A stretch of DNA of 64,000 nucleotides, from the NCBI GenBank assembly GCA_944391615.1, contig CALXUE010000006.1, positions 17,665 through 81,664 of the forward strand, written 5' to 3'. Position 1 is the stretch's first letter. Each line of letters opens with the position of its first letter. Below, one piece after another: positions 1 through 64,000 of this stretch. The stretch is from an uncultured Alphaproteobacteria bacterium. Lineage in GTDB: Bacteria > Pseudomonadota > Alphaproteobacteria > RF32 > CAG-239. The translations under genes were made by a program, and so were the position numbers. Below the pieces are notes generated by a model. The model saw only the letters and a list, made by a program, of their open reading frames with translations. It made no database searches and was not told where the DNA came from.

Positions 1-673
1 AGTCGGCATTACAGGAATAGTTTTGACCCGTATAGACGGTTCTGCAAGAGCCGGAGCCGCACTTTCCATGCGGATGATATCCAAAGCACCGATAAAGTTT
101 TTGGGTACGGGCGAAAAAATTGATGAGATTGAAGAATTTCACCCCGACAGATTAGCCGGACGTATTTTGGGTCAAGGCGATGTTGTTTCGCTGGTTGAAA
201 AAACGATGGAAAAAATCGACCATGCCGAAGCTGAGAAGATGACCAACAAAATGCTCAAAGGTAAGTTTGACTTGGAAGATATGTTGTCCCAATTCCGCCA
301 AATGCAAAAATTAGGCAGCTTGGGTTCAATTATCGGGATGATTCCAGGGCTTTCCAAGTTCAAGAGCCAGATAGAGGCGGCGGGCGTCGGTGATAATCTT
401 GTCAAAAAGCAAGAGGCAATAATCTTGTCGATGACCAAACAAGAACGCCGCAATCCGGATTTAATCAAAGCCTCGCGCAAAAAGCGCATAGCGGCCGGAG
501 CTGGTGTAGAAGTTTCAGACGTGAACAAATTGCTCAAATCATATGAGCAAATGTCCACAATGATGAAAAAAATGGGCAAACTTGGCGGAATGAAAGCCAT
601 GGCGGCCCAAATGATGAGAAAAAATCCAATGGGAGGACTTCCCTTTGGAGGACAAAACAGATTTCCGTTTTAA
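1..673 (+). CDS. ffh: Signal recognition particle protein Ffh, C-terminal part (5' end lies outside the window)
   Basis: The ORF is open from the window edge. The translation contains the G-domain end (DVVSLVEKT) and the Met-rich M-domain ([16 protein letters not shown]); the conserved ffh-rpsP-rimM-trmD-rplS synteny follows. Confidence 0.85.
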
Positions 674-725
674 GCCATAAAACGAAAATCACAAACCATA
701 ATTTAACTTTAGAAAGGAAAATAAA

Positions 726-1118
726 ATGGCAGTTCGTATCAGACTTTCACGTGGCGGTTCAAAAAAACGTCCGTTCTATCGTATTGTAGCGGCAGACCAA
801 AGAGCTCCTCGTGATGGTAGATTCATTGAAAAATTAGGCACATACAATCCGTTGTTGCCCAAAGACCATGAACAAAGATTGGTCGTTGATGCAGAAAAAG
901 TCAAATCATGGATTTCAAAAGGTGCTCAACCGACCGAAAGATTGCAAAAATTGTTTGCAAACATGGGCTTGTGCGCTGCACCGGTAATTCGCAATCAGCC
1001 TAAAAAATCAGCTCCGAAAGCCAAGGCTGTTGAGAGAATGAAAGCTAAAGAAGAAGCTGCAAAAGCAGCAGCTGAAGCTACCGCTGCTGCAAGTGAAGAA
1101 AATTCTTCAGCAGAATAA
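726..1118 (+). CDS. rpsP: 30S ribosomal protein S16 with an Ala/Lys-rich C-terminal extension
   Basis: The N-terminus [24 protein letters not shown] is the canonical S16 signature. An RBS-like aaagg lies upstream and the synteny fits. Confidence 0.9.
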
Positions 1119-1145
1119 TAAAAACAAGAGATATGAGTTATTTTT

Positions 1146-1718
1146 GTGGATAAAACTGAACGGAAAACTTTAATGACAAAAGAAAAGCGTTTTTGTTTGG
1201 GCAAAATAGTCGGTGTACACGGCATCAAAGGCGAGGTCAAAGTAGCAAGCTTTACCGAGCCGGATACCAATATCGACAAATACGGTATAGTTGAAGATCA
1301 AACGGGAACCAAGCATTTTGAAATTAAAGTGACCGGACATTCAAAAGAGCTTTTGCGTATCAAGATAAAAGGCATTGACGACCGCACATCGGCGGAGGCT
1401 TTGAAGGGAACGGAATTTTACGTTTCAAGAGAGGTGATGCCCAAGCTGTCTGAAGATAGTTTTTATCTCGAAGATTTAGTCGGAATGAAAGTTATTTTGG
1501 CTGAAAACAAGGCAGAAGTTGGCAAGGTATGCGGTGTTTATAACTTTGGCGCGGGCGATATTTTGGAAATCAAAATAAGCGAGGGCGGCCAAAGAGAGAT
1601 GATACCTTTTACCAAGGCCTATGTACCGGAAGTTAATGTTGACGAAGGTTATATTATTGTAGAGTCAGTTCTGATGAACTATATTGACGACGACGAAAGT
1701 TTAAGTGATGAAGGTTAA
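1146..1718 (+). CDS. rimM: Ribosome maturation factor RimM (start may instead be the ATG at 1173)
   Basis: GKIVGVHGIKGEVKV is the RimM N-terminal motif. The ORF-track start is a GTG; the first ATG is at 1173. The position between rpsP and trmD fits. Confidence 0.8.
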   Translation: MDKTERKTLMTKEKRFCLGKIVGVHGIKGEVKVASFTEPDTNIDKYGIVEDQTGTKHFEIKVTGHSKELLRIKIKGIDDRTSAEALKGTEFYVSREVMPKLSEDSFYLEDLVGMKVILAENKAEVGKVCGVYNFGAGDILEIKISEGGQREMIPFTKAYVPEVNVDEGYIIVESVLMNYIDDDESLSDEG

Positions 1719-2400
1719 GGTATTCACCATATTTCCGGATATTTTCCCTGGATTTTTAGGATATTCATTAACCGGCAAAGCCTTAAAAGAAGGGTTGTGG
1801 TCAATAGAAACAGTAAACATAAGGGACTATGCGTTTGACAAGCATGGCTCGGTTGATGACACACCCTGCGGAGGCGGAGCAGGTATGATAATGAGGCCGG
1901 ATGTATTAGGCGCAGCCTTAGAGGCCAACACCCAAAAAGGCGAGAGGATTATCTGTATGAGCCCGCGCGGAGAGCCATTAACCCAGCGCAAAGTAAGAGA
2001 GCTTAGCCAAGCGGAAAGTTTGAACATAGTCTGCGGCCGATTTGAGGGCATAGATGAGCGAGTATTAGAGGCTTATCATATAGAAGAGATAAGCATCGGC
2101 GACTATATCTTGACCGGAGGAGAACAGGCGGCATTAGTTATGTTAGATGCGGTGATCAGAGTATTGCCTCACGTGTTGGGCAATGAGGAATCATTATCGG
2201 ACGAGAGTTTCGAGAACATATTATTAGAGCATCCGCAATACACAAGACCGGTAGAATGGTGCGGCCGAAAGGTGCCTGAAGTTTTGTTAAGCGGCCATCA
2301 TCAGAAAATAGACGAGTGGCGTCATCAAGAAGCCATAAAAATAACGCAATCAAGACGGCCTGACCTTTATCAAAAATATCTTGATTTGAAAAAGGAATAG
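1705..2400 (+). CDS. trmD: tRNA (guanine37-N1)-methyltransferase TrmD
   Basis: The SPOUT-family TrmD sequence (FTIFPDIFPGFL...GGGAGMIMRPDV) overlaps rimM by 14 nt and sits upstream of rplS. Confidence 0.9.
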   Translation: MMKVKVFTIFPDIFPGFLGYSLTGKALKEGLWSIETVNIRDYAFDKHGSVDDTPCGGGAGMIMRPDVLGAALEANTQKGERIICMSPRGEPLTQRKVRELSQAESLNIVCGRFEGIDERVLEAYHIEEISIGDYILTGGEQAALVMLDAVIRVLPHVLGNEESLSDESFENILLEHPQYTRPVEWCGRKVPEVLLSGHHQKIDEWRHQEAIKITQSRRPDLYQKYLDLKKE

Positions 2401-2440
2401 GTATATAAACAAAACCAAATAAAAACAAGGGAACAAAGAG

Positions 2441-2839
2441 ATGAACATTATAGAAAATTTAGAAAAAGAGCAAATCTCAAAGCTCACCGAAGGCAAAAAC
2501 ATCCCTAACTTTAAGCCGGGTGATACATTGAGAGTCCATGCAAAAGTAAAAGAAGGCGACCGTGAACGTATTCAGGTTTATGAAGGTGTTTGCATCGCCC
2601 GTAAGAATGACGGATTAAATTCTTCCTTCACAGTTAGAAAGATTTCTTTCGGTGAGGGTGTAGAAAGAGTATTTCCGCTGTATTCGCCAAATGTTGCCAA
2701 GATAGAAGTTGCTCGTATAGGTAAAGTACGTCGTGCAAAATTGTACTTCTTGCGCGCATTGCGTGGCCGTTCTGCTCGTATTGCTGATGATTTGTCTGCA
2801 GCAGCAAAAGCCAAAGACGACAACAAGTCAGCAGAATAA
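2441..2839 (+). CDS. rplS: 50S ribosomal protein L19
   Basis: The [11 protein letters not shown]...[26 protein letters not shown] pattern is typical of L19. It is the last gene of the trmD operon. Confidence 0.9.
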
Positions 2840-2863
2840 TAGGGCTTTAACAGTCAACATCAA

Positions 2864-2896
2864 ACACCATCGACCAAAGCCGATGGTGTTTTTTTG
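2864..2896 (+). terminator. Rho-independent terminator of the rpsP-rplS operon
   Basis: A hairpin ACACCATCG-loop-CGATGGTGT is followed by TTTTTTT. Confidence 0.7.
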
Positions 2897-3007
2897 CGCC
2901 TAAAAATATGGTTGTGAAGGAAGTTGTTGCTTTTAATAAAAAAAAGTTACGCTTTTAAAAATAAATGTGTTATATAAAAAGCAAAGATTTTATAGAAAGG
3001 ATTCACA

Positions 3008-4024
3008 ATGACCAAATATGCAATAGTCGGCGCGGAAGAAAGCGTCGGTCACGAGATTTTGAGCTTTATGGAAGAAGACGGTATTAAGGCGAGCAATGTT
3101 TTTGCTGTAGATGTTAATGCCCCGTTAGGAACGCAAGTCTCATACGGAGAAGATGCCGAGCTTGATGTCCATAACCTCGAGACATTTGATTTTTCTCAAG
3201 TAAATGCCGCAGTTTTCGCCACCACGGCGGAAGTTGCCAAACGCTTTATTCCCAAGGCGGTAAAAGCCAGCGTTAAGGTGGTTGATGCCACGGGCGCTAC
3301 ATTTGAGGATTCGGATGTTCCGATGATTATATCTGGCGTGAATGAAGCCGAAATTAAAAAAGCATCAAAAGGCTTGGTATCCATTCCATCGGCAGCGGTT
3401 ACACAAATGCTAATCCCGCTCAAAGCCGTGCATGATAAATACAAAATCAAAAGATTAGTGGTAAATTGCTATGTTTCCACCTCAATTTATGGCAAAGAGG
3501 CGATGGACGAGCTTTTTGACCAAACGCGTAAAATATTTATGAACGAGAGTTTGGTTGATAATCAAAAAGTTTTTAACAAACAAATTGCGTTTAACATCAT
3601 TCCGCAAGCCGGAGAATTTATCGGCGATGAAACTTCTTTTGAATGGGCGATGAATGCCGAAACCAAAAAAGTTTTGGGACCAAACATCAGAGTACACGCC
3701 AATTTTGCAGTTATACCGGCTTTTATCGGAACCGCGCAATATGTTAATGTTGAGTGTGCGGAAGAAATTGACGCTGATGAAGCGCGTAAATTGATGAAGT
3801 CCACCAAAGGGGTAGTCGTATTTGATAAAAAAGTAGACGGTGGATATGTTTCTTTGGTCGACGTGCAAGGTGAAGATGATATTTACGTTAGCCGCGTCAG
3901 ACAAGACGTTTCGGTTGACAATGGCATAAGCTTTTGGTGTGTTGCCGATAACTTGCATGTCGGAATGGCTAAAAATGCCTATGCAGTCATGCATGACTTG
4001 CTAAAATCAGCTGAAGAAAAATAA
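3008..4024 (+). CDS. Aspartate-semialdehyde dehydrogenase family protein, probably non-catalytic (active-site Cys position is Ala)
   Basis: The sequence is collinear with the roughly 340-aa Asd (asd2 type) as recalled: IAFNIIPQ matches IAFNAIPQ and the C-terminal block VSRVRQD...FWCVADNLHVGMAKNAYAV is shared. The NPNCST active-site motif reads IPSAAVT and the Gly-rich NAD(P) loop is degenerate (GAEESVG). Confidence 0.6.
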   Translation: MTKYAIVGAEESVGHEILSFMEEDGIKASNVFAVDVNAPLGTQVSYGEDAELDVHNLETFDFSQVNAAVFATTAEVAKRFIPKAVKASVKVVDATGATFEDSDVPMIISGVNEAEIKKASKGLVSIPSAAVTQMLIPLKAVHDKYKIKRLVVNCYVSTSIYGKEAMDELFDQTRKIFMNESLVDNQKVFNKQIAFNIIPQAGEFIGDETSFEWAMNAETKKVLGPNIRVHANFAVIPAFIGTAQYVNVECAEEIDADEARKLMKSTKGVVVFDKKVDGGYVSLVDVQGEDDIYVSRVRQDVSVDNGISFWCVADNLHVGMAKNAYAVMHDLLKSAEEK

Positions 4025-4057
4025 CCAACGTTCAAACTAGAGTTAAGGGGACGCAAA

Positions 4058-6523
4058 ATGAAAAAAATATTATTAAGCCTAATGGGATTGTTGCTTGTAT
4101 TGAGCCTAAATTTCTCAACACAAACGGCCTGCGCCCAAACAACGGCCGCAGAAGAAATTTTGAATTTTGCGCCCCTTGATTACAAAGAAATCAACAAACA
4201 GCTGAGTGAGATTGAAACAAAGCTGAAAAAGAACAAAACCTCGCCGGACGGGTTGGAAGAATATGTTCATGACCTTTCGCAGATGTCATCACAAATCTTA
4301 AATGACAAAAAAGAAGAAGAAAAAGAACTTCAGTTTGCGGAAAAAAGGCTTGAAGCTTTGGGAGAGGCTCCGCAAGATGGCAAAGAATTACAAGTCATAG
4401 CCGACAAGAGAAAACAGTTTACCAAAGAAGTAAATGAGTACAAAGCCCGAGTGTCAGAGGCAGATATTGCTTTGGCCAAAATAGATGAGCTTGACACGCT
4501 TATTTTGGAAATCCGCAACAATGCCTTGCTATCACATTTGTTAGACAAGCAAGCCCCGCTAATTTATCCGCAAAACTTTTTTAACAGCAACAAAATGTTT
4601 GTTGAATTGCTGATAGATATCATCACGTCGCCGGTTGATTGGTATAAAGAGCTCGGAGCCGAAAAGCAAAAAATCGTTAAGCAAAACGCACTTCCCGTAA
4701 CGGGAATTATCATTTTGGTTGCTCTGGTTGCCTTGTATTTAAGGGTATTTATTTTGCGGCATTTGGGCTATCACTACAACGGCAAAGAACCTGTGATACC
4801 ATATAGTCGCAAAGTATCGGCAGCATTTTTTGTTTCCATGGCATATGGCATCATTCCGGCCGCATTAATAGCGGCAGCTTTGGTTTGGATATATACTTCC
4901 AAATTTTTAACCATAGGATTTTTTGGCGTTGCCCTAAACTCATTTTTATACTTTTTATTTTACATAGTTTTGGGTCGAGCCCTTACGCGCGTAACATTTA
5001 CGCCGTATCATGAAGAATGGCGCCTGTTCAACATCTCAACCGACAAAGCCAAAAGGCTGACATCACGTTTTTACTTTTTCATAACACTGATATGTATCTG
5101 CAGTTATTTGAGTCACGTAGCGCTTAAATCAGAATATGGTATGGACCTGGTTTACTATATCAATGCGATATCTAATGCGGTAAAAGGGTTAAGTATTATT
5201 TTGATTGTAAAAGCGGCCTTCTGGGATGATAGCACATCGCCGGAAACACCGGATTCTTCGGAAGACGATGATGACGCCGCCTTAAAGCCGGAACAAAAAA
5301 TAACCCTACTGACAAGTGTAACATCCATAGCAGTATTTGCCTTGTCATTGTTTGGCTACCAAAAGTTGTCATCTTTTATCTTCAACAATGTCTTAATTTC
5401 CTGCATAATAATAGGCGCAATATTTATTGTTCACAAAGCAGTCATAGAGTTTCTGCACCATATTTTACTGATGCAGTTTTGGGTGAGAAATTTAAAATTA
5501 CGCCGCAAACTGATAGATAAAATTAATTTCTGGTTGACCTTGTGCGTTAATCCGATATTTATTTTGGTCGGCATATTTGCCTTATTGTCATTATGGGGCG
5601 TATCAACAGATTTGTTGTTGCAAAGTTTCAAAAAACTAATGTTTGGCTTTAAGGTAGGTGATGTAGAAATATCAGTTGTAGCCATAATCTTTAGTATTGC
5701 GGTGTTTTTTGGAGCCTTAACCATCGGAAAAATAATCAGAAACCGCATTGTAGAAAATGTACTGAGCCATATGGAAATGGATGAAGGCATAAAACACTCG
5801 TTAGCCTCAGGCATAAGTTTTGTAAATTTTGTAATAGCAGCGATTTTGGCGGTACTGATGATGGGCGGAAGTTTAGGAAATTTAGCCTTAATCGCCAGTG
5901 CACTTTCCGTAGGTATCGGTTTAGGTTTGCAAAATATCGTTAACAACTTTGTATCCGGCATAATTTTGTTGTTTGAACGCCCGATAAAGGTTGGAGATTG
6001 GGTCAAAATAGACGGAGAAGAAGGAAAGGTCAAGCAGATTAACATCCGCGCAACAGAGGTCGAAACATTTAATAAAATCAGCGTAATTGTGCCAAACGCA
6101 ACATTATTGTCAACCTCTTTACGCAACATGACACACGGCAACAACTGGCTGCGCTACCCGATAAAAGTCGGTGTGGCCTATGGCTCGGATGTCGATAAGG
6201 TCAAAGAAATTTTGTTGGAATGTGCCCTCGCGCAAAAAACAGTTTTAAGAGATCCGGCACCATATGTCTTGTTTCAAGACTTTGGTTCAAGTTCATTGGA
6301 CTTTGAGTTAAGAATATATGTGAAAAATATATGGGAAGGTTGGCGTGCTCCGAGTGAAATACGCTATGCGATAAACAAACGCTTTATAGAAGAAGGAATA
6401 GAAATTCCGTTCCCGCAGGTTGTCGTTCACCATGGTAGTGAAGTTTCAGCCGAAACCGAAACACAGTTCTATGCCGCCAAAAAGAAAGCAGCTTCGCCAA
6501 CAGCAAAAGAGAGTAATAAATAA
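4058..6523 (+). CDS. Mechanosensitive channel, MscK/KefA-like (large MscS family)
   Basis: It has a signal peptide, an N-terminal coiled-coil periplasmic region, multiple transmembrane segments and a C-terminal MscS core (GIGLGLQNIVNNFVSGIILLFERPIKVGDWVKIDGEEGKV). Confidence 0.8.
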   Translation: MKKILLSLMGLLLVLSLNFSTQTACAQTTAAEEILNFAPLDYKEINKQLSEIETKLKKNKTSPDGLEEYVHDLSQMSSQILNDKKEEEKELQFAEKRLEALGEAPQDGKELQVIADKRKQFTKEVNEYKARVSEADIALAKIDELDTLILEIRNNALLSHLLDKQAPLIYPQNFFNSNKMFVELLIDIITSPVDWYKELGAEKQKIVKQNALPVTGIIILVALVALYLRVFILRHLGYHYNGKEPVIPYSRKVSAAFFVSMAYGIIPAALIAAALVWIYTSKFLTIGFFGVALNSFLYFLFYIVLGRALTRVTFTPYHEEWRLFNISTDKAKRLTSRFYFFITLICICSYLSHVALKSEYGMDLVYYINAISNAVKGLSIILIVKAAFWDDSTSPETPDSSEDDDDAALKPEQKITLLTSVTSIAVFALSLFGYQKLSSFIFNNVLISCIIIGAIFIVHKAVIEFLHHILLMQFWVRNLKLRRKLIDKINFWLTLCVNPIFILVGIFALLSLWGVSTDLLLQSFKKLMFGFKVGDVEISVVAIIFSIAVFFGALTIGKIIRNRIVENVLSHMEMDEGIKHSLASGISFVNFVIAAILAVLMMGGSLGNLALIASALSVGIGLGLQNIVNNFVSGIILLFERPIKVGDWVKIDGEEGKVKQINIRATEVETFNKISVIVPNATLLSTSLRNMTHGNNWLRYPIKVGVAYGSDVDKVKEILLECALAQKTVLRDPAPYVLFQDFGSSSLDFELRIYVKNIWEGWRAPSEIRYAINKRFIEEGIEIPFPQVVVHHGSEVSAETETQFYAAKKKAASPTAKESNK

Positions 6524-7884
6524 TGTTGATAGAAGACTTAAAAAACAAAGCCATAATGTTGTGGGGCTTTGGTTCAGAAGGACAAGATGTTTTGCGCTTT
6601 CTGAAAAAACGCGGGCTTGATAATAAAGTTTGCATTTATAATGATAAAGAAACCAATGTTCCGGAAGAGTTTAAGTCCTATCCTGCATATAGCGGAGATG
6701 CTTTGGAGAATCTGCTGACAAACACAGATGTGATTATCAAATCCCCTGGGGTGAGCAAATATAAGGACGAGATAATATCAGCCCAAAAGCAGGGGGTAAA
6801 AGTTACCTCATCAACAGATTTGGTATTGTCTGAGATAAGACATAAATACCTCAAGCGCAAAATCATCGCCGTGAGCGGCTCGAAGGGCAAAAGCACCAGC
6901 GTGAGCGCCTTGTACCACATAATGACCAAACAAGGCTATAAAGTTGCTTTAGGAGGCAACATCGGCCGCCCGTTGATTGACTTGATAGATGATGAGTTTG
7001 ACTATTTGATAGCGGAGATTTCCAGTTATCAGGCATCAGACTTGTCGGTTTCTCCACATATTGCCATGTTTACCAATTTGTATTATGTGCATAGTGTCTG
7101 GCATTTGAGCCATGAGAATTATTGCCGAGACAAGCTGCACTTAATTGCCCATCAAGAGCAAGGAGATGTCAGCTTTGTCAATGCGCGCAATCCTGAGTTG
7201 ATGAAGTATGCGGCAGAAATAAAAAGCAAAGACATAAGATATTATGACACGTTGGGCGGCTTCCATGCAGAAGGCAAAAAGCTCTATAACAAAGAGGAAG
7301 AAGTTTTGGATATTAATAATCTCAAACTTTGCGGCGACCATAACTTAGATAATTTAGCCGGTGTATTTTCAATATTGGCCTATATCGGGGCTGATATCAA
7401 GCAGGCAGCCCAAGATATGGAGAGTTTTGAGCCGTTGGCCCACCGCTTGCAAAATGTGGCAACCAAAAATGGCGTGACATTCATCAATGATAGTATTTCA
7501 ACGGCACCGGAAGCAGCCTTAGGTGCAATGAAGAGCTTTGATGATAATATGGTTGTGATTTCAGGCGGAGAGGAAAACACACAAGATTATACGGAATATG
7601 CCCAATATGTAGAGAACAACCCCAAGGTTAAAATGGTGATAACCTTGTACCAGTGCGGCCCTAAAATCGCCGCCAAGATAAGGGAGATTGTGAATAGAAA
7701 AGACTTTTCTTTAGTAGAGGCAGAGAGCTTGGAAGAGGCGGTAAATATGGCTTATTATTGTTTGGCCAGATTGGGAGGGGGCAAAGTTTTGTTTTCGCCG
7801 ACATCACCGTCTTTCGGATTTTATAAAAACTTTATGGAAAGAGGTCAGCATTTTATTGACATTGTAGGTAAACTTGATGTATAA
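6523..7884 (+). CDS. murD: Mur ligase family protein, most similar to UDP-N-acetylmuramoylalanine--D-glutamate ligase MurD
   Basis: The N-terminal Rossmann-like motif (LWGFGSEGQDVLRFLKKRG) and the ATP-binding P-loop (AVSGSKGKSTS) are typical of MurD. The start overlaps the mscK-like stop (TAATG). Confidence 0.6.
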   Translation: MLIEDLKNKAIMLWGFGSEGQDVLRFLKKRGLDNKVCIYNDKETNVPEEFKSYPAYSGDALENLLTNTDVIIKSPGVSKYKDEIISAQKQGVKVTSSTDLVLSEIRHKYLKRKIIAVSGSKGKSTSVSALYHIMTKQGYKVALGGNIGRPLIDLIDDEFDYLIAEISSYQASDLSVSPHIAMFTNLYYVHSVWHLSHENYCRDKLHLIAHQEQGDVSFVNARNPELMKYAAEIKSKDIRYYDTLGGFHAEGKKLYNKEEEVLDINNLKLCGDHNLDNLAGVFSILAYIGADIKQAAQDMESFEPLAHRLQNVATKNGVTFINDSISTAPEAALGAMKSFDDNMVVISGGEENTQDYTEYAQYVENNPKVKMVITLYQCGPKIAAKIREIVNRKDFSLVEAESLEEAVNMAYYCLARLGGGKVLFSPTSPSFGFYKNFMERGQHFIDIVGKLDV

Positions 7885-7909
7885 GAGTCGCATTGACGGA
7901 TAAAACAAA

Positions 7910-7985
<76 letters not shown>

Positions 7986-8051
7986 TTTTTTCGTTGAGAG
8001 AGATAATAAGGGGAGCAAGAGTTTAGCTCCTTTTTTTGTAGAAGAAAAAAG

Positions 8052-8639
8052 ATGACAACAACTGTAAACGAGCAATATAAACTTTTGGGACGCAAGGTAG
8101 AGGATAAAAGGCAAAGTGAAGATTTTTATCCGACGCCGAGCTATGTGACCGAGGCATTGCTGGAATATCATCATTTTAGAGGCAAGATATGGGAACCGGC
8201 CTGTGGAGACGGCCGTATGGCAGAGGTTTTGAAAAAGAGCTATCAAGATGTTGAATGTTCGGATTTAATGGATAGGGGCTATGGCCAGTCAGGGGTAGAT
8301 TTTTTAAAATCAAACAAGCGCGTGGCCAATATAGTGACCAATCCACCATTTCAACTGGCATATGAATTTATAGAACAAGGCCTGAAATTGGCGGATGATT
8401 GCTTGGCTTTGTTACTCCCTATCAGATATTTGACGGGCAAGAAAAGGGCAAAATTATATGCCAAATTTCCGCCAGCCAAAATTATCGTGATACCGAACAA
8501 GGTCGATTTTTTGGGCTTTGGCTCACCGGCCATGGAGTTTGCATGGTTTGTGTGGAAAAGAGGCATCAAACAAACTACAATCGTCTGGGCAGACACCCAT
8601 GATGCAGATGTTAAACGAAAGAGAAAAAAAAAGGCATAA
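8052..8639 (+). CDS. Small phage-type DNA N6-adenine methyltransferase-like protein
   Basis: The 195-aa protein has a motif-I-like EPACGDG and a motif-IV TNPPF (the D/N-PP-F/Y of amino-methyltransferases). It is orphan, with no restriction-endonuclease partner, and lies 66 bp downstream of tRNA-Thr. Confidence 0.5.
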   Translation: MTTTVNEQYKLLGRKVEDKRQSEDFYPTPSYVTEALLEYHHFRGKIWEPACGDGRMAEVLKKSYQDVECSDLMDRGYGQSGVDFLKSNKRVANIVTNPPFQLAYEFIEQGLKLADDCLALLLPIRYLTGKKRAKLYAKFPPAKIIVIPNKVDFLGFGSPAMEFAWFVWKRGIKQTTIVWADTHDADVKRKRKKKA

Positions 8640-8691
8640 AGAAAAAGCCTTAAACAAGATAAAACAAATAAGATTCTTTTATAAAAAATTT

Positions 8692-10008
8692 TTAATGTTT
8701 TTTAGAAGCCAAAGCGTCTTTAGCTTTGTCCAGCAAAGAGTCGTTCTGCGTAATATTTTGATAAAGAGGCGTCGGCGAGGTTGGCTGAGGCGGTGTTGGC
8801 GTTATTTCAATGTATTGAATATCGCGGCAGGCAATATGCTTGAAGGCATAAAGAACAAATAACCCAGCAGCAGAAGAAAAAGATAACAAAAACCAAATAT
8901 TTCCCAAATGCTGCATGGCAAACGAAATCACAATCGGCCCGAGCACCATACCGAAACTTTGCAACATAATGAGCAAACCGCTGGCTCTGACACGTGTGTT
9001 GTCATCCACCAAATCATTCACGTGAGATACGCTGATAGGATACATAATAAAAGTGCATGCACCGAGCGCAAAAGCAGATATGCAAAGAATGACATTATTA
9101 TATCCAAGGAAAAAATGCACCCATGGCGCCACCAAAAACATAGCCCCAGCAGCCCACATCAACACAAAACGCCTATCCATAATATCGGATATTTTTCCAA
9201 CCGGAATTTGGGCGCACATGCCACCCAAAATTCCCCAAAACATAAACAAAGAAGTCTGCGTCAAGGACAACCCCGCAAGCTTGGCATAAAGAGCGCCGAG
9301 GGTATAAAATCCACCGACAAAAATACCGCTGCAAAAACACCCCACAACCCCGACCGGAGAAATTTTATAAAGTTCGCGAAAACTCAAACTCTTAGCTACG
9401 CTAATCTGTGGAGCAGGAAGAGCCGTCAAAGAAATCGGCACCAGCGCCACCGAAAAAATAATGGATACCAGCACAAAAATACCCATTCCATTCGCACTAG
9501 GAATATTGAGCAAAAGTTGCCCCAATCCGGAGCCAAGATAAGTCGTCACCATATATAAGGCCATAATGAGTCCGCGGTTTTGATTGTTGGCACGTGTGTT
9601 AAGCCAACTTTCCAAACACAAAAGAGCCGAGCCGAGGCAATAACCTTCAGCAAAGCGTAAAAATCCCCAAAACCAAGGATTATGAGAAAAAATATGGAGC
9701 AAAACCAAAGCAGAAAAAAGAGAAATATAAGTAGAAAATGCACGGATATGCCCGACTTTGTTAATGATTTTAAAAGAGGTCAAAGAGGCAAAAATATACC
9801 CGACATAATACATAGCCAAAATAATTCCGACCACGGAAGTTGAAATTCCAAATTTATTCATAAGCAAGGAGAGTTCAGAAGTCAGCAAAGCAAAGGCCAC
9901 ACAAGTCAAGAGCGTCCCGCAAAAAAATGCCGACAACGGAGATATAATTGTCTCAAAGGGTTTTATAAAAGTCATAAATTTGTTCATCATAAAAAGAATA
10001 TAAAACAC
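8692..10008 (-). CDS. MFS transporter
   Basis: The protein has 12 predicted transmembrane segments. The ORF-track start is a GTG; ATG ATG at 9985-9990 is a likelier start. Confidence 0.7.
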   Translation of the reverse strand: MFYILFMMNKFMTFIKPFETIISPLSAFFCGTLLTCVAFALLTSELSLLMNKFGISTSVVGIILAMYYVGYIFASLTSFKIINKVGHIRAFSTYISLFSALVLLHIFSHNPWFWGFLRFAEGYCLGSALLCLESWLNTRANNQNRGLIMALYMVTTYLGSGLGQLLLNIPSANGMGIFVLVSIIFSVALVPISLTALPAPQISVAKSLSFRELYKISPVGVVGCFCSGIFVGGFYTLGALYAKLAGLSLTQTSLFMFWGILGGMCAQIPVGKISDIMDRRFVLMWAAGAMFLVAPWVHFFLGYNNVILCISAFALGACTFIMYPISVSHVNDLVDDNTRVRASGLLIMLQSFGMVLGPIVISFAMQHLGNIWFLLSFSSAAGLFVLYAFKHIACRDIQYIEITPTPPQPTSPTPLYQNITQNDSLLDKAKDALASKKH

Positions 10009-10030
10009 AAAGTCTTAAAAAACACATAAA

Positions 10031-10062
10031 AAAAGGTTGTTTAACAAGAAACAACCTTAATT
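10031..10062 (-). terminator. Hairpin terminator downstream of the minus-strand gene 10067-10492
   Basis: On the minus strand, AAGGTTGTTTcttgttAAACAACCTT is followed by a T-run. Confidence 0.5.
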
Positions 10063-10066
10063 TTTT

Positions 10067-10492
10067 TCATTTCAGCAACCACCGAATAGCCAAATAAGTA
10101 AAAAAGGAACAAATTACAAATACCCGCCAAAACCAATAAATAGCAATTTTTTCTTTTTTAGCAAAGCGATTAGCGCGATACATTTGTAATCCGGCTTCAA
10201 TTTCTTTTTGTTTTTCTCGAGCCCTTTCGGAAAGAATTTGAATTTTCCACAGAGCAGGAAGTCCCACCAAAGCCAAATAAACACTGAAGCCGATGTAACT
10301 CCAGTTAGGATAAAGAGAAACGGCTGCGAAAATAAAACAACCGGCACCGAAAGCCGGTAAAAAGCTGTTAAAAGCATAAGAATTTCGTTGCGACTTTAAA
10401 TCAAATTGCTTAATGGAGTAAAAAATCCAAAAAGAAAACCAACCGCAAACAATGGCTGTTAACACCAGAATAATAAAAATGAGATATTCCAT
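10067..10492 (-). CDS. Hypothetical small membrane protein
   Basis: The probable start is Met37 of the tracked ORF (MEYLIFIIL). Four hydrophobic segments are present; no recognisable family. Confidence 0.45.
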   Translation of the reverse strand: MEYLIFIILVLTAIVCGWFSFWIFYSIKQFDLKSQRNSYAFNSFLPAFGAGCFIFAAVSLYPNWSYIGFSVYLALVGLPALWKIQILSERAREKQKEIEAGLQMYRANRFAKKEKIAIYWFWRVFVICSFFTYLAIRWLLK

Positions 10493-10659
10493 AAGATAAT
10501 AAATTAATAATTTAACATTAAACAAAAGATATTTTATTTTTGACAAAATATCAAGCAATAATTCAAGTAGGCATGGCATAAACCTAAAAAAAACTTGCAA
10601 AAATTAACAGAGGTAATATATTCGCAGAAGAATAAACTAAATAAGATAAGGAGATAACA

Positions 10660-11709
10660 ATGCCTTTAGTAACAATGCGTCAAATACTTGACCATGCAGC
10701 AGAAAACAACTATGGTGTTCCTGCATTTAACATTAACGATATGGAACAAATTATCGCAGTTTTGCAGGCCGCAAAAAAAGTCAACGCTCCGGTGATTTTG
10801 CAAACATCAACCGGTGCCAGAAAATTTGCCGGCGACCCGATGATCCGCCACATGGTTCAAGCCGGAATAGAAATGTTTCCTGAGTTGCCGATTTGTATTC
10901 ACCAAGACCATGGTTCATCGGTAGATATCTGCCAGTCGGCAATAGTGAATGGCTATTCTTCAGTAATGATGGATGGCTCATTGGAAGCAGACGGCAAAAC
11001 TCCGTCATCATTTGAATATAACGTAAAAGTAACCAAAGAAGTCGTCGCCAGAGCCCACGCAGTTGGCGCCTCGGTTGAAGGTGAGTTAGGCGTAATTGGC
11101 TCTTTGGAAACCGGTAAGGGCGACAAAGAAGACGGTCACGGAGCTGAAGGCGTTATTGACAGAAAACGCTTGGTAACGGATCCGGATGAAGCCGCTAAGT
11201 TTGTTGCAGAAACCCACTTGGATGCATTGGCGGTTGCTGTTGGAACATCACATGGTGCATATAAGTTTACCCGTAAACCGGACGGAGAGATTTTGGCAAT
11301 AGACGTGATTGAAAAGATTCACAAAAAATTGCCGAACACACATATGGTTATGCATGGTTCATCATCCGTTCCGCAAGAGTTGCAAGATTTGATTAATGCA
11401 TATGGCGGCGCAATTCCGCAGACTTATGGTGTTCCGGTAGAAGAAATTGTCAGAGGCATCAAATCAGGTGTCCGCAAAGTTAACGTTGATACCGATTGCC
11501 GTATGGCCATCACAGGCGCAATTCGCAAAATTTTCAAAGAAAATCCAAAGGAATTTGACCCGCGCAAATACCTCAAACCAGCCATTGAAGAAATGCAAAA
11601 AGTTTGCGAATCTCGCTATATTGCATTTGGCGCAGCTGGTCATGCCGACCAAATCAAGGCCATTCCGATGTCTGAAATGGCAAAACGCTACGCAGCCGGA
11701 GAAATTTAA
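10660..11709 (+). CDS. fba: Fructose-bisphosphate aldolase, class II
   Basis: The sequence has class II Fba/CbbA signatures (ILDHAAENNYGVPAFN, metal-binding His residues, and so on). Confidence 0.85.
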   Translation: MPLVTMRQILDHAAENNYGVPAFNINDMEQIIAVLQAAKKVNAPVILQTSTGARKFAGDPMIRHMVQAGIEMFPELPICIHQDHGSSVDICQSAIVNGYSSVMMDGSLEADGKTPSSFEYNVKVTKEVVARAHAVGASVEGELGVIGSLETGKGDKEDGHGAEGVIDRKRLVTDPDEAAKFVAETHLDALAVAVGTSHGAYKFTRKPDGEILAIDVIEKIHKKLPNTHMVMHGSSSVPQELQDLINAYGGAIPQTYGVPVEEIVRGIKSGVRKVNVDTDCRMAITGAIRKIFKENPKEFDPRKYLKPAIEEMQKVCESRYIAFGAAGHADQIKAIPMSEMAKRYAAGEI

Positions 11710-11732
11710 TAACTTGAAGTTATTAAAAAGAA

Positions 11733-11762
11733 AAAGCCTCAGTTTAAGGACTGAGGCTTATT
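11733..11762 (+). terminator. Rho-independent terminator after fba
   Basis: AGCCTCAGT-ttaagg-ACTGAGGCT is followed by TATTTATT. Confidence 0.6.
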
Positions 11763-11789
11763 TATTATCACAAAAGAGAAAGAAAGGGG

Positions 11790-11930
11790 AGTAAAGAGGC
11801 CGGTATTAGGGGGACCGGCCTCACGAGTAAGGCTGTCGGTGAGTTTAAAACCGGAGCAGCCTTTCTCTGAAAGCGGTAGACCATTTTTTATTTGGAGCTT
11901 CGACTAAGGTCTATGAATCCGCTTTTTTGA
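11790..11930 (+). ncRNA. Candidate structured small RNA (unclassified)
   Basis: There is no ORF here. Consecutive strong hairpins (GGCCGGT..ACCGGCC; AGGCTG..CAGCCT; GCGGTAGACC..GGTCTA..CCGC) end in a T-run (GCTTTTTTG) that resembles an intrinsic terminator. It matches none of the RNA families I can recall. Confidence 0.25.
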
Positions 11931-12095
11931 GAATAGGATTAAAATAGCTCTCTCATAGTTCGACATAAACTTATAACAATTTCGATATTTTGTCAATATA
12001 AAATTTAAATAAAAAGAGAGCTAATAAACTGAAAAAAAGAATAAAAGCTCTCTAAGTTATTGAATCTTCAAACGAAATATTTTTAAAATTTTGGT

Positions 12096-12602
12096 CTATT
12101 TTTCTTTGGACTCGCAGCAGCCATGCTCCATATCCCGAATATAATCAAATAATTCTTGCTCATGCTCGATTTCGTCTTCCAAAATCTCGCGTGCCAGATG
12201 AAAAGTAACAAAATCCTTGCCCTCTGTCATTTCACAAATTTTTTGATATCTTGCCACAGCACAACGTTCCGCTGTCAAATTTTGCTCCAAGAGCTTGCAA
12301 ACGCAAGGATTTTTAGGTTCGTCATATTTGCATTCGGCAGTTTTTTCCCACAAATTAGGGTTAATAAGAGGAACGCCGCCAAGTTGTCCGATTCGTTTAG
12401 CCAACTTTTCAGCATGTTCAAGTTCTTCTTTTGCATGCTCCATAAACTCATCCGCCACGGCATGACGTAAAACCCCGACAGCTAAGTGAGACCCAATCCA
12501 ATATTGATAATAAGCCAACCATTCTTCGGCAAAGGCCACATTAAGCATATCAATGAGTTTAGAATTATCGGAATTAGTAATTTTAATTGCCATTTGAGCC
12601 AT
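12096..12602 (-). CDS. bfr: Bacterioferritin/ferritin-like di-iron protein
   Basis: The start is at MAQMAIK with a strong SD (AAGGAGAG). ExxH ferritin-like di-iron ligands are present (EELEHAEK, EDEIEHEQE). Confidence 0.65.
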   Translation of the reverse strand: MAQMAIKITNSDNSKLIDMLNVAFAEEWLAYYQYWIGSHLAVGVLRHAVADEFMEHAKEELEHAEKLAKRIGQLGGVPLINPNLWEKTAECKYDEPKNPCVCKLLEQNLTAERCAVARYQKICEMTEGKDFVTFHLAREILEDEIEHEQELFDYIRDMEHGCCESKEK

Positions 12603-12736
12603 TTTTTCTCTCCTTAAAATAAATATCATCAAGAGAGATAATCACCATTTAATAAAAAACAACCAATAGCCATAATTTTAATATTAATTTAAGCCCAAAG
12701 GAATAATATAAAACCAAAAATAACAAGGAGGAACAA

Positions 12737-13375
12737 ATGGTCAAAATAGCCCCGAGCATATTATCAGCAGATTTTGCCAACTTAGAGGCAGAGCTAAAAG
12801 CCTTGGAAGAATCCGGAGCCGATATGGTGCATCTGGATGTAATGGATGGACATTTTGTGCCGAATTTGACCTTTGGCGCGCCGGTGATTAAAAAATTACG
12901 TCCCCACACATCATTGCCCTTTGATGTACACTTGATGGTAACAAATCCTGAAGCGATGCTAGAGGCAATGGCCGATGCAGGGGCCGATATCATCACCGTA
13001 CACGCTGAAACAGCACCACACCTTGACCGATTGCTGGATGAAATCAGAGAGCTGGGCTGCAAGGCCGGCGTTTCACTAAACCCATCCACGCCGGAAGAAG
13101 TCTTAAATTATGTACTGGAAAAAATAGACCAGATATTAATTATGAGTGTCAACCCAGGTTTTGGCGGTCAAAGTTTTATCGAAAGTCAGTTGGAAAAAAT
13201 ACAACGTGTTAAAGAGCTGATTGCCGGCAGAGATATTGAAATAGAGGTCGATGGCGGCATAAATCCGTCAACCGCGAAAAGCTGTATCGAGGCCGGAGCT
13301 GATATTTTGGTTGCCGGTACATCCGTTTTTAGAGGCGAGGGTGATTATCAAGAGAATATGGACGCCTTAAGATAA
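12737..13375 (+). CDS. rpe: Ribulose-phosphate 3-epimerase
   Basis: MVKIAPSILSADFANL...HLDVMDGHFVPNLTFG is the canonical Rpe sequence. Confidence 0.9.
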   Translation: MVKIAPSILSADFANLEAELKALEESGADMVHLDVMDGHFVPNLTFGAPVIKKLRPHTSLPFDVHLMVTNPEAMLEAMADAGADIITVHAETAPHLDRLLDEIRELGCKAGVSLNPSTPEEVLNYVLEKIDQILIMSVNPGFGGQSFIESQLEKIQRVKELIAGRDIEIEVDGGINPSTAKSCIEAGADILVAGTSVFRGEGDYQENMDALR

Positions 13376-13428
13376 ATTTAACGGACGATGTCATAAAATT
13401 AGCACAATGAAGTATCCGGAGAATAAAA

Positions 13429-14145
13429 ATGTCTAAACTCATAATGCTGGTAGAAGATGAAGAAGCCCTGGCTTTGTTGCTGAAATATAATCTTGAAAAA
13501 GAAGGTTTTTCCGTTCAACATGTCAACAGAGGCGGTATCGCCATAAGCGAGATAGAAAAAAATCAACCATCGGTAATCATATTGGATTGGATGCTGCCGG
13601 AGATGTCTGGTGTAGAAATATGCAAGTTAATACGCTCCAAACCGGATATAAAAAATATTCCGGTCATAATGCTAACCGCCAAAGGAGAAGAGGAAGACAA
13701 AATCAAAGGTTTGACGGCCGGCGCAGATGATTATGTCACCAAACCGTTTTCCGTTCCCGAATTAATTGCAAGAGTAAAAGCACAGTTAAGAAGAGCCCCT
13801 GAGCCCTCAACGGCCAAGGCACTTGACTTTGAAGACATCCATATGGATTTGGTGGAGAAAAAAGTCTTTCGTAATGGCGTGTTCATTCATTTAGGCCCAA
13901 CAGAGTTTCGTTTGCTCAAAATGTTAATGGAAACCCCCAACAAAGTTCACTCAAGGGAGAGTCTCCTAAAAAATGTATGGGGAGATAATATTTATGTTGA
14001 ATCACGCACGGTAGATGTTCATATTCGCCGTTTAAGAAAATCACTTAATGAACATGGTCCTGATTATATCCGTACGGTCAGAGCCACAGGTTATTCACTT
14101 GATAAAAGTGCCGCAGCCGAAAATGCCGCCACGGGAGAAATATAA
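13429..14145 (+). CDS. Two-component response regulator, OmpR/PhoB family (PhoB-like)
   Basis: It has a receiver domain with the phospho-acceptor Asp (ILDWMLPEMSG) and a winged-helix C-terminus (RTVRATGYSL). Confidence 0.8.
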   Translation: MSKLIMLVEDEEALALLLKYNLEKEGFSVQHVNRGGIAISEIEKNQPSVIILDWMLPEMSGVEICKLIRSKPDIKNIPVIMLTAKGEEEDKIKGLTAGADDYVTKPFSVPELIARVKAQLRRAPEPSTAKALDFEDIHMDLVEKKVFRNGVFIHLGPTEFRLLKMLMETPNKVHSRESLLKNVWGDNIYVESRTVDVHIRRLRKSLNEHGPDYIRTVRATGYSLDKSAAAENAATGEI

Positions 14146-14185
14146 TAAAAAAAAGAGCAGCCCAACAAAGCTGCTCTTAAAAAGA

Positions 14186-14884
14186 TTAACAAATAATACT
14201 GTTAGAAAAGTTCAAACCAATCGGCTCAATAAAAAGGCCGATTTCAGCCGAATTTTTTAATTGCCAAAAATTTTGTTTGAATTTGAAAACCTCATTAACC
14301 TGAATATCTTCACACTCAAAAGAAAAATCTATCCCATTATTAATGAAGGGGAGTTCAAACAGCTTAGATTCACAAAAAAATGCCGGCACAATGCAATAAC
14401 TATCCGTATCCCAGTTAACAATACGCCAGGCATAAGTCAAAAAACACCTAAATATACCTTGCACATAAATCTGCGTAAAGGCAAAAATATTGTTTTCTGA
14501 CCATCCCAAAGATTGCACATAAGATTCCAGCAAAGCTTGAGAGTTGATAATCAGCACATTAAAGATTTTTTCTCCGTCAAAAAAATACATATGATTTTGA
14601 TAAGAAAAAGCCGTCCCTTTGTGGATCAAAGAAATTTGAAAGACTTCGCCAATCTGAGAAGTATAAGCAGCATCCTGAGCAAACACCGGCAAAAAGTTCA
14701 TCGTCTCGTTAGGCAATAATTCAGCCCACAAAGCGAACACGCCGATATCAGAAGAAGCCAGAATTAAAGCCACTCGCTTTGGCGTTTTGTCTCCGAGAGA
14801 GGAAAAATAAAGTTGAGCAATATTTTTTGAGGCCCGAAACAAACATTGATCATAAGCAGGTCTGATAAATTCAAAGTTTTTCAT
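14186..14884 (-). CDS. Hypothetical protein, tandem paralog of 14897-15559, distal gene of the motAB operon
   Basis: It shares a CLFxxxKxxxxYF N-terminal block and a similar length with the upstream gene. No known domain recognised. Confidence 0.5.
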   Translation of the reverse strand: MKNFEFIRPAYDQCLFRASKNIAQLYFSSLGDKTPKRVALILASSDIGVFALWAELLPNETMNFLPVFAQDAAYTSQIGEVFQISLIHKGTAFSYQNHMYFFDGEKIFNVLIINSQALLESYVQSLGWSENNIFAFTQIYVQGIFRCFLTYAWRIVNWDTDSYCIVPAFFCESKLFELPFINNGIDFSFECEDIQVNEVFKFKQNFWQLKNSAEIGLFIEPIGLNFSNSIIC

Positions 14885-14896
14885 AGTTAAACAGAT

Positions 14897-15559
14897 TTAG
14901 GATTTAACAACAGACAAAGGCGAGAGAACCAGCTCAACCCAACCTTTATCATTCACTTTAGCCATCCAAATTTCGTCATTATGACGATAGATCTCTCCGC
15001 AAGAAAATTCTTGATACCCAAACTCCAATGGGCCGCAAATTCCGCCTTTAGAGTGCCTGAGTTTAAGATATTCATCATCAAACACCGGCAAATAAAACTC
15101 TTGCTTAAGGTTTTCCTCATCAAAAACCCATTCCAGAGCCAGAACTTTATTCAAATACAAAACTTTGACCAAACGCAAATCAACCGGCATCAAACCGGAA
15201 GATAGGGCATAAGCGGTCACAATTTCTTGTGTTCCCAAAATTTTGCATTTCCAAATAGCCTCATTTTCAAACTTAAAGAGATGCGCCCCAAACATAAAAT
15301 ATTGACTGCTTTTAAGTTCCTGTTGCGGATAAATTCTTTTATCTTGAAACATCAATGCGTTCATTTTGAATGCCGGATAAAAGAAAGTCCCGCCTTCTGT
15401 CAGAATTTTCCAAGCTAAAGCAGGGGTAACTTTTTCGATTTTAACCAAAAAAAGCTGCACAATAACCTGAGAAAACTGAAGCCGAAAATAATTTTCAACT
15501 GTACTTTTCCGTCCTTGAAATAAACAAATTTCAGAGGCAGAAACAAAGAAAGTATCCAT
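14897..15559 (-). CDS. Hypothetical protein, tandem paralog of 14186-14884
   Basis: The probable start is Met31 of the tracked ORF (MDTFFVSASEICLFQGRK). It lies between motB and its paralog on the same strand. Confidence 0.5.
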   Translation of the reverse strand: MDTFFVSASEICLFQGRKSTVENYFRLQFSQVIVQLFLVKIEKVTPALAWKILTEGGTFFYPAFKMNALMFQDKRIYPQQELKSSQYFMFGAHLFKFENEAIWKCKILGTQEIVTAYALSSGLMPVDLRLVKVLYLNKVLALEWVFDEENLKQEFYLPVFDDEYLKLRHSKGGICGPLEFGYQEFSCGEIYRHNDEIWMAKVNDKGWVELVLSPLSVVKS

Positions 15560-15695
15560 AAATATATAAATTAATAGTAAAACAATAAAATAATTAATTT
15601 TAAGATATAATAAAATAAACCGCGCAAAAGAGTCAATAATGATAAACAAAAAAACAGCGGTTTAAAAGGCCGCTGTTTGGTAAAAATAATACAAT

Positions 15696-16352
15696 TTAAT
15701 AAATTCTGGGCTCAATATGAATAACCACGCGTTGGTTTTTCAGTTGATTTTGAGGGATAGGTTCATTAAAAGGATCAAGATTAGGTAGCTTAGGCACATT
15801 ATCGGCAAATCCAACAATTTTAATTCGAGAATGAGCAATACCTCTGTCTTGCAAAAAGTTAGCCACAGAAGCCGCTCTGGCGGCAGACAATTCCCAGTTG
15901 GAAGCGTATTTGCTATTTGAAAAAGTTTTGTTGCTGGTGTGCCCTTCAATACTAAAATTAAATTTCAAATATCTGTCAGATTGGAGTGTTGCGGCAACTT
16001 TTTTCAAAATAGGAATAGCTTGAGGCTTAATTTCGGCAGAGCCTGTATCAAAAAAGGTATCGCCGCCGAATTCCAAAACAACCCCCTGCGTATCACTACC
16101 TAAAGAAACTTTGTCAGAAGCATCCAAAGACTGAATGTCATCAGCCAATTCCACCATCATCATTTCAATCGGGCGCTGCACATCAGCTTTACCGACACCT
16201 TCCTGCATGCCAGCTTGGATTTGTTCATACTTAGCTTGGTCAACACTGGATGCGGCCACCATCATGACAAAGAAGCACAGAAGCAATGTCACCATGTCAC
16301 CATAAGTGTCCTGCCAAGAGCTGTCGATTTGAACTTCTTTTTTTTCTTTCAT
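15696..16352 (-). CDS. motB: Flagellar motor stator protein MotB (OmpA-like C-terminal domain)
   Basis: It has an N-terminal transmembrane segment with the conserved Asp (DTYGDMVTLLLCFF) and a C-terminal OmpA-like peptidoglycan-binding domain. It lies immediately downstream of motA. Confidence 0.8.
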   Translation of the reverse strand: MKEKKEVQIDSSWQDTYGDMVTLLLCFFVMMVAASSVDQAKYEQIQAGMQEGVGKADVQRPIEMMMVELADDIQSLDASDKVSLGSDTQGVVLEFGGDTFFDTGSAEIKPQAIPILKKVAATLQSDRYLKFNFSIEGHTSNKTFSNSKYASNWELSAARAASVANFLQDRGIAHSRIKIVGFADNVPKLPNLDPFNEPIPQNQLKNQRVVIHIEPRIY

Positions 16353-16366
16353 GAAAAGGCTCCCAA

Positions 16367-17188
16367 TTAGTTGGCTGAAGCGGAAGTGTCTTTGTTCATA
16401 TCGCGGTCAATCAAGAATTGGTCTTTAACATCCACAAAGGAATTAAGTTTGTCTTGAATATAGCGCGGGCTTTTTCTTTCAGCAAGCAAGACCAAACCAT
16501 CCATCTGAATATTATTAATAAGTTCGGTTCTGTCATAGCGGGCATTCATTTTGGTCGCCATAGGAATACAGAACAAGCGTGCCAGAATAACGCCATAGAA
16601 AGTAGTAATCAAAGCCACGGCCATACTCGGACCGATAGAAGCCGGATCGCCGCTCATGTTGCTAAGCATAATCACCAAACCGATAAGCGTACCGAGCATA
16701 CCATAAGCCGGAGCATCACCCCCCATTTTCATCAAGGCAGCCGTAGCAATACGATTACGATTCGATTGTTCTTCCAACATATGTTCCAAAATTTGGCGAA
16801 TTTCAGTTCCGGTGTAGCCGGTCACCACCAAATCAGCCCCATAAGCAAGAAAAGGATTTTCCTGGCGCAAGGTTTCAGTAACTTCATTTTCCAGACCTTG
16901 TAAGCCGTTTTTCTGTACGGTATAACCCCATTTGACGATTCGCCCAACTTCATCTTTAAGAGAAGCATTCATATCGCGATATTTTTTGAAAGGCTTAAGA
17001 ATAGTTTTTAGGGCATCAATAGCGACCTTTGTTTCATAGGATATAAAACAAGTCACGACCGTTCCGCCCACGACGATGATAACACTCGGAACATCAAAAA
17101 AAGCCATAGGTCTGTCGGTCGCGGTAACAATAGAGCCCAACACCGTACAAATACCCAAAATAAAAGCAACAATAGTACCTAACGACAT
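16367..17188 (-). CDS. motA: Flagellar motor stator protein MotA
   Basis: It belongs to the MotA/TolQ/ExbB proton-channel family (GTLIGLVIML...PSMAVALITTFYGV) and is paired with motB. Confidence 0.8.
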   Translation of the reverse strand: MSLGTIVAFILGICTVLGSIVTATDRPMAFFDVPSVIIVVGGTVVTCFISYETKVAIDALKTILKPFKKYRDMNASLKDEVGRIVKWGYTVQKNGLQGLENEVTETLRQENPFLAYGADLVVTGYTGTEIRQILEHMLEEQSNRNRIATAALMKMGGDAPAYGMLGTLIGLVIMLSNMSGDPASIGPSMAVALITTFYGVILARLFCIPMATKMNARYDRTELINNIQMDGLVLLAERKSPRYIQDKLNSFVDVKDQFLIDRDMNKDTSASAN

Positions 17189-17269
17189 TAGTAAAAATCC
17201 TCAAATAACACGTTAGATACTATTGTAAGCAAAAAAAGTTAAACAAAGGTTATTTTATAAAAGCGATAA

Positions 17270-17833
17270 TTATTTTTTTAGGTTAGCTTTAACATAAGCC
17301 AGGGCGGCATGCTCTTCGCAATAAGTCTGTCCGATTTTAACCTTTTTTCCGCAGAAATGAAAATTTTCGTCTTTGGGGTCGCCGATGGGCCAACGACAAG
17401 TATGGTTGTCCAAATCGACCAAACGTGTAAACCCTTCTTTCGAACCTTCGTGTTTGTAGCTGAAATTGAAGTTGAAATTTTCTTTGAAATCTTTTTTTTC
17501 CGATTCCAAAGGTTTTTTTTCCGGAGAGACTTTCTCCGGTTGAGCTAACTTTTTTTCTGTGCTCTCCGCTTGATTGGCAACCTGTTTGTCAATAGTTTTG
17601 GCCTCAGCTTTAGATTCGGGCTTAGATGTAGGTTTAGGAGCGGCGGGTTTAGCCGGAGTTGCGCCTTTCTTTTTGATAGGAGAGGGGCGACCAGATAGTC
17701 CCAAACGATGAACCTTCCCGACAATAGAGTTTTTTGAAACACCGAGTCTTCTGCCGATTTCGCCGGTCGTCAGACCATCTTTCCACATTTGTTTCAAGTC
17801 TTCAACCATCTTATCTGTCCAAGCCATATTCAA
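17270..17833 (-). CDS. gcrA: Cell-cycle regulator GcrA
   Basis: The N-terminus MAWTDKMVEDLKQMWKDGLTTGEIGRRLGVSKNSIVGKVHRLGL and the C-terminal CRWPIGDP...FCG match the alphaproteobacterial GcrA hallmarks. Confidence 0.85.
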   Translation of the reverse strand: MNMAWTDKMVEDLKQMWKDGLTTGEIGRRLGVSKNSIVGKVHRLGLSGRPSPIKKKGATPAKPAAPKPTSKPESKAEAKTIDKQVANQAESTEKKLAQPEKVSPEKKPLESEKKDFKENFNFNFSYKHEGSKEGFTRLVDLDNHTCRWPIGDPKDENFHFCGKKVKIGQTYCEEHAALAYVKANLKK

Positions 17834-17986
17834 ACTCCTTACAAAACTAACAAACCAAGAATGCCCTATTGTAAGAGAATATTTCTTTCGAGTCCAGCCC
17901 CATTATGCATAGAAAAGCGTTTTTTTATATTTTTTTAAGAAAAATAAGCCTATATTTTATGCAAGATAATATAAAAGGAGAAGAAA

Positions 17987-19441
17987 ATGAAAACTTTCGG
18001 TTGTTGCTGTAGTGTTATAAGCGCATTGATGCTGACGACAAACTTATGCGCGGCAGAAACAAAAATAGATTTGTCTGCAAGGAACAATTTGCATTTGAGC
18101 ATCTATAACTCAGGCTTTGCCTTTGTGAGCGACAGCCGTACGGCTAATCTTGATAAGGGGCTTCATCAAATAGCCTTTGAAGGAGTCTCTTCGGAACTAA
18201 TGCCGGAAACCGCGATGATACAAGGTGAAGGATTAAGCGTTTTAGAACAAAATTATAATTATAATTTGATAACCCCGCAAAACATACTCGAAAATTCGGT
18301 CGGGAAAAAAGTCAAAACCGCCTTGTACAATGAAAAAACCGGAGAAGTCCAATATGATGAGGCGGTAATATTGGAAGCCAGCCACGGCAACCCGGTCTTA
18401 GAGTTTGATTATGGAATAGAAACATCTTTTCCGGGACGCATAATTTATAGTGAGATTCCGGCAGGCTTGCGCCAAGAACCCACATTGGTGATAGATGCGA
18501 AGGTGCAAAAATCCGGCCACCAAAATGTAGAGTTGGATTATATCTCTAACGGCTTAAATTGGAAAACAGATTATGTTGCAGAAGTTAAATCCGATAAAAG
18601 ACTCAAATTAAAAAGCTTGGTCAGCTTGAGCAACGAGAGTGGCATAGACTACAAAGATGCAACCGTACAGCTGATTTCGGGTAATGTCCAGAGAACCGCT
18701 CCGCAAGCACCAAGGGTTTATATGGCGCGTGCCGTTAAAGCCATGGCTAACGACGCAGTTATGATGGAAAGTGCAGCTAGCGGTATCAGTCAGGAGTCTT
18801 TTGCCGATTATTATCTTTATACCTTACCACAAAAAACAAGCTTGTTGAACAAACAAACCAAACAAGTTAGCTTAATGGATAAAGATAATGTTGAGTACAC
18901 AAAAGAATATCAACTTGAATCTCCACTATATTTAAGCTATGCCTCACGAGGATTAAATCAATATGAAAGACAACACCCCAGCATAACTTATAAATTAGAA
19001 AACAAAAAAGAGCTTGGTTTGGGTGAGGCCCTGCCAAATGGAACAGTACGCTTTTTTGAAGAAGACTCAAAAGGTAATATGCAGTTTATAGGAGAAGCTT
19101 TCTTACCGATGCTTCCGATTAATGAAAAAGCAGAACTCACAATCGGCACCGCTTTTGATATAACCATAAGCGGAAAAGTCACAGATTCAAAAGTCCTGTC
19201 TAAAGATAAACAAATAATCAAGGTTACACAAACCTTTAATAATGCAAAAGATGAAGAAGTTGAAGTTTTGTATCGCCAAAATTTTGCCGGTAATACAGGT
19301 TGGACAATTTCATCAGAAAATATTAAAGGTAAGAAAAAAAATAACACCACACAAGAATGGCTGATAACAATACCCGCTCAACAAAGTATGGAGCTGAGCT
19401 ATGAGGCCACACTAAATAATCTCAATCCACAAAATAATTGA
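17987..19441 (+). CDS. Secreted DUF4139-like protein
   Basis: It has a signal peptide. Its size and motifs (LHLSIYNSGFAFV...ELDYISNGLNWKTDY) are reminiscent of the DUF4139/MuiA-like family. Confidence 0.45.
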   Translation: MKTFGCCCSVISALMLTTNLCAAETKIDLSARNNLHLSIYNSGFAFVSDSRTANLDKGLHQIAFEGVSSELMPETAMIQGEGLSVLEQNYNYNLITPQNILENSVGKKVKTALYNEKTGEVQYDEAVILEASHGNPVLEFDYGIETSFPGRIIYSEIPAGLRQEPTLVIDAKVQKSGHQNVELDYISNGLNWKTDYVAEVKSDKRLKLKSLVSLSNESGIDYKDATVQLISGNVQRTAPQAPRVYMARAVKAMANDAVMMESAASGISQESFADYYLYTLPQKTSLLNKQTKQVSLMDKDNVEYTKEYQLESPLYLSYASRGLNQYERQHPSITYKLENKKELGLGEALPNGTVRFFEEDSKGNMQFIGEAFLPMLPINEKAELTIGTAFDITISGKVTDSKVLSKDKQIIKVTQTFNNAKDEEVEVLYRQNFAGNTGWTISSENIKGKKKNNTTQEWLITIPAQQSMELSYEATLNNLNPQNN

Positions 19442-19451
19442 GGACCTTGAG

Positions 19452-20768
19452 ATGAGAAAGCTTAATTTGAGATTATTGTTAGGAACAATTGGATGTTTGT
19501 TAACCTCCACTTCGGTTCAGGCTGCAGTTGTGCCAACGAGTTGGACCGCTTTAAGCCCAATTAAGCTTTCCCCACAAGAAACAATCCCGCAAAAACAAGA
19601 TAATTCCGCACTTTTTGCCGTGGACATGAATGAAAAATTTCCCTCAAGGGAGGAGCTGAGAAAGCTGTTTGTCAAAAACACTTTGTATGATTATGGCTAT
19701 GATTATAGCTGGAACATAGGCACCACATTTCGCTCTGACTTTGCAGAAAAAATCACCAATTACGGCCGCAGCGATAAACGCCTCAAGCGAGAGGGTGAAG
19801 ATATGCTTTATGCCGCGATTATGCAGTTGCCGAAAGAATATTATCCTTACATCGGGCCATACCTGCACCAAGTACCGAATATGTCAGACAAAATCCTTCA
19901 ACTTCCGGGCATAAAAGAAACCAAAAACACATTTCCCGAACGCATATCTGAAGAACTGAAAGACATCCCAAACATAGAATTTTTGTCGCCATACCTATAT
20001 ATCTTATTGATACCGGAGATTTGGCCGAGCTACAAAGACCCGACCGAGTATCCGATAGAAAAAATCACCTACCCGAAACAAACTTATGATGCCGGCCAAA
20101 TGCAAAGACTGAAAAAAATAGTTCCCCCGGAAAACTATTATCCGAGCCGGCATCCCAATCAAGAAAATCTGGAAGACAAGCTTCGGATGCTAGATGCTAC
20201 TCAAACCTCACCGATAACTTCAGCCGATGTCAAAGCCTTTGCCCGAACATTAGGCGAAGTCAAAGATTTTGCCAAAACCATTGAGCAAAAGGCAGAATTA
20301 ACGGAGGCCAGATGGTTGATAAACCAATATGAAGCATCACAAAATCAAGCTCTCCCGATAAATACCTTAAAAGATATGGTTAATCCCTGCCAAAGGTTGG
20401 TGCAGCGCCTCAAATTAATTGGTAGGCATTTCGAGTTTGCAAAAATCGTTGCAAAGGAAGGCTTTTCACTTGAGGAATGGGCCTATACTTGTGACAAAAC
20501 CATAAAAGCCTACCGCGTCAGTAAAATGACCGCCTCCACACTGCAAGCGGTTATGGATTTACAAGATAATGTCTATAAGTCAGAACTGCAAAAGCTGCCG
20601 GATATCTTTAAGGGAACACAGGTTATTACGATGCTGGCAATACCGGAGATGTATAAAGCGCCTTATAAGGATGTGCAGGCCGTCAAAAAAAATCGTCGGG
20701 AGCTGGAGAAGTTGTTTAAAGAGCTGGATTATACGCTTGTTGATGCGCCGATAGAAATAATGCCCTAA
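19452..20768 (+). CDS. Hypothetical secreted protein
   Basis: It has a signal peptide (LLTSTSVQA) and no recognised domain. It is adjacent to 17987-19441 and possibly co-transcribed with it. Confidence 0.45.
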   Translation: MRKLNLRLLLGTIGCLLTSTSVQAAVVPTSWTALSPIKLSPQETIPQKQDNSALFAVDMNEKFPSREELRKLFVKNTLYDYGYDYSWNIGTTFRSDFAEKITNYGRSDKRLKREGEDMLYAAIMQLPKEYYPYIGPYLHQVPNMSDKILQLPGIKETKNTFPERISEELKDIPNIEFLSPYLYILLIPEIWPSYKDPTEYPIEKITYPKQTYDAGQMQRLKKIVPPENYYPSRHPNQENLEDKLRMLDATQTSPITSADVKAFARTLGEVKDFAKTIEQKAELTEARWLINQYEASQNQALPINTLKDMVNPCQRLVQRLKLIGRHFEFAKIVAKEGFSLEEWAYTCDKTIKAYRVSKMTASTLQAVMDLQDNVYKSELQKLPDIFKGTQVITMLAIPEMYKAPYKDVQAVKKNRRELEKLFKELDYTLVDAPIEIMP

Positions 20769-20810
20769 ATGAACAAGTTTAATATCCGGAACATACAAAA
20801 AGAATAAAAA

Positions 20811-21503
20811 CTATTCCGTCAGCAACATATACCCTTTGCCGCGCACAGTCTGTAAAAAACGAGGATTTTTAGAATCTTTTTCTATCTTTTTGCGTAGTCT
20901 GGTAATTTGTACATCAATAGAGCGAGGACTTTGCCCCGCGCCCAACATTTCCGCCAACTTTTCGCGAGAAAAAATCTGTCCTGATTTTTGGGCCAAAATT
21001 GAAAGCAGCGTTTGCTCCACAGGCGTAATATGAATAATATGACCGTCTTTAGAGTAAAGCTCTTTAGACTTCATATCATAAAGACACAAACCGAGCTCAA
21101 GTTGGGATGAAACATTTTTAACTTGAGAGACAGGCACGCGCTTAAGAATATTTTTAATCCTCAAAATAAGCTCTTTAGGCTCAAAAGGTTTGGGTAGATA
21201 ATCATCGGCGCCGACCTCAAGACCGGTAATACGATCGTCAGGAGTACCCATAGCGGTGAGTAAAATAACGGGAATATCACTGTCCATTCTAAGTTTTGTT
21301 AAGAATTCAAGACCGGATTCGTTTGGCATCATAATATCTAAAACCAAGATATCAAATTCAAACTGCTTGAGTCGGGAACGGGCTTCATCGGCATTTTTAG
21401 CTGAAGACACCAAAAAATCGCTCTCGCGCAAAAATCTCTGCAATAAAGAGCGAAGTCTGGTGTCGTCATCAATCACAAGAATATGAGGAACTTCTTTTTC
21501 CAT
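20811..21503 (-). CDS. Two-component response regulator, OmpR family (ChvI-like)
   Basis: The start is at MEKEVPHILVIDDD. It has a receiver domain and a winged-helix C-terminus (VRGKGYML). Confidence 0.75.
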   Translation of the reverse strand: MEKEVPHILVIDDDTRLRSLLQRFLRESDFLVSSAKNADEARSRLKQFEFDILVLDIMMPNESGLEFLTKLRMDSDIPVILLTAMGTPDDRITGLEVGADDYLPKPFEPKELILRIKNILKRVPVSQVKNVSSQLELGLCLYDMKSKELYSKDGHIIHITPVEQTLLSILAQKSGQIFSREKLAEMLGAGQSPRSIDVQITRLRKKIEKDSKNPRFLQTVRGKGYMLLTE

Positions 21504-21526
21504 ACCGCCGCACCGCCTCAATAAAC

Positions 21527-22222
21527 TTAAGATTTTTTAGCAGCTTTAGCTTTTTTAGATGCTTTTTTCAAATTATGTTTGTGTGCCTGATTTTTCACGG
21601 CAGACTTTACCTGAGAAGCCGCATTAATCACCTTTTGAGTAGCCGCCTTAACTTCTTTTTTTATCATTTTAGAAGCAGCTTCACCTCTAACATACTCCAT
21701 ACCTTTTTCAAAATATTGATAACCGGTAATAAATGTGAGAACACCGGCAATCCAGAGCAAAATTTCACCTGTAATAGCAAAGAAAGAACTTACCCCGCCA
21801 AGCAAGATAAGGGAAAGAGCCGTCATTTGGAAGCCGGTTTTCCACTTAGCCAGACGAGTAACCGGCAATCCAACCTTGACCTCAGCCAAAAATTCTCTTA
21901 ATCCGGAAACCAACACTTCGCGGCACATAATGATAACCACGGGAATATAGCTGATTTCATCAACCAAACGATTAGCCACAATGATGAGCAAAGCGGACAC
22001 CACCAAAAGCTTATCGGCAATCGGATCAAACAATCTTCCGAAAGAAGATGTTTCGTTTCTGCTTCTGGCCAAATACCCATCGAGATAATCCGTAATAGAG
22101 GCAATAATAAACAAAATTGCCGCCAACACCGACCAAGTCAGGGAGTGGATATAGATGGATAAAAAGATAACCGGAATAACAACAATACGAGAAATAGTGA
22201 GTAAATTAGGAAGATTATACAC
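21527..22222 (-). CDS. pgsA: CDP-diacylglycerol--glycerol-3-phosphate 3-phosphatidyltransferase with a Lys/Ala-rich C-terminal tail
   Basis: The CDP-alcohol phosphatidyltransferase motif is present (DYLDGYLAR...G...DPIADKLL). Confidence 0.75.
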   Translation of the reverse strand: MYNLPNLLTISRIVVIPVIFLSIYIHSLTWSVLAAILFIIASITDYLDGYLARSRNETSSFGRLFDPIADKLLVVSALLIIVANRLVDEISYIPVVIIMCREVLVSGLREFLAEVKVGLPVTRLAKWKTGFQMTALSLILLGGVSSFFAITGEILLWIAGVLTFITGYQYFEKGMEYVRGEAASKMIKKEVKAATQKVINAASQVKSAVKNQAHKHNLKKASKKAKAAKKS

Positions 22223-22286
22223 GGTATTCAGTCCTTAAAAATAAAGTTAACAATACAAAAACTAAAGTTAATATAATTCAAAAAAA

Positions 22287-24095
22287 TCAACTATGAAAGT
22301 AATTAAAAATTTTTTCCGCTGTTTTTTTGCTGATACCGGCAACTTTTTCAATATCTTTGAGCGATGCTTGAGAGAGTTCTTCCACCGAGCCAAAAAAGTT
22401 AAGCAGGTCATGCTTGCGTTTAGCCCCGATTCCCTCAATTTCATCAAGACGCGATTTAGTGATTGATTTTTCTCTTTTTTTGCGGTGAGTTCCGATGGCA
22501 AACCTATGCGCCTCATCACGAATATTCTGCATATAAAATGCGATGGGAGATTGGAAAGGCAAAGAGAAACTTTCTTTTCCGACTTGATGATAAAATTCTT
22601 TGCCTGCATTTCTGTCAGGCCCTTTGGAGATGGCAATAATGGCAATACCGGATAAGTCATAATTTTTCAAAGCTTCGTGCACGGCGTGCAATTGTCCCAA
22701 ACCACCGTCAAGCAAAATAACATCAGGCTTGTTTTCGGGCGTCATTTTTTCGAAACGTCTGGTTAAAACTTCTTTCATCATGGCAAAATCATCATTGGTG
22801 ATGTCAGGATTTTTTATGTTGAAAGTACGATATTGTTTTTTATCAAATCCATCAGGGGTGGCCACAATCATAGCACCGATGGCATAGCTGCCCTGAATAT
22901 GGGAGTTATCATAAACCTCAATACGTTGAGGAACCCGTGGCAGGTCAAAAACCTTTTTCATTTCGCACAAATTGGCATTAACCGAAGCTTCAAGAGCAAT
23001 TTTGCGGTCAATAGCGGCGGCGGCATTTTCAAGCGCGCGGTCAATAAGCTTGCGTTTATTGCCTTTTTGATAGGTGTTGATATGCGTTTTAAGAGCTTCT
23101 TCTAAAAAAGTTTTGTTTTGAATTTCATGCGAAATAACAATTTCTTTGGGCGGAATGTGGCTGTTATAGAAAGAGCTGAGAAAAGCTTCCAAGATTTCGG
23201 CATCATCGGCACCTTCAGTTTGCTTGGGAAAATAAGGTACATTTCCGCAGTTTTGCCCCGCCCGAATAAAAAAGACCTGAATGCAAACCAAATTTGACTT
23301 TCTGACAAGTCCGATAACATCACAAGATTTAATATCGGCATACTCAACACTATAACCGCTTTGCACATTAGTCAAAGCGCGGATTCTGTCTCGATAAAGA
23401 ATAGCTTTTTCAAACTCCATATTATCGCTGGCTTTTTGCATAAGTTCGGCAAGCTGTTCCTGAATTTTGGCGTTTTTACCTTCCAAAAAGTCAATAGCCT
23501 CGCGTACTAACAAGTGATAATCCTCTTTAGAAATTCTTCCGACACAAGGTGCCGAACACCGCTTGATTTGATATAACAAACAAGGTCTTTCTCGGTTATT
23601 GAAAACACTGTCCCTGCAAGACCGCAAAAGAAAAGCTTTCTGCACGGTATCCAACACGGAGTTAACGGCACCAATACTTGCAAAAGGGCCAAAATATTTA
23701 CACTTGTCGTGCCTTGCTCCGCGATATTTACGCAAAGCCGGAAAATCCGATTCGACATCAATCATCAAGTGCGGAAAAGTTTTATCATCTTTGAGAAGAA
23801 TATTATATTTGGGTTCTAGGTTTTTGATAAGCTCGTTTTCAACAAGCAAGGCTTTGGCTTCGTTTTCAACAATAATAAACTCCATGCGTTTGATTTCGGA
23901 GACCATGCGTTGCAAACGGTTTGGAAGCTTGTTGATATGAGAATAAGCCACAATGCGTTTTTTTATGTTCTTGGCTTTGCCGACATAAAGTACTTCATCC
24001 TTATCGCCGAGCATACGATAAACCCCCGGTTTTTCAGGGGCGATGGCGATATGCTTTTTTAATATTTCCAAACCGAGCCGAATGTCAGACACCAT
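22287..24095 (-). CDS. uvrC: Excinuclease ABC subunit C
   Basis: It has the GIY-YIG N-terminus (GVYRMLGDKDEVLYVGKAKNIKKR), a UvrBC domain and a C-terminal HhH. Confidence 0.9.
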   Translation of the reverse strand: MVSDIRLGLEILKKHIAIAPEKPGVYRMLGDKDEVLYVGKAKNIKKRIVAYSHINKLPNRLQRMVSEIKRMEFIIVENEAKALLVENELIKNLEPKYNILLKDDKTFPHLMIDVESDFPALRKYRGARHDKCKYFGPFASIGAVNSVLDTVQKAFLLRSCRDSVFNNRERPCLLYQIKRCSAPCVGRISKEDYHLLVREAIDFLEGKNAKIQEQLAELMQKASDNMEFEKAILYRDRIRALTNVQSGYSVEYADIKSCDVIGLVRKSNLVCIQVFFIRAGQNCGNVPYFPKQTEGADDAEILEAFLSSFYNSHIPPKEIVISHEIQNKTFLEEALKTHINTYQKGNKRKLIDRALENAAAAIDRKIALEASVNANLCEMKKVFDLPRVPQRIEVYDNSHIQGSYAIGAMIVATPDGFDKKQYRTFNIKNPDITNDDFAMMKEVLTRRFEKMTPENKPDVILLDGGLGQLHAVHEALKNYDLSGIAIIAISKGPDRNAGKEFYHQVGKESFSLPFQSPIAFYMQNIRDEAHRFAIGTHRKKREKSITKSRLDEIEGIGAKRKHDLLNFFGSVEELSQASLKDIEKVAGISKKTAEKIFNYFHS

Positions 24096-24115
24096 AAAAC
24101 TCCAAATATCACAAA

Positions 24116-25684
24116 TTATTTTTGATTATGATATATTTTTTGCAAGAGTAAACCAAATTTTTGAGTTTGTGAATTTTGTTTTGGTGGATTAATGAGATTA
24201 TCAACGGCTTGAGAGATTTGTTTAATCCATTTTTTATCATTATCACCAAAGAAATCGACATATTGTGTTAAAAAGTTGCTAGCCTCAGGATTAGATTTAA
24301 GCTGTTTTTCAAAATTCCACGCCTGCTCTTCAGCATTTGAAACAAAGGTGTCATAAGCAGCATAAAGTTTCTGCCATTGAGGATATTTTTCGCCTAACAT
24401 CTGAGAGATAAGATTTTTTGTTTGTTCAATTTTTTCAGAGTTATGATGAAGGCGCCATTCTGCATATTGATAAAAAAGCTTGCGCATAGTATCAGAAATA
24501 GAGTCGGAAAACTCTTTAGAATGATTATCCCCCATATAATAGGCAATCATTTCACTGCGTCTGGAAACAGGCTTATATATTTTGGAAACAAATTCAGAGT
24601 AGTGGTGCCGATTAACATATTGCATCATATCGCAAAACTTCATAACATCCAAATCCGAAAAATAAACATAATCTTTTTTTTGTGAAGAGAAAATATCCAC
24701 GCAATGAGAAAGTTCGTGCGTAATATGACGTATATTGTCTTTGCTTTTATAAAAAGCTGTATTTGCGCCAACAACGGGAATTTGGCTTTTTTTAACAATG
24801 GCAAAAGCGGGAGATTTTCCTTCTTTAAGATTGGATGCAATCAAGGATGAAGCTGAGTCCAAAACCAAAAACACCCCGTTGTTTATATTAAAGAAGAGAT
24901 GAAGATTTTTGTTTTCGTCTTTTGCCTGCAAGGCATAGGAATCAATATTTCTGAGCATATCACCGGCCCAAAAATAGTTATCGGCATAAGTAGCCTGGTC
25001 ATAAACCATTTTGTTTAAGGATAGAGATTTAGCGGTTTGGGTTGCCTCAATCCAAAAATTTTCATCAAAAGAGTTTTGCATCAACACAATATTTTGAAAA
25101 CAAGGTGCTTTTTTGAGCCAAGCAGAGGCGTTTTTATCAGCCAGATTTATTTTACGAAAGAGCTCATCATCAAGCATCACCCAATTTTGCTCGGAGTGTA
25201 AATCTTGCCATTCAAATGATTTTAAGCATTTTTGGAATCTTTTTTTGAAAAAGGTATAAATCTGCCATCTGTCAATTTGTGCGGGGGTACGTTTTTTTAT
25301 GTGATGAGCAGGCCAAGAATCCCGTCCCAAAAACTCAGCTTCTTTAACAAGAACATCTTGCGGAGCATCGGCACGAAAGAACTTATACCCGACAGGAGTA
25401 CCGATTCTATCCGTCCCATTCAAAAAGTCTTTTTCAAGGGAATGTATGGAATCATCTGCGCCATTGAAAAAATAGGTTCGCCAAAATTTTTTTACAAATT
25501 TCAAATCAGCGCTATAAGCAAGCAAAGCCAAAACGCTGTCTCTTCTTTCGGGATAAGGCGGTATGTAGTTGGAAAACTCAACCATAGAACGAGTATCCGG
25601 AAAATAGCGTTTCAAAGTATCTATCCGGTGGAATTTGACAATTTCATAAGCAATTTTGTTATCTAAAATTTTATTATATTGCAT
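24116..25684 (-). CDS. Hypothetical protein carrying an HExxH motif (possible zinc metallopeptidase-like)
   Basis: It has a single HELSH motif (ITHELSHCVD) and no signal peptide. The probable start is at MQYNKILDN. Confidence 0.35.
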   Translation of the reverse strand: MQYNKILDNKIAYEIVKFHRIDTLKRYFPDTRSMVEFSNYIPPYPERRDSVLALLAYSADLKFVKKFWRTYFFNGADDSIHSLEKDFLNGTDRIGTPVGYKFFRADAPQDVLVKEAEFLGRDSWPAHHIKKRTPAQIDRWQIYTFFKKRFQKCLKSFEWQDLHSEQNWVMLDDELFRKINLADKNASAWLKKAPCFQNIVLMQNSFDENFWIEATQTAKSLSLNKMVYDQATYADNYFWAGDMLRNIDSYALQAKDENKNLHLFFNINNGVFLVLDSASSLIASNLKEGKSPAFAIVKKSQIPVVGANTAFYKSKDNIRHITHELSHCVDIFSSQKKDYVYFSDLDVMKFCDMMQYVNRHHYSEFVSKIYKPVSRRSEMIAYYMGDNHSKEFSDSISDTMRKLFYQYAEWRLHHNSEKIEQTKNLISQMLGEKYPQWQKLYAAYDTFVSNAEEQAWNFEKQLKSNPEASNFLTQYVDFFGDNDKKWIKQISQAVDNLINPPKQNSQTQKFGLLLQKIYHNQK

Positions 25685-25826
25685 AAAATCAATCCCTAAA
25701 ACACAGGTAAGATAACATATAAAGACAAAAAAGTCCACAATTTTGTCATAATTTTTTTAGTGATTCATTAATTTTTTTATGCTATAATCAAATATAGATT
25801 AAAACGAAAGAGAGGGAGAATCACCA

Positions 25827-25999
25827 TGTCGGAATTAGGCGCGGTAAGCTCATATGCTCTTGCGGTGCAGGAAATGCAAATGTCCCTGATAAAGGAGCAG
25901 ATAGAGGCACAACAACAAATGGTAGAAGTATTGCTTGATCCGGATAGAAGCGTTCCGGTGTCAAAAACCGTTGGTCAAAACGTAGATATGTCGTTATAA
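25827..25999 (+). CDS. Small YjfB-like (putative motility) protein, about 57 aa; not in the ORF track
   Basis: It starts at an ATG with SD GAGGGAG at -8, is preceded by an extended -10 TGCTATAAT (25777-25785), and is followed by the terminator at 26025-26048. MSELGAVSSYALAVQEMQMSLIKEQIEAQQQMVEVLL resembles the short YjfB motility-protein family. Confidence 0.4.
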
Positions 26000-26024
26000 A
26001 TGAAGACAAACAATTCAAAAAAAA

Positions 26025-26048
26025 CAGCCAATTAAGGCTGTTTTTTTT
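26025..26048 (+). terminator. Rho-independent terminator
   Basis: CAGCC-aattaa-GGCTG is followed by TTTTTTTT. Confidence 0.6.
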
Positions 26049-26060
26049 AGTACAGAAAAA

Positions 26061-26378
26061 TTAAATAATGATAAAGTTAATAAACAACCCGCCGCAAATA
26101 CTCGAAAAATAAAAGGCCACAACGGAGGTGAATGTGTGTTTCAACATTTGTTTATAATCAAGGGACACACCATCATCCAAAAAACGTTGATTCAACGTAA
26201 AATTATAGAGTAGGGCAACTAAAATCACCAACAAGGCAAAAGCCCAATTTTTATAAAGAGCCAAAATTTGCTCCAAATCGAGCCAAATACCTTCAATAAG
26301 GCCAAACAAAATTCCCAACATCACCATCGGATGAAAGATAATACCGCTGGTAAAAAGAGCCATCAAGCCTTTAATCAT
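26061..26378 (-). CDS. Hypothetical small membrane protein
   Basis: It has three hydrophobic segments and no recognised family. Confidence 0.4.
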   Translation of the reverse strand: MIKGLMALFTSGIIFHPMVMLGILFGLIEGIWLDLEQILALYKNWAFALLVILVALLYNFTLNQRFLDDGVSLDYKQMLKHTFTSVVAFYFSSICGGLFINFIII

Positions 26379-26380
26379 GC

Positions 26381-26629
26381 TTAAAACCGCCCTTTAATAC
26401 GTTTTGAGAAAAAATTAGAATCACTTTCTTTAATGGAGCTAGGCCAAATAAAGCGTTGTCTGGAGGGGTTAGCAACAACTTCACCGTTTTTAATAATGGT
26501 AGAAGCAATCATAGAGATGTTGCCATGTTTCACTTTAGACTGAGAATTAAATCTAGACCAGTCAAAATTTTCAAAATCACGTGTATCCATAAACACCTCC
26601 ATAGCGTAACAGGAACATATAGAGTACAT
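26381..26629 (-). CDS. Hypothetical protein
   Basis: The ORF abuts 26061-26378 on the same strand and has no recognised family. Confidence 0.3.
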   Translation of the reverse strand: MYSICSCYAMEVFMDTRDFENFDWSRFNSQSKVKHGNISMIASTIIKNGEVVANPSRQRFIWPSSIKESDSNFFSKRIKGRF

Positions 26630-26741
26630 AATAAGTTGAAAAAGTAAACAAAAATTTAATCGATAAAGAAAAATAACTTGAGAAGAATAAAATTAGCAAA
26701 AAAAGATTGCCTAAACCCTTGTCAATCCTTGAAAATTTCTA

Positions 26742-26770
26742 TTTACAGCTTTTTATTTCTGTGCTATAAT
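26742..26770 (+). promoter_or_regulatory. Sigma70-type promoter of cassette 1 (TTTACA-17 bp-TATAAT) with an upstream CCTTG direct repeat
   Basis: The -35 TTTACA is at 26742-26747 and the -10 TATAAT at 26765-26770. The same 100-bp block is found at 39702-39799 and, inverted, at 35690-35788. CCTTGtcaatCCTTGaaaa lies at 26717-26735. Confidence 0.7.
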
Positions 26771-26806
26771 ACGAGTCGTGGAGATAAGTTGAAAGGTGTT
26801 TCGAAA

Positions 26807-27646
26807 ATGAAAAAACAAACTTTTTTGTTTTCAGCATGCAATGCTTTATTATGGCTTTTTAGTTATAATAATGTATATGCTGATGTTTCAAATTTCAAGA
26901 CAACAGACAAGGATTTTTTGACCAACACACAACACACACAGTTTTTGTCTGATGCCTCCGGCTTATCTCCCGATAAGTTTATCAAAGTTGCACAAGTTTG
27001 CTGGATTATGGACACCGGTGAATGTTTTGGTGTTAACTTTATTTCCGCTGACAGAGATTTGAATAATCCCTCTAACCCTGAAGATTATGTTCCCAAAGGG
27101 CCGGCTGATTGTATTGAAGAAGGTTATACCGTTACCAACTGTCCCAATGGCTATAAGGGCAACAAAGAATGTTTGTATGCCAAAGGGTATTATGCCGAAT
27201 GTATTGAAGACTGCCCCAGTAATTATAAACAATGTGAAGAGCCTTATCATGGTGTGGGGCAAGTTTGCGGCGATGGTTATTATGCCAGTTGTCAATGCGA
27301 CTACTGTGACGGATATTCCTACAAAAAAGAAGATATTCCCGATGGCTATGTGGCAGATGGTGAGCCTTGTAATTCATGCAATGGTCCAAGGTATAAAATC
27401 AAAGTCAACCCTTGTGAGGGTTATCAAGACTGCGGCTCGATGGGCGGCAAGGTCGGGGCAACATCCTGCTTGTCGGGCACGAATATGATGTATAGCGAAT
27501 GCAAACCTTGCCCGAGCTTAGGGGAATATGACACCTGTCCGCCGTGTTCGGTCTGTTCTTATGAAGAATGTTCCAACAAATATTATGTGACGGGTTGTGC
27601 TGCGGGCTGTCAAGATTACTGCGACTACTGCGCTTTTGAACAATAA
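26807..27646 (+). CDS. Cassette 1 gene A: secreted, extremely Cys-rich repeat protein of unknown family
   Basis: The start is at MKKQTF, downstream of the conserved promoter. It has a signal peptide (..NNVYA/DV) and more than 40 Cys in repeated CPxxY / GYYAxC / CxxC spacing. Paralogs lie at 34843-35682, 39803-40681 and 63826 to beyond 64000. Confidence 0.75.
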   Translation: MKKQTFLFSACNALLWLFSYNNVYADVSNFKTTDKDFLTNTQHTQFLSDASGLSPDKFIKVAQVCWIMDTGECFGVNFISADRDLNNPSNPEDYVPKGPADCIEEGYTVTNCPNGYKGNKECLYAKGYYAECIEDCPSNYKQCEEPYHGVGQVCGDGYYASCQCDYCDGYSYKKEDIPDGYVADGEPCNSCNGPRYKIKVNPCEGYQDCGSMGGKVGATSCLSGTNMMYSECKPCPSLGEYDTCPPCSVCSYEECSNKYYVTGCAAGCQDYCDYCAFEQ

Positions 27647-27691
27647 TCAGGGAAAGAGAGAGAAAGTTTAATTATTATTTAGGAGGAGAAA

Positions 27692-28489
27692 ATGAGAAAG
27701 TTTTTATTATATTCATCGGCTTTGGCGTTAGGTTTGAGCGGGGTGGCTGAGGCGGCCTGCATCCAAACACCAACGTGTTCATCTTTGGGCTACACCTCAA
27801 CTTCATCTTGCACCGGCGGAACCAAATGCCCCTTTGGCAATTACTGGAACTGCACCGCAGCTGACTTAAATAATAAGATTACGGAACTTGAAACCCAAAT
27901 CACTGAACTCAAAAAAGAAATGGTAATGTCTAACTGCCAAGTTGGTGATGTTTTGTATTCGGATATGACGATTAATCCTGATTATGTTAGTGGCAAAACA
28001 CCAATCGGCGTGGTATTTGATTGTCGAAAAAAATTAGCGATAGGGTTGGAGCAATCTGACGAAGAGTGGTCAATTACCGATGATTTTGATGTTCCTGGGG
28101 TTGAAAATATTACAGATACAACGAAGGTTTTGCAAGATATGGATGGAAAAAAGAATACGAGTACAATATTAGCCTATTGTAAAACAAAAGGGAAGCGTTG
28201 TCCGGCGTTTGAGTATGTGAATAGTTATAAAACAGAAGGAACTCAAGCAGGGGATTGGTACTTACCATCTATGGGAGAATTATATGCGATATATGGTAAT
28301 ATGGGTGTATTGAATGTTACGTTAATAAAAATAGTGGCAACAAGGCTTGTTGCAAGTTACTATTGGTCTTCTTCCGAGTATTCAAGCACCGACGCGTGGA
28401 ATTTGAGGTTCAGTAGCGGTAACGTGAACTACAACGATAAGTACCACAGTGCCGATTTCGGTTACGTTCGCCCAGTCCTAGCTTTTTAG
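27692..28489 (+). CDS. Cassette 1 gene B: secreted protein with a Cys-motif N-module, a coiled coil and a DUF1566/Fib_succ_major-like C-terminal domain
   Basis: It has an RBS GGAGGAG and a signal peptide (GVAEA/AC). The N-module is AACIQTPTCSSLGYTSTSSCTGGTKCPFGNYWNC, followed by a KITELETQITELKK heptad. The C-terminus PIGVVFD...AGDWYLPSMGELYAIYGN...YYWSSSEYSSTDAWNLRFSSGNV...YVRPVLAF resembles the Lcl C-terminal/DUF1566 pattern. Confidence 0.75.
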   Translation: MRKFLLYSSALALGLSGVAEAACIQTPTCSSLGYTSTSSCTGGTKCPFGNYWNCTAADLNNKITELETQITELKKEMVMSNCQVGDVLYSDMTINPDYVSGKTPIGVVFDCRKKLAIGLEQSDEEWSITDDFDVPGVENITDTTKVLQDMDGKKNTSTILAYCKTKGKRCPAFEYVNSYKTEGTQAGDWYLPSMGELYAIYGNMGVLNVTLIKIVATRLVASYYWSSSEYSSTDAWNLRFSSGNVNYNDKYHSADFGYVRPVLAF

Positions 28490-28518
28490 GTTCTTAATCA
28501 AAAACTCAAAAGCCCGTT

Positions 28519-28545
28519 CATTATGAGCGGGCTTTGGCTTAAGGT
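28519..28545. terminator. Bidirectional hairpin terminator between cassette 1 gene B and ispA
   Basis: AAAGCCCGTTCAT-t-ATGAGCGGGCTTT. The same stem core also follows cassettes 2 and 3. Confidence 0.6.
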
Positions 28546-28552
28546 GTCATCC

Positions 28553-29446
28553 TTAGTTTTTACGTTCGATGATATATGAGGCCAGTAGGCGCAGGTTTTC
28601 AGCTTTTGCTCCAAATGAGCTTAAAGCTTCTTGCGCTTTTTCAACCAGTTCTTTTTCAATTTGTTTGGCTTTATCTAGTCCGTAAAGACTAACAAAAGTC
28701 ATTTTGCCTTGAGCGGCATCTTTGTTCAAAGTCTTTCCCACCAGTTTTGGGTCCCCCTCGACGTCCAAAATATCATCAGCAATTTGAAAAGCGACTCCGA
28801 TTCCTCTAGAATATTCCAACAACTTTTGTCTTTCAGCATCAGATGCTTGTCCCAAAATTGCACCAGCCTCACAAGCAAAGCTAATCAAGCGGCCTGTTTT
28901 CATCTCTTCAATACGTTTTATAATTGTTTCGGAAGTTTGCTTAGGGTTATCTTCAGCATAAATATCAAGCATTTGTCCGGCAACCATTCCACCAAGAGCC
29001 CCAGCCCCTGACGACAATTTGGCAATCAGCTCACAGCGAATATCAGCAGAAGCCGTGCGGGCATCAGACAAAATTTCAAAAGCATAGGTCAACAAACCAT
29101 CGCCTGCCAAAATAGCCGTTGCCTCATCAAAAGCTTTATGGCAGGTCGGCTTGCCGCGGCGCAAATCATCATTATCCATAGCAGGCAAATCATCATGAAT
29201 AAGCGAATAGCTGTGCAAACATTCCAGAGCAACCGCCGTGCGCAAAGTTTTTTCAAAATCGAGGCCGAACAAGCTCCCCGTTTCATTCACCAAAAACGGA
29301 CGCATACGTTTGCCGCCGTTCATAACCGAATATTTCATCGCCTCGACCACCCGATTTTCGGGCAAATTACTAAGCGGAAAAAATTCGCTCAAACGCGCAT
29401 TAAAAGCCTGAGCATACGCAGAAAGTGTTTCTTTGATAGTCATCAT
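28553..29446 (-). CDS. ispA: Farnesyl diphosphate synthase (polyprenyl synthetase)
   Basis: The first DDxxD motif (LIHDDLPAMDNDDLRRGKPT) and the second motif (FQIADDILD) are present. Confidence 0.85.
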   Translation of the reverse strand: MMTIKETLSAYAQAFNARLSEFFPLSNLPENRVVEAMKYSVMNGGKRMRPFLVNETGSLFGLDFEKTLRTAVALECLHSYSLIHDDLPAMDNDDLRRGKPTCHKAFDEATAILAGDGLLTYAFEILSDARTASADIRCELIAKLSSGAGALGGMVAGQMLDIYAEDNPKQTSETIIKRIEEMKTGRLISFACEAGAILGQASDAERQKLLEYSRGIGVAFQIADDILDVEGDPKLVGKTLNKDAAQGKMTFVSLYGLDKAKQIEKELVEKAQEALSSFGAKAENLRLLASYIIERKN

Positions 29447-29454
29447 TGATTTAA

Positions 29455-29724
29455 TTATTCCTCAATCTTGTCCAAAGGCGTTGTGCTAAGTTCGCCGTTT
29501 TTGCCGATTTCCAACTTTTCGATTTTCAACTCGGCCGCCTTGAGTTTTTGCTCACAAAACTTTTTCAAAGCCACGGCTTTTTCATAAGCACTAACGGCAT
29601 CATCCAATTTAATGCGGCCGCTTTCCAACTCTCTGACAATGCTTTCAAGCTTGATGAGTGCGTCTTCAAAAGACAAGTTTTCCAAATCCAGATTTTCCAT
29701 TTTAATCTCCTCTATTTTTTTCAC
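29455..29724 (-). CDS. xseB: Exodeoxyribonuclease VII small subunit
   Basis: This is a short coiled-coil protein (LSFEDALIKLESIVRELESG) that follows ispA, as in the conserved xseB-ispA arrangement. Confidence 0.75.
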   Translation of the reverse strand: MKKIEEIKMENLDLENLSFEDALIKLESIVRELESGRIKLDDAVSAYEKAVALKKFCEQKLKAAELKIEKLEIGKNGELSTTPLDKIEE

Positions 29725-29870
29725 TATACATTATTATATTTCTTTCGCAACAATTATATAAAACTTATGTTTATTAACCGAATTGTTATATAAATATTAG
29801 TTGTATGGCATCTCCCTTTATTAGAAAAATGTGTTAAATTTTAGAGACAGTGTTTAAGAGGAGGTGTGTG

Positions 29871-30155
29871 ATGCGTCGGGAAATTATCTTGAATATAGCC
29901 AAAATTCTAAAAGCTTTAGGCAATGACAAACGCCTAAGTATTGTGATGTATTTAGCCAATAAAGAACTAAAAGTCAATGATTTGGAACAACTCGTCGGTT
30001 TAAGCCAATCAGCCTTAAGTCAGCATTTGGCTGTATTGCGTGCCGAAAAAATTGTCAAGACCAGACGCGAAGCACAATCCATTTTTTATTCTCTCGCAGA
30101 TAAAAATGTTTTGGAATTACTGAATACGTTATGCAAACTTTATGCACAAGACTAA
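29871..30155 (+). CDS. ArsR/SmtB-family transcriptional regulator
   Basis: The start is at MRREI with SD AAGAGGAGG. It has the winged-HTH ALGNDKRLSIVMYL...VNDLEQLVGLSQSALSQHLAVL. Confidence 0.75.
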   Translation: MRREIILNIAKILKALGNDKRLSIVMYLANKELKVNDLEQLVGLSQSALSQHLAVLRAEKIVKTRREAQSIFYSLADKNVLELLNTLCKLYAQD

Positions 30156-30158
30156 GAT

Positions 30159-31319
30159 TTATGATTTATCTTCAATAAACTCAATTTTTTGCTCATCCGT
30201 ATTATATTTGATAAGCAATTTACCTTCTCGCAAAGTGAGCGCACGCTGACCAAAAACCTCTCTGCGCCAACCTTTAAGCATATTCAACCCCAAGTCTTTA
30301 TGCGCCGAAAAAAGTTTTAGCTCATCATCTGAAGCAATAATATGCGGCACACACTTTTCATCTTGAGCAATCAAATTAAGCAAAAGTTTCAACAATTCAT
30401 ACAAATTAGCATTACAAACAATTCTTTTTTCCGGCGGCAGTTTGGCATAATCGCTATGAGGCATTTGCTCCACTTTTTGAATAACATCAAGAATTTCAGC
30501 GCCTAACTTGCCTTTTGCCACATCAGCGCGCATATTGCGAATTTGCAAGAGCTCTTCTACGGAATGAGGCATTTCAGCAGCCACATTGAGCAAACATTCA
30601 TCTTTGATGATATTTTGTTTAGGAACATTTTTAAGCTGCGCGCGCCGTTCTCGCCAAGCAGCCAGTTCTCGCAAAACGGTAAGATATTTGCGGTTATGCG
30701 AATGTTGCCGCAATTTCAGCCAAGCTTTCATCGGGTCATTTTCATAAGTTTCGATTTTCAATAGCGGCTGCATTTCTTCATCCAGCCAATGTTCGCGGTG
30801 TGTCTGCGCAATTTGGTCCCGCATAAATTCATAAATATGTACAAGATGCGTCACATCAGAAATCGCATAAGAAAGTTGCTTTTCACTTAGGGGACGCACA
30901 CACCAGTTGGTCAAGCGGGAGCTTTTATCAAGCTCAATCCCCAAAATGGCATTAACCAAACTTTCATAGCTTGAAAAAGAACCAAACCCGCAAATTTGGG
31001 CGGCAATCTGCGTATCAAACAACGGATGCGGAATAAACCCTGCTTTTTGATACAAAATTTCAATATCCTGCCTGCAAGAATGAAAAACTTTCACAATTTT
31101 AGGGTTATCCAAAACCGCAAAAAACCTTGCTAAATCAATATCTTTAGATAAGGGATCAATAATAGCCTCAAAGTCTTTTGCTCCAACTTGAATCAAGCCC
31201 AATTGAGCATAATACGTTTTTTCCCGATGAAATTCCAAGTCCACGGTAATAAAGTCTTGCTGTTCCAGATTCTGGCAAAATTCATCAAGCTGTTGATTTG
31301 TGGTTATGAGGTTTATCAT
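30159..31319 (-). CDS. rnd: Ribonuclease D
   Basis: It has a DEDDy 3'-5' exonuclease N-domain (ITVDLEFHRE...YAISDVTHL) and a C-terminal HRDC-like region. Confidence 0.8.
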   Translation of the reverse strand: MINLITTNQQLDEFCQNLEQQDFITVDLEFHREKTYYAQLGLIQVGAKDFEAIIDPLSKDIDLARFFAVLDNPKIVKVFHSCRQDIEILYQKAGFIPHPLFDTQIAAQICGFGSFSSYESLVNAILGIELDKSSRLTNWCVRPLSEKQLSYAISDVTHLVHIYEFMRDQIAQTHREHWLDEEMQPLLKIETYENDPMKAWLKLRQHSHNRKYLTVLRELAAWRERRAQLKNVPKQNIIKDECLLNVAAEMPHSVEELLQIRNMRADVAKGKLGAEILDVIQKVEQMPHSDYAKLPPEKRIVCNANLYELLKLLLNLIAQDEKCVPHIIASDDELKLFSAHKDLGLNMLKGWRREVFGQRALTLREGKLLIKYNTDEQKIEFIEDKS

Positions 31320-31478
31320 CGCATATTTTCCTTTTCTTTGACACTCAAGTTATAGCCCATTCTGAAACAAGTTGCAACTTTTTTTAAGGCCGGAAAAAAC
31401 GCTTGCATTTTGACAAAATTTTGTATAGAGTATTGAGCGAGATAATTATCATTATGTTTAACAAAAAAATTTATATTT

Positions 31479-31997
31479 ATGTTTACAATTTTTCTGGCTC
31501 CGAAACACGGAGAAAATTCTTCTCAAAAAAAATTTGAAGAATTTGTGTCGCATTCACTGGTTGAAGCCGGTATCGCGCCTGAGCTATTGTCGCCGGCAGT
31601 TGCGGTTATCCCTGACAATGGGAATGTTTTAAAAACCAACGGAATTGTCGTTGCTTTTAATGAAAAAGAACCTTGTTTGAAGGCTGCTTTTGTCCTAAAG
31701 CCATATTTGCGGCTTGAAGCTTATACTGTTCCGCTGAATGAGGCTTTGCCGCTGAACTGCTTTCGGGCAATTGTCCATATGCGGTCATACACAGATGCTG
31801 CCGACATTTGTCATATGTTAATTCAATCTGCGGACTTTGAGCCGGTAACCATCGTATTCTTTGAATACATGTATGGTACCTTAGCCTTTGGCGCCATACG
31901 TCAGCTTGAAGCTGAAGACATTGATACTTGGAAGTCAAAGGTCAAAAAAATTTGCGCCAAGATGGATTTAACATCCGTTATATTTGAAGTGCGCTAA
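31479..31997 (+). CDS. Hypothetical protein
   Basis: The ORF lies between rnd and aspS and has no recognised family. Confidence 0.35.
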   Translation: MFTIFLAPKHGENSSQKKFEEFVSHSLVEAGIAPELLSPAVAVIPDNGNVLKTNGIVVAFNEKEPCLKAAFVLKPYLRLEAYTVPLNEALPLNCFRAIVHMRSYTDAADICHMLIQSADFEPVTIVFFEYMYGTLAFGAIRQLEAEDIDTWKSKVKKICAKMDLTSVIFEVR

Positions 31998-32139
31998 CTT
32001 CTTAAAAAAATTTTTTTCAAGCCGTGAGGATGTTTCCTTGCGGCTTTTTTGTGTTTACCGCCTGATAAAGATGCTTGCTTTTATAAAAAAATAGCGTTAA
32101 AACATAAAAACTATTGTTTAATATTTTTTAGAGGGAAAA

Positions 32140-33909
32140 ATGAACAGATACCGCACACATACCTGCGGCGAGCTCAGAGCTTCAGATAAAGGAAAAGAAG
32201 TCAAGCTTGCCGGCTGGATTCATCGTAAACGCAATTTGGGTAACTTATGCTTTGTGGATTTACGAGATCATTATGGTATCACTCAATGCGTTTTTGACAG
32301 CCACTCCGACCTATTTGAAAAAATTGAGGCCCTGCGTGTTGAATCCGTTATCGGCATCACCGGTGAGGTTGTCATCAGAGAAAGCGTAAATAAAAATATT
32401 CCGACAGGCGATGTTGAAATCAAAGTTAAAGCATTGGAAGTTTATTCCGAAGCCGACATTTTGCCGGTACAGGTTGCTTCAGATGGGGGCGAACCTGAAG
32501 AAATGCGCTTAAAATATCGTTTTTTGGACTTACGCAAAGACCGCATTCACAAAAACATTTTGTTGCGTTCAGCCGTAATCCAACGCTCGCGCGAATTGAT
32601 GAGGGAACAAGGTTTTACCGAATATCAAACGCCGATTTTAACCTCTTCATCACCCGAAGGTGCCAGAGATTTTTTAGTTCCGTCTCGCTTGAACCCAGGA
32701 AAGTTTTATGCTTTGCCGCAAGCTCCGCAACAGTTCAAACAGTTGCTGATGGTATCCGGTTTTGATAAATATTTCCAAATTGCCCCGTGCTTTAGAGATG
32801 AAGACCCGCGAGCAGACCGCTCTCCGGGTGAATTCTACCAGATGGATATGGAAATGAGCTTTGCCGAACAAGAAGATGTGTTTAAGGTGATTGAACACAC
32901 ATTGGGCACAATCTTTAATGAATTTGCCAACGGCAAAACCGTTGACCAAGCACCCTATGTGCATATTCCGTTCCGTGAGGCCATGCTCAAATATGGTTCG
33001 GACAAGCCGGACTTAAGAAACCCTCTGTTTTGGAAAGAGAGTTCTTCTTTGTTTGGCGAAAGTGGCTTTGGTGTTTATGACTTTATGGTTAAAGAGGGAA
33101 AAACCGTTAAAGGAATGAGAGTTGCCGGTTTGGCCTCAAAACCACGCTCTTTCTTTGACAAGCTTGATGCTTTTGCCAAAGGAGAAGGTATGGGCGGAAT
33201 TGCTTATATCGCTTGGGCAGAAGGCGGCATCAAAGGTATTTCCCGTATGTTGACAGAAGAAAAAGTTGCTGAAATCAAAAAATATTTTGATGCTCAAGAC
33301 GGAGACGCGGTTATCTTTGTTATCGGACAAGGCATGCACTTTGACAAGTTCAGCGGCAAACTGCGTACCCACGTGGCTGAAGAGTTGAGCTTGATTGATG
33401 AAAATACATTCAAAATGTGCTGGATTGTTGATTTTCCGTTCTATGAAGAAAATGAAGAAACCGGCGCGGTTGAATTTTCGCACAACCCATTTTCAATGCC
33501 TCAAGGCGGCATGGATGCTTTGTTAAACAAAAATCCATTGGATATTTTGGCTTATCAATATGACTTTGTGTGCAATGGTGTTGAGCTATTGTCCGGAGCT
33601 GTTCGTAACCACGAACCGGACATTATGTATAAGGCTTTTGAAATTGCCGGTTATGACAACAGCGTGGTTGATGCCAAGTTTGGCGGAATGATTAGCGCGT
33701 TTAAGTTTGGCGCACCTCCGCACGCTGGCTCGGCTTATGGTGTGGACAGATTGGTTATGTTGCTTTTGGACGAGCCAATCATCCGTGATGTGATTTTATT
33801 CCCACTCAACGGCAAGGCTCAAGACCTGATGATGCAGGCTCCGAACTTTGTCACTCAAGAACAACTTGATGAATTGCACATTAAAGTTGTTCCGGTTGAG
33901 AAGAAATAA
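32140..33909 (+). CDS. aspS: Aspartate--tRNA ligase
   Basis: It has an N-terminal OB fold (RTHTCGELR), class II motifs (FRDEDPRADR, GGMISAFKFGAPPHAGSAYGVDRLVMLL) and the 589-aa length typical of bacterial AspRS. Confidence 0.9.
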   Translation: MNRYRTHTCGELRASDKGKEVKLAGWIHRKRNLGNLCFVDLRDHYGITQCVFDSHSDLFEKIEALRVESVIGITGEVVIRESVNKNIPTGDVEIKVKALEVYSEADILPVQVASDGGEPEEMRLKYRFLDLRKDRIHKNILLRSAVIQRSRELMREQGFTEYQTPILTSSSPEGARDFLVPSRLNPGKFYALPQAPQQFKQLLMVSGFDKYFQIAPCFRDEDPRADRSPGEFYQMDMEMSFAEQEDVFKVIEHTLGTIFNEFANGKTVDQAPYVHIPFREAMLKYGSDKPDLRNPLFWKESSSLFGESGFGVYDFMVKEGKTVKGMRVAGLASKPRSFFDKLDAFAKGEGMGGIAYIAWAEGGIKGISRMLTEEKVAEIKKYFDAQDGDAVIFVIGQGMHFDKFSGKLRTHVAEELSLIDENTFKMCWIVDFPFYEENEETGAVEFSHNPFSMPQGGMDALLNKNPLDILAYQYDFVCNGVELLSGAVRNHEPDIMYKAFEIAGYDNSVVDAKFGGMISAFKFGAPPHAGSAYGVDRLVMLLLDEPIIRDVILFPLNGKAQDLMMQAPNFVTQEQLDELHIKVVPVEKK

Positions 33910-33927
33910 CGCCAGCATTTATAAATA

Positions 33928-33953
33928 ACAAGTCAAAGCCCGCTCACTCAAGA
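33928..33953. terminator. Bidirectional hairpin terminator between aspS and cassette 2 gene B
   Basis: AAAGCCCGCTCAC-tcaag-AACGGGCTTT has the same stem core as 28519-28545. Confidence 0.6.
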
Positions 33954-33981
33954 ACGGGCTTTGTGGTTTTTGATTAAGAGC

Positions 33982-34797
33982 CTAAAAAGCTAGGACTGGA
34001 CGAACGTACTCGCTAAGGTAGTTCTTATAGTAGTAGTCCACGTATCCGTCACTGAACCTCAAATTCCACGCGAAGTCGCTTGAATACTCGGAAGAAGACC
34101 AATAGTAATTTGCACCAAGCCTTGTTGCCGCTATTTTCCCTAACGCAACATTTAACACACTCATATTACCATATATCGCATATAATTCTCCCATAGATGG
34201 TAAGTACCAATCTCCTGCTTTTGTTCCTTCTGTCTTATAGCTATTCACATACTCAAACGCCAGACAATGCTTCCCTTTTGTTTTACAATAAGCCAATACC
34301 GTACTTGTATTCTTTTTCCCATCCAAGTCTGCTATCGCTAATGTACGGTCTGTTATATTATCAACCCCTGGAACATCAAAATAATCTGGATATGACCAAT
34401 GTTGTTGAGATTGCTCCAACCCTATAGCCAATTTTCCACTATGGTCAAACACCACGCCGATTGGCGTTTTTGACACAACATAATTTGAATTGCACGTCAT
34501 ATCCGAATACAATATATCTCCGACCAAACAGTTGGCGGTTGAAACTTCTTTTTTGAGTTCAGTGATTTGGGTTTCAAGTTCCGTAATCTTATTCGTTTGT
34601 TCTGTAATCTTATCATTTAAATCGCTTGCGGTGCAGTTCCAGTAATTTCCGAAGGGGCATTTTGTTCCACCGGTGCAAGATGAGGTTGAGGTATAACCCA
34701 AGCTTGAACAACTCGGGGTCTGAATACAAGCCGCAAGTACAGTGTCGCTAAAACCAAACACTGCCAAAGCCGATGAATATAATAAAAACTTTCTCAT
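33982..34797 (-). CDS. Cassette 2 gene B (paralog of 27692-28489, about 80% aa identity)
   Basis: It has the same N-module (AACIQTPSCSSLGYTSTSSCTGGTKCPFGNYWNC), coiled coil and DUF1566-like C-terminus ending YVRPVLAF. RBS GGAGGAG. Confidence 0.75.
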   Translation of the reverse strand: MRKFLLYSSALAVFGFSDTVLAACIQTPSCSSLGYTSTSSCTGGTKCPFGNYWNCTASDLNDKITEQTNKITELETQITELKKEVSTANCLVGDILYSDMTCNSNYVVSKTPIGVVFDHSGKLAIGLEQSQQHWSYPDYFDVPGVDNITDRTLAIADLDGKKNTSTVLAYCKTKGKHCLAFEYVNSYKTEGTKAGDWYLPSMGELYAIYGNMSVLNVALGKIAATRLGANYYWSSSEYSSDFAWNLRFSDGYVDYYYKNYLSEYVRPVLAF

Positions 34798-34842
34798 TTT
34801 CTCCTCCTAAATAATAATTAAACTTTCTCTCTCTTTCCCCGA

Positions 34843-35682
34843 TTACTGTTCAAAAGCGCAGTAGTCGCAATAATCGGCACAACCTGTGGCGCAACCCGTC
34901 ACATAATATTTGTTGGAACATTCTTCATAAGAACAGACCGAACACGGCGGGCAGGTGTCATATTCCCCTAAACTCGGGCAAGGCTTGCATGCGCTATACA
35001 TCATATTCGTGCCCGATAAGCACGAGGTTGCTCCGACCTTGCCGCCCATCGAGCCGCAATCTTGATACCCCTCACAAGGGTTAGGCTTAATTTTATACAC
35101 CTCGCCGTTGCAGGATACGCAAGGCGCCCCGTCCGCCACATAGCCATCGGGAATATCTTCTTTTTTGTAGGAATAGCCGTCGCAGTAGTCGCATTGACAA
35201 CTGGCGTAATAACCATCGCCGCATTCTTGCCCCACACCATGATAAGGCTCTTCACATTGCTTATAATTACTGGGACAGTCTTCAATACATTCGGCATAAT
35301 ACCCTTTGGCATACAAACATTCTTTGTTGCCCTTATAGCCATTGGGACAGGTAGTAATGGTATAACCTTCTTCAATACAATCAGTCGGCCCTTTGGGAAC
35401 ATAATCTTCAGGGTTAGATGGATTATTCAAATCTCTGTCAGCGGAAATAAAGTTAACGCCGAAACATTCACCGGTGTCCATAATCCAGCAAACTTGCGCA
35501 ACTTTGATAAACTTATCGGGAGATAAGCCGGAGGCATCAGACAAAAACTGTGTGTGTTGTGTGTTGGTCAAAAAATCCTTGTCTGTTGTCTTGAAATTTG
35601 AAACATCAGCATATACATTATTATAACTAAAAAGCCATAATAAAGCATTGCATGCTGAAAACAAAAAAGTTCTATTTTTCAT
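34843..35682 (-). CDS. Cassette 2 gene A (paralog of 26807-27646, about 95% aa identity)
   Basis: It is collinear with 26807-27646 and nearly identical, including the signal peptide and Cys spacing. It lies downstream of the inverted copy of the promoter block. Confidence 0.75.
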   Translation of the reverse strand: MKNRTFLFSACNALLWLFSYNNVYADVSNFKTTDKDFLTNTQHTQFLSDASGLSPDKFIKVAQVCWIMDTGECFGVNFISADRDLNNPSNPEDYVPKGPTDCIEEGYTITTCPNGYKGNKECLYAKGYYAECIEDCPSNYKQCEEPYHGVGQECGDGYYASCQCDYCDGYSYKKEDIPDGYVADGAPCVSCNGEVYKIKPNPCEGYQDCGSMGGKVGATSCLSGTNMMYSACKPCPSLGEYDTCPPCSVCSYEECSNKYYVTGCATGCADYCDYCAFEQ

Positions 35683-35718
35683 TTTCGAAACACCTTTCAA
35701 CTTATCTCCACGACTCGC

Positions 35719-35747
35719 ATTATAGCACAGAAATAAAAAGCTGTAAA
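35719..35747 (-). promoter_or_regulatory. Sigma70-type promoter of cassette 2 (inverted copy)
   Basis: The reverse complement gives TTTACA (35742-35747), a 17-bp spacer and TATAAT (35719-35724). The CCTTG direct repeat lies at about 35755-35775 on the minus strand. Confidence 0.7.
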
Positions 35748-35846
35748 TAGAAATTTTCAAGGATTGACAAGGGTTTAGGCAATCTTTTTTTGCAAAAAAA
35801 ACGCCCGAGTTTTATCCTCGAGCGTTATAAAAATTATAAATTATGT

Positions 35847-36692
35847 TTACTTTTGGGGAGCTCCCAGCATCACAACCGGATCTTTAATTTCTTCTCCATC
35901 CAAAGAGTATTTTGAAACTTGCGCTTTATCCAACACCTGTTTGAAAAGCTCACCAACAGCATTTTGGTAAAGCATTTTTTGCAATCCGGGCTTAACTTTA
36001 TCATAAGGTTGTGGTTCGGCATCACGAATATCTTCAAGCAAAATCACATGGTAGCCAAATTGAGTTTTGACCGGTGTTTGAGAAAACTTGCCTTTTTTCA
36101 TGGCAAATACTGCGTTTGAAAATTCAGGCACCATTTGGTTTTTAGTAAAATAGCCCAAGTCGGCAACAGGGTCTTTAGAATACTTTTTAGCCAAATCATC
36201 AAACTTTTCGCCTTTTTTCAGTTTGGCAATAATGCTTTTTGCTTCGCTTTCTGTGTCAACCAAAATATGTTTGGCATGAGCTTCTTTTTGGTCTTTGAAA
36301 GTTTTTTTGTAATCTTTATAAAGCTTTTTGGTTTCGGATTCGGTAACTTTTTTCTTGGCAAATTTATCAATATACATATTGCGAGCCAAATCCTCTTTCA
36401 TGGCTTTTACGGCACGGGCATATTCCGGTGTTTCGGTCACCCCGTTAGCAACGGCAGCCTGATACAACAGTTTGCCGTTAACATAGATGTCTAATGCTTT
36501 TTCGTAATATTTCGGAAATGAAACTTGTTCTTTAATTGGGGCATTATCTTCATAACCCTGTTTCATTTCTTTAACGGTAATTTTTTCTCCGTTAACGATA
36601 GCAGCAACGCCGTCTTTACCTTCGGCCTGAGCAAAACTCGGGCTCAAAGCCAAAATAGATAAGGCAGCCAAGGCCAATATTTTGTTTTGCAT
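35847..36692 (-). CDS. Periplasmic peptidyl-prolyl cis-trans isomerase, parvulin (PpiC) type, SurA/PpiD-like
   Basis: It has a signal peptide (ALSPSFAQA), a chaperone-like N-domain and a parvulin domain (HILV...GDLG). Confidence 0.65.
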   Translation of the reverse strand: MQNKILALAALSILALSPSFAQAEGKDGVAAIVNGEKITVKEMKQGYEDNAPIKEQVSFPKYYEKALDIYVNGKLLYQAAVANGVTETPEYARAVKAMKEDLARNMYIDKFAKKKVTESETKKLYKDYKKTFKDQKEAHAKHILVDTESEAKSIIAKLKKGEKFDDLAKKYSKDPVADLGYFTKNQMVPEFSNAVFAMKKGKFSQTPVKTQFGYHVILLEDIRDAEPQPYDKVKPGLQKMLYQNAVGELFKQVLDKAQVSKYSLDGEEIKDPVVMLGAPQK

Positions 36693-36875
36693 AGAATCTT
36701 CTCCTTTGTGTGTTTTTTTTTGCATTCTTTATTTCATATAACTTATGCGGTTTAATTTTCCAAGAGCTTTTTTAACAGGGGTTTATAACTTTGGAGGTAA
36801 GTATTGACTTTATCTTTTAGAAACACTAAATGTAGTATAATTGCATAAACATATATATATTAAGGTAAAAAAATA

Positions 36876-39626
36876 ATGCTAGGTAAAATTGCAAAAACCA
36901 TTTTCGGAAGTGCGAACGACAGATTTATAAAAAAACAATACAAGATAGTTCAAAAAATTAATGCTCTTGAGAGCACGATTTCAGCTTTAAGTGACGAGGC
37001 CTTAAAAGCCAAAACAGATGAATTCAGAGCCAGAATTAAAGATGGTGAAACGCTAGATGACTTGTTGCCGGAGGCATTTGCCGTTGTGCGTGAGGCCGCT
37101 AAGAGAACTTTGGGTCAAAGGCATTATGATGTGCAGCTTATAGGCGGTATTGTTCTGCATAAGGGTATGATTGCCGAAATGAAAACCGGTGAAGGTAAAA
37201 CATTGGTCGAAACTTTGCCAGCTTATTTGAATGCTCTTGAAGGCAAGGGTGTGCATATCGTAACGGTTAATGATTATTTGGCCAAACGTGATGCTGAGTG
37301 GATGGGACAGGTCTTCCGTTTCTTGGGACTGAGCGTGGATTATATTATTCATGAAAAAAATGATATACAGCGTAAAGAGGCTTATAATTGCGATATTACT
37401 TATGCCACGAATAATGAATTAGGTTTTGATTATCTGCGCGATAATATGAAATTTTCTTTGGCGGAAATGGTTCAACGCCCATTTAATTACGCCATTGTCG
37501 ATGAAGTTGACTCTATTTTGATTGATGAAGCCAGAACGCCGTTGATTATTTCCGGCGCGGCAGAAGATTCTTCTGAAAAATACATTTCGGTTAACAAAAT
37601 CATCCCGTCACTGGTTCCGGCTGACTATGAAAAAGATGAAAAAGCCAGAACTGTCGTTTTGACTGAGGCTGGTATGACTCATGTCGAAAATCTGCTTAAA
37701 GAAGTCGGGTTAATTAAGGATGGCTCATTGTATGATTTGGCTAATGTGACACTGGTTCATCATGTTAATCAGGCTCTGCGCGCCCATAAACTCTTTACAC
37801 GCGATGTGGACTACATTGTCAAAGACGGCAAAGTTATGATTATTGATGAATTTACGGGGCGTATTATGGAAGGCCGCCGTTATTCAGATGGTTTGCATCA
37901 AGCTCTGGAAGCAAAAGAAGGGGTTGATATTCAGTCAGAGAACCAAACCTTGGCTTCAATCACATTCCAAAATTATTTCAGACTCTATCCAAAGCTTTCG
38001 GGTATGACCGGTACGGCTATGACCGAAGAAGCTGAGTTTGCAGATATTTACAATTTAAATTGTGTTGAAATTCCGACAAACCGTCCGGTGTTAAGAAAAG
38101 ATGAGCATGATGAAGTGTATCGTACGGCTAAAGAAAAATATAATGCTATCATTAATACAATTATTGAATGTCATAAAAAAGGCCAGCCGATTTTGGTGGG
38201 TACAACCTCAATTGAAAAATCTGAACTTTTGGCAGATATGCTTAAAGCTAAAAGTGATATTAAGTTTGAGGTTTTGAACGCCCGCCACCACGAGCGTGAA
38301 GCTTACATTGTGGCGCAAGCCGGTGTGCCTGGGGCTGTGACGATTGCAACCAATATGGCCGGTCGTGGTACGGATATTCAGCTCGGTGGTAATTTGGATA
38401 TGCGTTTGAAATCTATTTTGAAAGGTGATGAAACGCCTGAGGAAGTTGCCGAGATTAAGGAAAAACTTCGTAAAGAAATAGAAGAAGGAAAGCAAAAAGC
38501 AATTGCTGCCGGTGGGCTTTATGTCTTGGGTACGGAGCGTCATGAAAGCCGTCGTATCGACAACCAATTGCGTGGTCGTTCCGGTCGTCAAGGAGATCCG
38601 GGAACATCGAAGTTCTTCTTGTCTATGGAAGATGATTTGATGCGCATTTTCGGCTCAGAACGAATGAGTGCTATGTTGCAACGTTTGGGCTTGCCGGAAG
38701 GTGAGGCTTTGGTCCATCCTTGGATTAGTCGTGCAATTGAAAAGGCTCAGCAAAAGGTTGAGGAGCGTAACTTTGATATTCGTAAAAATGTCTTGAAATA
38801 TGACAATGTTATGAATGATCAACGCAAGGTTATTTATGAACAACGCAAAGAATTAATGTCTACCGATGATGTTTCTGAAACGGTTCAGGATATGCGGGAT
38901 GAATATATTGCGGATGTAATCAGTTCTTATGCTCCGCATGGTAGTGCGCCTTCTGAGTGGAATGTTGATGCTTTGCACAATGATTTGCTGCGTATTACCG
39001 GATTCGATATTCCGGTGGCAGATTGGGCTCAGGAAAAGGAAATGGATGCTGATACACTGAGCGAAAAAGTTGTGAATTTTGTTGACGAAAATATTAAAGC
39101 CAAAAATGCCAATGTTCCGGAAGCTTTGGTTCATATGGTTGAAAAAAGTATTTTGCTTCAGGTTTTGGATCAGTTATGGAAAGACCACATTGCAGCGTTA
39201 GACCAGATGAGATATACAATCGTTCTGCGTGCTTATGGTCAGAAAGATCCGTTAAATGAGTATAAAAAAGAGGCATTTAATATGTTTTCTCAAATGCTTG
39301 ATGCTTTGAGGGAACGCTTGACATTTTTGATTTGCAGAGCACAGATTCAGTTAGGTGATGAAAGTACTTTGCAGCAGCAAGAAACAAAACGCAGCAATAT
39401 GCAAGAAATTCATGAAACGCCGCGTTCATTATTAGGGCAGGGCAACGCACAGCCTTCACCAAATGCAGATACCGAAGCTAAGACAGATGAAAAACGTATG
39501 CCGTTTGCCTATAATAAAAAAGATTTTGATCCCAAAGATCCCTCAACATGGGGAAAGGTTTCCAGAAACGATCCTTGTCCATGTGGGTCGGGGTTAAAAT
39601 ACAAACATTGCCATGGCAAGGTGTAA
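36876..39626 (+). CDS. secA: Preprotein translocase ATPase SecA
   Basis: It has DEAD-motor motifs ([28 protein letters not shown]) and the C-terminal zinc-binding [14 protein letters not shown]. Confidence 0.95.
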
Positions 39627-39647
39627 AGTAAATAAGAACCGATGAAA

Positions 39648-39690
39648 GAAAAAATCTCTCAAGAATAAAAACTTGAGGGATTTTTTTTTG
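39648..39690 (+). terminator. Rho-independent terminator after secA
   Basis: The hairpin TCTCAAG..CTTGAGGGA is followed by TTTTTTTTT. Confidence 0.5.
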
Positions 39691-39745
39691 CAAAAAAAGA
39701 TTGCCTAAACCCTTGTCAAACCTTGAAAATTTTTATTTACAGACT

Positions 39746-39774
39746 TTTTTCCTTGTGCTATAATACGAGTCGTG
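39746..39774 (+). promoter_or_regulatory. Sigma70-type promoter of cassette 3
   Basis: TTTACA (39746-39751), a 17-bp spacer and TATAAT (39769-39774). The upstream block is conserved, including CCTTGtcaaaCCTTGaaaa. Confidence 0.7.
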
Positions 39775-39802
39775 GAGATAAAGTAATTGAAAGGAAATTA
39801 TC

Positions 39803-40681
39803 ATGAGTAAGCGGAAGTTTATCTTGTTGGCTTCGTTGTCTGTATGCGCGTTTGTTGCGGAGACGGCGCAAGCCGATATTTCTTCTTCAATGAATTATAT
39901 ATTCAAAGATGTTACACTTTTCAACACACTTCACACACATTTATCTTTGAATGGAGCTTTATCTCCACAACAAGTTTCAAAAAATCAAAAATCTTTGGTT
40001 AAGGTAGCCCAAGTCTGCTGGATTATGGACACGGGAGATTGCGCCGGTTTGGACTTTGTGAGTTCGGATATTAATGGTTCGGGCAATAAACCACCGAGCG
40101 AATATGACAAGAAAGGCCCTGAAGATTGTATCAAAGAGGGTTACACCATCACCAACTGTCCGGATGGGCAAAAAGGTGACGGAGAATGTATGTATGCCAA
40201 TGGCTACTATGCCAAATGTATTCCCGACTGCCCGTCATCTTATACCACCTGCACGTCGCCTTATAAAGGGGTGGGGCAAGTTTGTGGGGATGGCTTGTAT
40301 GCGGAATGTTGTCAAGACACTTGTCCGGCAGATTACAAATACACCTTAGGTTCAATTCCTGACGGATATGAGGCGGTTGGAGAACCTTGTGTGCAATGCA
40401 ACGGTAATAACACCACGGCAGTCAAAAAATACAGAGTGAAAGAAAAAGACTGTTCCGGATTTTTGGATTGCGGGACTTTAGGCTGTGAAACAGGGGCAAC
40501 GACTTGTCAATCAGGAAGCGTGGTTAAGTGTTCAAAATGCAAACCTTGCCCGAATTTGGGCTCAGAAAGTGAATGTCCACCATGCACAGTCTGCAGCTTT
40601 GAGGAATGTTCAAACTTATACATCGTCAGCGGTTGCAAAACAAATTGTACCGATTATTGCAACTACTGCGCTTCTGAATAA
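39803..40681 (+). CDS. Cassette 3 gene A (divergent Cys-rich paralog)
   Basis: It has a signal peptide (AETAQA/D), the conserved KVAQVCWIMDTGDC block and the same Cys-repeat architecture, ending CNYCASE. Confidence 0.7.
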   Translation: MSKRKFILLASLSVCAFVAETAQADISSSMNYIFKDVTLFNTLHTHLSLNGALSPQQVSKNQKSLVKVAQVCWIMDTGDCAGLDFVSSDINGSGNKPPSEYDKKGPEDCIKEGYTITNCPDGQKGDGECMYANGYYAKCIPDCPSSYTTCTSPYKGVGQVCGDGLYAECCQDTCPADYKYTLGSIPDGYEAVGEPCVQCNGNNTTAVKKYRVKEKDCSGFLDCGTLGCETGATTCQSGSVVKCSKCKPCPNLGSESECPPCTVCSFEECSNLYIVSGCKTNCTDYCNYCASE

Positions 40682-40722
40682 GGGCAAGAGAGAAAAGTTT
40701 AATTATTATAACGGAGGAGAAA

Positions 40723-42003
40723 ATGAAAAAATTTTTATTATATTCAACCGCATTCGTAGTTTTGAGCGGGACGGCAAATGCAGCCTGTATCCAAACCCCG
40801 AGTTGTGCCAGTTTGGGATATGACAGTAACTCAGCCTGTGAAAATGGTCTAAAATGTCCGTGGGGCAATGCTTGGTATTGCAAAGTCGGAGAATTGGAGG
40901 AAGCAGTCAACAATGCCGAAAAAGCAAAAACTTGTATCCCCGGAGCCGTTTTTAACTCCGATCGTAGTTGTACCGAAAAACAAGAACTTGGCAAAATTCC
41001 GATTGGTGTTGTTGTCTATGCTGACGGCAAAGGCCACGGCCAAGCCATGGCTTTAGAAAAAATAGATATTGTAGCATTAAACAATTATTTAAAAACTGTT
41101 AAATACACAACTTTTTCTAAGTATCCAAATAAATATGCAGTAGAGTATCGTTACACTTATGCTAGACACTCAAGTGGAGATGAAGAATATGTAAAATGGC
41201 CTCAAGAAAAATGTATATCAACAGATGATATATATGTTAAAGGATTGAAAGAGTTTTCTAATTTAGAAGAAGCATCGCTTGAATTTGATAGTAAAAACAT
41301 TACAGCTCAAATACAACAATCACTAAACACAAATAATGCTAAGATTCAACAATATTTTAATACGGCGTCTGCATTAAATTCTATTGTGAATGAATCTAAA
41401 ATTATGGAGTGTAGTCGTTCTAATGTAGTAGGCTATCCATGTTATCTTTACGAGGTTAGTAATAAATCGGAATACTATTGGTATTCAGGTGATGCATCCA
41501 CATCTTTGCTTAAAACCATACAAAAAATAAAAGCTTATAAAACAACAGGAACCTCAGCTGGAGATTGGAATATGCCTGCCCCTGGAATATTTAATTCTAT
41601 AAAAGTAAATTTTGAAAAGATTAAAGAAACTTATGCCTTACTTAATAAAAATTTTAACTATAATCAAATGGTTACAATGGGAATGTATATCAAAAATGCA
41701 GGAGAAAAGACAAATAAAAAATGTACGTTTATGGATGCTAAATTTACGAGTAATGATGGTGATATAGATAAAAATTATCAAAGTTATCAATATGATTCAA
41801 GTTATTCAAGTCCATCAGACACGTACTCTCAGTATTACTATTATTATCTAATACCAACAACAGATTTCAATACTAAATTACCATCTGTTTCAGCGGAAAT
41901 AACATCATATCCAAAATACATAGCATTTTCAAATTCTGCAACGTATGGTACAGCAACCACATCATCAGGAGGAAAGCAAATCTATCCTGTAATTGACTTT
42001 TAG
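40723..42003 (+). CDS. Cassette 3 gene B (divergent, extended paralog with an N/Y/S-rich low-complexity C-terminal region)
   Basis: The N-module AACIQTPSCASLGYDSNSACENGLKCPWGNAWYC and the block PIGVVVY...GTSAGDWNMPAPGIFNSI align to the other B genes. The C-terminus is replaced by a Tyr/Asn/Ser-rich sequence. Confidence 0.65.
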   Translation: MKKFLLYSTAFVVLSGTANAACIQTPSCASLGYDSNSACENGLKCPWGNAWYCKVGELEEAVNNAEKAKTCIPGAVFNSDRSCTEKQELGKIPIGVVVYADGKGHGQAMALEKIDIVALNNYLKTVKYTTFSKYPNKYAVEYRYTYARHSSGDEEYVKWPQEKCISTDDIYVKGLKEFSNLEEASLEFDSKNITAQIQQSLNTNNAKIQQYFNTASALNSIVNESKIMECSRSNVVGYPCYLYEVSNKSEYYWYSGDASTSLLKTIQKIKAYKTTGTSAGDWNMPAPGIFNSIKVNFEKIKETYALLNKNFNYNQMVTMGMYIKNAGEKTNKKCTFMDAKFTSNDGDIDKNYQSYQYDSSYSSPSDTYSQYYYYYLIPTTDFNTKLPSVSAEITSYPKYIAFSNSATYGTATTSSGGKQIYPVIDF

Positions 42004-42014
42004 AAAAAACACAA

Positions 42015-42040
42015 AAGCCCGTTTCTAAAAAGAACGGGCT
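42015..42040. terminator. Hairpin terminator after cassette 3 gene B (convergent with the T4CP gene)
   Basis: AAAGCCCGTTTCT-aaaa-AGAACGGGCTTT. Confidence 0.6.
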
Positions 42041-42064
42041 TTATCTTATGACCAAAGGATAACT

Positions 42065-44272
42065 TTATTCTTCATCCTCATCGGCATCGTCGCCGTTATC
42101 TTCTTCAGGATTATAGTCAATACCGAGTTTGGCTAACATATCTTCATTAATATCTTCACGTTGCGCCACAATCCAATCCGGCACGCAAGGCGCAGGCGGT
42201 AAAGCGGCCAAAGCTTTCATTTTCTTATCCAAATACCAACGTGGAGAATCAGCCATAATCGGCCTGTCAATGGAACCTTGCATCAACACCACTTGCTTAA
42301 GCATAGGCAAGCTTAAAAGTTGCGTAGTCGAAATAACTGACGTTCCCTGCAATTGGTAAGACACATTTTTAGAAAATGGATTCGTACCTTTACCCAATCC
42401 CTCTGTTTTTGAAAAAGATGTTGTCTGCACCGTCTTGTTACCAATCATTTTAGAGAAACGTTGCGCAGTCACCTCGTTGTTTTGAGAAAGAATAACTTTA
42501 CAAGCCGTGGTAGAAATCACGGTTTCCAAATCATCCTTACCATACTTTCCGGAAATTTGCCCCAAGTCTTGCCCGATAAGCAAATACGACACTTTTTGAC
42601 CACGACCGACGGCCGGTCCGTCAATAATAGCGCGAAGCTTAGGCATTTGCGGAAACTCATCCAGCACAAACAAAGCAGGGAACGGCCCCATCACGCCATC
42701 AGACTTGTTGTGGAATTTTGGCGGATTCGCAATCAAATAAGATGACATCAATTCAATAAACGTTCCCGAAATAATGTTCAATGCGCGCGCATCAACCTGG
42801 TTAACGGACAAATAAACCGAAATCGGCTTCCACTCACCAGTCACAGGGTCTTTCATTCCGCGCAAATCCTTAAATTGCAAATCAGAAAAACTCGTGCGCG
42901 AAACCACAGCCGCGTTTTTGAAAATACCAATACCGGCCAAACCGGTAGACAACACGGAACCACGCTCTTTATCCGGCATGGCGCTGAGCTGGCTGAGTTC
43001 AACAATACACCGTTGTGAGTAACCAAACTTTCTGGCTTCGGTAATGGCTTCTTCCAACATATTGCGCATCGGGTCAGCCATAGCGGCCATCTGGTCGCCC
43101 TCATCCAAGCGGCGCTTAATTTCTTCCGATTGTTTGATTTGAGCTTCGGTAATCCATTCCAAAATCATGGCCAAGCAGGCTTCATGCCCAATCCATTTCT
43201 CCGGCAACAAAGCCCATGAGCCAATGGGCAAATAGTTATCAATGGTGAGTCTGCCGGCTCTCAGATCTTGAATAGCTCTGGCCGCCATTGGATCACGCAT
43301 CTCAAGATAATAGCTTTCCAACACACGCTTATCTTCATCATCCATTTTACCTTCATAAATACGCCCGATAAAATAGTCATTAGCGCGTGCTTTTTCACAT
43401 TTAAAAGACACAAAGTGAATAAATCCTGTCAAAGCGGCACGACCTGTTGTTGACCAGTGCGGGTCTGCTCCCCCCTTAGGCTCTTCCACCAAAATATTGC
43501 ACATAGAGTCAATATACATATCTCGGTCAGGTCCCGGAGCAGGCAATGCATTAGGCGAAAGCGGGTTCCAACTCGGATAATAAATACCTTCAGCCGGATT
43601 GTCTTCCGCACCCCAGTTAATCACAAATACAGGGCCGTCTTTGGCACGAGCTCCGGTTGTGGAATAGCACAACTCAGGCTTTGGGTCGTTTACGATAATA
43701 CTCAGGCCGTGTGAGTTAAAAATAGTCGGAATCACCACGCCGGCAGTTTTACCGGTACCCGGAGGCGCACAGCAAAGAGTTGCCAGAGTTTCTTTAAGCA
43801 TAAGCATTTTGCCGTTAAACTTTCCGACCACTTGACAAAAGCCGTCAAAACCAAGCAACGGCATTTTTTTAATATCTTTTTCAGTGGCCAATCTTGCCGC
43901 ACCATGAATATTAGATTGAAAACGATAAGGATTTGTCAAAAAACCAATCGTCAATCCCACCGGAAAGCTTATAAACGGCAACACCGGCACCCACAAACTG
44001 ACCGAAAAAGGTCCGTTATAATGAGTCAGTTGTTGAAACCAACTCCAATAACGAGAAGTCAAATAAGAAGGGTCGTTAAAAACAGCCTGCAAAAAGCGAT
44101 AAGCAACATCCATGCTTGTTTTGGAAATTCCGGCCCCGATAAGATAACCGATAGGCAGCGAAAAAACAGCCAAAAAAATCGTCAACACCAAAGTGACAAT
44201 AGCGGAAATAACCATCCACTGCACCGCATTGTCATATTCTTCCCATTCTTCACCGCGTTCTTCAGACATCAA
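42065..44272 (-). CDS. Type IV secretion coupling protein (VirD4/TraG/DotL family ATPase)
   Basis: It has N-terminal transmembrane helices and the T4CP signature HGAARLATEKDI (GSARWA-like). Walker A is CCAPPGTGKTAGVVIPT and Walker B/DEF is LFVLDEFPQMPKL...IGQDLGQI. The C-terminal tail is acidic (DNGDDADEDEE). Confidence 0.8.
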   Translation of the reverse strand: MMSEERGEEWEEYDNAVQWMVISAIVTLVLTIFLAVFSLPIGYLIGAGISKTSMDVAYRFLQAVFNDPSYLTSRYWSWFQQLTHYNGPFSVSLWVPVLPFISFPVGLTIGFLTNPYRFQSNIHGAARLATEKDIKKMPLLGFDGFCQVVGKFNGKMLMLKETLATLCCAPPGTGKTAGVVIPTIFNSHGLSIIVNDPKPELCYSTTGARAKDGPVFVINWGAEDNPAEGIYYPSWNPLSPNALPAPGPDRDMYIDSMCNILVEEPKGGADPHWSTTGRAALTGFIHFVSFKCEKARANDYFIGRIYEGKMDDEDKRVLESYYLEMRDPMAARAIQDLRAGRLTIDNYLPIGSWALLPEKWIGHEACLAMILEWITEAQIKQSEEIKRRLDEGDQMAAMADPMRNMLEEAITEARKFGYSQRCIVELSQLSAMPDKERGSVLSTGLAGIGIFKNAAVVSRTSFSDLQFKDLRGMKDPVTGEWKPISVYLSVNQVDARALNIISGTFIELMSSYLIANPPKFHNKSDGVMGPFPALFVLDEFPQMPKLRAIIDGPAVGRGQKVSYLLIGQDLGQISGKYGKDDLETVISTTACKVILSQNNEVTAQRFSKMIGNKTVQTTSFSKTEGLGKGTNPFSKNVSYQLQGTSVISTTQLLSLPMLKQVVLMQGSIDRPIMADSPRWYLDKKMKALAALPPAPCVPDWIVAQREDINEDMLAKLGIDYNPEEDNGDDADEDEE

Positions 44273-44290
44273 TCAATCCTTTAAGCACTT

Positions 44291-45655
44291 TTAAGCAAGG
44301 TTACGTACAATTTTTTTAATTTTTTCAAAGTCCTCTCTGCCGATAGGTTCCACAGCATCCGGCAAAGTTTTAGCAAAGAGTTTAATTTCTTTAGGCGTGC
44401 CTCTATCAATACGTGTCACATTCACCTTCAAATCGTTCCACACATCAAACATATCTTCAGCATTAATGATATTACCGATAGAAACCACCACAAAGGCCCC
44501 AACATTAAACCTCATACCTTGTTCATCAAGGGTTTCTGAAAGAACCCTGCGAGCAATATCAACTTTTCGCACCGGAGAAATTCTGTGGCTGCTTTCCGAA
44601 AACCACAAAGGCTCTTCATCATTAAATCTTTCTTCATCAGCCAACCAGTCACCTGGCTCTTTGTCAATCAAGCACAAAACAAGTTGATTTTTAGCCACAC
44701 AAACAAAGTCAATCAAATTTCCCTTAAACATAACGCCGTTAATCGTTTCAAAACCGTGTTGTCTAATAATATCAAACACAGAACTTCCACTGCCTTTCAT
44801 AGCGGCTGACTGAGTACTTTTGGATGTTGCCGGCAAATTCTGATTATCACGGTTTTTATTGTTGCGAGGTCTGTTTTCTCTAGACTCTCGAGGAGAAATA
44901 TCGCGATTATTATCTTTTTTCTGGGGTAAATTTTTCTTAAAATTATTATCAGTCTTTCTCTCAACCGGAGCTTGAGGTTTTGTTTCTTCTTCAGACTTTG
45001 AAAAATCAAAGTCATCAATATTAAAGTCAAAATCATCATCTTTGCTGTCCATGTCAAACAAAGAATGACTAAATTGCTTTGTTTCCTGAGGCTTGTTTTC
45101 AACAACGGGAATACTTTTTTGTGCGGGTATAATGCTGGGCGTAACACTAGGTGTAACTGTTGCGGAAGAAGCAAGAGTTGAGCGATTCTTGGTTGCAATC
45201 AAGCTGGTCGCATTTTCAGGCTCGGGGCGTTCGTCAAGGGGTAAGCGCAAACTTCTGGGACGCACTTCTTTATAAGATTTTTTCTTTTTAATATTTTTCA
45301 TACCGGCAGAAGTCGTAATGATTTTAACCGGCCTAAAGAAAAATTGCTTAAATATCTTCCACGGATAGGAAGCCGCTTTTACAAACAATTTTTCCCATTT
45401 AACCATGCTAAGTGCAGCCCAACCGCACAACCATAAAGGAATAAAGGTTAAGATAATCAACACAAAGGCCCATTCTTTAGGTGTATTAATAACCCAACCG
45501 GAAAGCCACAAATTCCAAGCATGACTCCAGTGTGAGGATTGAAACATGTCAAAATGCCAGTTTCTGAGCATAATAACACGAACCCCTTCAATGAAGAATA
45601 AACTCCAGAAGAGGCCGACGCATAAAATTCGTGTTAAAATGACCAACGGTTTCAA
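44291..45655 (-). CDS. Hypothetical membrane protein upstream of the T4CP gene (Trp-rich N-terminal membrane module paralogous to 45716-46201)
   Basis: The N-terminal hydrophobic helices carry the IPLWLCGW motif, followed by a basic low-complexity linker and a C-terminal globular domain. It lies 18 bp upstream of the T4CP gene. Confidence 0.45.
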   Translation of the reverse strand: MKPLVILTRILCVGLFWSLFFIEGVRVIMLRNWHFDMFQSSHWSHAWNLWLSGWVINTPKEWAFVLIILTFIPLWLCGWAALSMVKWEKLFVKAASYPWKIFKQFFFRPVKIITTSAGMKNIKKKKSYKEVRPRSLRLPLDERPEPENATSLIATKNRSTLASSATVTPSVTPSIIPAQKSIPVVENKPQETKQFSHSLFDMDSKDDDFDFNIDDFDFSKSEEETKPQAPVERKTDNNFKKNLPQKKDNNRDISPRESRENRPRNNKNRDNQNLPATSKSTQSAAMKGSGSSVFDIIRQHGFETINGVMFKGNLIDFVCVAKNQLVLCLIDKEPGDWLADEERFNDEEPLWFSESSHRISPVRKVDIARRVLSETLDEQGMRFNVGAFVVVSIGNIINAEDMFDVWNDLKVNVTRIDRGTPKEIKLFAKTLPDAVEPIGREDFEKIKKIVRNLA

Positions 45656-45715
45656 AGCATCAAACCCTTAATTAAAATATGACATGTAAGATAGCACAAC
45701 AAAGTTAATAATAGA

Positions 45716-46201
45716 TTATTTTTTTGCATCAGAAATTTTCTGATTAACGGCATCGCGAATTTGTGCCGTAAGTTTGGAATTATCCAAATCTTTTTCAATT
45801 TTTTTCAGTTCATCTTTAATTTCATCTTCTGCAGATTCTGTTTTAACTGAAGTTCCCAAATTTTTCAAGACAATTCTCGCAGTATTTTGTTCATATTCGG
45901 CAATTTTTTGGGCCGAATACCAATCAAAAGGTTTGGCCAAAAGTGCCATAATTTTAATTTTGAGAGCTTTTCTCCATCCCCAAATCCAAATTGGCAAAAT
46001 TGCAATAAGGATAAGAACAAAAACATAATCGGCAAACGAGCGAATAACGCCGCCTTCATTCCAAAAGGTGCTCAAGAGTTGCCAGTCTTGAAGCCGAAAC
46101 AAGCTAAAATTCCAAATTCCTTGTAAAATAAAATCAAACACGGAAAATAACAAAACCGACCACACAACGCCGACAAAACAAAATTTAATAAATTTTTTCA
46201 T
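45716..46201 (-). CDS. Hypothetical small membrane protein (paralogous N-module; LPIWIWGW)
   Basis: The start is at MKKFIKF. It has the same W...W..G.VI...FVLI..I.P.W..GW pattern as 44291-45655 and a charged coiled-coil C-terminus. Confidence 0.45.
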   Translation of the reverse strand: MKKFIKFCFVGVVWSVLLFSVFDFILQGIWNFSLFRLQDWQLLSTFWNEGGVIRSFADYVFVLILIAILPIWIWGWRKALKIKIMALLAKPFDWYSAQKIAEYEQNTARIVLKNLGTSVKTESAEDEIKDELKKIEKDLDNSKLTAQIRDAVNQKISDAKK

Positions 46202-46226
46202 GAGCGCTCCCAACAGCAACAAAAAA

Positions 46227-47672
46227 TTATCTGCCGCCTTCATTCAGTCTGTTAAAGTTGTTTTGGGCAACAACCGACTGACGATGAGTCTGATGCTTTT
46301 GTACATAATCGTTAGATAAGCGTGATTTTAATTTGTTAAGTTTGACTCGTCTAACGTTATTTTGCGCACGCGCATTGTCATTTGCAAGTTGCTCCTGCAT
46401 ATAAACATCAAAGGCCTTTGTATTGGCTTTTTCTTGCTGAAGATCATTAAGCAAAGCCTCGTGCATGGATTGTTTGGATCTTGCGCTCATATCGGTTCCG
46501 TCGCGAATTTGCAACAGATTTTGAACATATTTGTTTTCTTTATATTGGCCTTTTGACTTGCGTCCCAGCCATTTCTTTTTGCTATAGCCGACAAAGTTTC
46601 CTTTAACAACATTTTTGCGCATAACATCCAAACCTTTGTCAACATTATCTTTGAGCATAGCACTGGTATTGTAGGCGCTTTTGCCGCTTTTAACCGCATT
46701 TTCAATACTGCGCGCAAACAGAAGATAACCCTCATTTTTAAACTTAGCCATGGCTTTGTCCATGTCTTTAATCTCAGTATCATCAGGATTGCGCATTTTT
46801 GCATCCATAAACATAAGCTGAGCATAGTTATTGGCAAACTGCGCTGCGGCCACACGATAAGAATTATAGGCTTCTTGGCATTTTGCAATATTGTTTGTAT
46901 CTAAAAATTGATTAAGCTTTTTGGGGTCAGCGTTTTGAAGACGAGCTTTTTGTTGAGGCGTTAATCCCTCATAATTTCCTTCACGAATTTTTTGTGCTTG
47001 CTCAATAAGACTTTTATCGTTGTCATACAGAGCTTCTTTAGCGTTAATATCTTCAACAGCCTTCTTTTCGGCATCGTTCATTTTTTTATAAGTGTCATAA
47101 GACTGCAAAGCTTTTTCTGCTGGTTTTTGAGCATCTTGCAAATGTTGCTTGTATTTTTTATCATAATATCCGGACTTAGTCTTTTTGCAACACCATTTCC
47201 AAATTCCGTTTAAGCCGGCGATAAGCCAGTCATTGTACATATAGTCAATAATGTCGCCGGCCTTGAAGATATTATCTTCTTTATCATCATAGTCTGCTCC
47301 GCCGATTTCATCTGGCTTACGTGTGATTGAACCTGTCTTCTTCTCTTCGGGAGTATTTTGTTCTTCGGGAACTTTGACCTGCTCGTTAACGGTTGTTTCT
47401 TTATTTTTTTCGTTAACGGTTGTTTCCTTAACAGCCTCGTTAACGGTTGTTTCCTTAACAGCCTCATTAACGGTTGTCTCTTTAACTTCTTCATTGACTT
47501 CAAGGGTTTCGTCATCGTTTTCATTTACATTGACAGTATCTTGATTTTGAGTTTCTTGAGGATTAGCGTCATTAACTTCCAGTGTGTCCTGATTCGCGTT
47601 ATCTTGCGTCTCATTTTCGCTTACTTCAAAGGTATCATTATCTTTTTTCTCGTCGACCATATGTTTCACCAT
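46227..47672 (-). CDS. Hypothetical protein with an acidic N-terminal repeat region ((V/A)KETTVNE x4) and a Lys-rich helical C-terminus
   Basis: The ORF holds 27-bp tandem DNA repeats at about 47385-47480, an N-terminus rich in E/N/T/D and a K/Q/N-rich C-terminus. No recognised family. Confidence 0.45.
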   Translation of the reverse strand: MVKHMVDEKKDNDTFEVSENETQDNANQDTLEVNDANPQETQNQDTVNVNENDDETLEVNEEVKETTVNEAVKETTVNEAVKETTVNEKNKETTVNEQVKVPEEQNTPEEKKTGSITRKPDEIGGADYDDKEDNIFKAGDIIDYMYNDWLIAGLNGIWKWCCKKTKSGYYDKKYKQHLQDAQKPAEKALQSYDTYKKMNDAEKKAVEDINAKEALYDNDKSLIEQAQKIREGNYEGLTPQQKARLQNADPKKLNQFLDTNNIAKCQEAYNSYRVAAAQFANNYAQLMFMDAKMRNPDDTEIKDMDKAMAKFKNEGYLLFARSIENAVKSGKSAYNTSAMLKDNVDKGLDVMRKNVVKGNFVGYSKKKWLGRKSKGQYKENKYVQNLLQIRDGTDMSARSKQSMHEALLNDLQQEKANTKAFDVYMQEQLANDNARAQNNVRRVKLNKLKSRLSNDYVQKHQTHRQSVVAQNNFNRLNEGGR

Positions 47673-47745
47673 ACATTCATTTGTTTAATCTAACTTGATA
47701 GTAACACAAAAAACAAATTTTGTCCATTATTTTTGTTGAATACAA

Positions 47746-48657
47746 TTAAGCTTTTAGCTTTTTCAAAAAAGCCCCGATAATACGGTTCATCCGAATACCG
47801 TCTTGAGGTTTAACCTTAATAAGCCCAAAGAAACGCGGCTTTATTTTATCCACTTGAATAGGGGCAAAAACAGCCGGATTGTTTGTCAAAACCTTATAAG
47901 CCCCGTCAGCATCCTTGCGAGCGGTTTTAAAATAGTTTTTCACCAGCCTGTCAGCATCAATCGGAAATTTCTTTTTATTGATAGCCTCGATATATTTGTT
48001 CATCAAATTAATACGGCGCTGATGCTGCAAATATATTTCGCGTTCCAAGCGCTTTTTTTCCCGCTTAAGCTTTCGTTCCTTATAAGCAATTTCGCGGCCT
48101 TCCATTTCAATCAACGATTCAACGTAGGAGATAATGGCAAATTGCAAAGTATCATCTTGAAGTTTTTCTGCAAAATCCAGAAGCTGCTCATCAGTAGATT
48201 GCAAAGAAATTTGCCCCACAATATCAGGATAAGCCTTAATCAAAATGTCCCAACCTTTTTCAAAATCTTCGGCAATAATTTTGCCTCTGCTGGGTTTATA
48301 ATGAGGCGTCAAATCCATCGGCTGTAATCTAAACTTACGAAAAGACAAATTCTTGTCCTTTGCAATCATGTTAAGAGCATCTTCAAAATTTCGATAAGCT
48401 TTGAACAGAGCTTTTTCAGACTTGTCAAGAGCATCTAATTCAGGGTCCTCTTCCTCAATGTCGCTGTTGTCTTGCGTAAAATTTGCGACCTGTATGTTTT
48501 CTTGAGGCACCTCGACATCGTGAACAACATCGGTCTTTTTTTGAGAAGAGAGCGTATCATCAATATCAACATCTTCCAGTTGGTTATTGATAAAGTCATT
48601 CAAGAGCTTTTCAAACTCACTGTCATCATTTTCAGCCATGAAGCAATTATCTCCCAA
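47746..48657 (-). CDS. Hypothetical acidic protein
   Basis: The N-terminus is very acidic (ENDDSEFEKLLNDF..DVDIDD) and no domain is recognised. It lies in the same minus-strand gene string. Confidence 0.4.
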   Translation of the reverse strand: MGDNCFMAENDDSEFEKLLNDFINNQLEDVDIDDTLSSQKKTDVVHDVEVPQENIQVANFTQDNSDIEEEDPELDALDKSEKALFKAYRNFEDALNMIAKDKNLSFRKFRLQPMDLTPHYKPSRGKIIAEDFEKGWDILIKAYPDIVGQISLQSTDEQLLDFAEKLQDDTLQFAIISYVESLIEMEGREIAYKERKLKREKKRLEREIYLQHQRRINLMNKYIEAINKKKFPIDADRLVKNYFKTARKDADGAYKVLTNNPAVFAPIQVDKIKPRFFGLIKVKPQDGIRMNRIIGAFLKKLKA

Positions 48658-48660
48658 AAA

Positions 48661-48954
48661 TTATTCAAGAACGATGCGCAAAACTTTTTGCTGAGTTTTG
48701 GGGTCAAAAACCACGATTCTATCAGCTCTGCCCCCGTCCTTCACCAGAAAATAAATATACCCGTTATGTTCTAACATAGAGTTAATAGAACTTCCGAAAG
48801 GCTCTTTAAGATGAACAGTCTGCATGTTTTGAGGAGAATTGGCAGAATTATTTTTGAGTTTCTGATAAATGATGGTAGCGGCACTCAAAATACCAAAAAC
48901 CAACAAAAAAGAAAGAAAAGCCACCAAAATTTTCAAAAGCTTAAGTTTATCCAT
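48661..48954 (-). CDS. Hypothetical small signal-anchored protein
   Basis: The probable start is at MDKLKLLKILVAF (Met39 of the tracked ORF), which avoids overlap with the rluD start. It has a single N-terminal transmembrane segment and is the first gene of the minus-strand string. Confidence 0.35.
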   Translation of the reverse strand: MDKLKLLKILVAFLSFLLVFGILSAATIIYQKLKNNSANSPQNMQTVHLKEPFGSSINSMLEHNGYIYFLVKDGGRADRIVVFDPKTQQKVLRIVLE

Positions 48955-49022
48955 AATGATTTTCCTTGCAAAAATTAAAGCATAGAGTATTTTTATCATA
49001 AATGCAAAAATAGGATTTGTAA

Positions 49023-50012
49023 ATGGATAAAGAGGAACAATCATACACAAGCCCCCCGGTAGAAGCAAAGGACAAAGGCCTTCGGCTTGATAAATATCTG
49101 GCCAAAAGTTTTTCAGACTTTTCGCGTGCGCAGATTCAACGGCTGATATCGGAAGGAAACGTCTGCTTGGATGATACGGTTATGATAGACAATTCCTTTA
49201 AGGTTAGGGAAGGAGACAGCTATCAAATAACGATTCCCGAGGCCAAAGAGGCCGCCCCCCAGCCCCAAAACATTGCATTGGATATTCGCTATGAGGATGA
49301 TGACTTATTGGTTGTGAATAAACCGGCAGGTATGACAGTTCACCCCGCTCCCGGAGCTTATGATAAAACCTTAGTAAATGCATTGCTCTATCATTGCAAA
49401 GATAATCTGTCAGGCATCGGAGGTGTGAAGCGTCCAGGCATTGTGCATCGTATAGATAAAGAAACCAGCGGCCTGTTGGTTGTTGCCAAAACAGATATGG
49501 CGCACAGAGGCTTGAGCGAACAATTTGCGGTACACAGCATCGAAAGAACATATTATGCGTTTACCTATGGCCAACTTCAACCATTAAGCGGCACGATAGA
49601 GGGCAACATCGGCCGCAGTCCTTATGACCGCAAAAAAATGGCAATTGTGCCAACCGGCGGCAAAGAAGCCGTCACACATTATAAAACTATAGCCTGCTAT
49701 AAAATGTGGGCATCTGAAGTTCAGTGTAATTTAGAAACAGGCCGCACCCATCAAATCAGAGTGCACCTGTCATCCAAAGGCTGTAATCTGATAGGAGATA
49801 AGGTATACACCAAAAATCACAAAACATCTCTGGCCATACCGCAAGGATTAAAGTTCTATCTTAATGACTTTCCCAGACAGGCTTTGCATGCCGCAACATT
49901 AGGGTTCATACATCCCCGCACGGGACAATACCTTTCATTTACGGCCGAACTTCCGGAAGATATGAAAAATCTGAAAAACGAATTGCTCCGCTGGACAAGT
50001 ACAAATTATTAG
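49023..50012 (+). CDS. rluD: 23S rRNA pseudouridine synthase, RluA family (RluD-like, with an S4 domain)
   Basis: The S4 domain (LRLDKYLAKSFS..SRAQIQRLI) and the catalytic HRIDKETSGLLVVAKT (RluA-family Asp motif) are present. Confidence 0.8.
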   Translation: MDKEEQSYTSPPVEAKDKGLRLDKYLAKSFSDFSRAQIQRLISEGNVCLDDTVMIDNSFKVREGDSYQITIPEAKEAAPQPQNIALDIRYEDDDLLVVNKPAGMTVHPAPGAYDKTLVNALLYHCKDNLSGIGGVKRPGIVHRIDKETSGLLVVAKTDMAHRGLSEQFAVHSIERTYYAFTYGQLQPLSGTIEGNIGRSPYDRKKMAIVPTGGKEAVTHYKTIACYKMWASEVQCNLETGRTHQIRVHLSSKGCNLIGDKVYTKNHKTSLAIPQGLKFYLNDFPRQALHAATLGFIHPRTGQYLSFTAELPEDMKNLKNELLRWTSTNY

Positions 50013-50094
50013 TGTATTAAAACTAAAGAATAGATTGCAGATAGAAAAGACGCAATATAAAGTTATAGAGGTTCATTTAGGGAGAGTTTAGAAA

Positions 50095-50964
50095 ATGACG
50101 GAAACTCTTATTGGACTTGAATTCTCGCCGGAAGTCAATTTGACCCGGTACTTGCAAAGCATTCGCAAATTTCCGATTCTGGATAATGACGAAGAATACC
50201 AATTGGCAAAAGCCTACAAAAAAAGTCACGATCCCCGTATCGCCTATAAGCTGATAACCCCACATTTGCGCTTGGTTGTCAAGGTCGTTTCAAAATACAA
50301 AGGATACGGCTTACCTCTGAGCGAAATGATATCAGAAGGCAACATCGGATTAATGTATGCGGTTGAAAAATTTGATCCCGATAAAGGTTTTAGGTTTTCG
50401 ACTTATGCATTGTGGTGGATAAAAGCCGCCATACAAAAATATATCTTAAATTCGTGGTCATTAGTCAAAATCGGCACAACAGCGGCCCAAAAAAAACTTT
50501 TTTTTAATTTAAGAAAAGTCAAGAACCGCTTGCGTCTGATGGAAGACAAAGAGATGAGCGAGAGTATTTTACACGACATAGCTCAATCGTTGGATGTTAG
50601 TGTTCAGGAAGTCACGGATATGAACAATCGCATGTCATCACACGATGGCTCATTAAATACGATTGTAGATAGTTCATCGGACAAAGGCACGGAATGGATG
50701 GACTTTATCGCTGACAAAAAGCCCAATCAAGAAGAACAATTCAGTTACTCCGAAACATACCAGTATCGCAAACGCTTGTTCACCAAGGCATTGGCATGCT
50801 TAAATGAAAGAGAAAAAGACATTTTGTTCAAAAGACGCTTAAGCGAAAAAGCCTTAACCTTGGATGATTTGAGCCAAGCTTATAAGATATCCAAAGAGCG
50901 TGTTCGCCAAATTGAACTGAACTCGATTCGCAAACTTCAAAAAGCAATATGCGAAATGTCATAA
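50095..50964 (+). CDS. rpoH: RNA polymerase sigma-32 factor RpoH
   Basis: The sigma70 regions 2-4 are present, with the RpoH box (QKKLFFNLRK) and SEMISEGNIGLMYAVEKFDP. Confidence 0.85.
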   Translation: MTETLIGLEFSPEVNLTRYLQSIRKFPILDNDEEYQLAKAYKKSHDPRIAYKLITPHLRLVVKVVSKYKGYGLPLSEMISEGNIGLMYAVEKFDPDKGFRFSTYALWWIKAAIQKYILNSWSLVKIGTTAAQKKLFFNLRKVKNRLRLMEDKEMSESILHDIAQSLDVSVQEVTDMNNRMSSHDGSLNTIVDSSSDKGTEWMDFIADKKPNQEEQFSYSETYQYRKRLFTKALACLNEREKDILFKRRLSEKALTLDDLSQAYKISKERVRQIELNSIRKLQKAICEMS

Positions 50965-50977
50965 AACAGCGTAAATA

Positions 50978-51415
50978 CTAGATAATGTGTAAGGTTTTGA
51001 GAATAAACCAAATCAAAATAACCTGAAAGAAAAGCATCAGCCAAAACATAGCGCGAAAGCTTTTCTTTTTTGTTTTGTGATGAAATATTTTTTGCGCCAG
51101 AAAAGCCCCACACCATCCACCAAGCAACTCCAGCATATGCAAGTCAATTTCCGGCACACGCCACTCGCCGGCAATAGCAGCTTTTTTATCTCTCCAATAA
51201 GCAATTATGGTAACAAAATTAATAGATATAAGATGAAACACTAAAAATAACAAAATCGTTTTGTAAGCAAAAATCGGCGCTCTGAAAAAATGATGTTCAA
51301 CATAATAAGCCGCTAAAATAACAAGAGCGGCATGCAAAACATAAAATCTGTTCTTTTGCAACGGACGGAACAAAGCCATCATAGCAATCAAAATAGCAGA
51401 AAATGTAACAACCAT
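50978..51415 (-). CDS. DUF1294-like membrane protein
   Basis: It has three transmembrane helices and a C-terminal WRVPE..LH.LELLGGWCGAFLAQKIFHHKT pattern. Confidence 0.45.
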   Translation of the reverse strand: MVVTFSAILIAMMALFRPLQKNRFYVLHAALVILAAYYVEHHFFRAPIFAYKTILLFLVFHLISINFVTIIAYWRDKKAAIAGEWRVPEIDLHMLELLGGWCGAFLAQKIFHHKTKKKSFRAMFWLMLFFQVILIWFILKTLHII

Positions 51416-51497
51416 TTTTTATATCCTCTAACAAACTTTTGCCAAACATAACATAATTATAAAAAAAATCAATGAGTGAATAACTTGTAAAAAGCAG

Positions 51498-52745
51498 ATG
51501 AGAAAAAAAAGAAAACCGATTATAATGCAAATTATGAAAAATAGAAGTTATGACATACTGTTTGCAGCCTTATCCATCTTATTGCTTAGTGTCCAAACCG
51601 CGACAGCAGAAGATGGAAGCACCATCATACAAGGCTCATCCTGCGAGCAGATAAAACAAGACGAAAGCAAGTCAACGGCCCGTGCACGCGCAACGGATAA
51701 AGCATCATTCAAAGCCATCAGTGATATGGCATCCTTGTCTCGCTATAAAAACGAGATGGATTCTCATGATTTTAATGTCTTGGTTTATCAAATTGTAGAT
51801 AATTATATTGAGGATTTATCAACCAAAACCACCGAGCAAACAACCGATAAAATTTGCGTTGCGGTGTCAGGGTATGTCAGCCAAAATAATGTTCAACAGG
51901 CGGTGGATGAGTTTTTTTCGGCACAGTCGCAACCGGCACAAGCGAATAATATCTCAGCAGAAGAAACCTCTGCAATGTCTGAAGCAATTACCAAAGAGCT
52001 AGCGCAGGCACAACAAAATTTGCAGCAAAAACAGCAAGAAGAATTAAAACAAAAAGAGGTTGTTTTTGCCGGAGATACCTCAGATGCAGCATTAAATACA
52101 GAGAGTTCTTTGCAGAATGATGAGCAACCTCTAGCGACCAATCTTCCCCATGATATGGCGCAAAATATGACCGAGGCTTTAACCGCGCCAACCTATCAGG
52201 ATGCCACAGCCGCACCAAAAGCGCAACAAGCTGAAGATGCTCAGACCCCGTCCAAGGATAGTGTTCTGGTTTATGTTGACCCCTTGAGCTTTTATGATAA
52301 TAGTACGTCGGAAGCCTATGCCGATATCATAAAAGACTACCTTAAGCAAGATTCGCGTATATTAATAACCGAGAATAAAAATCTGGCAGAATATATCTTA
52401 ACCCCAAAAGTTTTGCGCGCCAAAGTAGAGGCGGTGAATCATGAAACCAATCGTCTGCAAATGGTCGTTTCACTCGATATGTATGATGTTTCTGCCGAGA
52501 AAAATTTGACCGAACACCGCAACAGATTTATAGTCTATAAAACTTCGGCAGATGAGCAACAAGTAGCTTATGAGTTGATGCAAAATTTATTTGATGATAC
52601 AAGCCGTCAAATGTTGAATATAATCAACAATAATCAACAAAAACGCGCCACTGAAAATTGGGGCAAAGATGTTCTGCCTTCCATCATAACACCGGCAAAA
52701 GAATATTCTCCAAAGGCTTATGTTGAGCCTTTGCCGACACGTTAA
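51498..52745 (+). CDS. Hypothetical secreted Gln/Ala-rich protein
   Basis: It has a signal peptide (LSVQTATA/ED), a low-complexity Q/A-rich middle and no recognised domain. Confidence 0.4.
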   Translation: MRKKRKPIIMQIMKNRSYDILFAALSILLLSVQTATAEDGSTIIQGSSCEQIKQDESKSTARARATDKASFKAISDMASLSRYKNEMDSHDFNVLVYQIVDNYIEDLSTKTTEQTTDKICVAVSGYVSQNNVQQAVDEFFSAQSQPAQANNISAEETSAMSEAITKELAQAQQNLQQKQQEELKQKEVVFAGDTSDAALNTESSLQNDEQPLATNLPHDMAQNMTEALTAPTYQDATAAPKAQQAEDAQTPSKDSVLVYVDPLSFYDNSTSEAYADIIKDYLKQDSRILITENKNLAEYILTPKVLRAKVEAVNHETNRLQMVVSLDMYDVSAEKNLTEHRNRFIVYKTSADEQQVAYELMQNLFDDTSRQMLNIINNNQQKRATENWGKDVLPSIITPAKEYSPKAYVEPLPTR

Positions 52746-53487
52746 TATAGAGATTATCATAATTAATCAAATCGTTTTTCACACAATACTCATCAAAGTC
52801 GGCATTAATTGCGTCCTGCAAAGTTGAGGCGTTAGCGTTTACAAATAAAAGGATGTTTACCACACAATAGCTTTTGCGCATATCTAAAGATACTTCAAAA
52901 TCAAGCAGGTTATGTGCGCATTTGGCAAAGATTATTTGTTGAAAAGCGGCAAAGGCTTTCCAGTACTTTTGCGCGTCATAAAAAGCAACAAAATTCTGCA
53001 CTGCCTCAAACACATCTTGACTGGCGTGCGCCGCCACAAGTAAAAGCAAATCTCGCCTTCCGTGCGCAAAAGCAAAATTAATCAAAGGCGCAAAAAATTT
53101 TTCATTCAAGGAGGAGATATCATCGAGCACAGGATTAAAAATTTCTTGAGCCATATCTTTTAAGTTAAGAACAGATAAAATATGTCCGTAAAGCAACCGA
53201 AAAGGCAGGCTGAGCTCACCACCGTTTTCCCAAATTTTATAAGCAAAAGCAAGGGCTCTTTCAACTTTACCCAATAATAGCTGAACTTCAGCCATTAAAA
53301 TAAGATATTCCGCTTTATTGTCAAATTGCTGCAAACAAACATATAAGTCAGATTCAACCTTTTGAGCGGAAGACAAATCATCCCACTTAAGCGACAAAAT
53401 GCGATTTAACATCACCTGAGCATCTAAGGGAGAAAGTGGAGTTTGATAAACAATATTATGATTTGTGTTTTCAAAATCATCAACCAT
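52684..53487 (-). CDS. Hypothetical protein
   Basis: The probable start is at MVDDFEN, which gives a short overlap with the dtd stop. No domain is recognised. Confidence 0.35.
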   Translation of the reverse strand: MVDDFENTNHNIVYQTPLSPLDAQVMLNRILSLKWDDLSSAQKVESDLYVCLQQFDNKAEYLILMAEVQLLLGKVERALAFAYKIWENGGELSLPFRLLYGHILSVLNLKDMAQEIFNPVLDDISSLNEKFFAPLINFAFAHGRRDLLLLVAAHASQDVFEAVQNFVAFYDAQKYWKAFAAFQQIIFAKCAHNLLDFEVSLDMRKSYCVVNILLFVNANASTLQDAINADFDEYCVKNDLINYDNLYINVSAKAQHKPLENILLPVL

Positions 53488-53935
53488 TTTGCCCACTCTT
53501 TCTTTCCAAAATAAAAGTGCACGGCCCGTCATTAATAAGCTTAACTTTCATATCAGTTTGAAAAACACCGGTCTGAACGGGAATGTTAAAAGACTTAAGT
53601 TTATCAATCATGTAAAGATAAAGGGCGTCAGCCTCCTCAGGTTTGGCAGCAGTTTCAAACCCCGGCCGATTCCCGCGAGAAGTATCACCGGCTAAAGTAA
53701 ATTGAGAAACAATCAAAAGCTCAGCTTTAACATCTAAAATAGACAGGTTCATTTTGCCGTTTTCATCTTCAAAGATTCGTAAATTGGCAATTTTTTTAGC
53801 CAAAAAGTCAGCTTCAGCTTGAGTATCACCTTTTTCAACCCCGAGGAATACCAAAAAACCTTTCCCGATTTGAGAATAAACACTTTCGTTAATCGTAACT
53901 GCCGCTTCCAACACTCTTTGTACCAAAGCCTTCAT
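53480..53935 (-). CDS. dtd: D-aminoacyl-tRNA deacylase
   Basis: MKALVQRV...SVYSQIGKGFLVFLGVEKGDT...SQFTLAGDTSRGNRPGF is the canonical Dtd sequence with the SQFTL motif. Confidence 0.85.
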   Translation of the reverse strand: MKALVQRVLEAAVTINESVYSQIGKGFLVFLGVEKGDTQAEADFLAKKIANLRIFEDENGKMNLSILDVKAELLIVSQFTLAGDTSRGNRPGFETAAKPEEADALYLYMIDKLKSFNIPVQTGVFQTDMKVKLINDGPCTFILERKSGQNG

Positions 53936-54043
53936 GGTTGTATCCCTCCCTCGAACATAGGATAATCAGTAAAAACAAATTTTTCAATAAAATATCATAC
54001 TTAAAAAATAATTAATCAAATATATATATAAACTACAATACAA

Positions 54044-55060
54044 TTGAAGAAAAATAAAGGAACGCCGATGACAACCAAAAAAAGCAAGGTAACGGAATCA
54101 TTTTTGGTCGACATTCATGAAGACCAAACCTCAACCATAACCAAAAGCAGCAAACCGATAGCCTATAATAAGACAGACAAATATTTTTGGAGGCATATGG
54201 ATTATAAAAATCCGGAAGCACAAAAAATTTTGATGAAACATTATGATATCTCAGAGGATGTTGCTGCCGCCTTGTGTGACATCAGTACCCGTCCGCGTTG
54301 TTTCCACCACAAAAATGGCATAGTGATGATATTGCGAGGTATTAATTATGACCAAAGCGCAGATCCTGAAGATATGGTCTCTTTAAGAGTATGGGTCGAA
54401 AAAAATAAAATCATAACTTTATCGCATAATGCGCTAAAAGCCGTAGATGATATGTTGGAACAAATAACCGAAAAAGAGCCGCCCGTCAGTCCGATGCAAC
54501 TGTTTTTAAGATTGGCACAAAATATGTCTGACGGCATCAATAATGAAATCATAAATATAATGGATGAAACCGCGGATATGGAGGAAAAAGTATTAGACAC
54601 GGATTCGTTGAGTGATTTTGGCTTAAGAAATAAAATAAGCGATATGCGCAGAAACATAATCACCATCCGCCGCTATACCGCTCCGCAAAGAGAAATATTT
54701 TTGAGTCTCCAAAATGATAAATGGGAAACCTTAACCGATGAAGACCGAGAAGATATAAGAGAAATTTATAACGACATAACCAAAGCTGTAGAAGATTTGG
54801 ACTATTGCCGAGAGCAAATGAGTATTTATAATGAAGAACTTGAAGGCAAAGTCAGTATCAGTATGACCCGCATAATGTATCTTATCTCTTTGGTGACGGT
54901 TATATTTACCCCCTTAACATTACTGACCGGCTTGCTAGGTATAAATGTTCAGGGCATACCCTATGCCGACAGTCCTTATGCCTTTGCCATAGTTTGCGCT
55001 ATTTTAACGATTATGTGCGCCGTTTTGGTTGTTATGATGAAACGCTTAAAATGGCTGTAG
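54044..55060 (+). CDS. CorA/ZntB-family divalent cation transporter (GIN variant of the GMN motif)
   Basis: It has a cytoplasmic N-domain and two C-terminal transmembrane helices with the loop LLGINVQGIPY. The start may be at 54068. Confidence 0.6.
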   Translation: MKKNKGTPMTTKKSKVTESFLVDIHEDQTSTITKSSKPIAYNKTDKYFWRHMDYKNPEAQKILMKHYDISEDVAAALCDISTRPRCFHHKNGIVMILRGINYDQSADPEDMVSLRVWVEKNKIITLSHNALKAVDDMLEQITEKEPPVSPMQLFLRLAQNMSDGINNEIINIMDETADMEEKVLDTDSLSDFGLRNKISDMRRNIITIRRYTAPQREIFLSLQNDKWETLTDEDREDIREIYNDITKAVEDLDYCREQMSIYNEELEGKVSISMTRIMYLISLVTVIFTPLTLLTGLLGINVQGIPYADSPYAFAIVCAILTIMCAVLVVMMKRLKWL

Positions 55061-55066
55061 AAAATA

Positions 55067-56293
55067 TTAATAAAATAAATAAGCCATAAAAATAGCCACG
55101 ATGATTCCCGCCAAATCAGCTAAAAGAGCACAAGGCAAAGCCGCCCCGGTTTGAGAAATTTTCACGGCCCCGAAATAAAGAGCCAAAACATAAAATGTTG
55201 TTTCGGTAGAGCCTTGAACAATACAAGAAACAAAGGCCGGAAAAGAATCAGCCCCAAAGTTTTGCATTGTCTCAATCATCATGGCGCGGGCCCCGCTGCC
55301 AGACAGAGGCTTCATTAAAGCAGTCGGCAAAGCGGCAACAAAATCCGTGTCACATCCCACAAAGGCAAAACATTTTTCCAACCCCAAAATCAAAAAATCC
55401 AAAGCACCGGATGCCCTTAAAACGGCAATAGCCGTCAACATGGCCACCAAATAAGGAATAATTTTAACGGCGACCGAAAAACCTTCTTTTGCCCCAAGAA
55501 TAAAAGTATCATAAACATTAAGCTTTTTTCTGAGACCGAGGATAATAAATCCCACAATAATGGCAATCAAAACAAAATTGCTAAAAGCCGAAGAAATAAT
55601 CAGTCTCTTATCTACCGGCAAACCATAAAATCCTAAAGCCAAGGCAAGAATAAGTCCGATAAATATTAATAAATAGCTTAATACCACTTTATTAAAAATA
55701 TTAAGCTTTTGAGAAAAAGCAACGGCCAAAAAACCAACCAAAGTCGAAGCAAAAGTCGCAATCAAAATCGGCACAAACACCGCGCTGGGGTTAAGAGACC
55801 CAAGCTCCATGCGATACATCAAAATCGTAATCGGAATAAGCGTCACTGCCGAAGCATTCAAAACAATAAACATAATCTGGGCTGAAGACGCGCTGTCTTT
55901 ATGCGGATTAATATCTTGGAGCTGTTCCATAGCTTTAAGCCCCATAGGCGTTGCAGCGTTATCCAACCCCAGCATATTAGCCGCCATATTCATGATTATG
56001 GACCCAAAAGCGGGAGAATTTTGCGGCACATCCGGAAAAATTTTAGCAAACAAGGGACGCAAGAGTTTGGCGAGCCCATCAGTAGCACCGGATAATTCAG
56101 CAATTTTTAAAATCCCCAGCCAAAAACACAACAAACCAGTCAAATTAATAGAAATAGAAAAACCCAGTTTAGCCGCATCAAACAAACTTTTGCCCAATTC
56201 ATTCCAAATCAAAAAATCGGCAAAACAAACCGATTTAATTCCGGCACAAACAAAAGCAACAATAAAAAATCCGGCCCAAATCCAATTTAACAT
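55067..56293 (-). CDS. Nucleoside-recognition (Gate) domain membrane protein, SpmA/SpmB-like
   Basis: It has a polytopic membrane topology with duplicated gate-like halves. It is co-directional with, and abuts, the upstream membrane-protein genes. Confidence 0.5.
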   Translation of the reverse strand: MLNWIWAGFFIVAFVCAGIKSVCFADFLIWNELGKSLFDAAKLGFSISINLTGLLCFWLGILKIAELSGATDGLAKLLRPLFAKIFPDVPQNSPAFGSIIMNMAANMLGLDNAATPMGLKAMEQLQDINPHKDSASSAQIMFIVLNASAVTLIPITILMYRMELGSLNPSAVFVPILIATFASTLVGFLAVAFSQKLNIFNKVVLSYLLIFIGLILALALGFYGLPVDKRLIISSAFSNFVLIAIIVGFIILGLRKKLNVYDTFILGAKEGFSVAVKIIPYLVAMLTAIAVLRASGALDFLILGLEKCFAFVGCDTDFVAALPTALMKPLSGSGARAMMIETMQNFGADSFPAFVSCIVQGSTETTFYVLALYFGAVKISQTGAALPCALLADLAGIIVAIFMAYLFY

Positions 56294-57444
56294 TAATAGC
56301 TCATAATTTGTTGAAAAGAAGCATTTGGTTTAAGCAAAATCGTCTCAGCCATTTCATCAAAAAGCGCGCAAGCCTCAGCAGTAGAAATAAGCTTAGACAT
56401 ATCATTATTCCATCTCACATTTTGCGGTTCAGTATTTTGGTTAACGGCAACAAGCTCAATAATAGCCTGCCGGCGAATATTTTCAATATCCACGGCAATA
56501 CTGTCCTCAAGCTTACGCCCTAAGCGAGATTTTGCTTGGTTATAAAAAGTTTGTGTTGTCTCACCATATTGGCTCAAATCTTTTTCAATTTTAGCAAGAT
56601 GCGTAGCAAACTTAGAGCGAAACACTTCAGGATAAATCACGAGATTATACCCTTGTTTGTGGCAATAATCTTGATACCCGTACAAATGTCTGGCGGCAGT
56701 ACCGGCAGCAAGAGAGAGTTTTTGATTCTGAGAAACGGTCGGAATTTCAGAAACGTTATTGCCTTCAGCCGGATGAGAAAAACCATATTTTACAAGCCCT
56801 CCCAATAAAACCAACAAGAGCAAAAGACAAGCCACAACCATATCTTTGTGCAGGCTATAAGCTTTTTTTCTGAGTTGGAAAGACTTTTCGAGATTAACGC
56901 GCACCATTTCAGCGTTAAAAGCCAAGAACCAAATGATTGATGCGACAATTAAACCGCATAAAAAGAGCAAAGCGCTCCATCCGTCATAAAACACATCAAC
57001 AAGAGTCAATAAGGCGAATATAGCGCAAGCCACAACATAAGCTGCCCGATATCCGCGAAAAACAAACCACATTAAAACAAGCGTAAGAGCAACCACCCAT
57101 GCAGCGGATAAAGAAGATTTCCAAACAAAACCAATGCCCAAAACAGCAATTGCCACAAGGCTTAAGAGACGAAATTTATAAAACAAATTAGAATCAAGCA
57201 CCTTTTTCCGATACACGGCGGAAGAGTTCAAAAAGCGAGCAATTTTTTTCACAAACCAATTGGCACAAAAGGAGCAATAAAAAGCCAAAAACCTTTTATA
57301 AAAAGAGTTTATGAACTGAGCAAAGGGCTTTGATTTAAGGGTCAAAAAATCCACAAAAGAATCAATTTTTCGCCACATGGAATATACCTTCAAAAAACAA
57401 CAAAAGCTAAAGATAGTAATATCAAAAAGGTAAAACCAAGTCAA
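56293..57444 (-). CDS. Hypothetical polytopic membrane protein
   Basis: It has multiple hydrophobic helices and no recognised domain. It is the third gene of the minus-strand string 60034 to 55067. Confidence 0.4.
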   Translation of the reverse strand: MTWFYLFDITIFSFCCFLKVYSMWRKIDSFVDFLTLKSKPFAQFINSFYKRFLAFYCSFCANWFVKKIARFLNSSAVYRKKVLDSNLFYKFRLLSLVAIAVLGIGFVWKSSLSAAWVVALTLVLMWFVFRGYRAAYVVACAIFALLTLVDVFYDGWSALLFLCGLIVASIIWFLAFNAEMVRVNLEKSFQLRKKAYSLHKDMVVACLLLLLVLLGGLVKYGFSHPAEGNNVSEIPTVSQNQKLSLAAGTAARHLYGYQDYCHKQGYNLVIYPEVFRSKFATHLAKIEKDLSQYGETTQTFYNQAKSRLGRKLEDSIAVDIENIRRQAIIELVAVNQNTEPQNVRWNNDMSKLISTAEACALFDEMAETILLKPNASFQQIMSY

Positions 57445-57467
57445 TTGAGATAAAAAGTTAATGACAG

Positions 57468-57977
57468 TTATTTGCTCGTGTTATCACTTAGCTCGAGAGA
57501 GGAGCCAGCGATATCATCGCCCCATTCTTCACGTAATTTGTTAAGTTTGGCATCAATTCTTTCGATACGTTTCTGAGCCGAAATTTTATAAAAATAAGCA
57601 TAGAGATTAGGGAGTTCGGAATACACCAAAACGCCAATAGCGGCACATCCGAGCATAACAATCAGCATAAAGATGTTATCGGCAATATTGTTAGTTAAGC
57701 CAAGAGAAAATTTAGAAAGTAAGCCGAAGAGATAAAAGAACACCCCCGAAATATTAAAACAGCCGATAATCAGTTGCTTATCATAATTTTGCCGATCGGT
57801 ATACATAATAGTAATGGTAGGCAGCAAGCCGAAGATGAGCAACAACACAATCGGAAAAGAAATAAAAATCAAGAAGATAAGCAAAGCAAAAAGCAAAAAT
57901 TTCTGCAAAAAGGATAAGTTTTTGTAAGCTTTAGCAAATTGAGGACCTTTATTAATTTTAGAATTTTTCTGATTCAT
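57468..57977 (-). CDS. Hypothetical membrane protein
   Basis: The start is at MNQKNSK and overlaps the upstream stop (ATGA-type coupling). It has four hydrophobic segments. Confidence 0.4.
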   Translation of the reverse strand: MNQKNSKINKGPQFAKAYKNLSFLQKFLLFALLIFLIFISFPIVLLLIFGLLPTITIMYTDRQNYDKQLIIGCFNISGVFFYLFGLLSKFSLGLTNNIADNIFMLIVMLGCAAIGVLVYSELPNLYAYFYKISAQKRIERIDAKLNKLREEWGDDIAGSSLELSDNTSK

Positions 57978-60034
57978 TATTGTAACACCCATTTAATAAG
58001 GTTATAAGCAAAAGAGACAATCATGGCCAACACCGCAAAAATAGTAGCTAATTTAAGAGCGGCAGCTTTAGCAGATTCTTCAAGTTTAGCAGAGTTTCCG
58101 GAAATTTTGCTTTTTTCCAAATTAAGCAAATTAAATTCATTTAAGACGGAGGCAAAACCATTGCGATCTTTTTCCAAAGTCTGTTCATTTTCTAATAGAT
58201 TGTAAATTTCATAAATTTTACCGGCCGGATAAGTTTTAAGCAACTCTTTTTCCAAATATCGCTGATATTTTTTGTTATGATAAATTTGGATCATCGGTTT
58301 TGCAAAATTAGCCAACCAGTGAGCAAGATTAACGAGCTTAGTCGGTCCGAACTTAGTCTGCATCATAGCATAGAGTTGCAAGATAGAGCTAGCTTTAACT
58401 TCATTACGATTGGAGTTTAAGCCCGAAATAAATTCATCAATTTTTTTGCCCATTTTGCAACGCAAAAAGGCAACAATCATGCGGTCATAAGGCTGAGCCA
58501 TAATATTAGTTTGGTCAAATGCGGCATCCAAAGCTTTTAAGACCTGAGGAGCACTAGAAACAAATTCTTTTTCGAACAAAGGACTAATGCAAGGAATATC
58601 TGCATCCAAGTCATAAATAATGCGTTCGATTCCATAGCCGATTTCTTGGCGCATAATATACACCCTAAATTCCGTAAAGTTCGAAGGCGTTCGCAAATAC
58701 TCCTGATCTTGATACCAAAGCTTAATCAAGTCGGAAGAAAAAATTTCAATAAATTCTTTAATAGATTTTTTAGCCTTAACGGCGCTAAACACGGCTTTAG
58801 CAACACCATCGGGAAAGAAAGTTATATTTTTGTATCGAATAGGAAACAGCTTATCAATCAAGATAGAAATTCTGGCGATGGTGAGGTCCTTGTTTCCGGC
58901 AGAAGCTTGTTCTTGTTTAACGATAGATTCGATTTGCGCGGTTAGTTTTTCGTTTTCGAGACCGTTTTTAGCCCAATCGGCAATTTTCCCCTGCATAATA
59001 AGGCTATAAGCTTCATCGGGGTAGAGTTGCATGGTATAAACCACATCATGAGGCATATACACTTTTTCACCGTTAATATTAAGGGCGCGTTTGGGGCGTT
59101 CTAGGGAAGCAGGCGAGTTAAGGTTGACCTGTTTTCCATCAAAAACGTTTGCCACTTGAGTATGCCCCCAACGAAAAGAAGGCACATCTTGCAGCAAGCC
59201 TCTAAAGACGGTAGAAAACTCGGTAGGAATTTTTTCAAGAGCATTAAAAAAAGAAAAACTTCCTTTTTTAATTTTTTGGCGCAAGATTTCAGGTCCCGAC
59301 AAATTAATAGCCAAATCATGACCGAGGAAGAGACACAAGGCCGTAACGGCGGCAGAATACACGTCATTTTTATCATTTCCGTTACCTCTGGCATCTTTGT
59401 CGGCATAAATACTTTCAATAGTTTCAAAAACAGGGGGCTGATGAAACGCCGGAAAAGAGGCAGCACAGTCTCCGAGGATAATTTCACTTTTGTTTTCATC
59501 ACTAAAATAGAGATTATCGGTACGGATGGCACGATGTGTGATATGCATACTTTTCATCACATCAATAAGTTCCAAGATATTGAGCAAAGTTTGCTTAAAT
59601 TTATCATAATTATTTTTGAAGTTGATGGTACACACGCCGTTTTCAAAAACCTTACCGCCCAAAGGCATAGCATAAATCAAAGCCATTTTGTGCGTTTTAT
59701 CTTGAGGAAAGAAGATAGTGCCAAAATCGAGCAGTTTCATAAGAGCAGGATGTTCAATAGACTTCAGATAAGGCAAAACAGAAAGTCTGGGACAAGTATC
59801 ATTAGAGCAAATCAGAGCAAAAAGTTTGCGAGCGGAATCAATTCTGTCAGAGACACCAAAAGCGATAGCATTATTATTATTGAGGTGAGGCAAAGGTTTA
59901 GAAAAATCAATTTCATATCTTTCTTTAAACAACACTTTAGTGTCGGATTTTTTTTCCGTATCCGTAGCGGCGGCCTTACTTTCAACTTCTGTTGCAGTGT
60001 CGGGCACATTCAAATCAATATTTTCGTCCGTCAT
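57977..60034 (-). CDS. Protein-kinase-fold protein with degenerate catalytic motifs (probable pseudokinase or atypical kinase) plus a long C-terminal helical region
   Basis: KERYEI (kinase N-lobe-like), HITHRAIRTDNLYF (in the HRDLKPxN position, with the Asp replaced by Ala), ILGDCA (in the DFG position) and DVYSAAVTALCLFLG (subdomain IX-like) are present. Confidence 0.5.
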   Translation of the reverse strand: MTDENIDLNVPDTATEVESKAAATDTEKKSDTKVLFKERYEIDFSKPLPHLNNNNAIAFGVSDRIDSARKLFALICSNDTCPRLSVLPYLKSIEHPALMKLLDFGTIFFPQDKTHKMALIYAMPLGGKVFENGVCTINFKNNYDKFKQTLLNILELIDVMKSMHITHRAIRTDNLYFSDENKSEIILGDCAASFPAFHQPPVFETIESIYADKDARGNGNDKNDVYSAAVTALCLFLGHDLAINLSGPEILRQKIKKGSFSFFNALEKIPTEFSTVFRGLLQDVPSFRWGHTQVANVFDGKQVNLNSPASLERPKRALNINGEKVYMPHDVVYTMQLYPDEAYSLIMQGKIADWAKNGLENEKLTAQIESIVKQEQASAGNKDLTIARISILIDKLFPIRYKNITFFPDGVAKAVFSAVKAKKSIKEFIEIFSSDLIKLWYQDQEYLRTPSNFTEFRVYIMRQEIGYGIERIIYDLDADIPCISPLFEKEFVSSAPQVLKALDAAFDQTNIMAQPYDRMIVAFLRCKMGKKIDEFISGLNSNRNEVKASSILQLYAMMQTKFGPTKLVNLAHWLANFAKPMIQIYHNKKYQRYLEKELLKTYPAGKIYEIYNLLENEQTLEKDRNGFASVLNEFNLLNLEKSKISGNSAKLEESAKAAALKLATIFAVLAMIVSFAYNLIKWVLQ

Positions 60035-60157
60035 AAATCAAAAACCTGTTTCAAACAAATACTTATAGGATAAGATAACCAAAAAAGATTAACAAACCGC
60101 AAAAATTTAATTAATAACTTTTTAAAAAAGAACGGATAAATTATAAAAAGAACAAAA

Positions 60158-61360
60158 ATGACAGAGGCAGAGAAGATGACAAAATCAAAACATGCCATAC
60201 CCACATCACTAGAAGATCTGGAAGAAATATCCCAGCACCCCACACCGATTAAGGCAGATTTATCGGTTTTGGAGCACGCGCAAAATTATCACATATCGCT
60301 GGATGGGCTGGAGAGTATTTCAACCCCAAGCGCAGACTTGAGTGTGCAGCAGCCAAAATCAAAGCCTGCCGTATCACCCAAGGCCGTAAAAGCAGATATG
60401 CCCGATCAACAAGAGCAGACAAGCCCCATGGCCGCTTCATCCAATTCCAAAGAGGCGTTAACCCCCAATATCACGGGGCACCTAAATTTGGAGCGCGTTG
60501 ATTTACCGTTAAGAGAAGTGATTCGCAAAATATTTTGGCGCTCGTCGCGCCCGATTGTTGTTATCAGCGATGACAAAATCGTTTATGTCAATCCGTCATT
60601 TTTAGAGTTAGTGGGCAAAGAAACGGAATATGACGTACTGGAAAAAAATTTTTTTGAGTTTGTCTCGCCCGAATATTGGGACAAGCTTTCAACCGGCATA
60701 GGCGATGTTTTAACCAAGAATCAAGCCATACAAATAGGCATAAAGGGCAAACTCGGCAAAGTAATCCGCCTCAATTTTGAAGGTATATATATAACGGATG
60801 AGCACACATTCAGCTTTATATTAATAGGAATGTTGGCCGAAAAGAAGAGCTATGCGGCCGGATTATATAATGAAAAGACAGGGCTTCCGAGCTATGAGTT
60901 GCTGCAAGACCGCATCAAGATGTCTATTGATGCCCGCAGCATAGACAGGTTAAGTTTGGGTCAAAACATCAGTGCACTTGCCTGCATACACATAGAGGCG
61001 GCAGATTTTATGGATGATTTCAAATCCATGTCCATTTTGAAGCGCATATTTGAGCGTCTTCTAAGCAGTCTCAACAAGCATTATACCTTAGCGCACGGGG
61101 AAGATGACAAGGAGTTTTGGATATATATACCAACCATAAGCACTATGGAAAAATTATCAACCGAAATGCAGTATATTAAAGACTTGTTTGAAACGCCGGT
61201 TGAAGAAAATTACAGTCCCACCCGATTCAAAAGCTACATGGGGGTGAGTACTTATCCCGAGCCGGCAACATCAGCCAAAAAGCTGGTGGAAGAAGCCAAG
61301 CTGGCTAATCAAAAAGCCCTTCAAAACGATGACGGAAAGATTGTATATTTCGGAGCTTAA
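60158..61360 (+). CDS. PAS-domain-containing protein with a degenerate GGDEF-like C-terminus (signalling protein)
   Basis: It has a PAS-like block (IVVISDDKIVYVNPSFLELVGKETEYDVLEKNFFEFVSP). The C-terminus has no intact GGDEF or EAL motif. Confidence 0.4.
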   Translation: MTEAEKMTKSKHAIPTSLEDLEEISQHPTPIKADLSVLEHAQNYHISLDGLESISTPSADLSVQQPKSKPAVSPKAVKADMPDQQEQTSPMAASSNSKEALTPNITGHLNLERVDLPLREVIRKIFWRSSRPIVVISDDKIVYVNPSFLELVGKETEYDVLEKNFFEFVSPEYWDKLSTGIGDVLTKNQAIQIGIKGKLGKVIRLNFEGIYITDEHTFSFILIGMLAEKKSYAAGLYNEKTGLPSYELLQDRIKMSIDARSIDRLSLGQNISALACIHIEAADFMDDFKSMSILKRIFERLLSSLNKHYTLAHGEDDKEFWIYIPTISTMEKLSTEMQYIKDLFETPVEENYSPTRFKSYMGVSTYPEPATSAKKLVEEAKLANQKALQNDDGKIVYFGA

Positions 61361-61365
61361 TCTTT

Positions 61366-62109
61366 TTATAAATCAAGGGGCTCACCCAAGCGCAAAACAC
61401 GGTGAGACAAAGGGGTGTATTGCCCGTCATCATTATGGATAACAATGCTGGGATGGATGACAAGGGGCGCTTTAGAGTCTTTTTGCGCAGAGATAAGAAC
61501 ACGCTTTGCTTGAGTTTGTTCAGGCTTTGAAAACAGTGGAATAACATGAATGTTTCCCGTTTTTTTATGGAGAGCAAACAAAATGTCATCCAAAGCTTCA
61601 GCACGATTAATCAAATAGAGTTTTCCTTGAGGGGCAAGCATTTTAATACAAAATCCAATCCACTCAAAAAGAGAGAGAGTAGAAAAGTTATGTGCGGTTG
61701 CTTTGCTCTTGTTAGGTGATGGCATATCTAAAAGAGCATAGGGAGGGTTGGATATCACATGGTTAAAACTGCAAAATTGTAAACCATCGGGCAGGGGAGC
61801 GGCAATGTCAGTGTTTATAAATTTCACAAAGTCAAAGCCGTTTTCTTTTGCGCTGATGTTAGAGAGCTCGGCCAGTTCGGGCTGAATTTCCAAACCGGTA
61901 ATAGAAATATTTTTGTTTTTGAATCTTTCAGCTAAGCAGAGTGAAATAGCCCCTGTACCGGAGCCGACATCCAAAATTTTTTCATGAGGTTTAACACCAG
62001 ATAAAAGAGCCGAAAGGAAGACCGCATCGGTAGATGCGCGGTATCCATCAAGGGGTTGAAAAATTTTAACTTTCTTGTCGAGCAAATAATCCTGACTGTA
62101 ATTTTGCAT
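61366..62109 (-). CDS. Class I SAM-dependent methyltransferase with an NPPY motif (TrmN6/YfiC-like or HemK-like)
   Basis: Motif I is ILDVGSGTGAISL and motif IV is VISNPPY. The 247-aa length fits. Confidence 0.6.
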   Translation of the reverse strand: MQNYSQDYLLDKKVKIFQPLDGYRASTDAVFLSALLSGVKPHEKILDVGSGTGAISLCLAERFKNKNISITGLEIQPELAELSNISAKENGFDFVKFINTDIAAPLPDGLQFCSFNHVISNPPYALLDMPSPNKSKATAHNFSTLSLFEWIGFCIKMLAPQGKLYLINRAEALDDILFALHKKTGNIHVIPLFSKPEQTQAKRVLISAQKDSKAPLVIHPSIVIHNDDGQYTPLSHRVLRLGEPLDL

Positions 62110-62195
62110 AACACCTCAAAAATCGGTTGACTAATAAAAGCACGGAAGTTAAAATAGCCTAAAATAAAAAATAAATCAAATCAAAAGAGGAACAA

Positions 62196-62861
62196 ATGAT
62201 AATCAAAAACATATTCTGGGATGTAGACGGCGTGTTGGCTAACTTAAATTACGCGTACTATAATTTTTTGACCAAGCATCCCAAATATGCACCGCTTTAT
62301 AAGGATATGAAATGGTCTGACTTACCCAAAGTTCTTCCTGTGGCAGAAAAATACGGAGCCTTGGAGTTAAAGACACATCCGAGCTTGGGCATAGAGATGG
62401 ACAAGGACTTTTGCGGCAGTTATGAGTTTTTTTCCAACCGCCCGCTATACCCGAATGTGATTGAAACATTGAAAGAATTGCATAACTTGGGGTACAAACA
62501 GTTTACCATGTCGGCAACTTTTGATGTTGAAACCAAGAAAAAATTATTAAACCATTTGTTGAAAGACGTGAGTGATTTTTTGACCATAGAATGCGTTCAG
62601 CATGGCAAATTTATGCACGATTCGGCCAAAGAAGATATGTTGAAAGCCTGCTTTGAAAAATATGGCCTAAAGGCGGAAGAAACCGTTTTGGTTGATGACA
62701 GAATATACAACCAGTATGCCGCGATAAACGTTGGGGTGCATCCGGTCAGAATGCGGAGCGAGTTCACCACCGACCTGCCGGCAGAATTGAACTGGATTCC
62801 CGAGGTGAGGGATGTTGTTGAATTTAAAAACTGGCTACTCGCCAACACCACAAGAGAATAA
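62196..62861 (+). CDS. HAD-superfamily hydrolase (5'(3')-deoxyribonucleotidase-like)
   Basis: The N-terminal DxDGV motif (WDVDGVLAN) is typical of the HAD phosphatase family. Confidence 0.5.
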   Translation: MIIKNIFWDVDGVLANLNYAYYNFLTKHPKYAPLYKDMKWSDLPKVLPVAEKYGALELKTHPSLGIEMDKDFCGSYEFFSNRPLYPNVIETLKELHNLGYKQFTMSATFDVETKKKLLNHLLKDVSDFLTIECVQHGKFMHDSAKEDMLKACFEKYGLKAEETVLVDDRIYNQYAAINVGVHPVRMRSEFTTDLPAELNWIPEVRDVVEFKNWLLANTTRE

Positions 62862-62867
62862 AAAATA

Positions 62868-62897
62868 AAGGCTGTTGCTTCCCCAACAGCCTTTTCT
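62868..62897. terminator. Bidirectional hairpin terminator
   Basis: AAGGCTGTTG-cttcccc-AACAGCCTT is flanked by T/A runs. Confidence 0.5.
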
Positions 62898-62900
62898 TCT

Positions 62901-63791
62901 TTAGAAAGCAATCACTGGACGAGCTATGTAAACATAATGATAATAACCAGTAAATCCATCATAAATACTATCTCCGGTATTCGTGTGATTTATTGATGTT
63001 TTATTTTCTTCACCCCTCCCATATAAATAAGCCTTTTGTTTATCTATCGCTGTTGAAGTCCAATAATAGACATTATAAACATGTTGCTGATGGTTTCCAT
63101 GGCTATTTGAATAGTCATAAAGAGGTTTTTTATTTATTTTCTTAATAGTATCATTGATGGTACTTTTGTGAGTGCTAATATAGTTAAACTCCACAAAAGA
63201 TGGCAAATGCCAATCTCCGGCACTTGTACCGGCGGTTTTATATTCATAGGCATATTCCACTGCCGGACAGCTTTTACCGTTTGCTTTACAATATTCATAA
63301 ATAACTCGGGTGTTTTTTTTCCCCCATCCATCATATGCATAATCATTCGGATGCAAATCGAGCCCTGGGATATCAAAAGCAGTCGTTGACCACGCAACAT
63401 TTTCTTTTTCCTCCAAAGCCACAGCCAAATAGTTTGTCACATCAAACACCACGCCGATTGGCTCTTTGGTGTAAACCACGTCTGTGTTACAGCTAAAATC
63501 ATCATACAAAATATCACCAACTTTGCAGTTTACCTTGTTTTCATTATTGGAGCCTTGCTGAATTTTTTTGATTGTGGTTTCAAGTTCGGTAATTTTGTTA
63601 TTAAACTCTGTTTTAATATCATTAATGCTGCAGTTCCAAGCGTTGCCAAACGGACACTTTGTTCCCCCCGAACAAGACGAACTCGAGGTGTAGCCCAAGC
63701 TTGAGCAGCTTGGCGTTTGAATACACGCCGCCTCAGCCACGCCACTTAACCCCACCACCAAAGCTGAACTCATTAATAAAATCTTTCTCAT
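62901..63791 (-). CDS. Cassette 4 gene B (paralog with the Cys N-module and a DUF1566-like C-terminus)
   Basis: The start is at MRKILLM with RBS GGAGGAG; the longer tracked ORF is an out-of-frame read of the A-gene 3' end. The N-module is AACIQTPSCSSLGYTSSSSCSGGTKCPFGNAWNC, the coiled coil is KITELETTIKK, and the C-terminus is AGDWHLPSFVEF...YYWTSTA...YIARPVIAF. Confidence 0.7.
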   Translation of the reverse strand: MRKILLMSSALVVGLSGVAEAACIQTPSCSSLGYTSSSSCSGGTKCPFGNAWNCSINDIKTEFNNKITELETTIKKIQQGSNNENKVNCKVGDILYDDFSCNTDVVYTKEPIGVVFDVTNYLAVALEEKENVAWSTTAFDIPGLDLHPNDYAYDGWGKKNTRVIYEYCKANGKSCPAVEYAYEYKTAGTSAGDWHLPSFVEFNYISTHKSTINDTIKKINKKPLYDYSNSHGNHQQHVYNVYYWTSTAIDKQKAYLYGRGEENKTSINHTNTGDSIYDGFTGYYHYVYIARPVIAF

Positions 63792-63825
63792 TTTCTCCTC
63801 CATTATAATAATTAAACTTTCCTCT

Positions 63826-64000
63826 CTCTTGCCCTTATTCAAAAGCGCAGTAGTTGCAATAATCGGTACAACCCGTTTTACAGCCCGAAACGACATATAA
63901 GTTTGAACATTCCTCAAACGTGCAGACCGTACACGGCGGACATTCACTTTCTGTACCCAAATTCGGGCAAGGCTTGCAACGTGAGCATTTTGTCACACTC
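63826..64000 (-). CDS. Cassette 4 gene A, 3' portion (continues beyond the window end)
   Basis: The reverse-strand translation ends ...CTDYCNYCAFE-stop, matching the C-termini of the other A genes. The ORF is open to the window edge. Confidence 0.6.

Follow-up and report, generated by a model that had tools for sequence, protein, structure and literature searches.

Two of the four B genes in the 64-kb stretch of DNA analysed here (the window) end in variable repeats (VRs) of the type made by a diversity-generating retroelement (DGR), while the gene that had been flagged in this family, B3, has none. We consider it probable that B1 and B2 are remote DGR targets, that B3 is a VR-less paralogue whose alleles are swapped as a whole region between strains, and that B4 represents a third state. 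Each of the four B open reading frames lies downstream of a gene for a Cys-rich protein, A (Table 1), and the A/B pairs are best explained as copies, scattered over the chromosome, of a secreted binding protein in two parts that belongs to uncultured human-gut Alphaproteobacteria. DGR targets with a DUF1566 domain are an already known kind, to which the A/B family adds some unusual features.

Table 1. Positions of the A and B genes and of their parts in the window
Feature	Coordinates	Strand	Description
A1	26804-27646	+	Cys-rich partner gene upstream of B1
B1	27692-28489	+	265 aa; signal peptide, LGY module, 3-heptad coil, Lcl_C/DUF1566 domain
B1 VR	28364-28486	+	123 nt, DGR-type; IMH-like 3' motif CGTTCGCCCAGTCCTAGCTTTTT at 28465-28487
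B2	33982-34797	-	271 aa; paralogue of B1 with one more heptad
B2 VR	33985-34101	-	117 nt, DGR-type; IMH-like motif at 33984-34006
A2	34843-35685	-	Cys-rich partner gene upstream of B2
A3	39803-40681	+	292 aa, secreted, Cys-rich; immediately upstream of B3
B3	40723-42003	+	426 aa; the flagged gene; paralogue without a VR
B3 LGY module	40786-40881	+	aa 22-53, ACIQTPSCASLGYDSNSACENGLKCPWGNAWYC; Cys-rich, invariant Cys/Gly/Pro columns
B3 first conserved Lcl_C-like block	40933-41061	+	aa 71-113, ...KIPIGVVVYADGKGHGQAMALE; 5' recombination anchor
B3 allele-replaced part	41062-42000	+	aa 114-426; hypervariable insertions alternating with conserved scaffold blocks
B4	62901-63791	-	296 aa; N-module and coil as in its siblings, divergent Lcl_C-like domain
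A4	63835-63999	-	3' end only (gene cut by the end of the window); upstream of B4

In an alignment of the four B proteins, the signal peptide is followed in every case by the module AACIQTP(S/T)C(S/A)SLGY..S.C..G.KCP(F/W)GN.W(N/Y)C. The constant module that the earlier note had described is therefore present in all four, but its length is about 33 aa and not 45. It has the lowest mean entropy of the family (0.41 bits, as against 1.74 bits in the C-terminal variable repeat), a dN/dS of 0.04 between B1 and B2, and a mean pairwise identity of 0.89 within the B3 family, and it is under strong purifying selection. The heptad coil reported to follow it in all B proteins is clear in B1, B2 and B4, with B1 and B2 differing in length by exactly 7 aa (one heptad), but B3 has only about two weak heptads at this position, where most B3-type homologues have a Gly-rich linker. 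This short coil probably serves to oligomerise the B proteins. Reading the sequences directly, we saw no lipobox ([LVI][ASTVI][GAS]C) at the ends of the signal peptides, which run ...GVAEA before AC in B1 and ...GTANA before AC in B3, with E or N at position -3.

The heads of B1 and B2 score 36.6 and 36.5 bits against Lcl_C/DUF1566 (Pfam PF07603; gathering score 34.9), bearing out the DUF1566-like domain previously assigned to them. The AlphaFold2 model of B1 has a pLDDT >90 over aa 81-265, and its Foldseek matches include 4eps (E 2e-8) and the C-terminal domain of Lcl (8q4e, E 1.6e-4). The hypervariable positions lie at aa 217-258, inside this lectin-type domain. Across 47 homologues, positions with 9-16 different residues are interleaved with the residues of an invariant scaffold, WSSSE.S...AW.L.F..G.V....K....VRPVLAF, encoded by the last ~120 nt of B1 and B2.

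At the DNA level, the last ~250 nt of B1 and B2 are near-identical save for clustered changes at positions 1 and 2 of NAY codons, and the mismatches between the two VRs number 11, 5 and 3 at codon positions 1, 2 and 3, respectively. Selection along the pair is correspondingly uneven and dN/dS is not uniformly below 1: it reaches 1.7 in the VR, compared with 0.04-0.4 elsewhere, and dS falls to 0.13 from 0.8-1.07 upstream. Each VR ends in a 23-nt IMH-like motif, CGTTCG(C/T)CCAGTCCTAGCTTTTT, which occurs in the window only at its two sites in Table 1 (0 expected by chance) and which also terminates the VRs and template repeats (TRs) of related DGRs. The B1/B2 scaffold is likewise shared with the TRs of related DGRs. 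When the VRs of B1, B2 and two related loci (L006 and L007) were compared with the two nearest TRs, both non-cognate, the variable columns coincided with TR adenines (21 of 34 A columns variable, as against 8 of 72 non-A columns; Fisher p = 1.3e-7), and 8 of 32 variable VR columns fell at non-A positions of these non-cognate TRs. The variability of B1 and B2 is confined to a ~120-nt cassette with a DGR signature. The earlier picture of a constant module joined to a diversifying ligand-binding head stands as far as the purifying selection on the N-module and the excess of non-synonymous change in the head are concerned; what it missed is the probable mechanism, a DGR cassette of ~120 nt as opposed to selection on point mutations across the domain.

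Complete DGRs that target the same protein family are present in relatives. We scanned metagenomes with a guessed TR pattern, in which the variable codons were set to AAY, and recovered 13 human-gut loci with adenine-rich TRs. At L011 and L029-31 the gene order is A-like, B-like (Lcl_C), bAvd (PF22296), TR and RT (PF00078, with YVDDF and IGNLTSQ), and L042 has the same order (B, bAvd, TR, RT) from the 3' end of its B gene onwards; A-like genes stand upstream of B-like genes in L006, L011 and L029-31. Differences between VR and TR fall almost entirely at adenines of the TR (A/non-A, 20/0 in L009, 17/0 in L042 and 16/1 in L029). When L029-31 are pooled, 37 of 40 differences are at A and the remaining three are at the 3' IMH/IMH* end, and the TR copy of L029 diverges at its very end (GGCTTCTTCATAA against GGCTTTTTAA) in an IMH*-like manner. 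Three samples with identical TR and RT carry three different VRs, and these DGRs are evidently active. Some relatives have arrays of 2-8 TR units.

The window itself has no RT by a scan for the [YF]xDD motif, no homologue of Avd, RT, ligA or clpB by tblastn, and no third copy of any B 3' end and no TR by blastn. A scan of genome contigs with the VR-scaffold pattern did not find the cognate TR; all that it yielded was a further two B genes with VRs, both in the related MAG BRZ_CI__bin98 (a different species, with ~77% nucleotide identity in the B genes), and it found no TR in that MAG either. The cognate TR was also missing from the many TRs returned by the guessed-TR scan of metagenomes, among which the nearest (L013) is about 10 non-A positions off. 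RT homologues were traced to the RT-bearing locus sets L028, L029-38, L042/43 and L044, which belong to related species and do not match the B1/B2 scaffold. All recovered TRs differ from B1 and B2 at ~8-10 non-adenine positions. As the window has neither RT nor TR, we infer the presence and activity of the cognate pair in the source genome from the VRs and from the relatives.

B consists of a signal peptide, the conserved Cys-containing LGY module, a short coil and a C-type-lectin-like Lcl_C/DUF1566 head, and in the mechanism that we propose the head would be the natural DGR target in the source bacterial lineage. The RT and bAvd would copy an adenine-rich TR into cDNA, misincorporating at adenines, and the cDNA, steered by the conserved 3' motif, would take the place of the VR, which makes up the final ~120 nt of the gene. 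About 20 surface positions would be randomised in this way, with the scaffold WSSSE/AW/F/G/K/VRPVLAF retained. B1 and B2 would be remote targets whose TR and RT lie outside the 64-kb window, and the TR predicted for them is GAGAAYTCAAAYAAYAAYGCGTGGAAYTTGAANTTCAAYAAYGGNAAYGTGAAYAAYAAYAAYAAG...TACGTTCGCCCAGTCCTAGC.

A more elaborate version of this mechanism, which we offer tentatively and rate as somewhat less probable than not, would have a single DGR with up to eight alternative TRs, each with its own upstream hairpin and differing in loop length and scaffold, serve the dispersed A/B loci. VRs would be re-templated from different units, B1 and B2 would use different ones (the B2 VR is 6 nt shorter), and VR-less paralogues such as B3 would exchange alleles. 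Two conspecific strains, L040 and L041, have a B2 that is mosaic over its whole length and carries a different VR between flanks 99-100% identical to those of the window, and the VRs of these conspecific B2 alleles differ in scaffold, with third-position C/T switches. The DGR surveys that we consulted make no mention of tandem TR arrays with unit switching. A separate candidate case, the apparent use of different TR units by the sister strains L009 and L017, was dropped, the L017 VR and its sole detected TR being of different lengths.

It could also be that B1 and B2 carry fossil VRs, the DGR having been lost from the source genome and present variation arising through recombination among paralogues only. 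The window has no DGR core and none was recovered for the source species, the conspecific B2 is mosaic well beyond its VR, and the VR-less members B3 and B4 persist. In addition, three samples have exactly one and the same B1 protein, VR included, so that they give no sign of B1 still diversifying in the source strain, and the VRs may date from a DGR that has since been lost. These three samples, however, carry essentially one strain, and so their identity says little about rate. The perfect preservation of the IMH-like motif and scaffold, together with the low dS of the VR, argues for recent templated homogenisation, and the different scaffolds of conspecific B2 alleles would be expected from different TR units. 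We therefore regard loss of the DGR as unlikely.

Less likely still is that, in line with the earlier note, the variation of an adhesin or receptor-binding family results from point mutations under ordinary diversifying selection, without the help of a retroelement. Such selection could account for a dN/dS above 1 in the C-terminal stretch of B1 and B2 and far below 1 in the N-module, for a window with neither RT nor TR, and for a B1 VR that is stable over three samples. It does not readily explain why changes are limited to ~120 nt and to the first two positions of NAY codons, when the surrounding sequence has almost no synonymous divergence, why the scaffold DNA is identical between paralogues, and also in another species, despite an identity of only ~50-77% elsewhere, or why the variable columns match TR adenines, and complete DGRs of relatives target this same family.

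B3 varies by a different route. Its residues 1-304 align with residues 1-211 of B1 in a profile-profile comparison (hhalign, probability 100%, E 3e-44), so that, on this alignment, the core of its domain is certainly homologous to the B1 family despite the lack of any Pfam match, including one to Lcl_C at the threshold of 34.9 bits. Relative to B1 there are two large insertions (approximately aa 114-177 and 197-266), and the last ~120 aa, the stretch that in B1 and B2 holds the variable repeat, have no counterpart in B1. This C-terminal region is 45% Y/S/T/N, and AlphaFold2 predicts beta strands in it with pLDDT ~65-85. When the models are compared, as the earlier note had proposed for the C-terminal domains, the whole B3 model has a pLDDT of only 62 and matches nothing meaningful in the PDB by Foldseek (best E 0.13), as opposed to the confident, matched model of B1. 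The gene nevertheless ends on the terminal motif of the family (YPVIDF, compared with RPVLAF), and conserved blocks persist in its allele-replaced part (LEEAS.DFDSK, YKTTGT.AGDW.PAPG.FNSIK and YGT...YPVI.F). At least 10 contigs, drawn from several samples, encode an identical 426-aa protein, and the internal blocks and the terminal YPVI.F are conserved in 24 homologues that are full-length (400-450 aa). The description of B3 as an intact 426-aa variant thus holds, but its C-terminus is not merely the low-complexity tail that had been proposed.

Comparison with conspecific strains locates the variation. In L024 and L027 the flanks of B3 are 97-100% identical to those of the window, but 41050-41990 is unalignable (~30-55%) with sharp breakpoints; for L024, identity drops from 100% to ~30% around 41040-41050. 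The proteins P0002 and P0003 are 98-99% identical to B3 over aa 1-113 and 27-28% identical over aa 114-426, the first block (aa 71-113) has an identity of 0.87 within the B3 family, and at least three allele classes are seen. Unalignable sequence between near-identical flanks indicates that B3 varies between strains by allelic replacement of its C-terminal part. The dN/dS of B3 against the divergent alleles is not computable, the sequences being saturated and unalignable; for one close allele pair it is 0.67 (10 non-synonymous and 4 synonymous changes), and not >1. We suggest that the VR-bearing terminal subdomain was replaced in B3 by an unrelated beta-rich segment of 120 aa, in addition to the two insertions, and that its diversity would arise when homologous recombination exchanges the whole region 41050-41990 among conspecific strains. 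The anchors of this swap would be the N-module and first lectin block on the 5' side and the stop codon, terminator and virD4 on the 3' side.

We rejected the possibility that B3 is itself the target of a different TR, with a VR at aa 345-385, as very improbable. This segment is rich in Tyr, Ser, Asn and Asp, including residues encoded by NAY/NNY (Y 24%, S 17%, D 15%), and it is hypervariable within the B3 family; yet B3 has no IMH-like motif within 3 mismatches, its 3' end is not GC-rich, no scaffold of the VR type is seen by hhalign past residue 304, and by blastn the 3' region is not repeated elsewhere in the window. Variation in the family is instead indel-rich and spans 300 aa, conspecific alleles are unalignable in DNA and not identical at non-A sites, and between the two close alleles the changes are scattered and involve various bases. 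By these features B3 is a conserved paralogue without a VR and not a DGR substrate. Also rejected, as scarcely credible, were the decay of B3 into a pseudogene and an assembly error joining a B gene to unrelated sequence: either would fit the absence of a Pfam domain and the biased C-terminal composition, but the 426-codon frame is uninterrupted, without frameshifts, and has its own terminator, the same sequence comes from independent assemblies of several samples, the 24 homologues are full-length, and the close allele pair has no change in its first 142 codons.

The fold of B4 is less clear than had been stated. Its domain is a divergent, Lcl_C-like one that scores 20.5 bits, below the gathering threshold of 34.9, and its 3' end has no similarity to the VR/TR scaffold, no TR-like DNA and no intact IMH-like motif. 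In the proposed scheme B4 would be the third state, in which the domain is kept and TR-like DNA is absent.

The A proteins, like ten long A homologues, have no match in Pfam or NCBIfam, and the family is small (166 representatives at 50% identity). Among 150 A-family representatives listed, ~19 are A-B fusions, which also match the B profile over its lectin-domain portion, and a further fusion is found at L007. These fusion proteins imply that A and B form one unit. Many A-family proteins carry the LGY motif C-terminally, and it recurs where A joins B in the fusions. The dN/dS of the A1/A2 pair is ~0.12. In A1, SNPs between near-identical strains are clustered at 26889-27138. A disulfide-rich stalk or partner is the best explanation for A, and the A/B proteins may oligomerise, be displayed on the surface and bind ligands.

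The B1/B2 heads are of the DUF1566 type, a recognised class of DGR target (PMC4159848, PMC5758913). It corresponds to the DUF1566/Fib_succ_major variable proteins ('CLec2', category d) of Wu et al. 2018 (PMC5758913), and no other DGR target domain is as frequent in human microbiomes (Ye 2014, PMC4159848). As in that class, the DUF1566/Lcl_C domain of B1 and B2 is C-terminal and the VR forms the last ~120 nt of the gene, the scaffold is of the type YWSS...AW...F..G......K....VRPV, the cassettes of relatives have an AAY-rich TR with bAvd and RT, and the targets would be remote (non-adjacent) and in an extracellular, Cys-rich context. Unlike in that class, a 33-aa LGY Cys module and a heptad coil precede the head, there is an obligatory Cys-rich partner gene A, encoded apart from B or in one frame with it, each genome has more than one paralogous A/B pair, with members that lack a VR (B3, B4), and relatives of the source organism have 2-8-unit TR arrays while the cognate TR and RT of the window were not found in our searches. 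The exemplar of the class, Legionella LdtA, is a lipoprotein, unlike the B proteins, which have no lipobox.

Similarities to other proteins are more partial. The C-terminal domain of B1 and B2 is of the same family as that of Legionella pneumophila Lcl (29% identity in the 8q4e match), and both would place an oligomerising rod ahead of the head, a short heptad coil in B and collagen-like repeats in Lcl. No collagen-like repeats were seen in the B sequences, and B1 and B2 were rejected as Lcl proper (NF046116; 20.1 and 18.6 bits, over the C-terminal domain only, against a cut-off of 500). Lcl is not known to be a DGR target. The best match of the B1 model (TM 0.57 over the query), 4eps, is the fimbrial-type protein BACOVA_04982 of Bacteroides ovatus, whose C-terminal domain is DUF1566-like. 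This protein comes from the Bacteroidota, is only 19% identical, and has an N-terminal domain of fimbrial type where B1 has the LGY module and coil; Ye 2014 used its structure as the proxy for DUF1566 DGR targets (PMC4159848). Mtd of BPP-1 and TvpA of Treponema denticola, the prototype DGR variable proteins, have, as is proposed for B1 and B2, a C-terminal lectin-type fold in which ~12-20 solvent-exposed positions are randomised via TR adenines. Unlike B, these are of the Mtd and FGE-sulfatase types, with no detectable sequence similarity to the DUF1566 subclass, and Mtd is a phage tail-fibre tip (Bordetella phage BPP-1). The Treponema DGR also has several remote targets (PMC5758913).

For B3 the closer parallel is with loci at which surface antigens undergo allelic replacement. 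Variable pilin and adhesin alleles, and the receptor-binding-protein cassettes of phages, are swapped by homologous recombination. As at these loci, mutually unalignable C-terminal alleles of B3 occupy a single locus in conspecific strains, behind a 5' module and between flanks that are conserved; a difference is that the window shows neither a silent cassette nor an invertase or shufflon.

Collectively, these observations turn the label of an adhesin under diversifying selection into a specific and testable mechanism. DGR variable repeats in two of the four B genes place uncultured human-gut Alphaproteobacteria among the users of DGRs, and one family in one genome offers a three-way comparison of members that are retroelement-diversified (B1, B2), recombination-diversified (B3) and apparently static (B4); negative frequency-dependent selection may drive the diversity of the heads. 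The TR arrays of relatives, if confirmed, would extend the coding capacity of DGRs and bear on the re-programming of DGRs for directed evolution. Finally, the uncharacterised Cys-rich partner A and the conserved junction module, tied to the same machine by gene fusions, provide an entry point for studying how heads diversified by a DGR are attached to the cell.

Each of the four B genes in the window, which encode secreted lectin-like paralogues, is preceded by an A gene encoding a Cys-rich secreted protein. The pairs are interspersed with housekeeping genes (polyprenyl synthase, RNase D, AspRS, PpiC, SecA, an RluD-type synthase, a sigma factor and CorA), and B3 is convergent with a VirD4/TraG coupling-protein gene. 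The related contigs are annotated as uncultured Alphaproteobacteria from the human gut.

Coordinates of the A and B genes in the window, and of a fusion and template-repeat (TR) arrays in related loci
Feature	Position	Strand	Remarks
A1	26804-27646	+	precedes B1
B1	27692-28489	+	motif search
B2	33982-34797	-	motif search
A2	34843-35685	-	precedes B2
A3	39803-40681	+	292-aa Cys-rich secreted protein; B3 directly downstream
B3	40723-42003	+	426-aa protein, flagged ORF
B4	62901-63791	-	motif search
A4	63835-63999	-	precedes B4; cut by window end
A-B fusion	L007 4981-6480	-	MAG BRZ_CI__bin98
TR arrays	L010 8607-9850; L011 3050-4040; L014; L016 628-2700 (8 units); L013 50/376/621; L028; L042

In all four B proteins the signal peptide is followed by a cysteine module of ~33 aa (AACIQTP(S/T)C(S/A)SLGY..S.C..G.KCP(F/W)GN.W(N/Y)C; the LGY module), shorter than the roughly 45 aa of the earlier note, whose claim of a constant N-terminal module otherwise holds: it has the lowest column entropy among 47 family members (0.41 bits), and between B1 and B2 its dN/dS is 0.04 despite a dS of 1.07. 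The heptad coiled coil described for all four is found in B1, B2 and B4 (three to four heptads with I/L at a and d, the length difference between B1 and B2 being exactly one heptad); in B3 no more than two weak heptads are present, and a Gly-rich linker takes their place in most B3-type homologues. The DUF1566-like head (Pfam Lcl_C) likewise stands for B1 and B2, which pass the gathering score, while B4 is sub-threshold; B3 has no Lcl_C match. In an AlphaFold2 model of B1 the domain (aa 81-265) is predicted with pLDDT >90 and matches a Bacteroides DUF1566-like structure (4eps, E 2e-8) and the C-terminal domain of Legionella Lcl (8q4e, E 1.6e-4).

B1 and B2 very likely carry variable repeats (VRs) of the type found in diversity-generating retroelements (DGRs). 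Compared codon by codon, they differ by many synonymous changes in the 5' two-thirds, and the DNA of their last ~250 nt is nearly the same. The exceptions there cluster in NAY codons, at positions 1 and 2 (AGC/GAC, AAC/TAC, AAC/GAC, GAT/TAT and CAC/TAC, for example); at 28364-28486, codon positions 1, 2 and 3 account for 11, 5 and 3 mismatches. Here dS falls to 0.13 and dN/dS rises to 1.7. Homologues share an invariant scaffold (YWSSSE.S...AW.L.F..G.V....K.....VRPVLAF) interleaved with positions occupied by 9-16 different residues, and the scaffold DNA is kept even in another species, whose B genes are otherwise ~77% identical. The ends of B1 and B2 are the only places in the window with the 23-nt 3' motif CGTTCG(C/T)CCAGTCCTAGCTTTTT. 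Columns that vary among four window-type VRs coincide with adenines of the two nearest TRs (21/34 vs 8/72, p = 1.3e-7), although these TRs differ from B1 and B2 at about 8-10 non-adenine positions and none of the TRs recovered from related loci is cognate to them. No reverse transcriptase (RT), accessory protein (bAvd) or TR lies within the 64-kb window; remote DGR targets are already known (PMC5758913). This genome probably has an active DGR. Among conspecific strains whose flanks match the window at 99-100%, B2 is a mosaic and its VR is another one: third positions of the scaffold have changed, as though a different TR unit had been the template. The exact B1 protein occurs in three samples, which say little about its rate of change because they carry essentially the same strain.

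When metagenome contigs were scanned with the predicted template pattern (AAY at variable codons), 13 human-gut loci matched, all with adenine-rich repeats. The cassette of one of these related loci, L011, comprises an A-like ORF, a B-like ORF ending in ...VRPVLAF, bAvd (PF22296, E 8e-17), TR units and an RT (PF00078, with YVDDF and IGNLTSQ). Further cassettes of the same layout were found through RT homologues, with bAvd and RT in every locus and upstream A and B as well in L029-31. Differences between VR and TR at A and elsewhere number 20/0 in L009, 17/0 in L042 and 16/1 in L029; pooled over L029-31, 37 of 40 fall at A, the other three lying at the 3' end, where TR/VR mismatch is expected. 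Three samples sharing one TR and RT have three different VRs, so this element is evidently active in vivo.

Between bAvd and RT, the related cassettes also have 2-8 adenine-rich TR-like units arranged in tandem; such arrays are absent from the window and are not mentioned in the DGR surveys consulted. Each unit (114-159 nt, A fraction 0.27-0.37, period about 260-330 bp) is preceded by a hairpin of its own (AAAGGACTGCCGACAGCC...GGCAGT) and has a 3' homing motif; length and scaffold vary from unit to unit. Of these units, the neighbouring VR corresponds to a particular one, from which it departs at 0-4 non-A positions; L010, L011 and L014 have near-identical arrays and VRs matching different units.

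B3 varies in another way. It is an intact variant, not a frameshifted relic: the identical protein is present on at least 10 independently assembled contigs and has 24 full-length homologues (34-49% identity), which refutes the pseudogene alternative. The description of its C-terminus as a low-complexity tail is also inadequate. In profile-profile comparison, B3 residues 1-304 align with B1 residues 1-211 (probability 100%, E 3e-44) through common blocks (PIGVV...A.ALE; LEEAS.DFDSK/D.DGKKNT; YKT.GT.AGDW.LP..G, then a helix), between which B3 has two insertions (roughly aa 114-177 and 197-266). The one part without a B1 counterpart is the last ~120 aa; it is rich in Y/S/T/N (45% overall, 56% in aa 345-385), yet it has predicted beta strands (AlphaFold2 pLDDT about 65-85) and retains the terminal motif (YPVIDF vs RPVLAF in B1). 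The whole-B3 model (pLDDT 62) has no meaningful match in the PDB.

Variation at B3 is allelic replacement by recombination, not retrohoming. Across virD4 and the next 4 kb, two conspecific strains, L024 and L027, match the window at 97-100%; in L024, A3 and the first ~110 codons of B3 are identical too. At about 41050-41990 identity of both to the window falls to about 30-55%, unalignable, with sharp breakpoints, one inside the conserved PIGVV...ALE block and the other at the stop codon. As a protein, B3 shares with P0002/P0003 98-99% of residues in aa 1-113 and 27-28% in aa 114-426. The locus has at least three allele classes, and in the family scaffold blocks (identity 0.8-0.9) alternate with indel-rich hypervariable insertions (0.34-0.42). 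In the one close allele pair (98% aa), 10 differences are non-synonymous and 4 synonymous, all of them beyond codon 142, which gives a dN/dS of 0.67. The replacement of B3 alleles would fit balancing or frequency-dependent selection.

When B3 is compared with its 98%-identical allele L039, three of the four synonymous changes lie in consecutive codons (285-287; 41575-41583), as third-position changes to A (CCT GCC CCT to CCA GCA CCA). These codons encode the conserved PAP of the GDW.MPAPG motif, and such a cluster is odd for independent mutations. Next to virD4 (42065-44272), a block at 44291-48657 (-) contains four ORFs (454, 175, 481 and 303 aa) without a Pfam match, partly acidic or repeat-rich (VNEAVKETT repeats in 46227-47672, for example), that may be T4SS-associated or effector genes; it is kept at 97-100% in conspecific strains, with local dips at ~46180, 47330-47430 and 45330. 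A 685-aa ORF at 57977-60034 (-), with a weak, sub-threshold protein-kinase match (E 7e-4), adjoins a PAS-domain protein (60158-61360).

The A proteins have no match in Pfam or NCBIfam and form a small family (166 representatives at 50% identity among 1.84 billion proteins). Over its lectin-domain part, the B-family HMM matches about 19 of the 150 A-family representatives listed; these are A-B fusions, in which an A-like Cys-rich region is followed by an Lcl_C head. The B module motif (C..LGY....C....KCP.......C) is present in 17 A-family proteins; often it is the extreme C-terminal end of an A encoded alone, or, in a fusion, lies where A meets B. In the L007 fusion, the Cys-rich end of A runs directly into the lectin head (…ECSNLYIITADYCDCKIGDILYSD…), without the B signal peptide, LGY module and coil. 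A and B are one unit, and the constant module would be an attachment or junction element, a reading in line with the earlier note that the fusions support. Other natural fusions include P0298, P0318 and P0354, some fusions retaining the LGY module, and L006 encodes a 461-aa B protein with two tandem lectin heads and a VR only in the last. Between otherwise identical strains, A1 has 13 changes within 250 bp (26889-27138) and A3 has 5 within 44 bp (40378-40421), the only differences across 2.8-4.7 kb; these clusters suggest either micro-conversion between paralogous A genes or that A, too, is under selection.

By domain, B1 and B2 fall in the DUF1566/CLec2 target class; DUF1566 is a recognised DGR target class that in human microbiomes is more frequent than any other (PMC4159848, PMC5758913). 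B1 and B2 are no orthologues of Lcl (NF046116, 20 bits vs 500; no collagen-like repeats) and, on inspection of the sequences, not lipoproteins. In mechanism they would resemble Mtd, TvpA and LdtA, whose lectin-type fold is randomised where the TR has adenines. What appears to be new is the LGY module and coil, the split or fused Cys-rich partner, and the occurrence together, in a single genome, of paralogues that bear a VR, that lack one and swap alleles, or that are static.

Follow-up and report, generated by a model that had tools for sequence, protein, structure and literature searches.

What does a coupling protein do when no secretion channel is encoded beside it? The question is raised by the 64-kb stretch of alphaproteobacterial DNA analysed here (the window), in which a gene for a predicted VirD4/TraG-type coupling protein (T4CP) lies at the end of a run of six genes on the minus strand. 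The run and the site upstream of it are laid out as follows.

42065..44269, minus strand: T4CP, VirD4/TraG-type, 734 aa (Pfam matches, motifs and hydropathy)
44291..45655, minus strand: p454, the conserved partner of the T4CP (anchor, disordered linker, PD-(D/E)xK-like domain)
45716..46201, minus strand: p161, a small inner-membrane protein of 161 aa (hydropathy; BLASTP to p454)
46227..47672, minus strand: p481, acidic, repeat-bearing and mostly helical, with no transmembrane (TM) segment (no family match)
47746..48639, minus strand: p297, a soluble protein (acidic N-terminal helix, linker, helical bundle)
48661..48954, minus strand: DUF6476 protein, 97 aa, one TM helix (Pfam PF20082, 26.9 bits, cut-off 24)
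48995..49023, minus strand: promoter-like site TTTACA-17-TATGAT upstream of the first gene (consensus scan, 10 of 12 matches)

The coupling protein and its neighbours

By its sequence, the product of 42065–44269 is a genuine VirD4/TraG-type T4CP, as the first-pass annotation of this DNA had called it. It matches Pfam PF02534 (T4SS-DNA_transf) at 193.4 bits (8.9e-57; cut-off 20.1), together with TraG-D_C (PF12696, 79.6 bits) and TrwB_AAD_bind (PF10412, 61.9 bits), and its domains follow the order of two N-terminal TM helices (approximately residues 20–38 and 90–112 by hydropathy), a nucleotide-binding domain, an all-alpha domain and an acidic C-terminal tail. The protein carries HGAARLATEKDI, PPGTGKTAGVVIPT and VLDEFPQ; among 81 T4CP orthologues the Walker A motif PPGTGKT is invariant and the Walker B motif VLDEFP nearly so. 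The tail holds a median of 12 D/E in its last 25 residues. The same annotation had raised an FtsK-like translocase as the competing identity, and the FtsK family is absent among the Pfam and NCBIfam matches. Its placing of a large T4CP here stands, but not the length of 735 aa: the start is likely the ATG at 44269, giving 734 aa, the sole form on record in public assemblies, where an exact-sequence look-up of the 735-aa TTG-start form found no match. The T4CP scores below every NCBIfam equivalog cut-off tried (VirD4 PRK13897/PRK13850, IncP or Ti TraG, F TraD), with best scores of 141 bits to the CD1115 family (cut-off 250) and 117 bits to VirD4 (cut-off 728), and therefore represents a divergent, separate subfamily. 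A phmmer search of PDB sequences with the T4CP gave no match.

The six same-strand open reading frames had been described as one operon with five uncharacterised genes upstream. All six are present and the upstream partners are indeed unusual, but the first of them matches DUF6476, and across distant lineages only the p454-like gene and the T4CP gene are conserved. The DUF6476 gene is the first on its strand, divergent from rluD, and is missing near the T4CP in distant lineages; the membership of its product in the functional unit is doubtful. At the other end, the gap between the T4CP gene and the convergent cassette gene is 61 nt (42004–42064) rather than the 20 bp first given. Scanning the operon for repeats, promoters and terminators revealed no oriT-like structure and no notable internal terminator, and the total of promoter-like sites in the region is not above shuffled expectation, which makes the site at 48995–49023 weak evidence.

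Upstream of the p454–T4CP pair, this lineage adds p161 and the soluble acidic or helical proteins p297 and p481. The small membrane protein p161, detected in 78 of the 80 genome loci compared below, carries the Trp-rich two-TM module of p454 followed by a charged helical tail. The two proteins do share this N-terminal module, as noticed at first pass (pairwise BLASTP: 31% identity over 67 aa, E = 3e-11), and p161 is probably a tandem paralogue of p454 that has been truncated; the gene at the p161 position in a distant relative, L155 (u371), retains a degenerate copy of the C-terminal domain. In p297 a disordered acidic linker joins a conserved acidic helix at the N terminus (EDDEFERLLNxFI) to a helical-bundle domain, one helix of which spans 60 residues; the p297 profile retrieved noise only from PDB sequences. 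p481 is fast-evolving, has an uncertain start and ranges from 465 to 481 aa between strains (465, 474 and 477 aa on near-identical contigs); its gene holds a 27-nt tandem unit in four copies at 47382–47516, is detectable by tblastn in just 29 of 80 species, and encodes a protein with no family match in Pfam or NCBIfam.

Chromosomal setting and the search for a channel

We compared the locus across the genomes of 80 species and 80 loci from metagenomes, all of gut and rumen Alphaproteobacteria, and in both sets the T4CP loci sit in housekeeping contexts. Across the 80 species the T4CP keeps the same position beside rluD and rpoH and is 75–93% identical (median 81%); it is more conserved than its neighbours RpoH (median 72%) and RluD (median 64%) in 67 of 67 loci. 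Its gene almost always follows a p454-like gene directly; such a gene lies upstream in 77 of 77 genome loci and in 61 of 62 metagenome loci. Four further lineages (T4CP 48–62% identical) hold the p454-like and T4CP pair in four different housekeeping neighbourhoods. Such comparisons indicate that a large group of gut Alphaproteobacteria carries this T4CP subfamily as a fixed part of its core chromosome, and that very strong purifying selection acts on the protein, an intact VirD4-type ATPase.

The genes for VirB4, VirB8, VirB9, VirB10 and VirB11 are absent from the 64-kb window, both in precomputed Pfam matches on equivalent contigs and by tblastn with an alphaproteobacterial VirB set, which agrees with the first-pass statement that it holds no VirB4, VirB11 or other channel genes. 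Nor does any VirB core gene lie within 10 kb of the T4CP in about 170 loci, with the exception of L155. In this distant relative (54% GC; T4CP 62% identical to that of the window), two Pfam VirB8 genes (76.6 and 41.3 bits) and a VirB9/CagX gene (47.9 bits) are found 6–9 kb from the orthologous module, separated from it by an esterase gene and a DEAD-box helicase gene and with no relaxase or integrase in view. Because L155 combines the same module with these nearby VirB genes, the core of a type IV secretion system (T4SS) is probably encoded elsewhere in these genomes, and the orphan status of the T4CP is doubtful. Literature searches for secretion systems of RF32, CAG-239 or 'Azospirillum sp. 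CAG', or for orphan T4CPs, found nothing relevant.

The relatives also bear on what might be transported. The paralogous cassette proteins, proposed earlier as substrates, find no support in this role: they have Sec-type signal peptides, differ between strains with identical T4CPs and, in most related species, do not occur beside the T4CP. An HNH DNase-like and a SUKH-like immunity-type protein form the best candidate effector/immunity pair; their genes lie directly downstream of the T4CP gene in 56 of 126 loci, although not in this window. H125, N140, H150 and H154 of the HNH-like protein are invariant, and the sole match of its profile in the PDB was the pyocin AP41 DNase, aligned on the H-GG-N-H-H motif at a non-significant E = 0.55; the SUKH-like protein matches SUKH_6 weakly (E = 0.0026, below the family cut-off). 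The pair hints at contact-dependent antagonism.

Architecture of the conserved partner p454

The constant partner, p454, is a previously undescribed membrane-anchored protein with a nuclease fold. Residues 1–106 form a Trp-rich two-TM anchor and an amphipathic helix; residues ~110–290 make up a disordered linker of roughly 180 residues with conserved KKKKSYKE(I/V)RPRS and FDHSLFxFDDxxDDFDFNFDAFD motifs; and residues 293–454 form a PD-(D/E)xK restriction-endonuclease-like domain, with the alpha-beta-beta-beta-alpha-beta order of the core fold and the invariant block DxxxGDWLADEERFNDEEPLWFSESSHRISPVR. Within the T4CP-linked family D331 is invariant and D316 nearly so (90% or more), with a putative catalytic lysine at +1, not +2. 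Across the wider family of the domain, D316 and K332 are variable, and invariance is confined to the acidic loop WLADEERF..PLWF; because the canonical catalytic pattern is not conserved there, nuclease activity of p454 is unproven. TPR-Roc-COR-TIR and AAA+ proteins contain the domain as well, so that a sensor or binding role suits it as well as catalysis.

Family searches placed p454 in no described group, with no match in Pfam or NCBIfam and noise only when its profile was run against PDB sequences. No relative of the C-terminal domain was detected by tblastn in 72,556 plasmids, a result that speaks against membership of an ordinary relaxase family. The domain has more remote relatives in unrelated contexts, one (P0506) by genes for a topoisomerase, UvrD and HU and another (P0478) by an FtsH-like AAA protease gene.

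A possible substrate-receptor module

We favour, with a little more than even confidence, the reading that the locus encodes a substrate-receptor module at the inner membrane, belonging to a scattered VirB/VirD4-type T4SS that is chromosomal and vertically inherited and has its channel genes elsewhere. The nuclease-fold domain of p454 would sit in the cytoplasm beside the T4CP ATPase, a topology suggested by the positive-inside rule (a basic N terminus, and KKKKSYKEIRPRS after TM2). p454, and p161 through the common Trp-rich anchor, may dock onto the transmembrane region of the T4CP, and the tethered domain may bind or process a substrate. That substrate could be a DNA end or nick, as for the PD-(D/E)xK-type MOBC relaxases and the membrane-associated gonococcal TraI, or the domain could recognize a protein; the T4CP hexamer would then pass the substrate into a VirB-type channel.

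Several known systems share parts of this arrangement. The VirD4/TraG proteins of P-type (VirB-like) T4SSs, such as that of the Sphingosinicella p1 megaplasmid, have the same domain set (TM helices, nucleotide-binding, all-alpha and TraG-D_C domains), and the nearest plasmid T4CPs are 27–33% identical over 92% of the length; their genes belong to canonical virB8-9-10-11-virD4 operons with a relaxase nearby, whereas the T4CP gene described here is chromosomal, detached from VirB genes, preceded by p454 and more conserved than its neighbours. The Rickettsiales vir homologue (rvh) T4SS is likewise P-type, chromosomal and vertically inherited, is split into several loci and has duplicated components, which the duplicated VirB8 genes next to VirB9 in L155 resemble. 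In Rickettsiales, virD4 stays joined to virB8-11, unlike the present T4CP gene, which is separate from all VirB genes, and we know of no p454-like partner in that order. The Legionella DotL-DotM-DotN-IcmSW-LvgA complex offers a parallel as an idea only, in that a T4CP works with dedicated membrane and soluble adaptors and acidic recognition motifs; the T4CP here is of VirD4 type and not DotL type, and the earlier interpretation of the membrane partners as DotM/IcmP analogues is not supported, since p454, p161 and p297 showed no similarity to DotM, DotN, IcmS or IcmW in sequence or fold. The bacteria-killing X-T4SS of Xanthomonadales, a chromosomal VirB/VirD4 system, pairs VirD4 with effector/immunity genes, much as the relatives encode an HNH DNase-type toxin-like and a SUKH-like immunity-like gene beside a VirD4-type T4CP; that pair is missing from this window, and it keeps its synteny in lineages with T4CP identity as low as 59%, in contrast to what is typical of polymorphic toxins. 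For p454 itself the closest parallels lie among relaxases. [quoted passage not shown] It differs from both in having a true two-helix anchor, no detected sequence relation (Pfam/NCBIfam and plasmid tblastn), no conserved canonical catalytic motif, no oriT-like structure and no mobile-element context.

These likenesses lend some appeal to a domesticated mobilization (Dtr) module, in which p454 would be a tethered MOBC-like relaxase and the T4CP would couple chromosomal or element DNA, rather than protein, to a T4SS, either the cell's own or that of a co-resident element. The PD-(D/E)xK fold and the invariant acidic D..GDWLADEE block, set against the acidic DEE site of the related MOBC enzymes, speak for it, as do a gene for RHH_4, a typical relaxosome-accessory fold, which precedes the p454-like and T4CP pair in L092, and the conjugative virB systems, including a MobA/MobL relaxase, to which the nearest plasmid T4CPs belong. 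We nevertheless judge it unlikely: p454 resembles no plasmid-encoded protein and no Pfam or NCBIfam family, its domain recurs in Roc-COR-TIR and AAA+ proteins, the locus shows no conspicuous repeats of the oriT kind, and mobilizable elements do not behave like this locus, which is inherited vertically at fixed core positions and lacks an integrase. An ordinary conjugative or integrative (ICE) fragment, or its decaying remnant, is scarcely credible, even though the T4CP family is typical of conjugative elements and 3,247 of 3,922 plasmid matches are conjugative plasmids. The T4CP flanks hold no integrase, relaxase or Mpf genes, and no complete conjugative element of the kind that the first-pass annotation thought might reduce the locus to an ICE module; the rluD/rpoH synteny is identical in 80 species; the T4CP retains intact motifs at 75–93% identity and is only 33% identical to its nearest plasmid relative. 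Its housekeeping flanks, its fixed position and a T4CP conserved above RpoH and RluD set the locus apart from an ICE or mobilizable element, for which a patchy distribution and a variable insertion site would be expected.

An alternative of another kind dispenses with the channel. The T4CP hexamer, together with the tethered nuclease-fold protein, would form a self-contained machine of the inner membrane that processes DNA or another polymer and pumps it across the cytoplasmic membrane without a VirB channel, with DNA export, DNA uptake and housekeeping DNA handling as possible roles. The lack of VirB genes in the window and within 10 kb in about 170 loci other than L155 is consistent with such a machine, and so are the conservation of the T4CP beyond RpoH, unusual for an accessory secretion part, the nuclease fold of its constant partner, the second nuclease-type (HNH-like) gene often next to it in relatives, the RHH_4 gene in L092 and the placement of the T4CP gene between recF and a dnaQ-like gene in AT-rich L102. 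Against it stand the VirB8 and VirB9 genes near the same module in L155 and the lack of conserved canonical catalytic residues in the p454 domain. We know of no T4CP that functions without a T4SS, and because scattered T4SS genes are well known in Rickettsiales, local absence tells little. We regard the machine as improbable, and as slightly more improbable its stronger form, in which T4CP and p454 are a channel-free device for nucleic-acid processing and translocation with a near-essential core function in gut Alphaproteobacteria; if true, a VirD4-type coupling protein would for the first time have a role independent of a T4SS. The locus might also be read as a defence against phages or plasmids, with a membrane ATPase and nucleases as its parts. 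In favour of this reading are the p454 C-terminal domain, which recurs in TPR-Roc-COR-TIR and AAA+ proteins of the architectures usual in conflict systems, and the HNH-like and SUKH-like genes that adjoin the T4CP in relatives. We give it very little credence: the ATPase is a bona fide VirD4-type T4CP, its universal presence at fixed positions in the core genome and its extreme conservation are not what defence islands show, and PADLOC found no match for the T4CP, p454, p161, p481 or the DUF6476 protein and only a weak Cas4 match for p297 (E = 0.0063).

Coupling proteins determine what T4SSs export, and dedicated receptor complexes are little known outside Legionella. Under the preferred reading as a receptor module of a scattered T4SS, the T4CP–p454 locus is a concrete candidate for a new mechanism of substrate recruitment, and its importance would rise considerably if these genomes prove to have no T4SS core. 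The clade that carries it comprises widespread, uncultured Alphaproteobacteria of the human and animal gut, and the locus, taken with the HNH/SUKH pair of its relatives, hints that these gut bacteria may run contact-dependent DNase delivery.

The coupling-protein gene and its chromosomal setting

ORF calling in the window placed six head-to-tail ORFs within 42065-49068, all on the minus strand, with the gene for the coupling protein (T4CP) last:

42065-44269, minus: T4CP, 734 aa
44291-45655, minus: p454
45716-46201, minus: p161, a small membrane protein of 161 aa
46227-47672, minus: p481
47746-48639, minus: p297
48661-48954, minus: DUF6476 protein, first gene, divergent from rluD

The last gene encodes a genuine VirD4/TraG-type T4CP, as the first-pass annotation had proposed, and the motifs cited in that annotation are indeed there. 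Its product matches Pfam T4SS-DNA_transf at 193.4 bits (cut-off 20.1) as well as TraG-D_C and TrwB_AAD_bind, with no FtsK-type family among its Pfam matches. Hydropathy predicts two membrane segments at the N terminus, where transmembrane helices had been noted, and across 81 orthologues the Walker A motif PPGTGKT is invariant and the Walker B motif VLDEFP nearly so. Because the protein falls under every NCBIfam equivalog and subfamily cut-off, it constitutes a separate T4CP subfamily. Some particulars change: the form on record starts at the ATG at 44269 and has 734 rather than 735 aa, its distance from the convergent gene is 61 nt rather than 20 bp, and the description of all five upstream genes as uncharacterised fails for the first, which matches DUF6476 (Pfam).

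An identical T4CP is present on over 20 metagenome contigs, and proteins 83-84% identical carry the labels 'Azospirillum sp. CAG:260' or '47_25' (uncultured gut Alphaproteobacteria). When each species was represented by a single genome, the scan yielded 402 genomes with a relative, the best 80 of which (75-93% identity) are MAGs from human, rabbit, chicken, deer and ruminant gut. In all sufficiently long loci among these 80, rpoH and rluD lie on one strand and DUF6476-p297-p481-p161-p454-T4CP on the opposite strand. The remaining window genes are housekeeping genes (ribosomal protein L19, murD, uvrC, gcrA, motAB, aspS, secA, dtd, corA). In 67 of 67 loci, T4CP surpasses RpoH as well as RluD in sequence conservation. 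The T4CP gene is a vertically inherited core gene, not part of an integrative and conjugative element (ICE), the outcome that would have made the locus ordinary.

Median protein identity across loci
T4CP: 81%
RpoH: 72%
RluD: 64%
p454: 49%
p297: 46%
p161: 32%
p481: 32% (detectable in only 29 loci)

Pairing of p454-like and T4CP genes across lineages

Searching 1.8 billion representative proteins with a p454 alignment profile returned 420 clusters, from which four divergent members were chosen for locus inspection:

L092: 38% GC; T4CP 59% identical; RHH_4, p369, T4CP, HNH-like, SUKH-like
L097: 28.5% GC; T4CP 49% identical; pair between bamD and thyX
L100: 41.5% GC; T4CP 48% identical; pair between dsbA/accBC and further housekeeping genes
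L098 (P0439): contig stops just past the p454-like gene; uninformative

In all three informative loci a p454-like gene directly precedes T4CP, and the housekeeping neighbourhood differs each time. Scanning metagenomes with the T4CP alignment added 80 loci, and an HMM census covered all 160.

Genes around T4CP (genome loci; metagenome loci)
p454-like upstream, loci with at least 1.5 kb upstream sequence: 77/77; 61/62
p297-like upstream, loci with at least 6 kb upstream sequence: 70/71; 36/42
HNH-like and SUKH-like pair directly downstream: 23/70; 33/56

The sole exception for p454 in this census comes from a very AT-rich lineage, in which a solitary T4CP gene is flanked by recF and by a gene for a dnaQ-like exonuclease (L102:8741-13765). 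Given that the p454-like and T4CP genes are kept together across lineages, the six-gene operon represents a two-gene core with lineage-specific additions: six same-strand ORFs are indeed present in the window, but distant lineages retain only this pair. Separately, the gene directly upstream of the pair in L092 (L092:8137-8496) encodes an RHH_4 (ribbon-helix-helix) protein, and an ankyrin-repeat gene lies close by; RHH proteins typically act as accessory factors of relaxosomes.

The Trp-rich N-terminal module noted in two of the membrane proteins is truly common to p454 and p161 (31% identity over 67 aa, E = 3e-11). Because of this shared anchor, and because u371, at the p161 position in the metagenome locus L155, retains a degenerate copy of the p454 C-terminal domain, p161 is best interpreted as a tandem paralogue of p454 that has been truncated. 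The confident p297 model (pLDDT 84.7) comprises helical bundles that resemble nothing informative, and p481 is acidic, repeat-bearing and fast-evolving, with a strain-dependent length. A 27-nt unit repeated four times in tandem (47382-47516) encodes its (K/A)ETTVNE(A/E)V repeats; the gene spans 465-481 aa among near-identical strains, indicating that repeat number is polymorphic. The suggestion of DotM/IcmP-like partners found no support, as p454, p161, p297 and p481 show no likeness to DotM, DotN or IcmSW.

The p454 domain and the genes downstream of T4CP

A 70-sequence alignment and an AF2 model divide p454 into three parts. Residues 1-106 form the Trp-rich anchor, predicted as two transmembrane helices and an amphipathic helix, with W33, F35, D36, H42, W43 and W50 conserved in the inter-helix loop. 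Residues ~110-290 are disordered and carry two conserved motifs, KKKKSYKE(I/V)RPRS and FDHSLFxFDDxxDDFDFNFDAFD. The compact domain at residues 293-454 (pLDDT 90-96) has, in the model, a nuclease fold of PD-(D/E)xK type. In the T4CP-linked family D331 is fully conserved and D316 almost fully, with a lysine immediately after D331 rather than at +2; in the wider family the invariant part is an acidic loop, GDWLADEERFN.E.PLWF.E...SP, rather than the classical triad. The domain, with a near-identical loop, is also embedded in TPR-Roc-COR-TIR proteins (P0445 and P0461) and stands ahead of AAA+ ATPases (P0500 and P0508); the loop GDWLADEERFNDE.PLWFSE recurs, near-identical, in these large STAND-like/TIR proteins and ATPases. 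Such reuse makes it a mobile, unnamed module that no Pfam family covers. Of 72,556 plasmids, none encodes a relative.

Two same-strand genes follow T4CP in 56 of 126 loci, and their synteny is kept down to 59% T4CP identity. The first encodes a 185-208-aa protein that starts MWEWS and ends in a conserved PENYNxHxKIPxDFGG....N.xL..THPxH..xH; in PDB its profile aligns only with the pyocin AP41 DNase, over the HNH motif, and the match is not significant (E = 0.55). The second, of ~148 aa, weakly matches SUKH_6 (E = 0.0026). Together they resemble a DNase toxin and its cognate immunity protein. The window lacks such a pair; examples, on the T4CP strand, are:

L063:12153-13300
L025:12230-13297
L092:11992-13073
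L155:12322-13812

The window genes downstream of T4CP are instead convergent, and their Cys-rich products bear Sec signal peptides and vary between strains, which makes these paralogous cassette proteins unlikely T4CP substrates, contrary to an earlier proposal. Cassette genes lie at 39803-42003 (plus), 26678-28489 and 33982-35760, some with weak Lcl_C matches. Among strains with identical T4CPs (L001, L002, L004 and L009 compared), the cassette product has 279, 417 or 426 aa or is replaced by a transposase, and on contig L009 secA and two cassettes are linked with rpoZ-relA, not with T4CP, suggesting recombination or assembly breaks at paralogous cassettes. Elsewhere in the window, a 685-aa protein (57977-60034, minus) and the 169-aa and 361-aa proteins encoded downstream (56293-57992), all lacking Pfam matches, form another conserved block of unknowns, adjoining a Gate-domain transporter gene.

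Channel genes and the proposed role of the locus

The nearest plasmid T4CPs, 27-33% identical to that of the window, are terminal in canonical virB8-9-10-11-virD4 operons. The VirB proteins of these operons gave no tblastn match in the window, bearing out the reported lack of channel genes there, or in the first 90 loci. Among the 80 metagenome loci, one has VirB genes near T4CP: L155 (53.7% GC; T4CP 62% identical), with the module order u371, p358, T4CP, HNH-like, SUKH-like. The minus strand of L155, opposite T4CP, encodes two VirB8 proteins (76.6 and 41.3 bits in Pfam) and, at 47.9 bits, a VirB9/CagX homologue with a C-terminal SPOR domain (L155:860-4083). These genes lie 6-9 kb from T4CP, with genes for an esterase and a DEAD-box helicase in between. 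VirB9 is followed by a bitopic ORF, possibly VirB10, that is cut off where the locus ends. The T4CP module therefore shares at least one genome with VirB core genes, which are duplicated there and stand apart from T4CP, an arrangement that recalls the vir homologues scattered in Rickettsiales genomes.

Among other explanations, a DNA machine independent of any T4SS comes first, although we regard it as improbable; VirB genes are absent from the window and present in L155. A domesticated relaxase and T4CP acting as a mobilisation module, to which the nuclease fold of p454 is relevant, is doubtful to the same degree. A defence system, for which one might point to the TIR proteins that share the p454 domain, is very unlikely, and an ICE remnant ranks last, its chance being negligible for a gene with such fixed housekeeping surroundings.

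We lean slightly towards the locus being a substrate-receptor module that serves a chromosomal T4SS of VirB type with scattered genes, whose channel in this genome would be encoded elsewhere. Two precedents fit such a p454/T4CP arrangement: MOBC relaxases are of PD-(D/E)xK type (PMC12857230), and the gonococcal TraI relaxase, membrane-associated with a disordered middle part, shares its gene cluster with TraD and a small protein of the inner membrane (PMC6736028). The T4CP hexamer would sit in the inner membrane with p454, and likewise p161, beside it through their shared anchor, and the tethered nuclease-fold domain may bind or process the substrate in the cytoplasm.

Follow-up and report, generated by a model that had tools for sequence, protein, structure and literature searches.

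Few bacterial pseudokinases are known, and they have hardly been studied. Seven families have been described in a 2025 bioRxiv atlas (hereafter the bioRxiv atlas) and a review (PMC12599244). Those named ActPs belong to actinobacteria, CP1 is a cytosolic family that occurs with COG3899, and the DLHK family, which is helicase-linked, retains the HRD Asp (PMC12599244). The GLW family is proteobacterial and has a C-terminal transmembrane (TM) helix; in its members 'GLW' replaces HRD, beta3 has a poly-Leu/Trp character and the DFG Asp is absent (PMC12599244; bioRxiv atlas). EssB/YukC is a single-pass protein with an N-terminal cytoplasmic pseudokinase that lacks all catalytic motifs, and it constitutes a structural/regulatory hub of the T7SSb membrane machine; together with the pseudokinase domain of MviN, it illustrates that membrane pseudokinases can serve as scaffolds or regulators (PMC12599244).

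Here we analyzed a stretch of 64,000 nucleotides from an uncultured Alphaproteobacteria bacterium (the window), which encodes a 685-aa protein that an initial annotation had described as a degenerate kinase heading a membrane-protein operon. We show that this protein has a predicted kinase fold, that catalytic and ATP-binding residues have been lost throughout its family, that it is tail-anchored and adjacent to a partner gene, and that its distribution is core-chromosomal. In our view it is probably a non-catalytic, inner-membrane-tethered Hanks-type pseudokinase that works as a scaffold or signalling module with a small membrane partner. The features of the locus, with the evidence used to define them, are as follows.

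57977..60034, minus strand: tail-anchored pseudokinase gene, 685 aa, whole ORF (ORF list, relatives, AF2 model)
59135..59938, minus strand: pseudokinase domain, residues ~33-300 (Foldseek PDB, HMMER and hhalign alignments, column counts)
58097..59101, minus strand: conserved, mostly helical C-terminal domain, residues ~312-646 (separate AF2 model, conservation)
57986..58072, minus strand: predicted C-terminal transmembrane anchor, residues ~655-683 (hydropathy, AF2 helix, relatives)
57468..57977, minus strand: partner gene, 169-aa membrane protein (adjacency in relatives' loci, hmmsearch)
56293..57444, minus strand: 383-aa polytopic membrane protein, co-directional, clade-specific and fast-evolving, outside the conserved module
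55067..56293, minus strand: 408-aa Gate-domain membrane protein, nucleoside-recognition, SpmA/B-like (PF07670)
60158..61360, plus strand: PAS and degenerate-GGDEF protein, divergently transcribed (PAS matches in Pfam and NCBIfam)

The kinase landmarks that had been proposed for the 685-aa ORF are present, namely KERYEI (residues 37-42), HITHRAIRTDNLYF (164-177), ILGDCA (186-191) and DVYSAAVTALCLFLG (224-238). A phmmer search against the PDB matched the MSK1 and CDPK kinases with an E-value of 2e-7, the best sequence matches being eukaryotic CAMK-type kinases; the family profile reached an E-value of 1.5e-12 against the PDB, and hhalign matched the protein to PknB with a probability of 96.8%. 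The Pfam Pkinase profile (PF00069) scored 19.5 bits, below its cut-off of 31.7, and matched at profile positions 51-258 only; precomputed PF00069 matches exist for some relatives. Neither HMMER nor hhalign aligned the N-lobe to any kinase by sequence. Structure prediction yielded a confident bilobal kinase fold (AF2; pLDDT 85.6, pTM 0.79), and the top matches of this model in a Foldseek search of the PDB were all Ser/Thr kinases, with target TM-scores of at most 0.74. Taken together, the model and the alignments confirm a predicted two-lobed protein-kinase fold and a similarity that goes beyond chance.

The catalytic loop of the protein reads H167-R-A169-I-R-T-D-N174. A169 aligns with the HRD Asp in both HMMER and hhalign, which bears out the earlier observation that this Asp is replaced by Ala (H-R-A). 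Among the 442 full-length members used for the column counts, this position is occupied by Ala in 310, Ser in 80, Gly in 20 and Asn in 17, and by Asp in none. Since none of the 442 retains the catalytic Asp, we are dealing with an old pseudokinase family and not with recent decay. The Gly-rich loop (GxGxxG) is likewise missing in the protein, in which the loop between the first strands (PLPHLNNNNA) is devoid of Gly, and across the family. Strand beta3 (residues 71-75 in the model) reads L-F-A-L-I, with FALI in place of VAIK; the beta3-Lys column contains Ile (220), Val (169) or Leu (35) in these 442 members, and the family has no alternative conserved Lys, the WNK-like position 57 being Lys in only 47 of 151. 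The alphaC Glu is missing in the protein and the family, and its position in the phmmer alignment with PDB kinases is hydrophobic. The combination of a kinase fold with the family-wide absence of the HRD Asp, the beta3 Lys, the alphaC Glu and the Gly-rich loop supports the proposal of the initial annotation that the protein is a pseudokinase or an atypical kinase. Its reading of the DFG motif as GDC, however, is off by one residue: because D189 aligns with the DFG Asp in two HMMER alignments, DFG has become D-C-A (F to C, G to A), with the metal-binding Asp kept.

The retained residues bear on a second reading, according to which the protein is an atypical active enzyme whose rearranged site (N174, D/E189, R171 and alphaC R83) performs non-canonical phosphotransfer or another nucleotide-dependent reaction. 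Precedents are SelO, which catalyzes AMPylation, and SidJ, which catalyzes glutamylation. We regard such an activity as unlikely here. Within the catalytic loop, N174 (441/442), H167 (427/442) and R171 (422/442) are strongly conserved, whereas D173, the 'D' of 'TDN', is present in only 258/442. The DFG-Asp position is acidic in 432/442, but Asp (343) and Glu (89) replace each other there, an exchange more easily reconciled with a structural salt bridge, perhaps to alphaC R83 (near-invariant, 434/442), than with Mg2+ chemistry. The scaffold pseudokinases EssB and MviN/ActPs3 have lost the catalytic-loop and DFG motifs that this family keeps (PMC12599244), and SelO likewise does without the HRD Asp, its loop being HGVMNTDN (PMC12599244) compared with H[RG]AIRxDN here; nevertheless, no SelO-family match was found in Pfam or NCBIfam, and the absence of a Gly-rich loop, of a beta3 or alternative conserved Lys and of the alphaC Glu, together with an N-lobe that does not align to any kinase, argues against catalysis. 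The structural core of the C-lobe is kept (H167, N174, E204/E207, D224 in 441/442, and R288).

The family is large, old and strictly paired with the partner gene. It comprises >276 close and ~1000 distant full-length relatives, with ~1000 clusters (50% identity) matching at E<1e-30, and is found in metagenome-assembled genomes (MAGs) of uncultured Alphaproteobacteria and in free-living Rhodospirillales (Caenispirillum, Phaeovibrio). Because cultured members exist (Caenispirillum salinarum AK4 C882_3748 and Phaeovibrio sulfidiphilus), genetics may be feasible. In each member the pseudokinase is followed by a helical domain of ~350 aa and, at the C-terminus, by a membrane helix. The signature of this Rhodospirillales-type tail-anchored family consists of a length of ~660-790 aa, the motifs H-[RG]-[ASGN]-I-R-x-x-N and G-[DE]-C, the invariant residues Y474, C482, S484 and D517, a C-terminal TM helix and a small membrane-protein gene directly downstream, and the 685-aa protein possesses all of these features.

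The most invariant residues of the family are located in the helical domain: G468, Y474, S484 and D517 are present in 442/442 members, D623 in 441/442 and C482 in 439/442. Modelled separately by AF2 (pLDDT 84.5), this domain found no structural match in either of the two libraries searched, the PDB (Foldseek; best E 0.46, TM<0.22) and the BFVD viral models; its sequence profile gave 0 matches against the PDB, and it contains no Pfam or NCBIfam domain. The predicted anchor that follows has a hydropathy of 2.19 over 19 residues and lies within a helix that spans residues 648-684 of the AF2 model. Only two residues follow the anchor, and the C-terminal tail is hydrophobic in 437 of the 441 relatives included in this count.

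For the 169-aa partner, which has no Pfam match, three hydrophobic helices are predicted, and an amphipathic helix at the C-terminus closes with an invariant WG. The start codon of the partner gene and the stop codon of the pseudokinase share bases (TAATG); with the upstream ATG at 57992, to which the ORF list extends the gene, the overlap grows to 16 nt. A partner gene (~165 aa in the family) immediately follows the pseudokinase gene in each of the 13 independent loci of relatives (L001-L004, L007-L015), which span 27-63% identity and often show the stop/start overlap. Even in the loci of 27-29% identity the partner is homologous, as judged by hmmsearch (E 1e-22 to 1e-26) and by alignment, and an independent search begun from the partner led back to this gene pair on the same contigs.

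The other neighbours are less constant. The gene junctions are as initially annotated: TAATG at the pseudokinase stop, 23 nt separating the 383-aa ORF from the partner gene, and TAATG again, with 1 nt shared, where the 383-aa ORF meets the Gate-domain gene. Within the window the pseudokinase does head a membrane-protein operon, but of the genes that follow it, the first one, for the small membrane protein, is the sole conserved partner. No family match was obtained in Pfam, NCBIfam or PADLOC for the 383-aa protein. The Gate domain was confirmed (PF07670, E 8.6e-21, two stretches), although its gene at 55067-56293 lies outside the interval originally assigned to the operon. The 383-aa protein is present, and the Gate gene adjoins the module, only in loci L001-L003, where the former shares 33-34% identity, compared with 61-63% for the pseudokinase and 72% for the Gate protein. 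Both genes are part of a 7-gene block restricted to the window's own clade and are a clade-specific insertion. On the other side, the PAS/GGDEF gene, whose GGDEF signature is degenerate (AHGEDDKEF or ARGLKxQF), is conserved as the upstream neighbour only within the MAG clades (L001-L010), and purA takes its place in distant loci.

In the reading that we favour, the pseudokinase would be held at the cytoplasmic face of the cell's own inner membrane by its C-terminal helix, and would be translated together with the small three-helix membrane protein. We infer that the two form a physical complex in the membrane, that the pseudokinase lacks catalysis, and that its role is that of a scaffold or signal relay. 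The dead kinase fold may provide a rigid binding or allosteric platform, like other pseudokinases, and the invariant polar cluster Y474, C482, S484 and D517 of the helical domain would be the functional surface.

In free-living Rhodospirillales the gene order is hisZ-purA-PK-partner-rpoH-rluD (PK, pseudokinase), and in most loci, over a range of 27-50% protein identity, rpoH directly follows the pair in tail-to-tail orientation. It is conceivable, though we consider it improbable, that in Rhodospirillales-type Alphaproteobacteria the pair is a hitherto unrecognized sensor of membrane stress or proteostasis and acts on the heat-shock sigma factor RpoH, with the Tyr/Cys/Ser/Asp cluster sensing or binding. 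If this were true, both the mode of sigma-32 control and the fold would be new.

It had also been proposed that the protein may be an effector sent into a host cell by type IV secretion via a nearby coupling protein (T4CP). A T4CP gene is indeed located ~14 kb away (42065-44272, PF02534, E 9e-57), its cluster stays near the locus in several related MAGs, and the best PDB sequence matches of the pseudokinase are eukaryotic CAMK-type kinases; yet its 'ARG...DVYS.G' segment aligns with bacterial PknB, which suggests bacterial STK ancestry. Moreover, the two genes are separated in the window by rpoH, rluD and seven other genes, housekeeping genes among them, and no other T4SS components were found among the window genes scanned. 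The 8-kb flanks of MAG locus L008 lack the T4CP cluster, and free-living Rhodospirillales conserve the gene pair in loci whose 6-8 kb flanks, as far as read, contain no T4CP. The GC content of the gene is that of its surroundings, and the protein ends in a membrane helix rather than a secretion tail (437/441 relatives). The window genes scanned showed no signs of an intracellular lifestyle, and features such as MotAB, GcrA, SecA and MurD resemble an ordinary motile alphaproteobacterial chromosome. Translocation is therefore very improbable. Since the family is membrane-anchored and always paired with a small membrane protein, this apparent case of a eukaryotic-like kinase near a T4CP concerns a resident membrane protein of the cell and not a secreted effector.

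Least credible of all is a role as the kinase of an anti-phage defence system (MADS or Mokosh-like): the matches to NCBIfam MAD6 (E 2.6e-4, 19.6 bits against a 460-bit cut-off) and to PADLOC MkoA (E 1e-7, 268 of 1112 profile positions) and PD-T4-6 are weak and cover the generic kinase core only, no other defence gene is adjacent (Pfam, PADLOC), and the locus is syntenic, single and core-chromosomal across the whole order, unlike defence islands.

How, then, does this membrane-tethered pseudokinase compare with known systems? With the bacterial Hanks-type Ser/Thr kinases (PknB-like, PF00069) it shares the predicted two-lobed fold and the core of the C-lobe: the catalytic-loop His, Arg and Asn, an APE-like Glu, 'ARG...D-V-Y-S-x-G', the alphaF Asp and the subdomain XI Arg align with PknB, and the near-invariant alphaC Arg recalls the 'RF' arginine of bSTKs (bioRxiv 10.1101/2025.01.12.632604), with a register that is uncertain by one residue. 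It differs from them in having no Gly-rich loop, beta3 Lys, alphaC Glu or HRD Asp, [D/E]-C-x instead of DFG, a Pfam score below the gathering threshold, an unalignable N-lobe, a tail anchor and an additional helical domain of ~350 aa. SelO and SidJ resemble the family studied here in that their kinase fold has no canonical HRD Asp and keeps the Asn and the acidic DFG residue. However, they retain the beta3 Lys (WHLK, VAVK; PMC12599244), which is Ile or Val here, and have demonstrated activities, and no sequence-family match of the pseudokinase to either is reported.

The seven described families (ActPs1-3, GLW, CP1, DYD and DLHK; PMC12599244) are likewise conserved in bacteria and have a degraded catalytic triad. 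Judged by their descriptions, none has these motifs or this architecture, and none is reported with such a helical domain or partner gene (PMC12599244; bioRxiv atlas). Membership of the GLW family was considered and rejected, the motifs here being H-R-A...N, F-A-L-[IV] and [D/E]-C instead. Identity with EssB/YukC was also rejected: there is no YukC/EssB Pfam match, and the conserved neighbours are purA/GGDEF, the partner, rpoH and rluD, with no secretion genes. The C-terminal domain of EssB is large and extracellular, and its gene belongs to a T7SS cluster of Firmicutes; our pseudokinase has nothing past the TM helix, carries a large cytoplasmic helical domain and still possesses the Asn of the catalytic loop and an acidic residue at the DFG position. 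As an analogy, EssB/YukC is nonetheless the best functional counterpart of the tail-anchored pseudokinase.

The 685-aa protein is predicted, from sequence comparisons as well as from a structural model, to have a kinase fold. All four kinase-motif strings quoted in the initial annotation are present in the open reading frame (ORF). The Pfam Pkinase profile aligned residues 89-295 to profile positions 51-258 at a sub-threshold score (19.5 bits vs. 31.7), phmmer against PDB sequences retrieved MSK1 and CDPK kinases (E 2e-7), and a profile built from distant family members matched the PDB at E 1.5e-12. Furthermore, hhalign gave 96.8% probability over residues 92-290 against a manually entered sequence of M. 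tuberculosis PknB. The AlphaFold2 model, built on 35 homologues, has a mean pLDDT of 85.6 and a pTM of 0.79, and disorder is limited to residues 1-29 and 306-311. When this model was compared with the PDB by Foldseek, every match was a Ser/Thr kinase (WNK3, Rad53, CDPK1, CaMKI, GCN2), with target TM-scores of at most 0.74 for entries consisting of the kinase domain only; the proposed fold thus withstands the AlphaFold check.

HMMER and hhalign alignments place H167-R168-A169-I-R171-T-D173-N174 on the catalytic loop H-R-D-L-K-P-E-N, and D189-C190-A191 on D-F-G. The replacement of the HRD Asp by Ala, noted earlier, is therefore confirmed at A169. The DFG motif is degenerate, as had been stated, but its reading as GDC was one residue out of register, and the Asp is in fact retained. 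No sequence alignment to kinases was possible for the N-lobe. In the model, beta3 corresponds to residues 71-75, and with the near-invariant Ala73 the VAIK motif reads F-A-L-I, Lys being replaced by Ile; V86 occupies the position matching the alphaC Glu (phmmer/PDB alignment), and the position of the Gly-rich loop is taken by PLPHLNNNNA, which is longer and has zero Gly.

Residues at kinase landmark positions in the family-HMM alignment of 442 full-length relatives
Position 169, HRD Asp: A in 310, S in 80, G in 20, N in 17; D never
Position 75, beta3 Lys: I, V or L
Position 174, catalytic-loop Asn: N in 441
Position 189, DFG Asp: D in 343, E in 89
Position 83, alphaC Arg: R in 434
Position 167, HRD His: H in 427
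Position 204, APE-region Glu: E in 429
Position 224, alphaF Asp: D in 441
Position 288, subdomain XI Arg: R in 436

Judging from these alignments, the family has been without a catalytic base and without ATP-anchoring residues since its origin, and the structural core of the kinase fold is strongly constrained. The loss of catalytic residues throughout the 442 relatives supports the view that the protein is a pseudokinase. The main rival explanation is that it is an atypical enzyme, to which a metal-nucleotide would be bound via N174 and D/E189. Since both positions are almost universally kept, we grant this possibility a small share, and consider it unlikely. Because Asp and Glu exchange freely at the DFG position, a structural role of residue 189, such as a salt bridge to R83, would fit better than Mg2+ chemistry. 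The idea that Cys76 and Cys190 co-vary, and make up a redox or metal pair where the ATP pocket once was, was rejected, as their joint count of 87 equals the ~86 expected under independence.

After the kinase fold, residues ~312-646 make up a domain that is mostly helical and includes two short beta-hairpins, after which long helices merge into a C-terminal transmembrane helix that ends two residues before the end of the protein. Modelled separately, the helical domain was predicted with confidence (pLDDT 84.5). Foldseek gave no convincing counterpart in the PDB (best E 0.46, TM<0.22), there was no match in BFVD, its sequence profile had 0 matches in the PDB, and it contains no Pfam or NCBIfam domain. 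The most invariant residues of the family are all located in this domain: G468, Y474, S484 and D517 (442/442), D623 (441/442) and C482 (439/442). Hydropathy analysis of the whole protein identified one hydrophobic helix, the C-terminal one, and a hydrophobic C-terminal tail is found in 437 of 441 relatives; the N-terminus is acidic and disordered, with no signal peptide. Based on this tail and the lack of an N-terminal signal peptide, the protein would be tail-anchored, with its bulk in the cytoplasm.

Two side observations concern the helical domain. Firstly, it starts (window 58595-59101, minus strand; residues ~312-480) with two similar units, in each of which a beta-hairpin precedes several helices with a conserved Trp (W354 in one, W440 in the other). 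This resemblance suggested an internal duplication, a candidate that was not retained, given that the hhalign result (probability 2.4%, E 0.019) was not significant. Secondly, residue 519 (window 58478-58480, minus strand) belongs to a D-R-H motif in the wider family, with D517 invariant and H519 present in 134 of 151 members. It is Met in the window protein and Met or another residue in its clade, which is a clade-specific loss beside an invariant Asp. A Cys482-His519-Asp517 triad was discarded, because this variability means that it is not conserved in that clade.

In the window, the pseudokinase gene is followed by a tight run of genes:

57977-60034, minus strand: pseudokinase ORF of 685 aa (ORF listing)
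57468-57992, same direction as the pseudokinase: small membrane protein, 174 aa as listed, 169 aa from the likelier ATG at 57977
56293-57444, same direction: 383-aa membrane protein, TTG start
55067-56293, same direction: 408-aa Gate protein (PF07670, E 8.6e-21, Pfam)

The tight junctions reported initially were all recovered: the pseudokinase stop overlaps the small-protein start in TAATG, a 23-nt gap separates the small gene from the 383-aa gene, and a TAATG overlap recurs between the 383-aa and 408-aa genes. According to hydropathy, the small protein has three hydrophobic helices, the 383-aa protein ~4-5, and the 408-aa protein, a member of the Gate/nucleoside-recognition family, many. A promoter scan found promoter-like sites to be no commoner than in shuffled sequence (12 vs. 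13.4), and terminator-like sites were slightly above shuffles (9 vs. 5.7, sd 2.5); no site of either kind clearly marked an operon boundary.

We read the neighbourhoods of 13 independent relatives. In the MAG clades (45-63% identity), a methyltransferase gene and a divergent PAS/degenerate-GGDEF gene lie upstream, and a 160-171-aa membrane protein is encoded after the pseudokinase. In three loci (L004, L009 and L010), rpoH and rluD directly follow the pair, convergent with it, and beyond them a DUF6476 gene and four unknown genes precede the type IV coupling protein (T4CP) gene. Locus L007 has three additional genes ahead of rpoH, and the MAG locus L008 is rearranged past the small protein, the T4CP not being found in its 8-kb flanks. 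The distant loci (27-29% identity) have the order hisZ, purA, pseudokinase, small protein (154-215 aa), rpoH, rluD, with neither the GGDEF gene nor the T4CP in the flanks; one of them, L011, is without rpoH. The small proteins are homologous in all loci (hmmsearch E 1e-22 to 1e-26, and alignment), and an independent search starting from the small protein led to the identical gene arrangement. In the window's own clade (L001-L003) only, a block defined by tblastn of window proteins against the 13 loci separates the pair from rpoH:

50978-57444: seven genes, for a DUF1294 protein, 415-aa and 282-aa unknowns, Dtd, CorA, the Gate protein and the 383-aa protein

Within this clade, the 383-aa protein is 33% identical, compared with 61-72% for its neighbours, and thus evolves much faster. 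Because the 383-aa and Gate genes adjoin the pair in L001-L003 only, the gene comparison indicates a conserved unit of two genes, not four. Thus, the tight 3' gene run of the proposed membrane-protein operon stands, whereas the four-gene operon as a functional unit was rejected: its only conserved partner is the small protein, and the 383-aa and Gate genes belong to a clade-specific insertion.

The PAS and degenerate-GGDEF protein (window 60158-61360, plus strand) is the conserved divergent neighbour in the MAG clades, its place being taken by purA in distant Rhodospirillales. Its GGDEF signature is AHGEDDKEF (ARGLKxQF in relatives), and because of this degeneracy it is unlikely to act as a diguanylate cyclase.

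Most likely, the pseudokinase and its small partner form a non-catalytic scaffold or signal-relay module. The pseudokinase would be tethered at the cytoplasmic face of the inner membrane, where it would act together with the co-translated partner, and the invariant polar cluster of the helical domain would provide the functional surface. Beyond this, rpoH lies tail-to-tail beside the pair in most loci. A link to RpoH is speculative and weak, because the orientation is convergent and rpoH-rluD adjacency is common in other Alphaproteobacteria too.

The initial annotation also suggested that the protein might be an effector translocated through the nearby T4CP. The identity of the T4CP proved to be real:

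42065-48657, minus strand: T4CP cluster with a 735-aa T4CP (PF02534, TraG-D_C, TrwB)
48661-~48950, minus strand: small DUF6476-like gene of the cluster

The effector proposal itself was rejected after checks of the C-terminus, distant synteny and T4CP linkage. The tail anchor in 437/441 relatives argues against it, as does a distribution that is order-wide, single-locus and syntenic, and that includes free-living bacteria. The distant loci have no T4CP in their flanks, and in the window housekeeping genes separate it from the pseudokinase. Moreover, the GC content of the pseudokinase gene matches that of its surroundings, and the chromosomal setting is ordinary (Ffh, RimM, TrmD, Asd, MurD, class II aldolase, MotAB, GcrA, SecA, AspRS, RNase D). 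The T4CP is accompanied, in a housekeeping region, by four unknown proteins (454, 175, 481 and 303 aa) with no Pfam match, and no other T4SS genes were found among the window genes scanned. Among related MAGs its identity is 71-79%, compared with 24-58% for its neighbours and 45-46% for the pseudokinase. These comparisons suggest a coupling protein under strong constraint that is apparently an orphan.

Elsewhere in the window, the presence of MotB, MotA and GcrA genes (15696-17833, minus strand) suggests that the bacterium is a flagellated member of the Alphaproteobacteria that has their usual cell-cycle regulator, not a reduced intracellular one. A 271-aa protein (33982-34797, minus strand) has an Lcl C-terminal domain just over the cut-off (PF07603, E 6.7e-9), a domain named after the Legionella collagen-like adhesin.

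A close search yielded >276 relatives of ~680 aa from uncultured Alphaproteobacteria MAGs, all without a name or called "hypothetical protein". When 1.84 billion cluster representatives were searched with a profile, 3176 matched at E<1e-3, 999 of them at E<1e-30; among the 150 matches listed, nearly all are full length (~660-790 aa) and a few are truncated fragments. Distant members were found in Magnetovibrio, in MAGs of Rhodospirillaceae, Magnetospirillaceae and Rhodospirillales, and in two cultured species whose taxonomy was checked, Caenispirillum salinarum AK4 (C882_3748) and Phaeovibrio sulfidiphilus, where the homologue is annotated "protein kinase family protein". These cultured members may permit genetic tests. 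Membership of a defence system was dismissed, the matches being weak and to generic kinases only.

Our literature search found no paper on this family. For bacterial Ser/Thr kinases, an atlas and a review (PMC12599244), both from 2025, cover seven pseudokinase families, none of which has the motifs or architecture of the family described here. It is thus an undescribed variant among bacterial pseudokinases, combining a domain without a structural match in the libraries searched with an obligate partner gene. Structural or regulatory roles are described for two membrane pseudokinases, EssB/YukC of type VIIb secretion and the pseudokinase domain of MviN (PMC12599244). By motif and architecture the window protein belongs to neither family, and both provide precedents for a structural or regulatory role of a membrane-bound pseudokinase such as this one.
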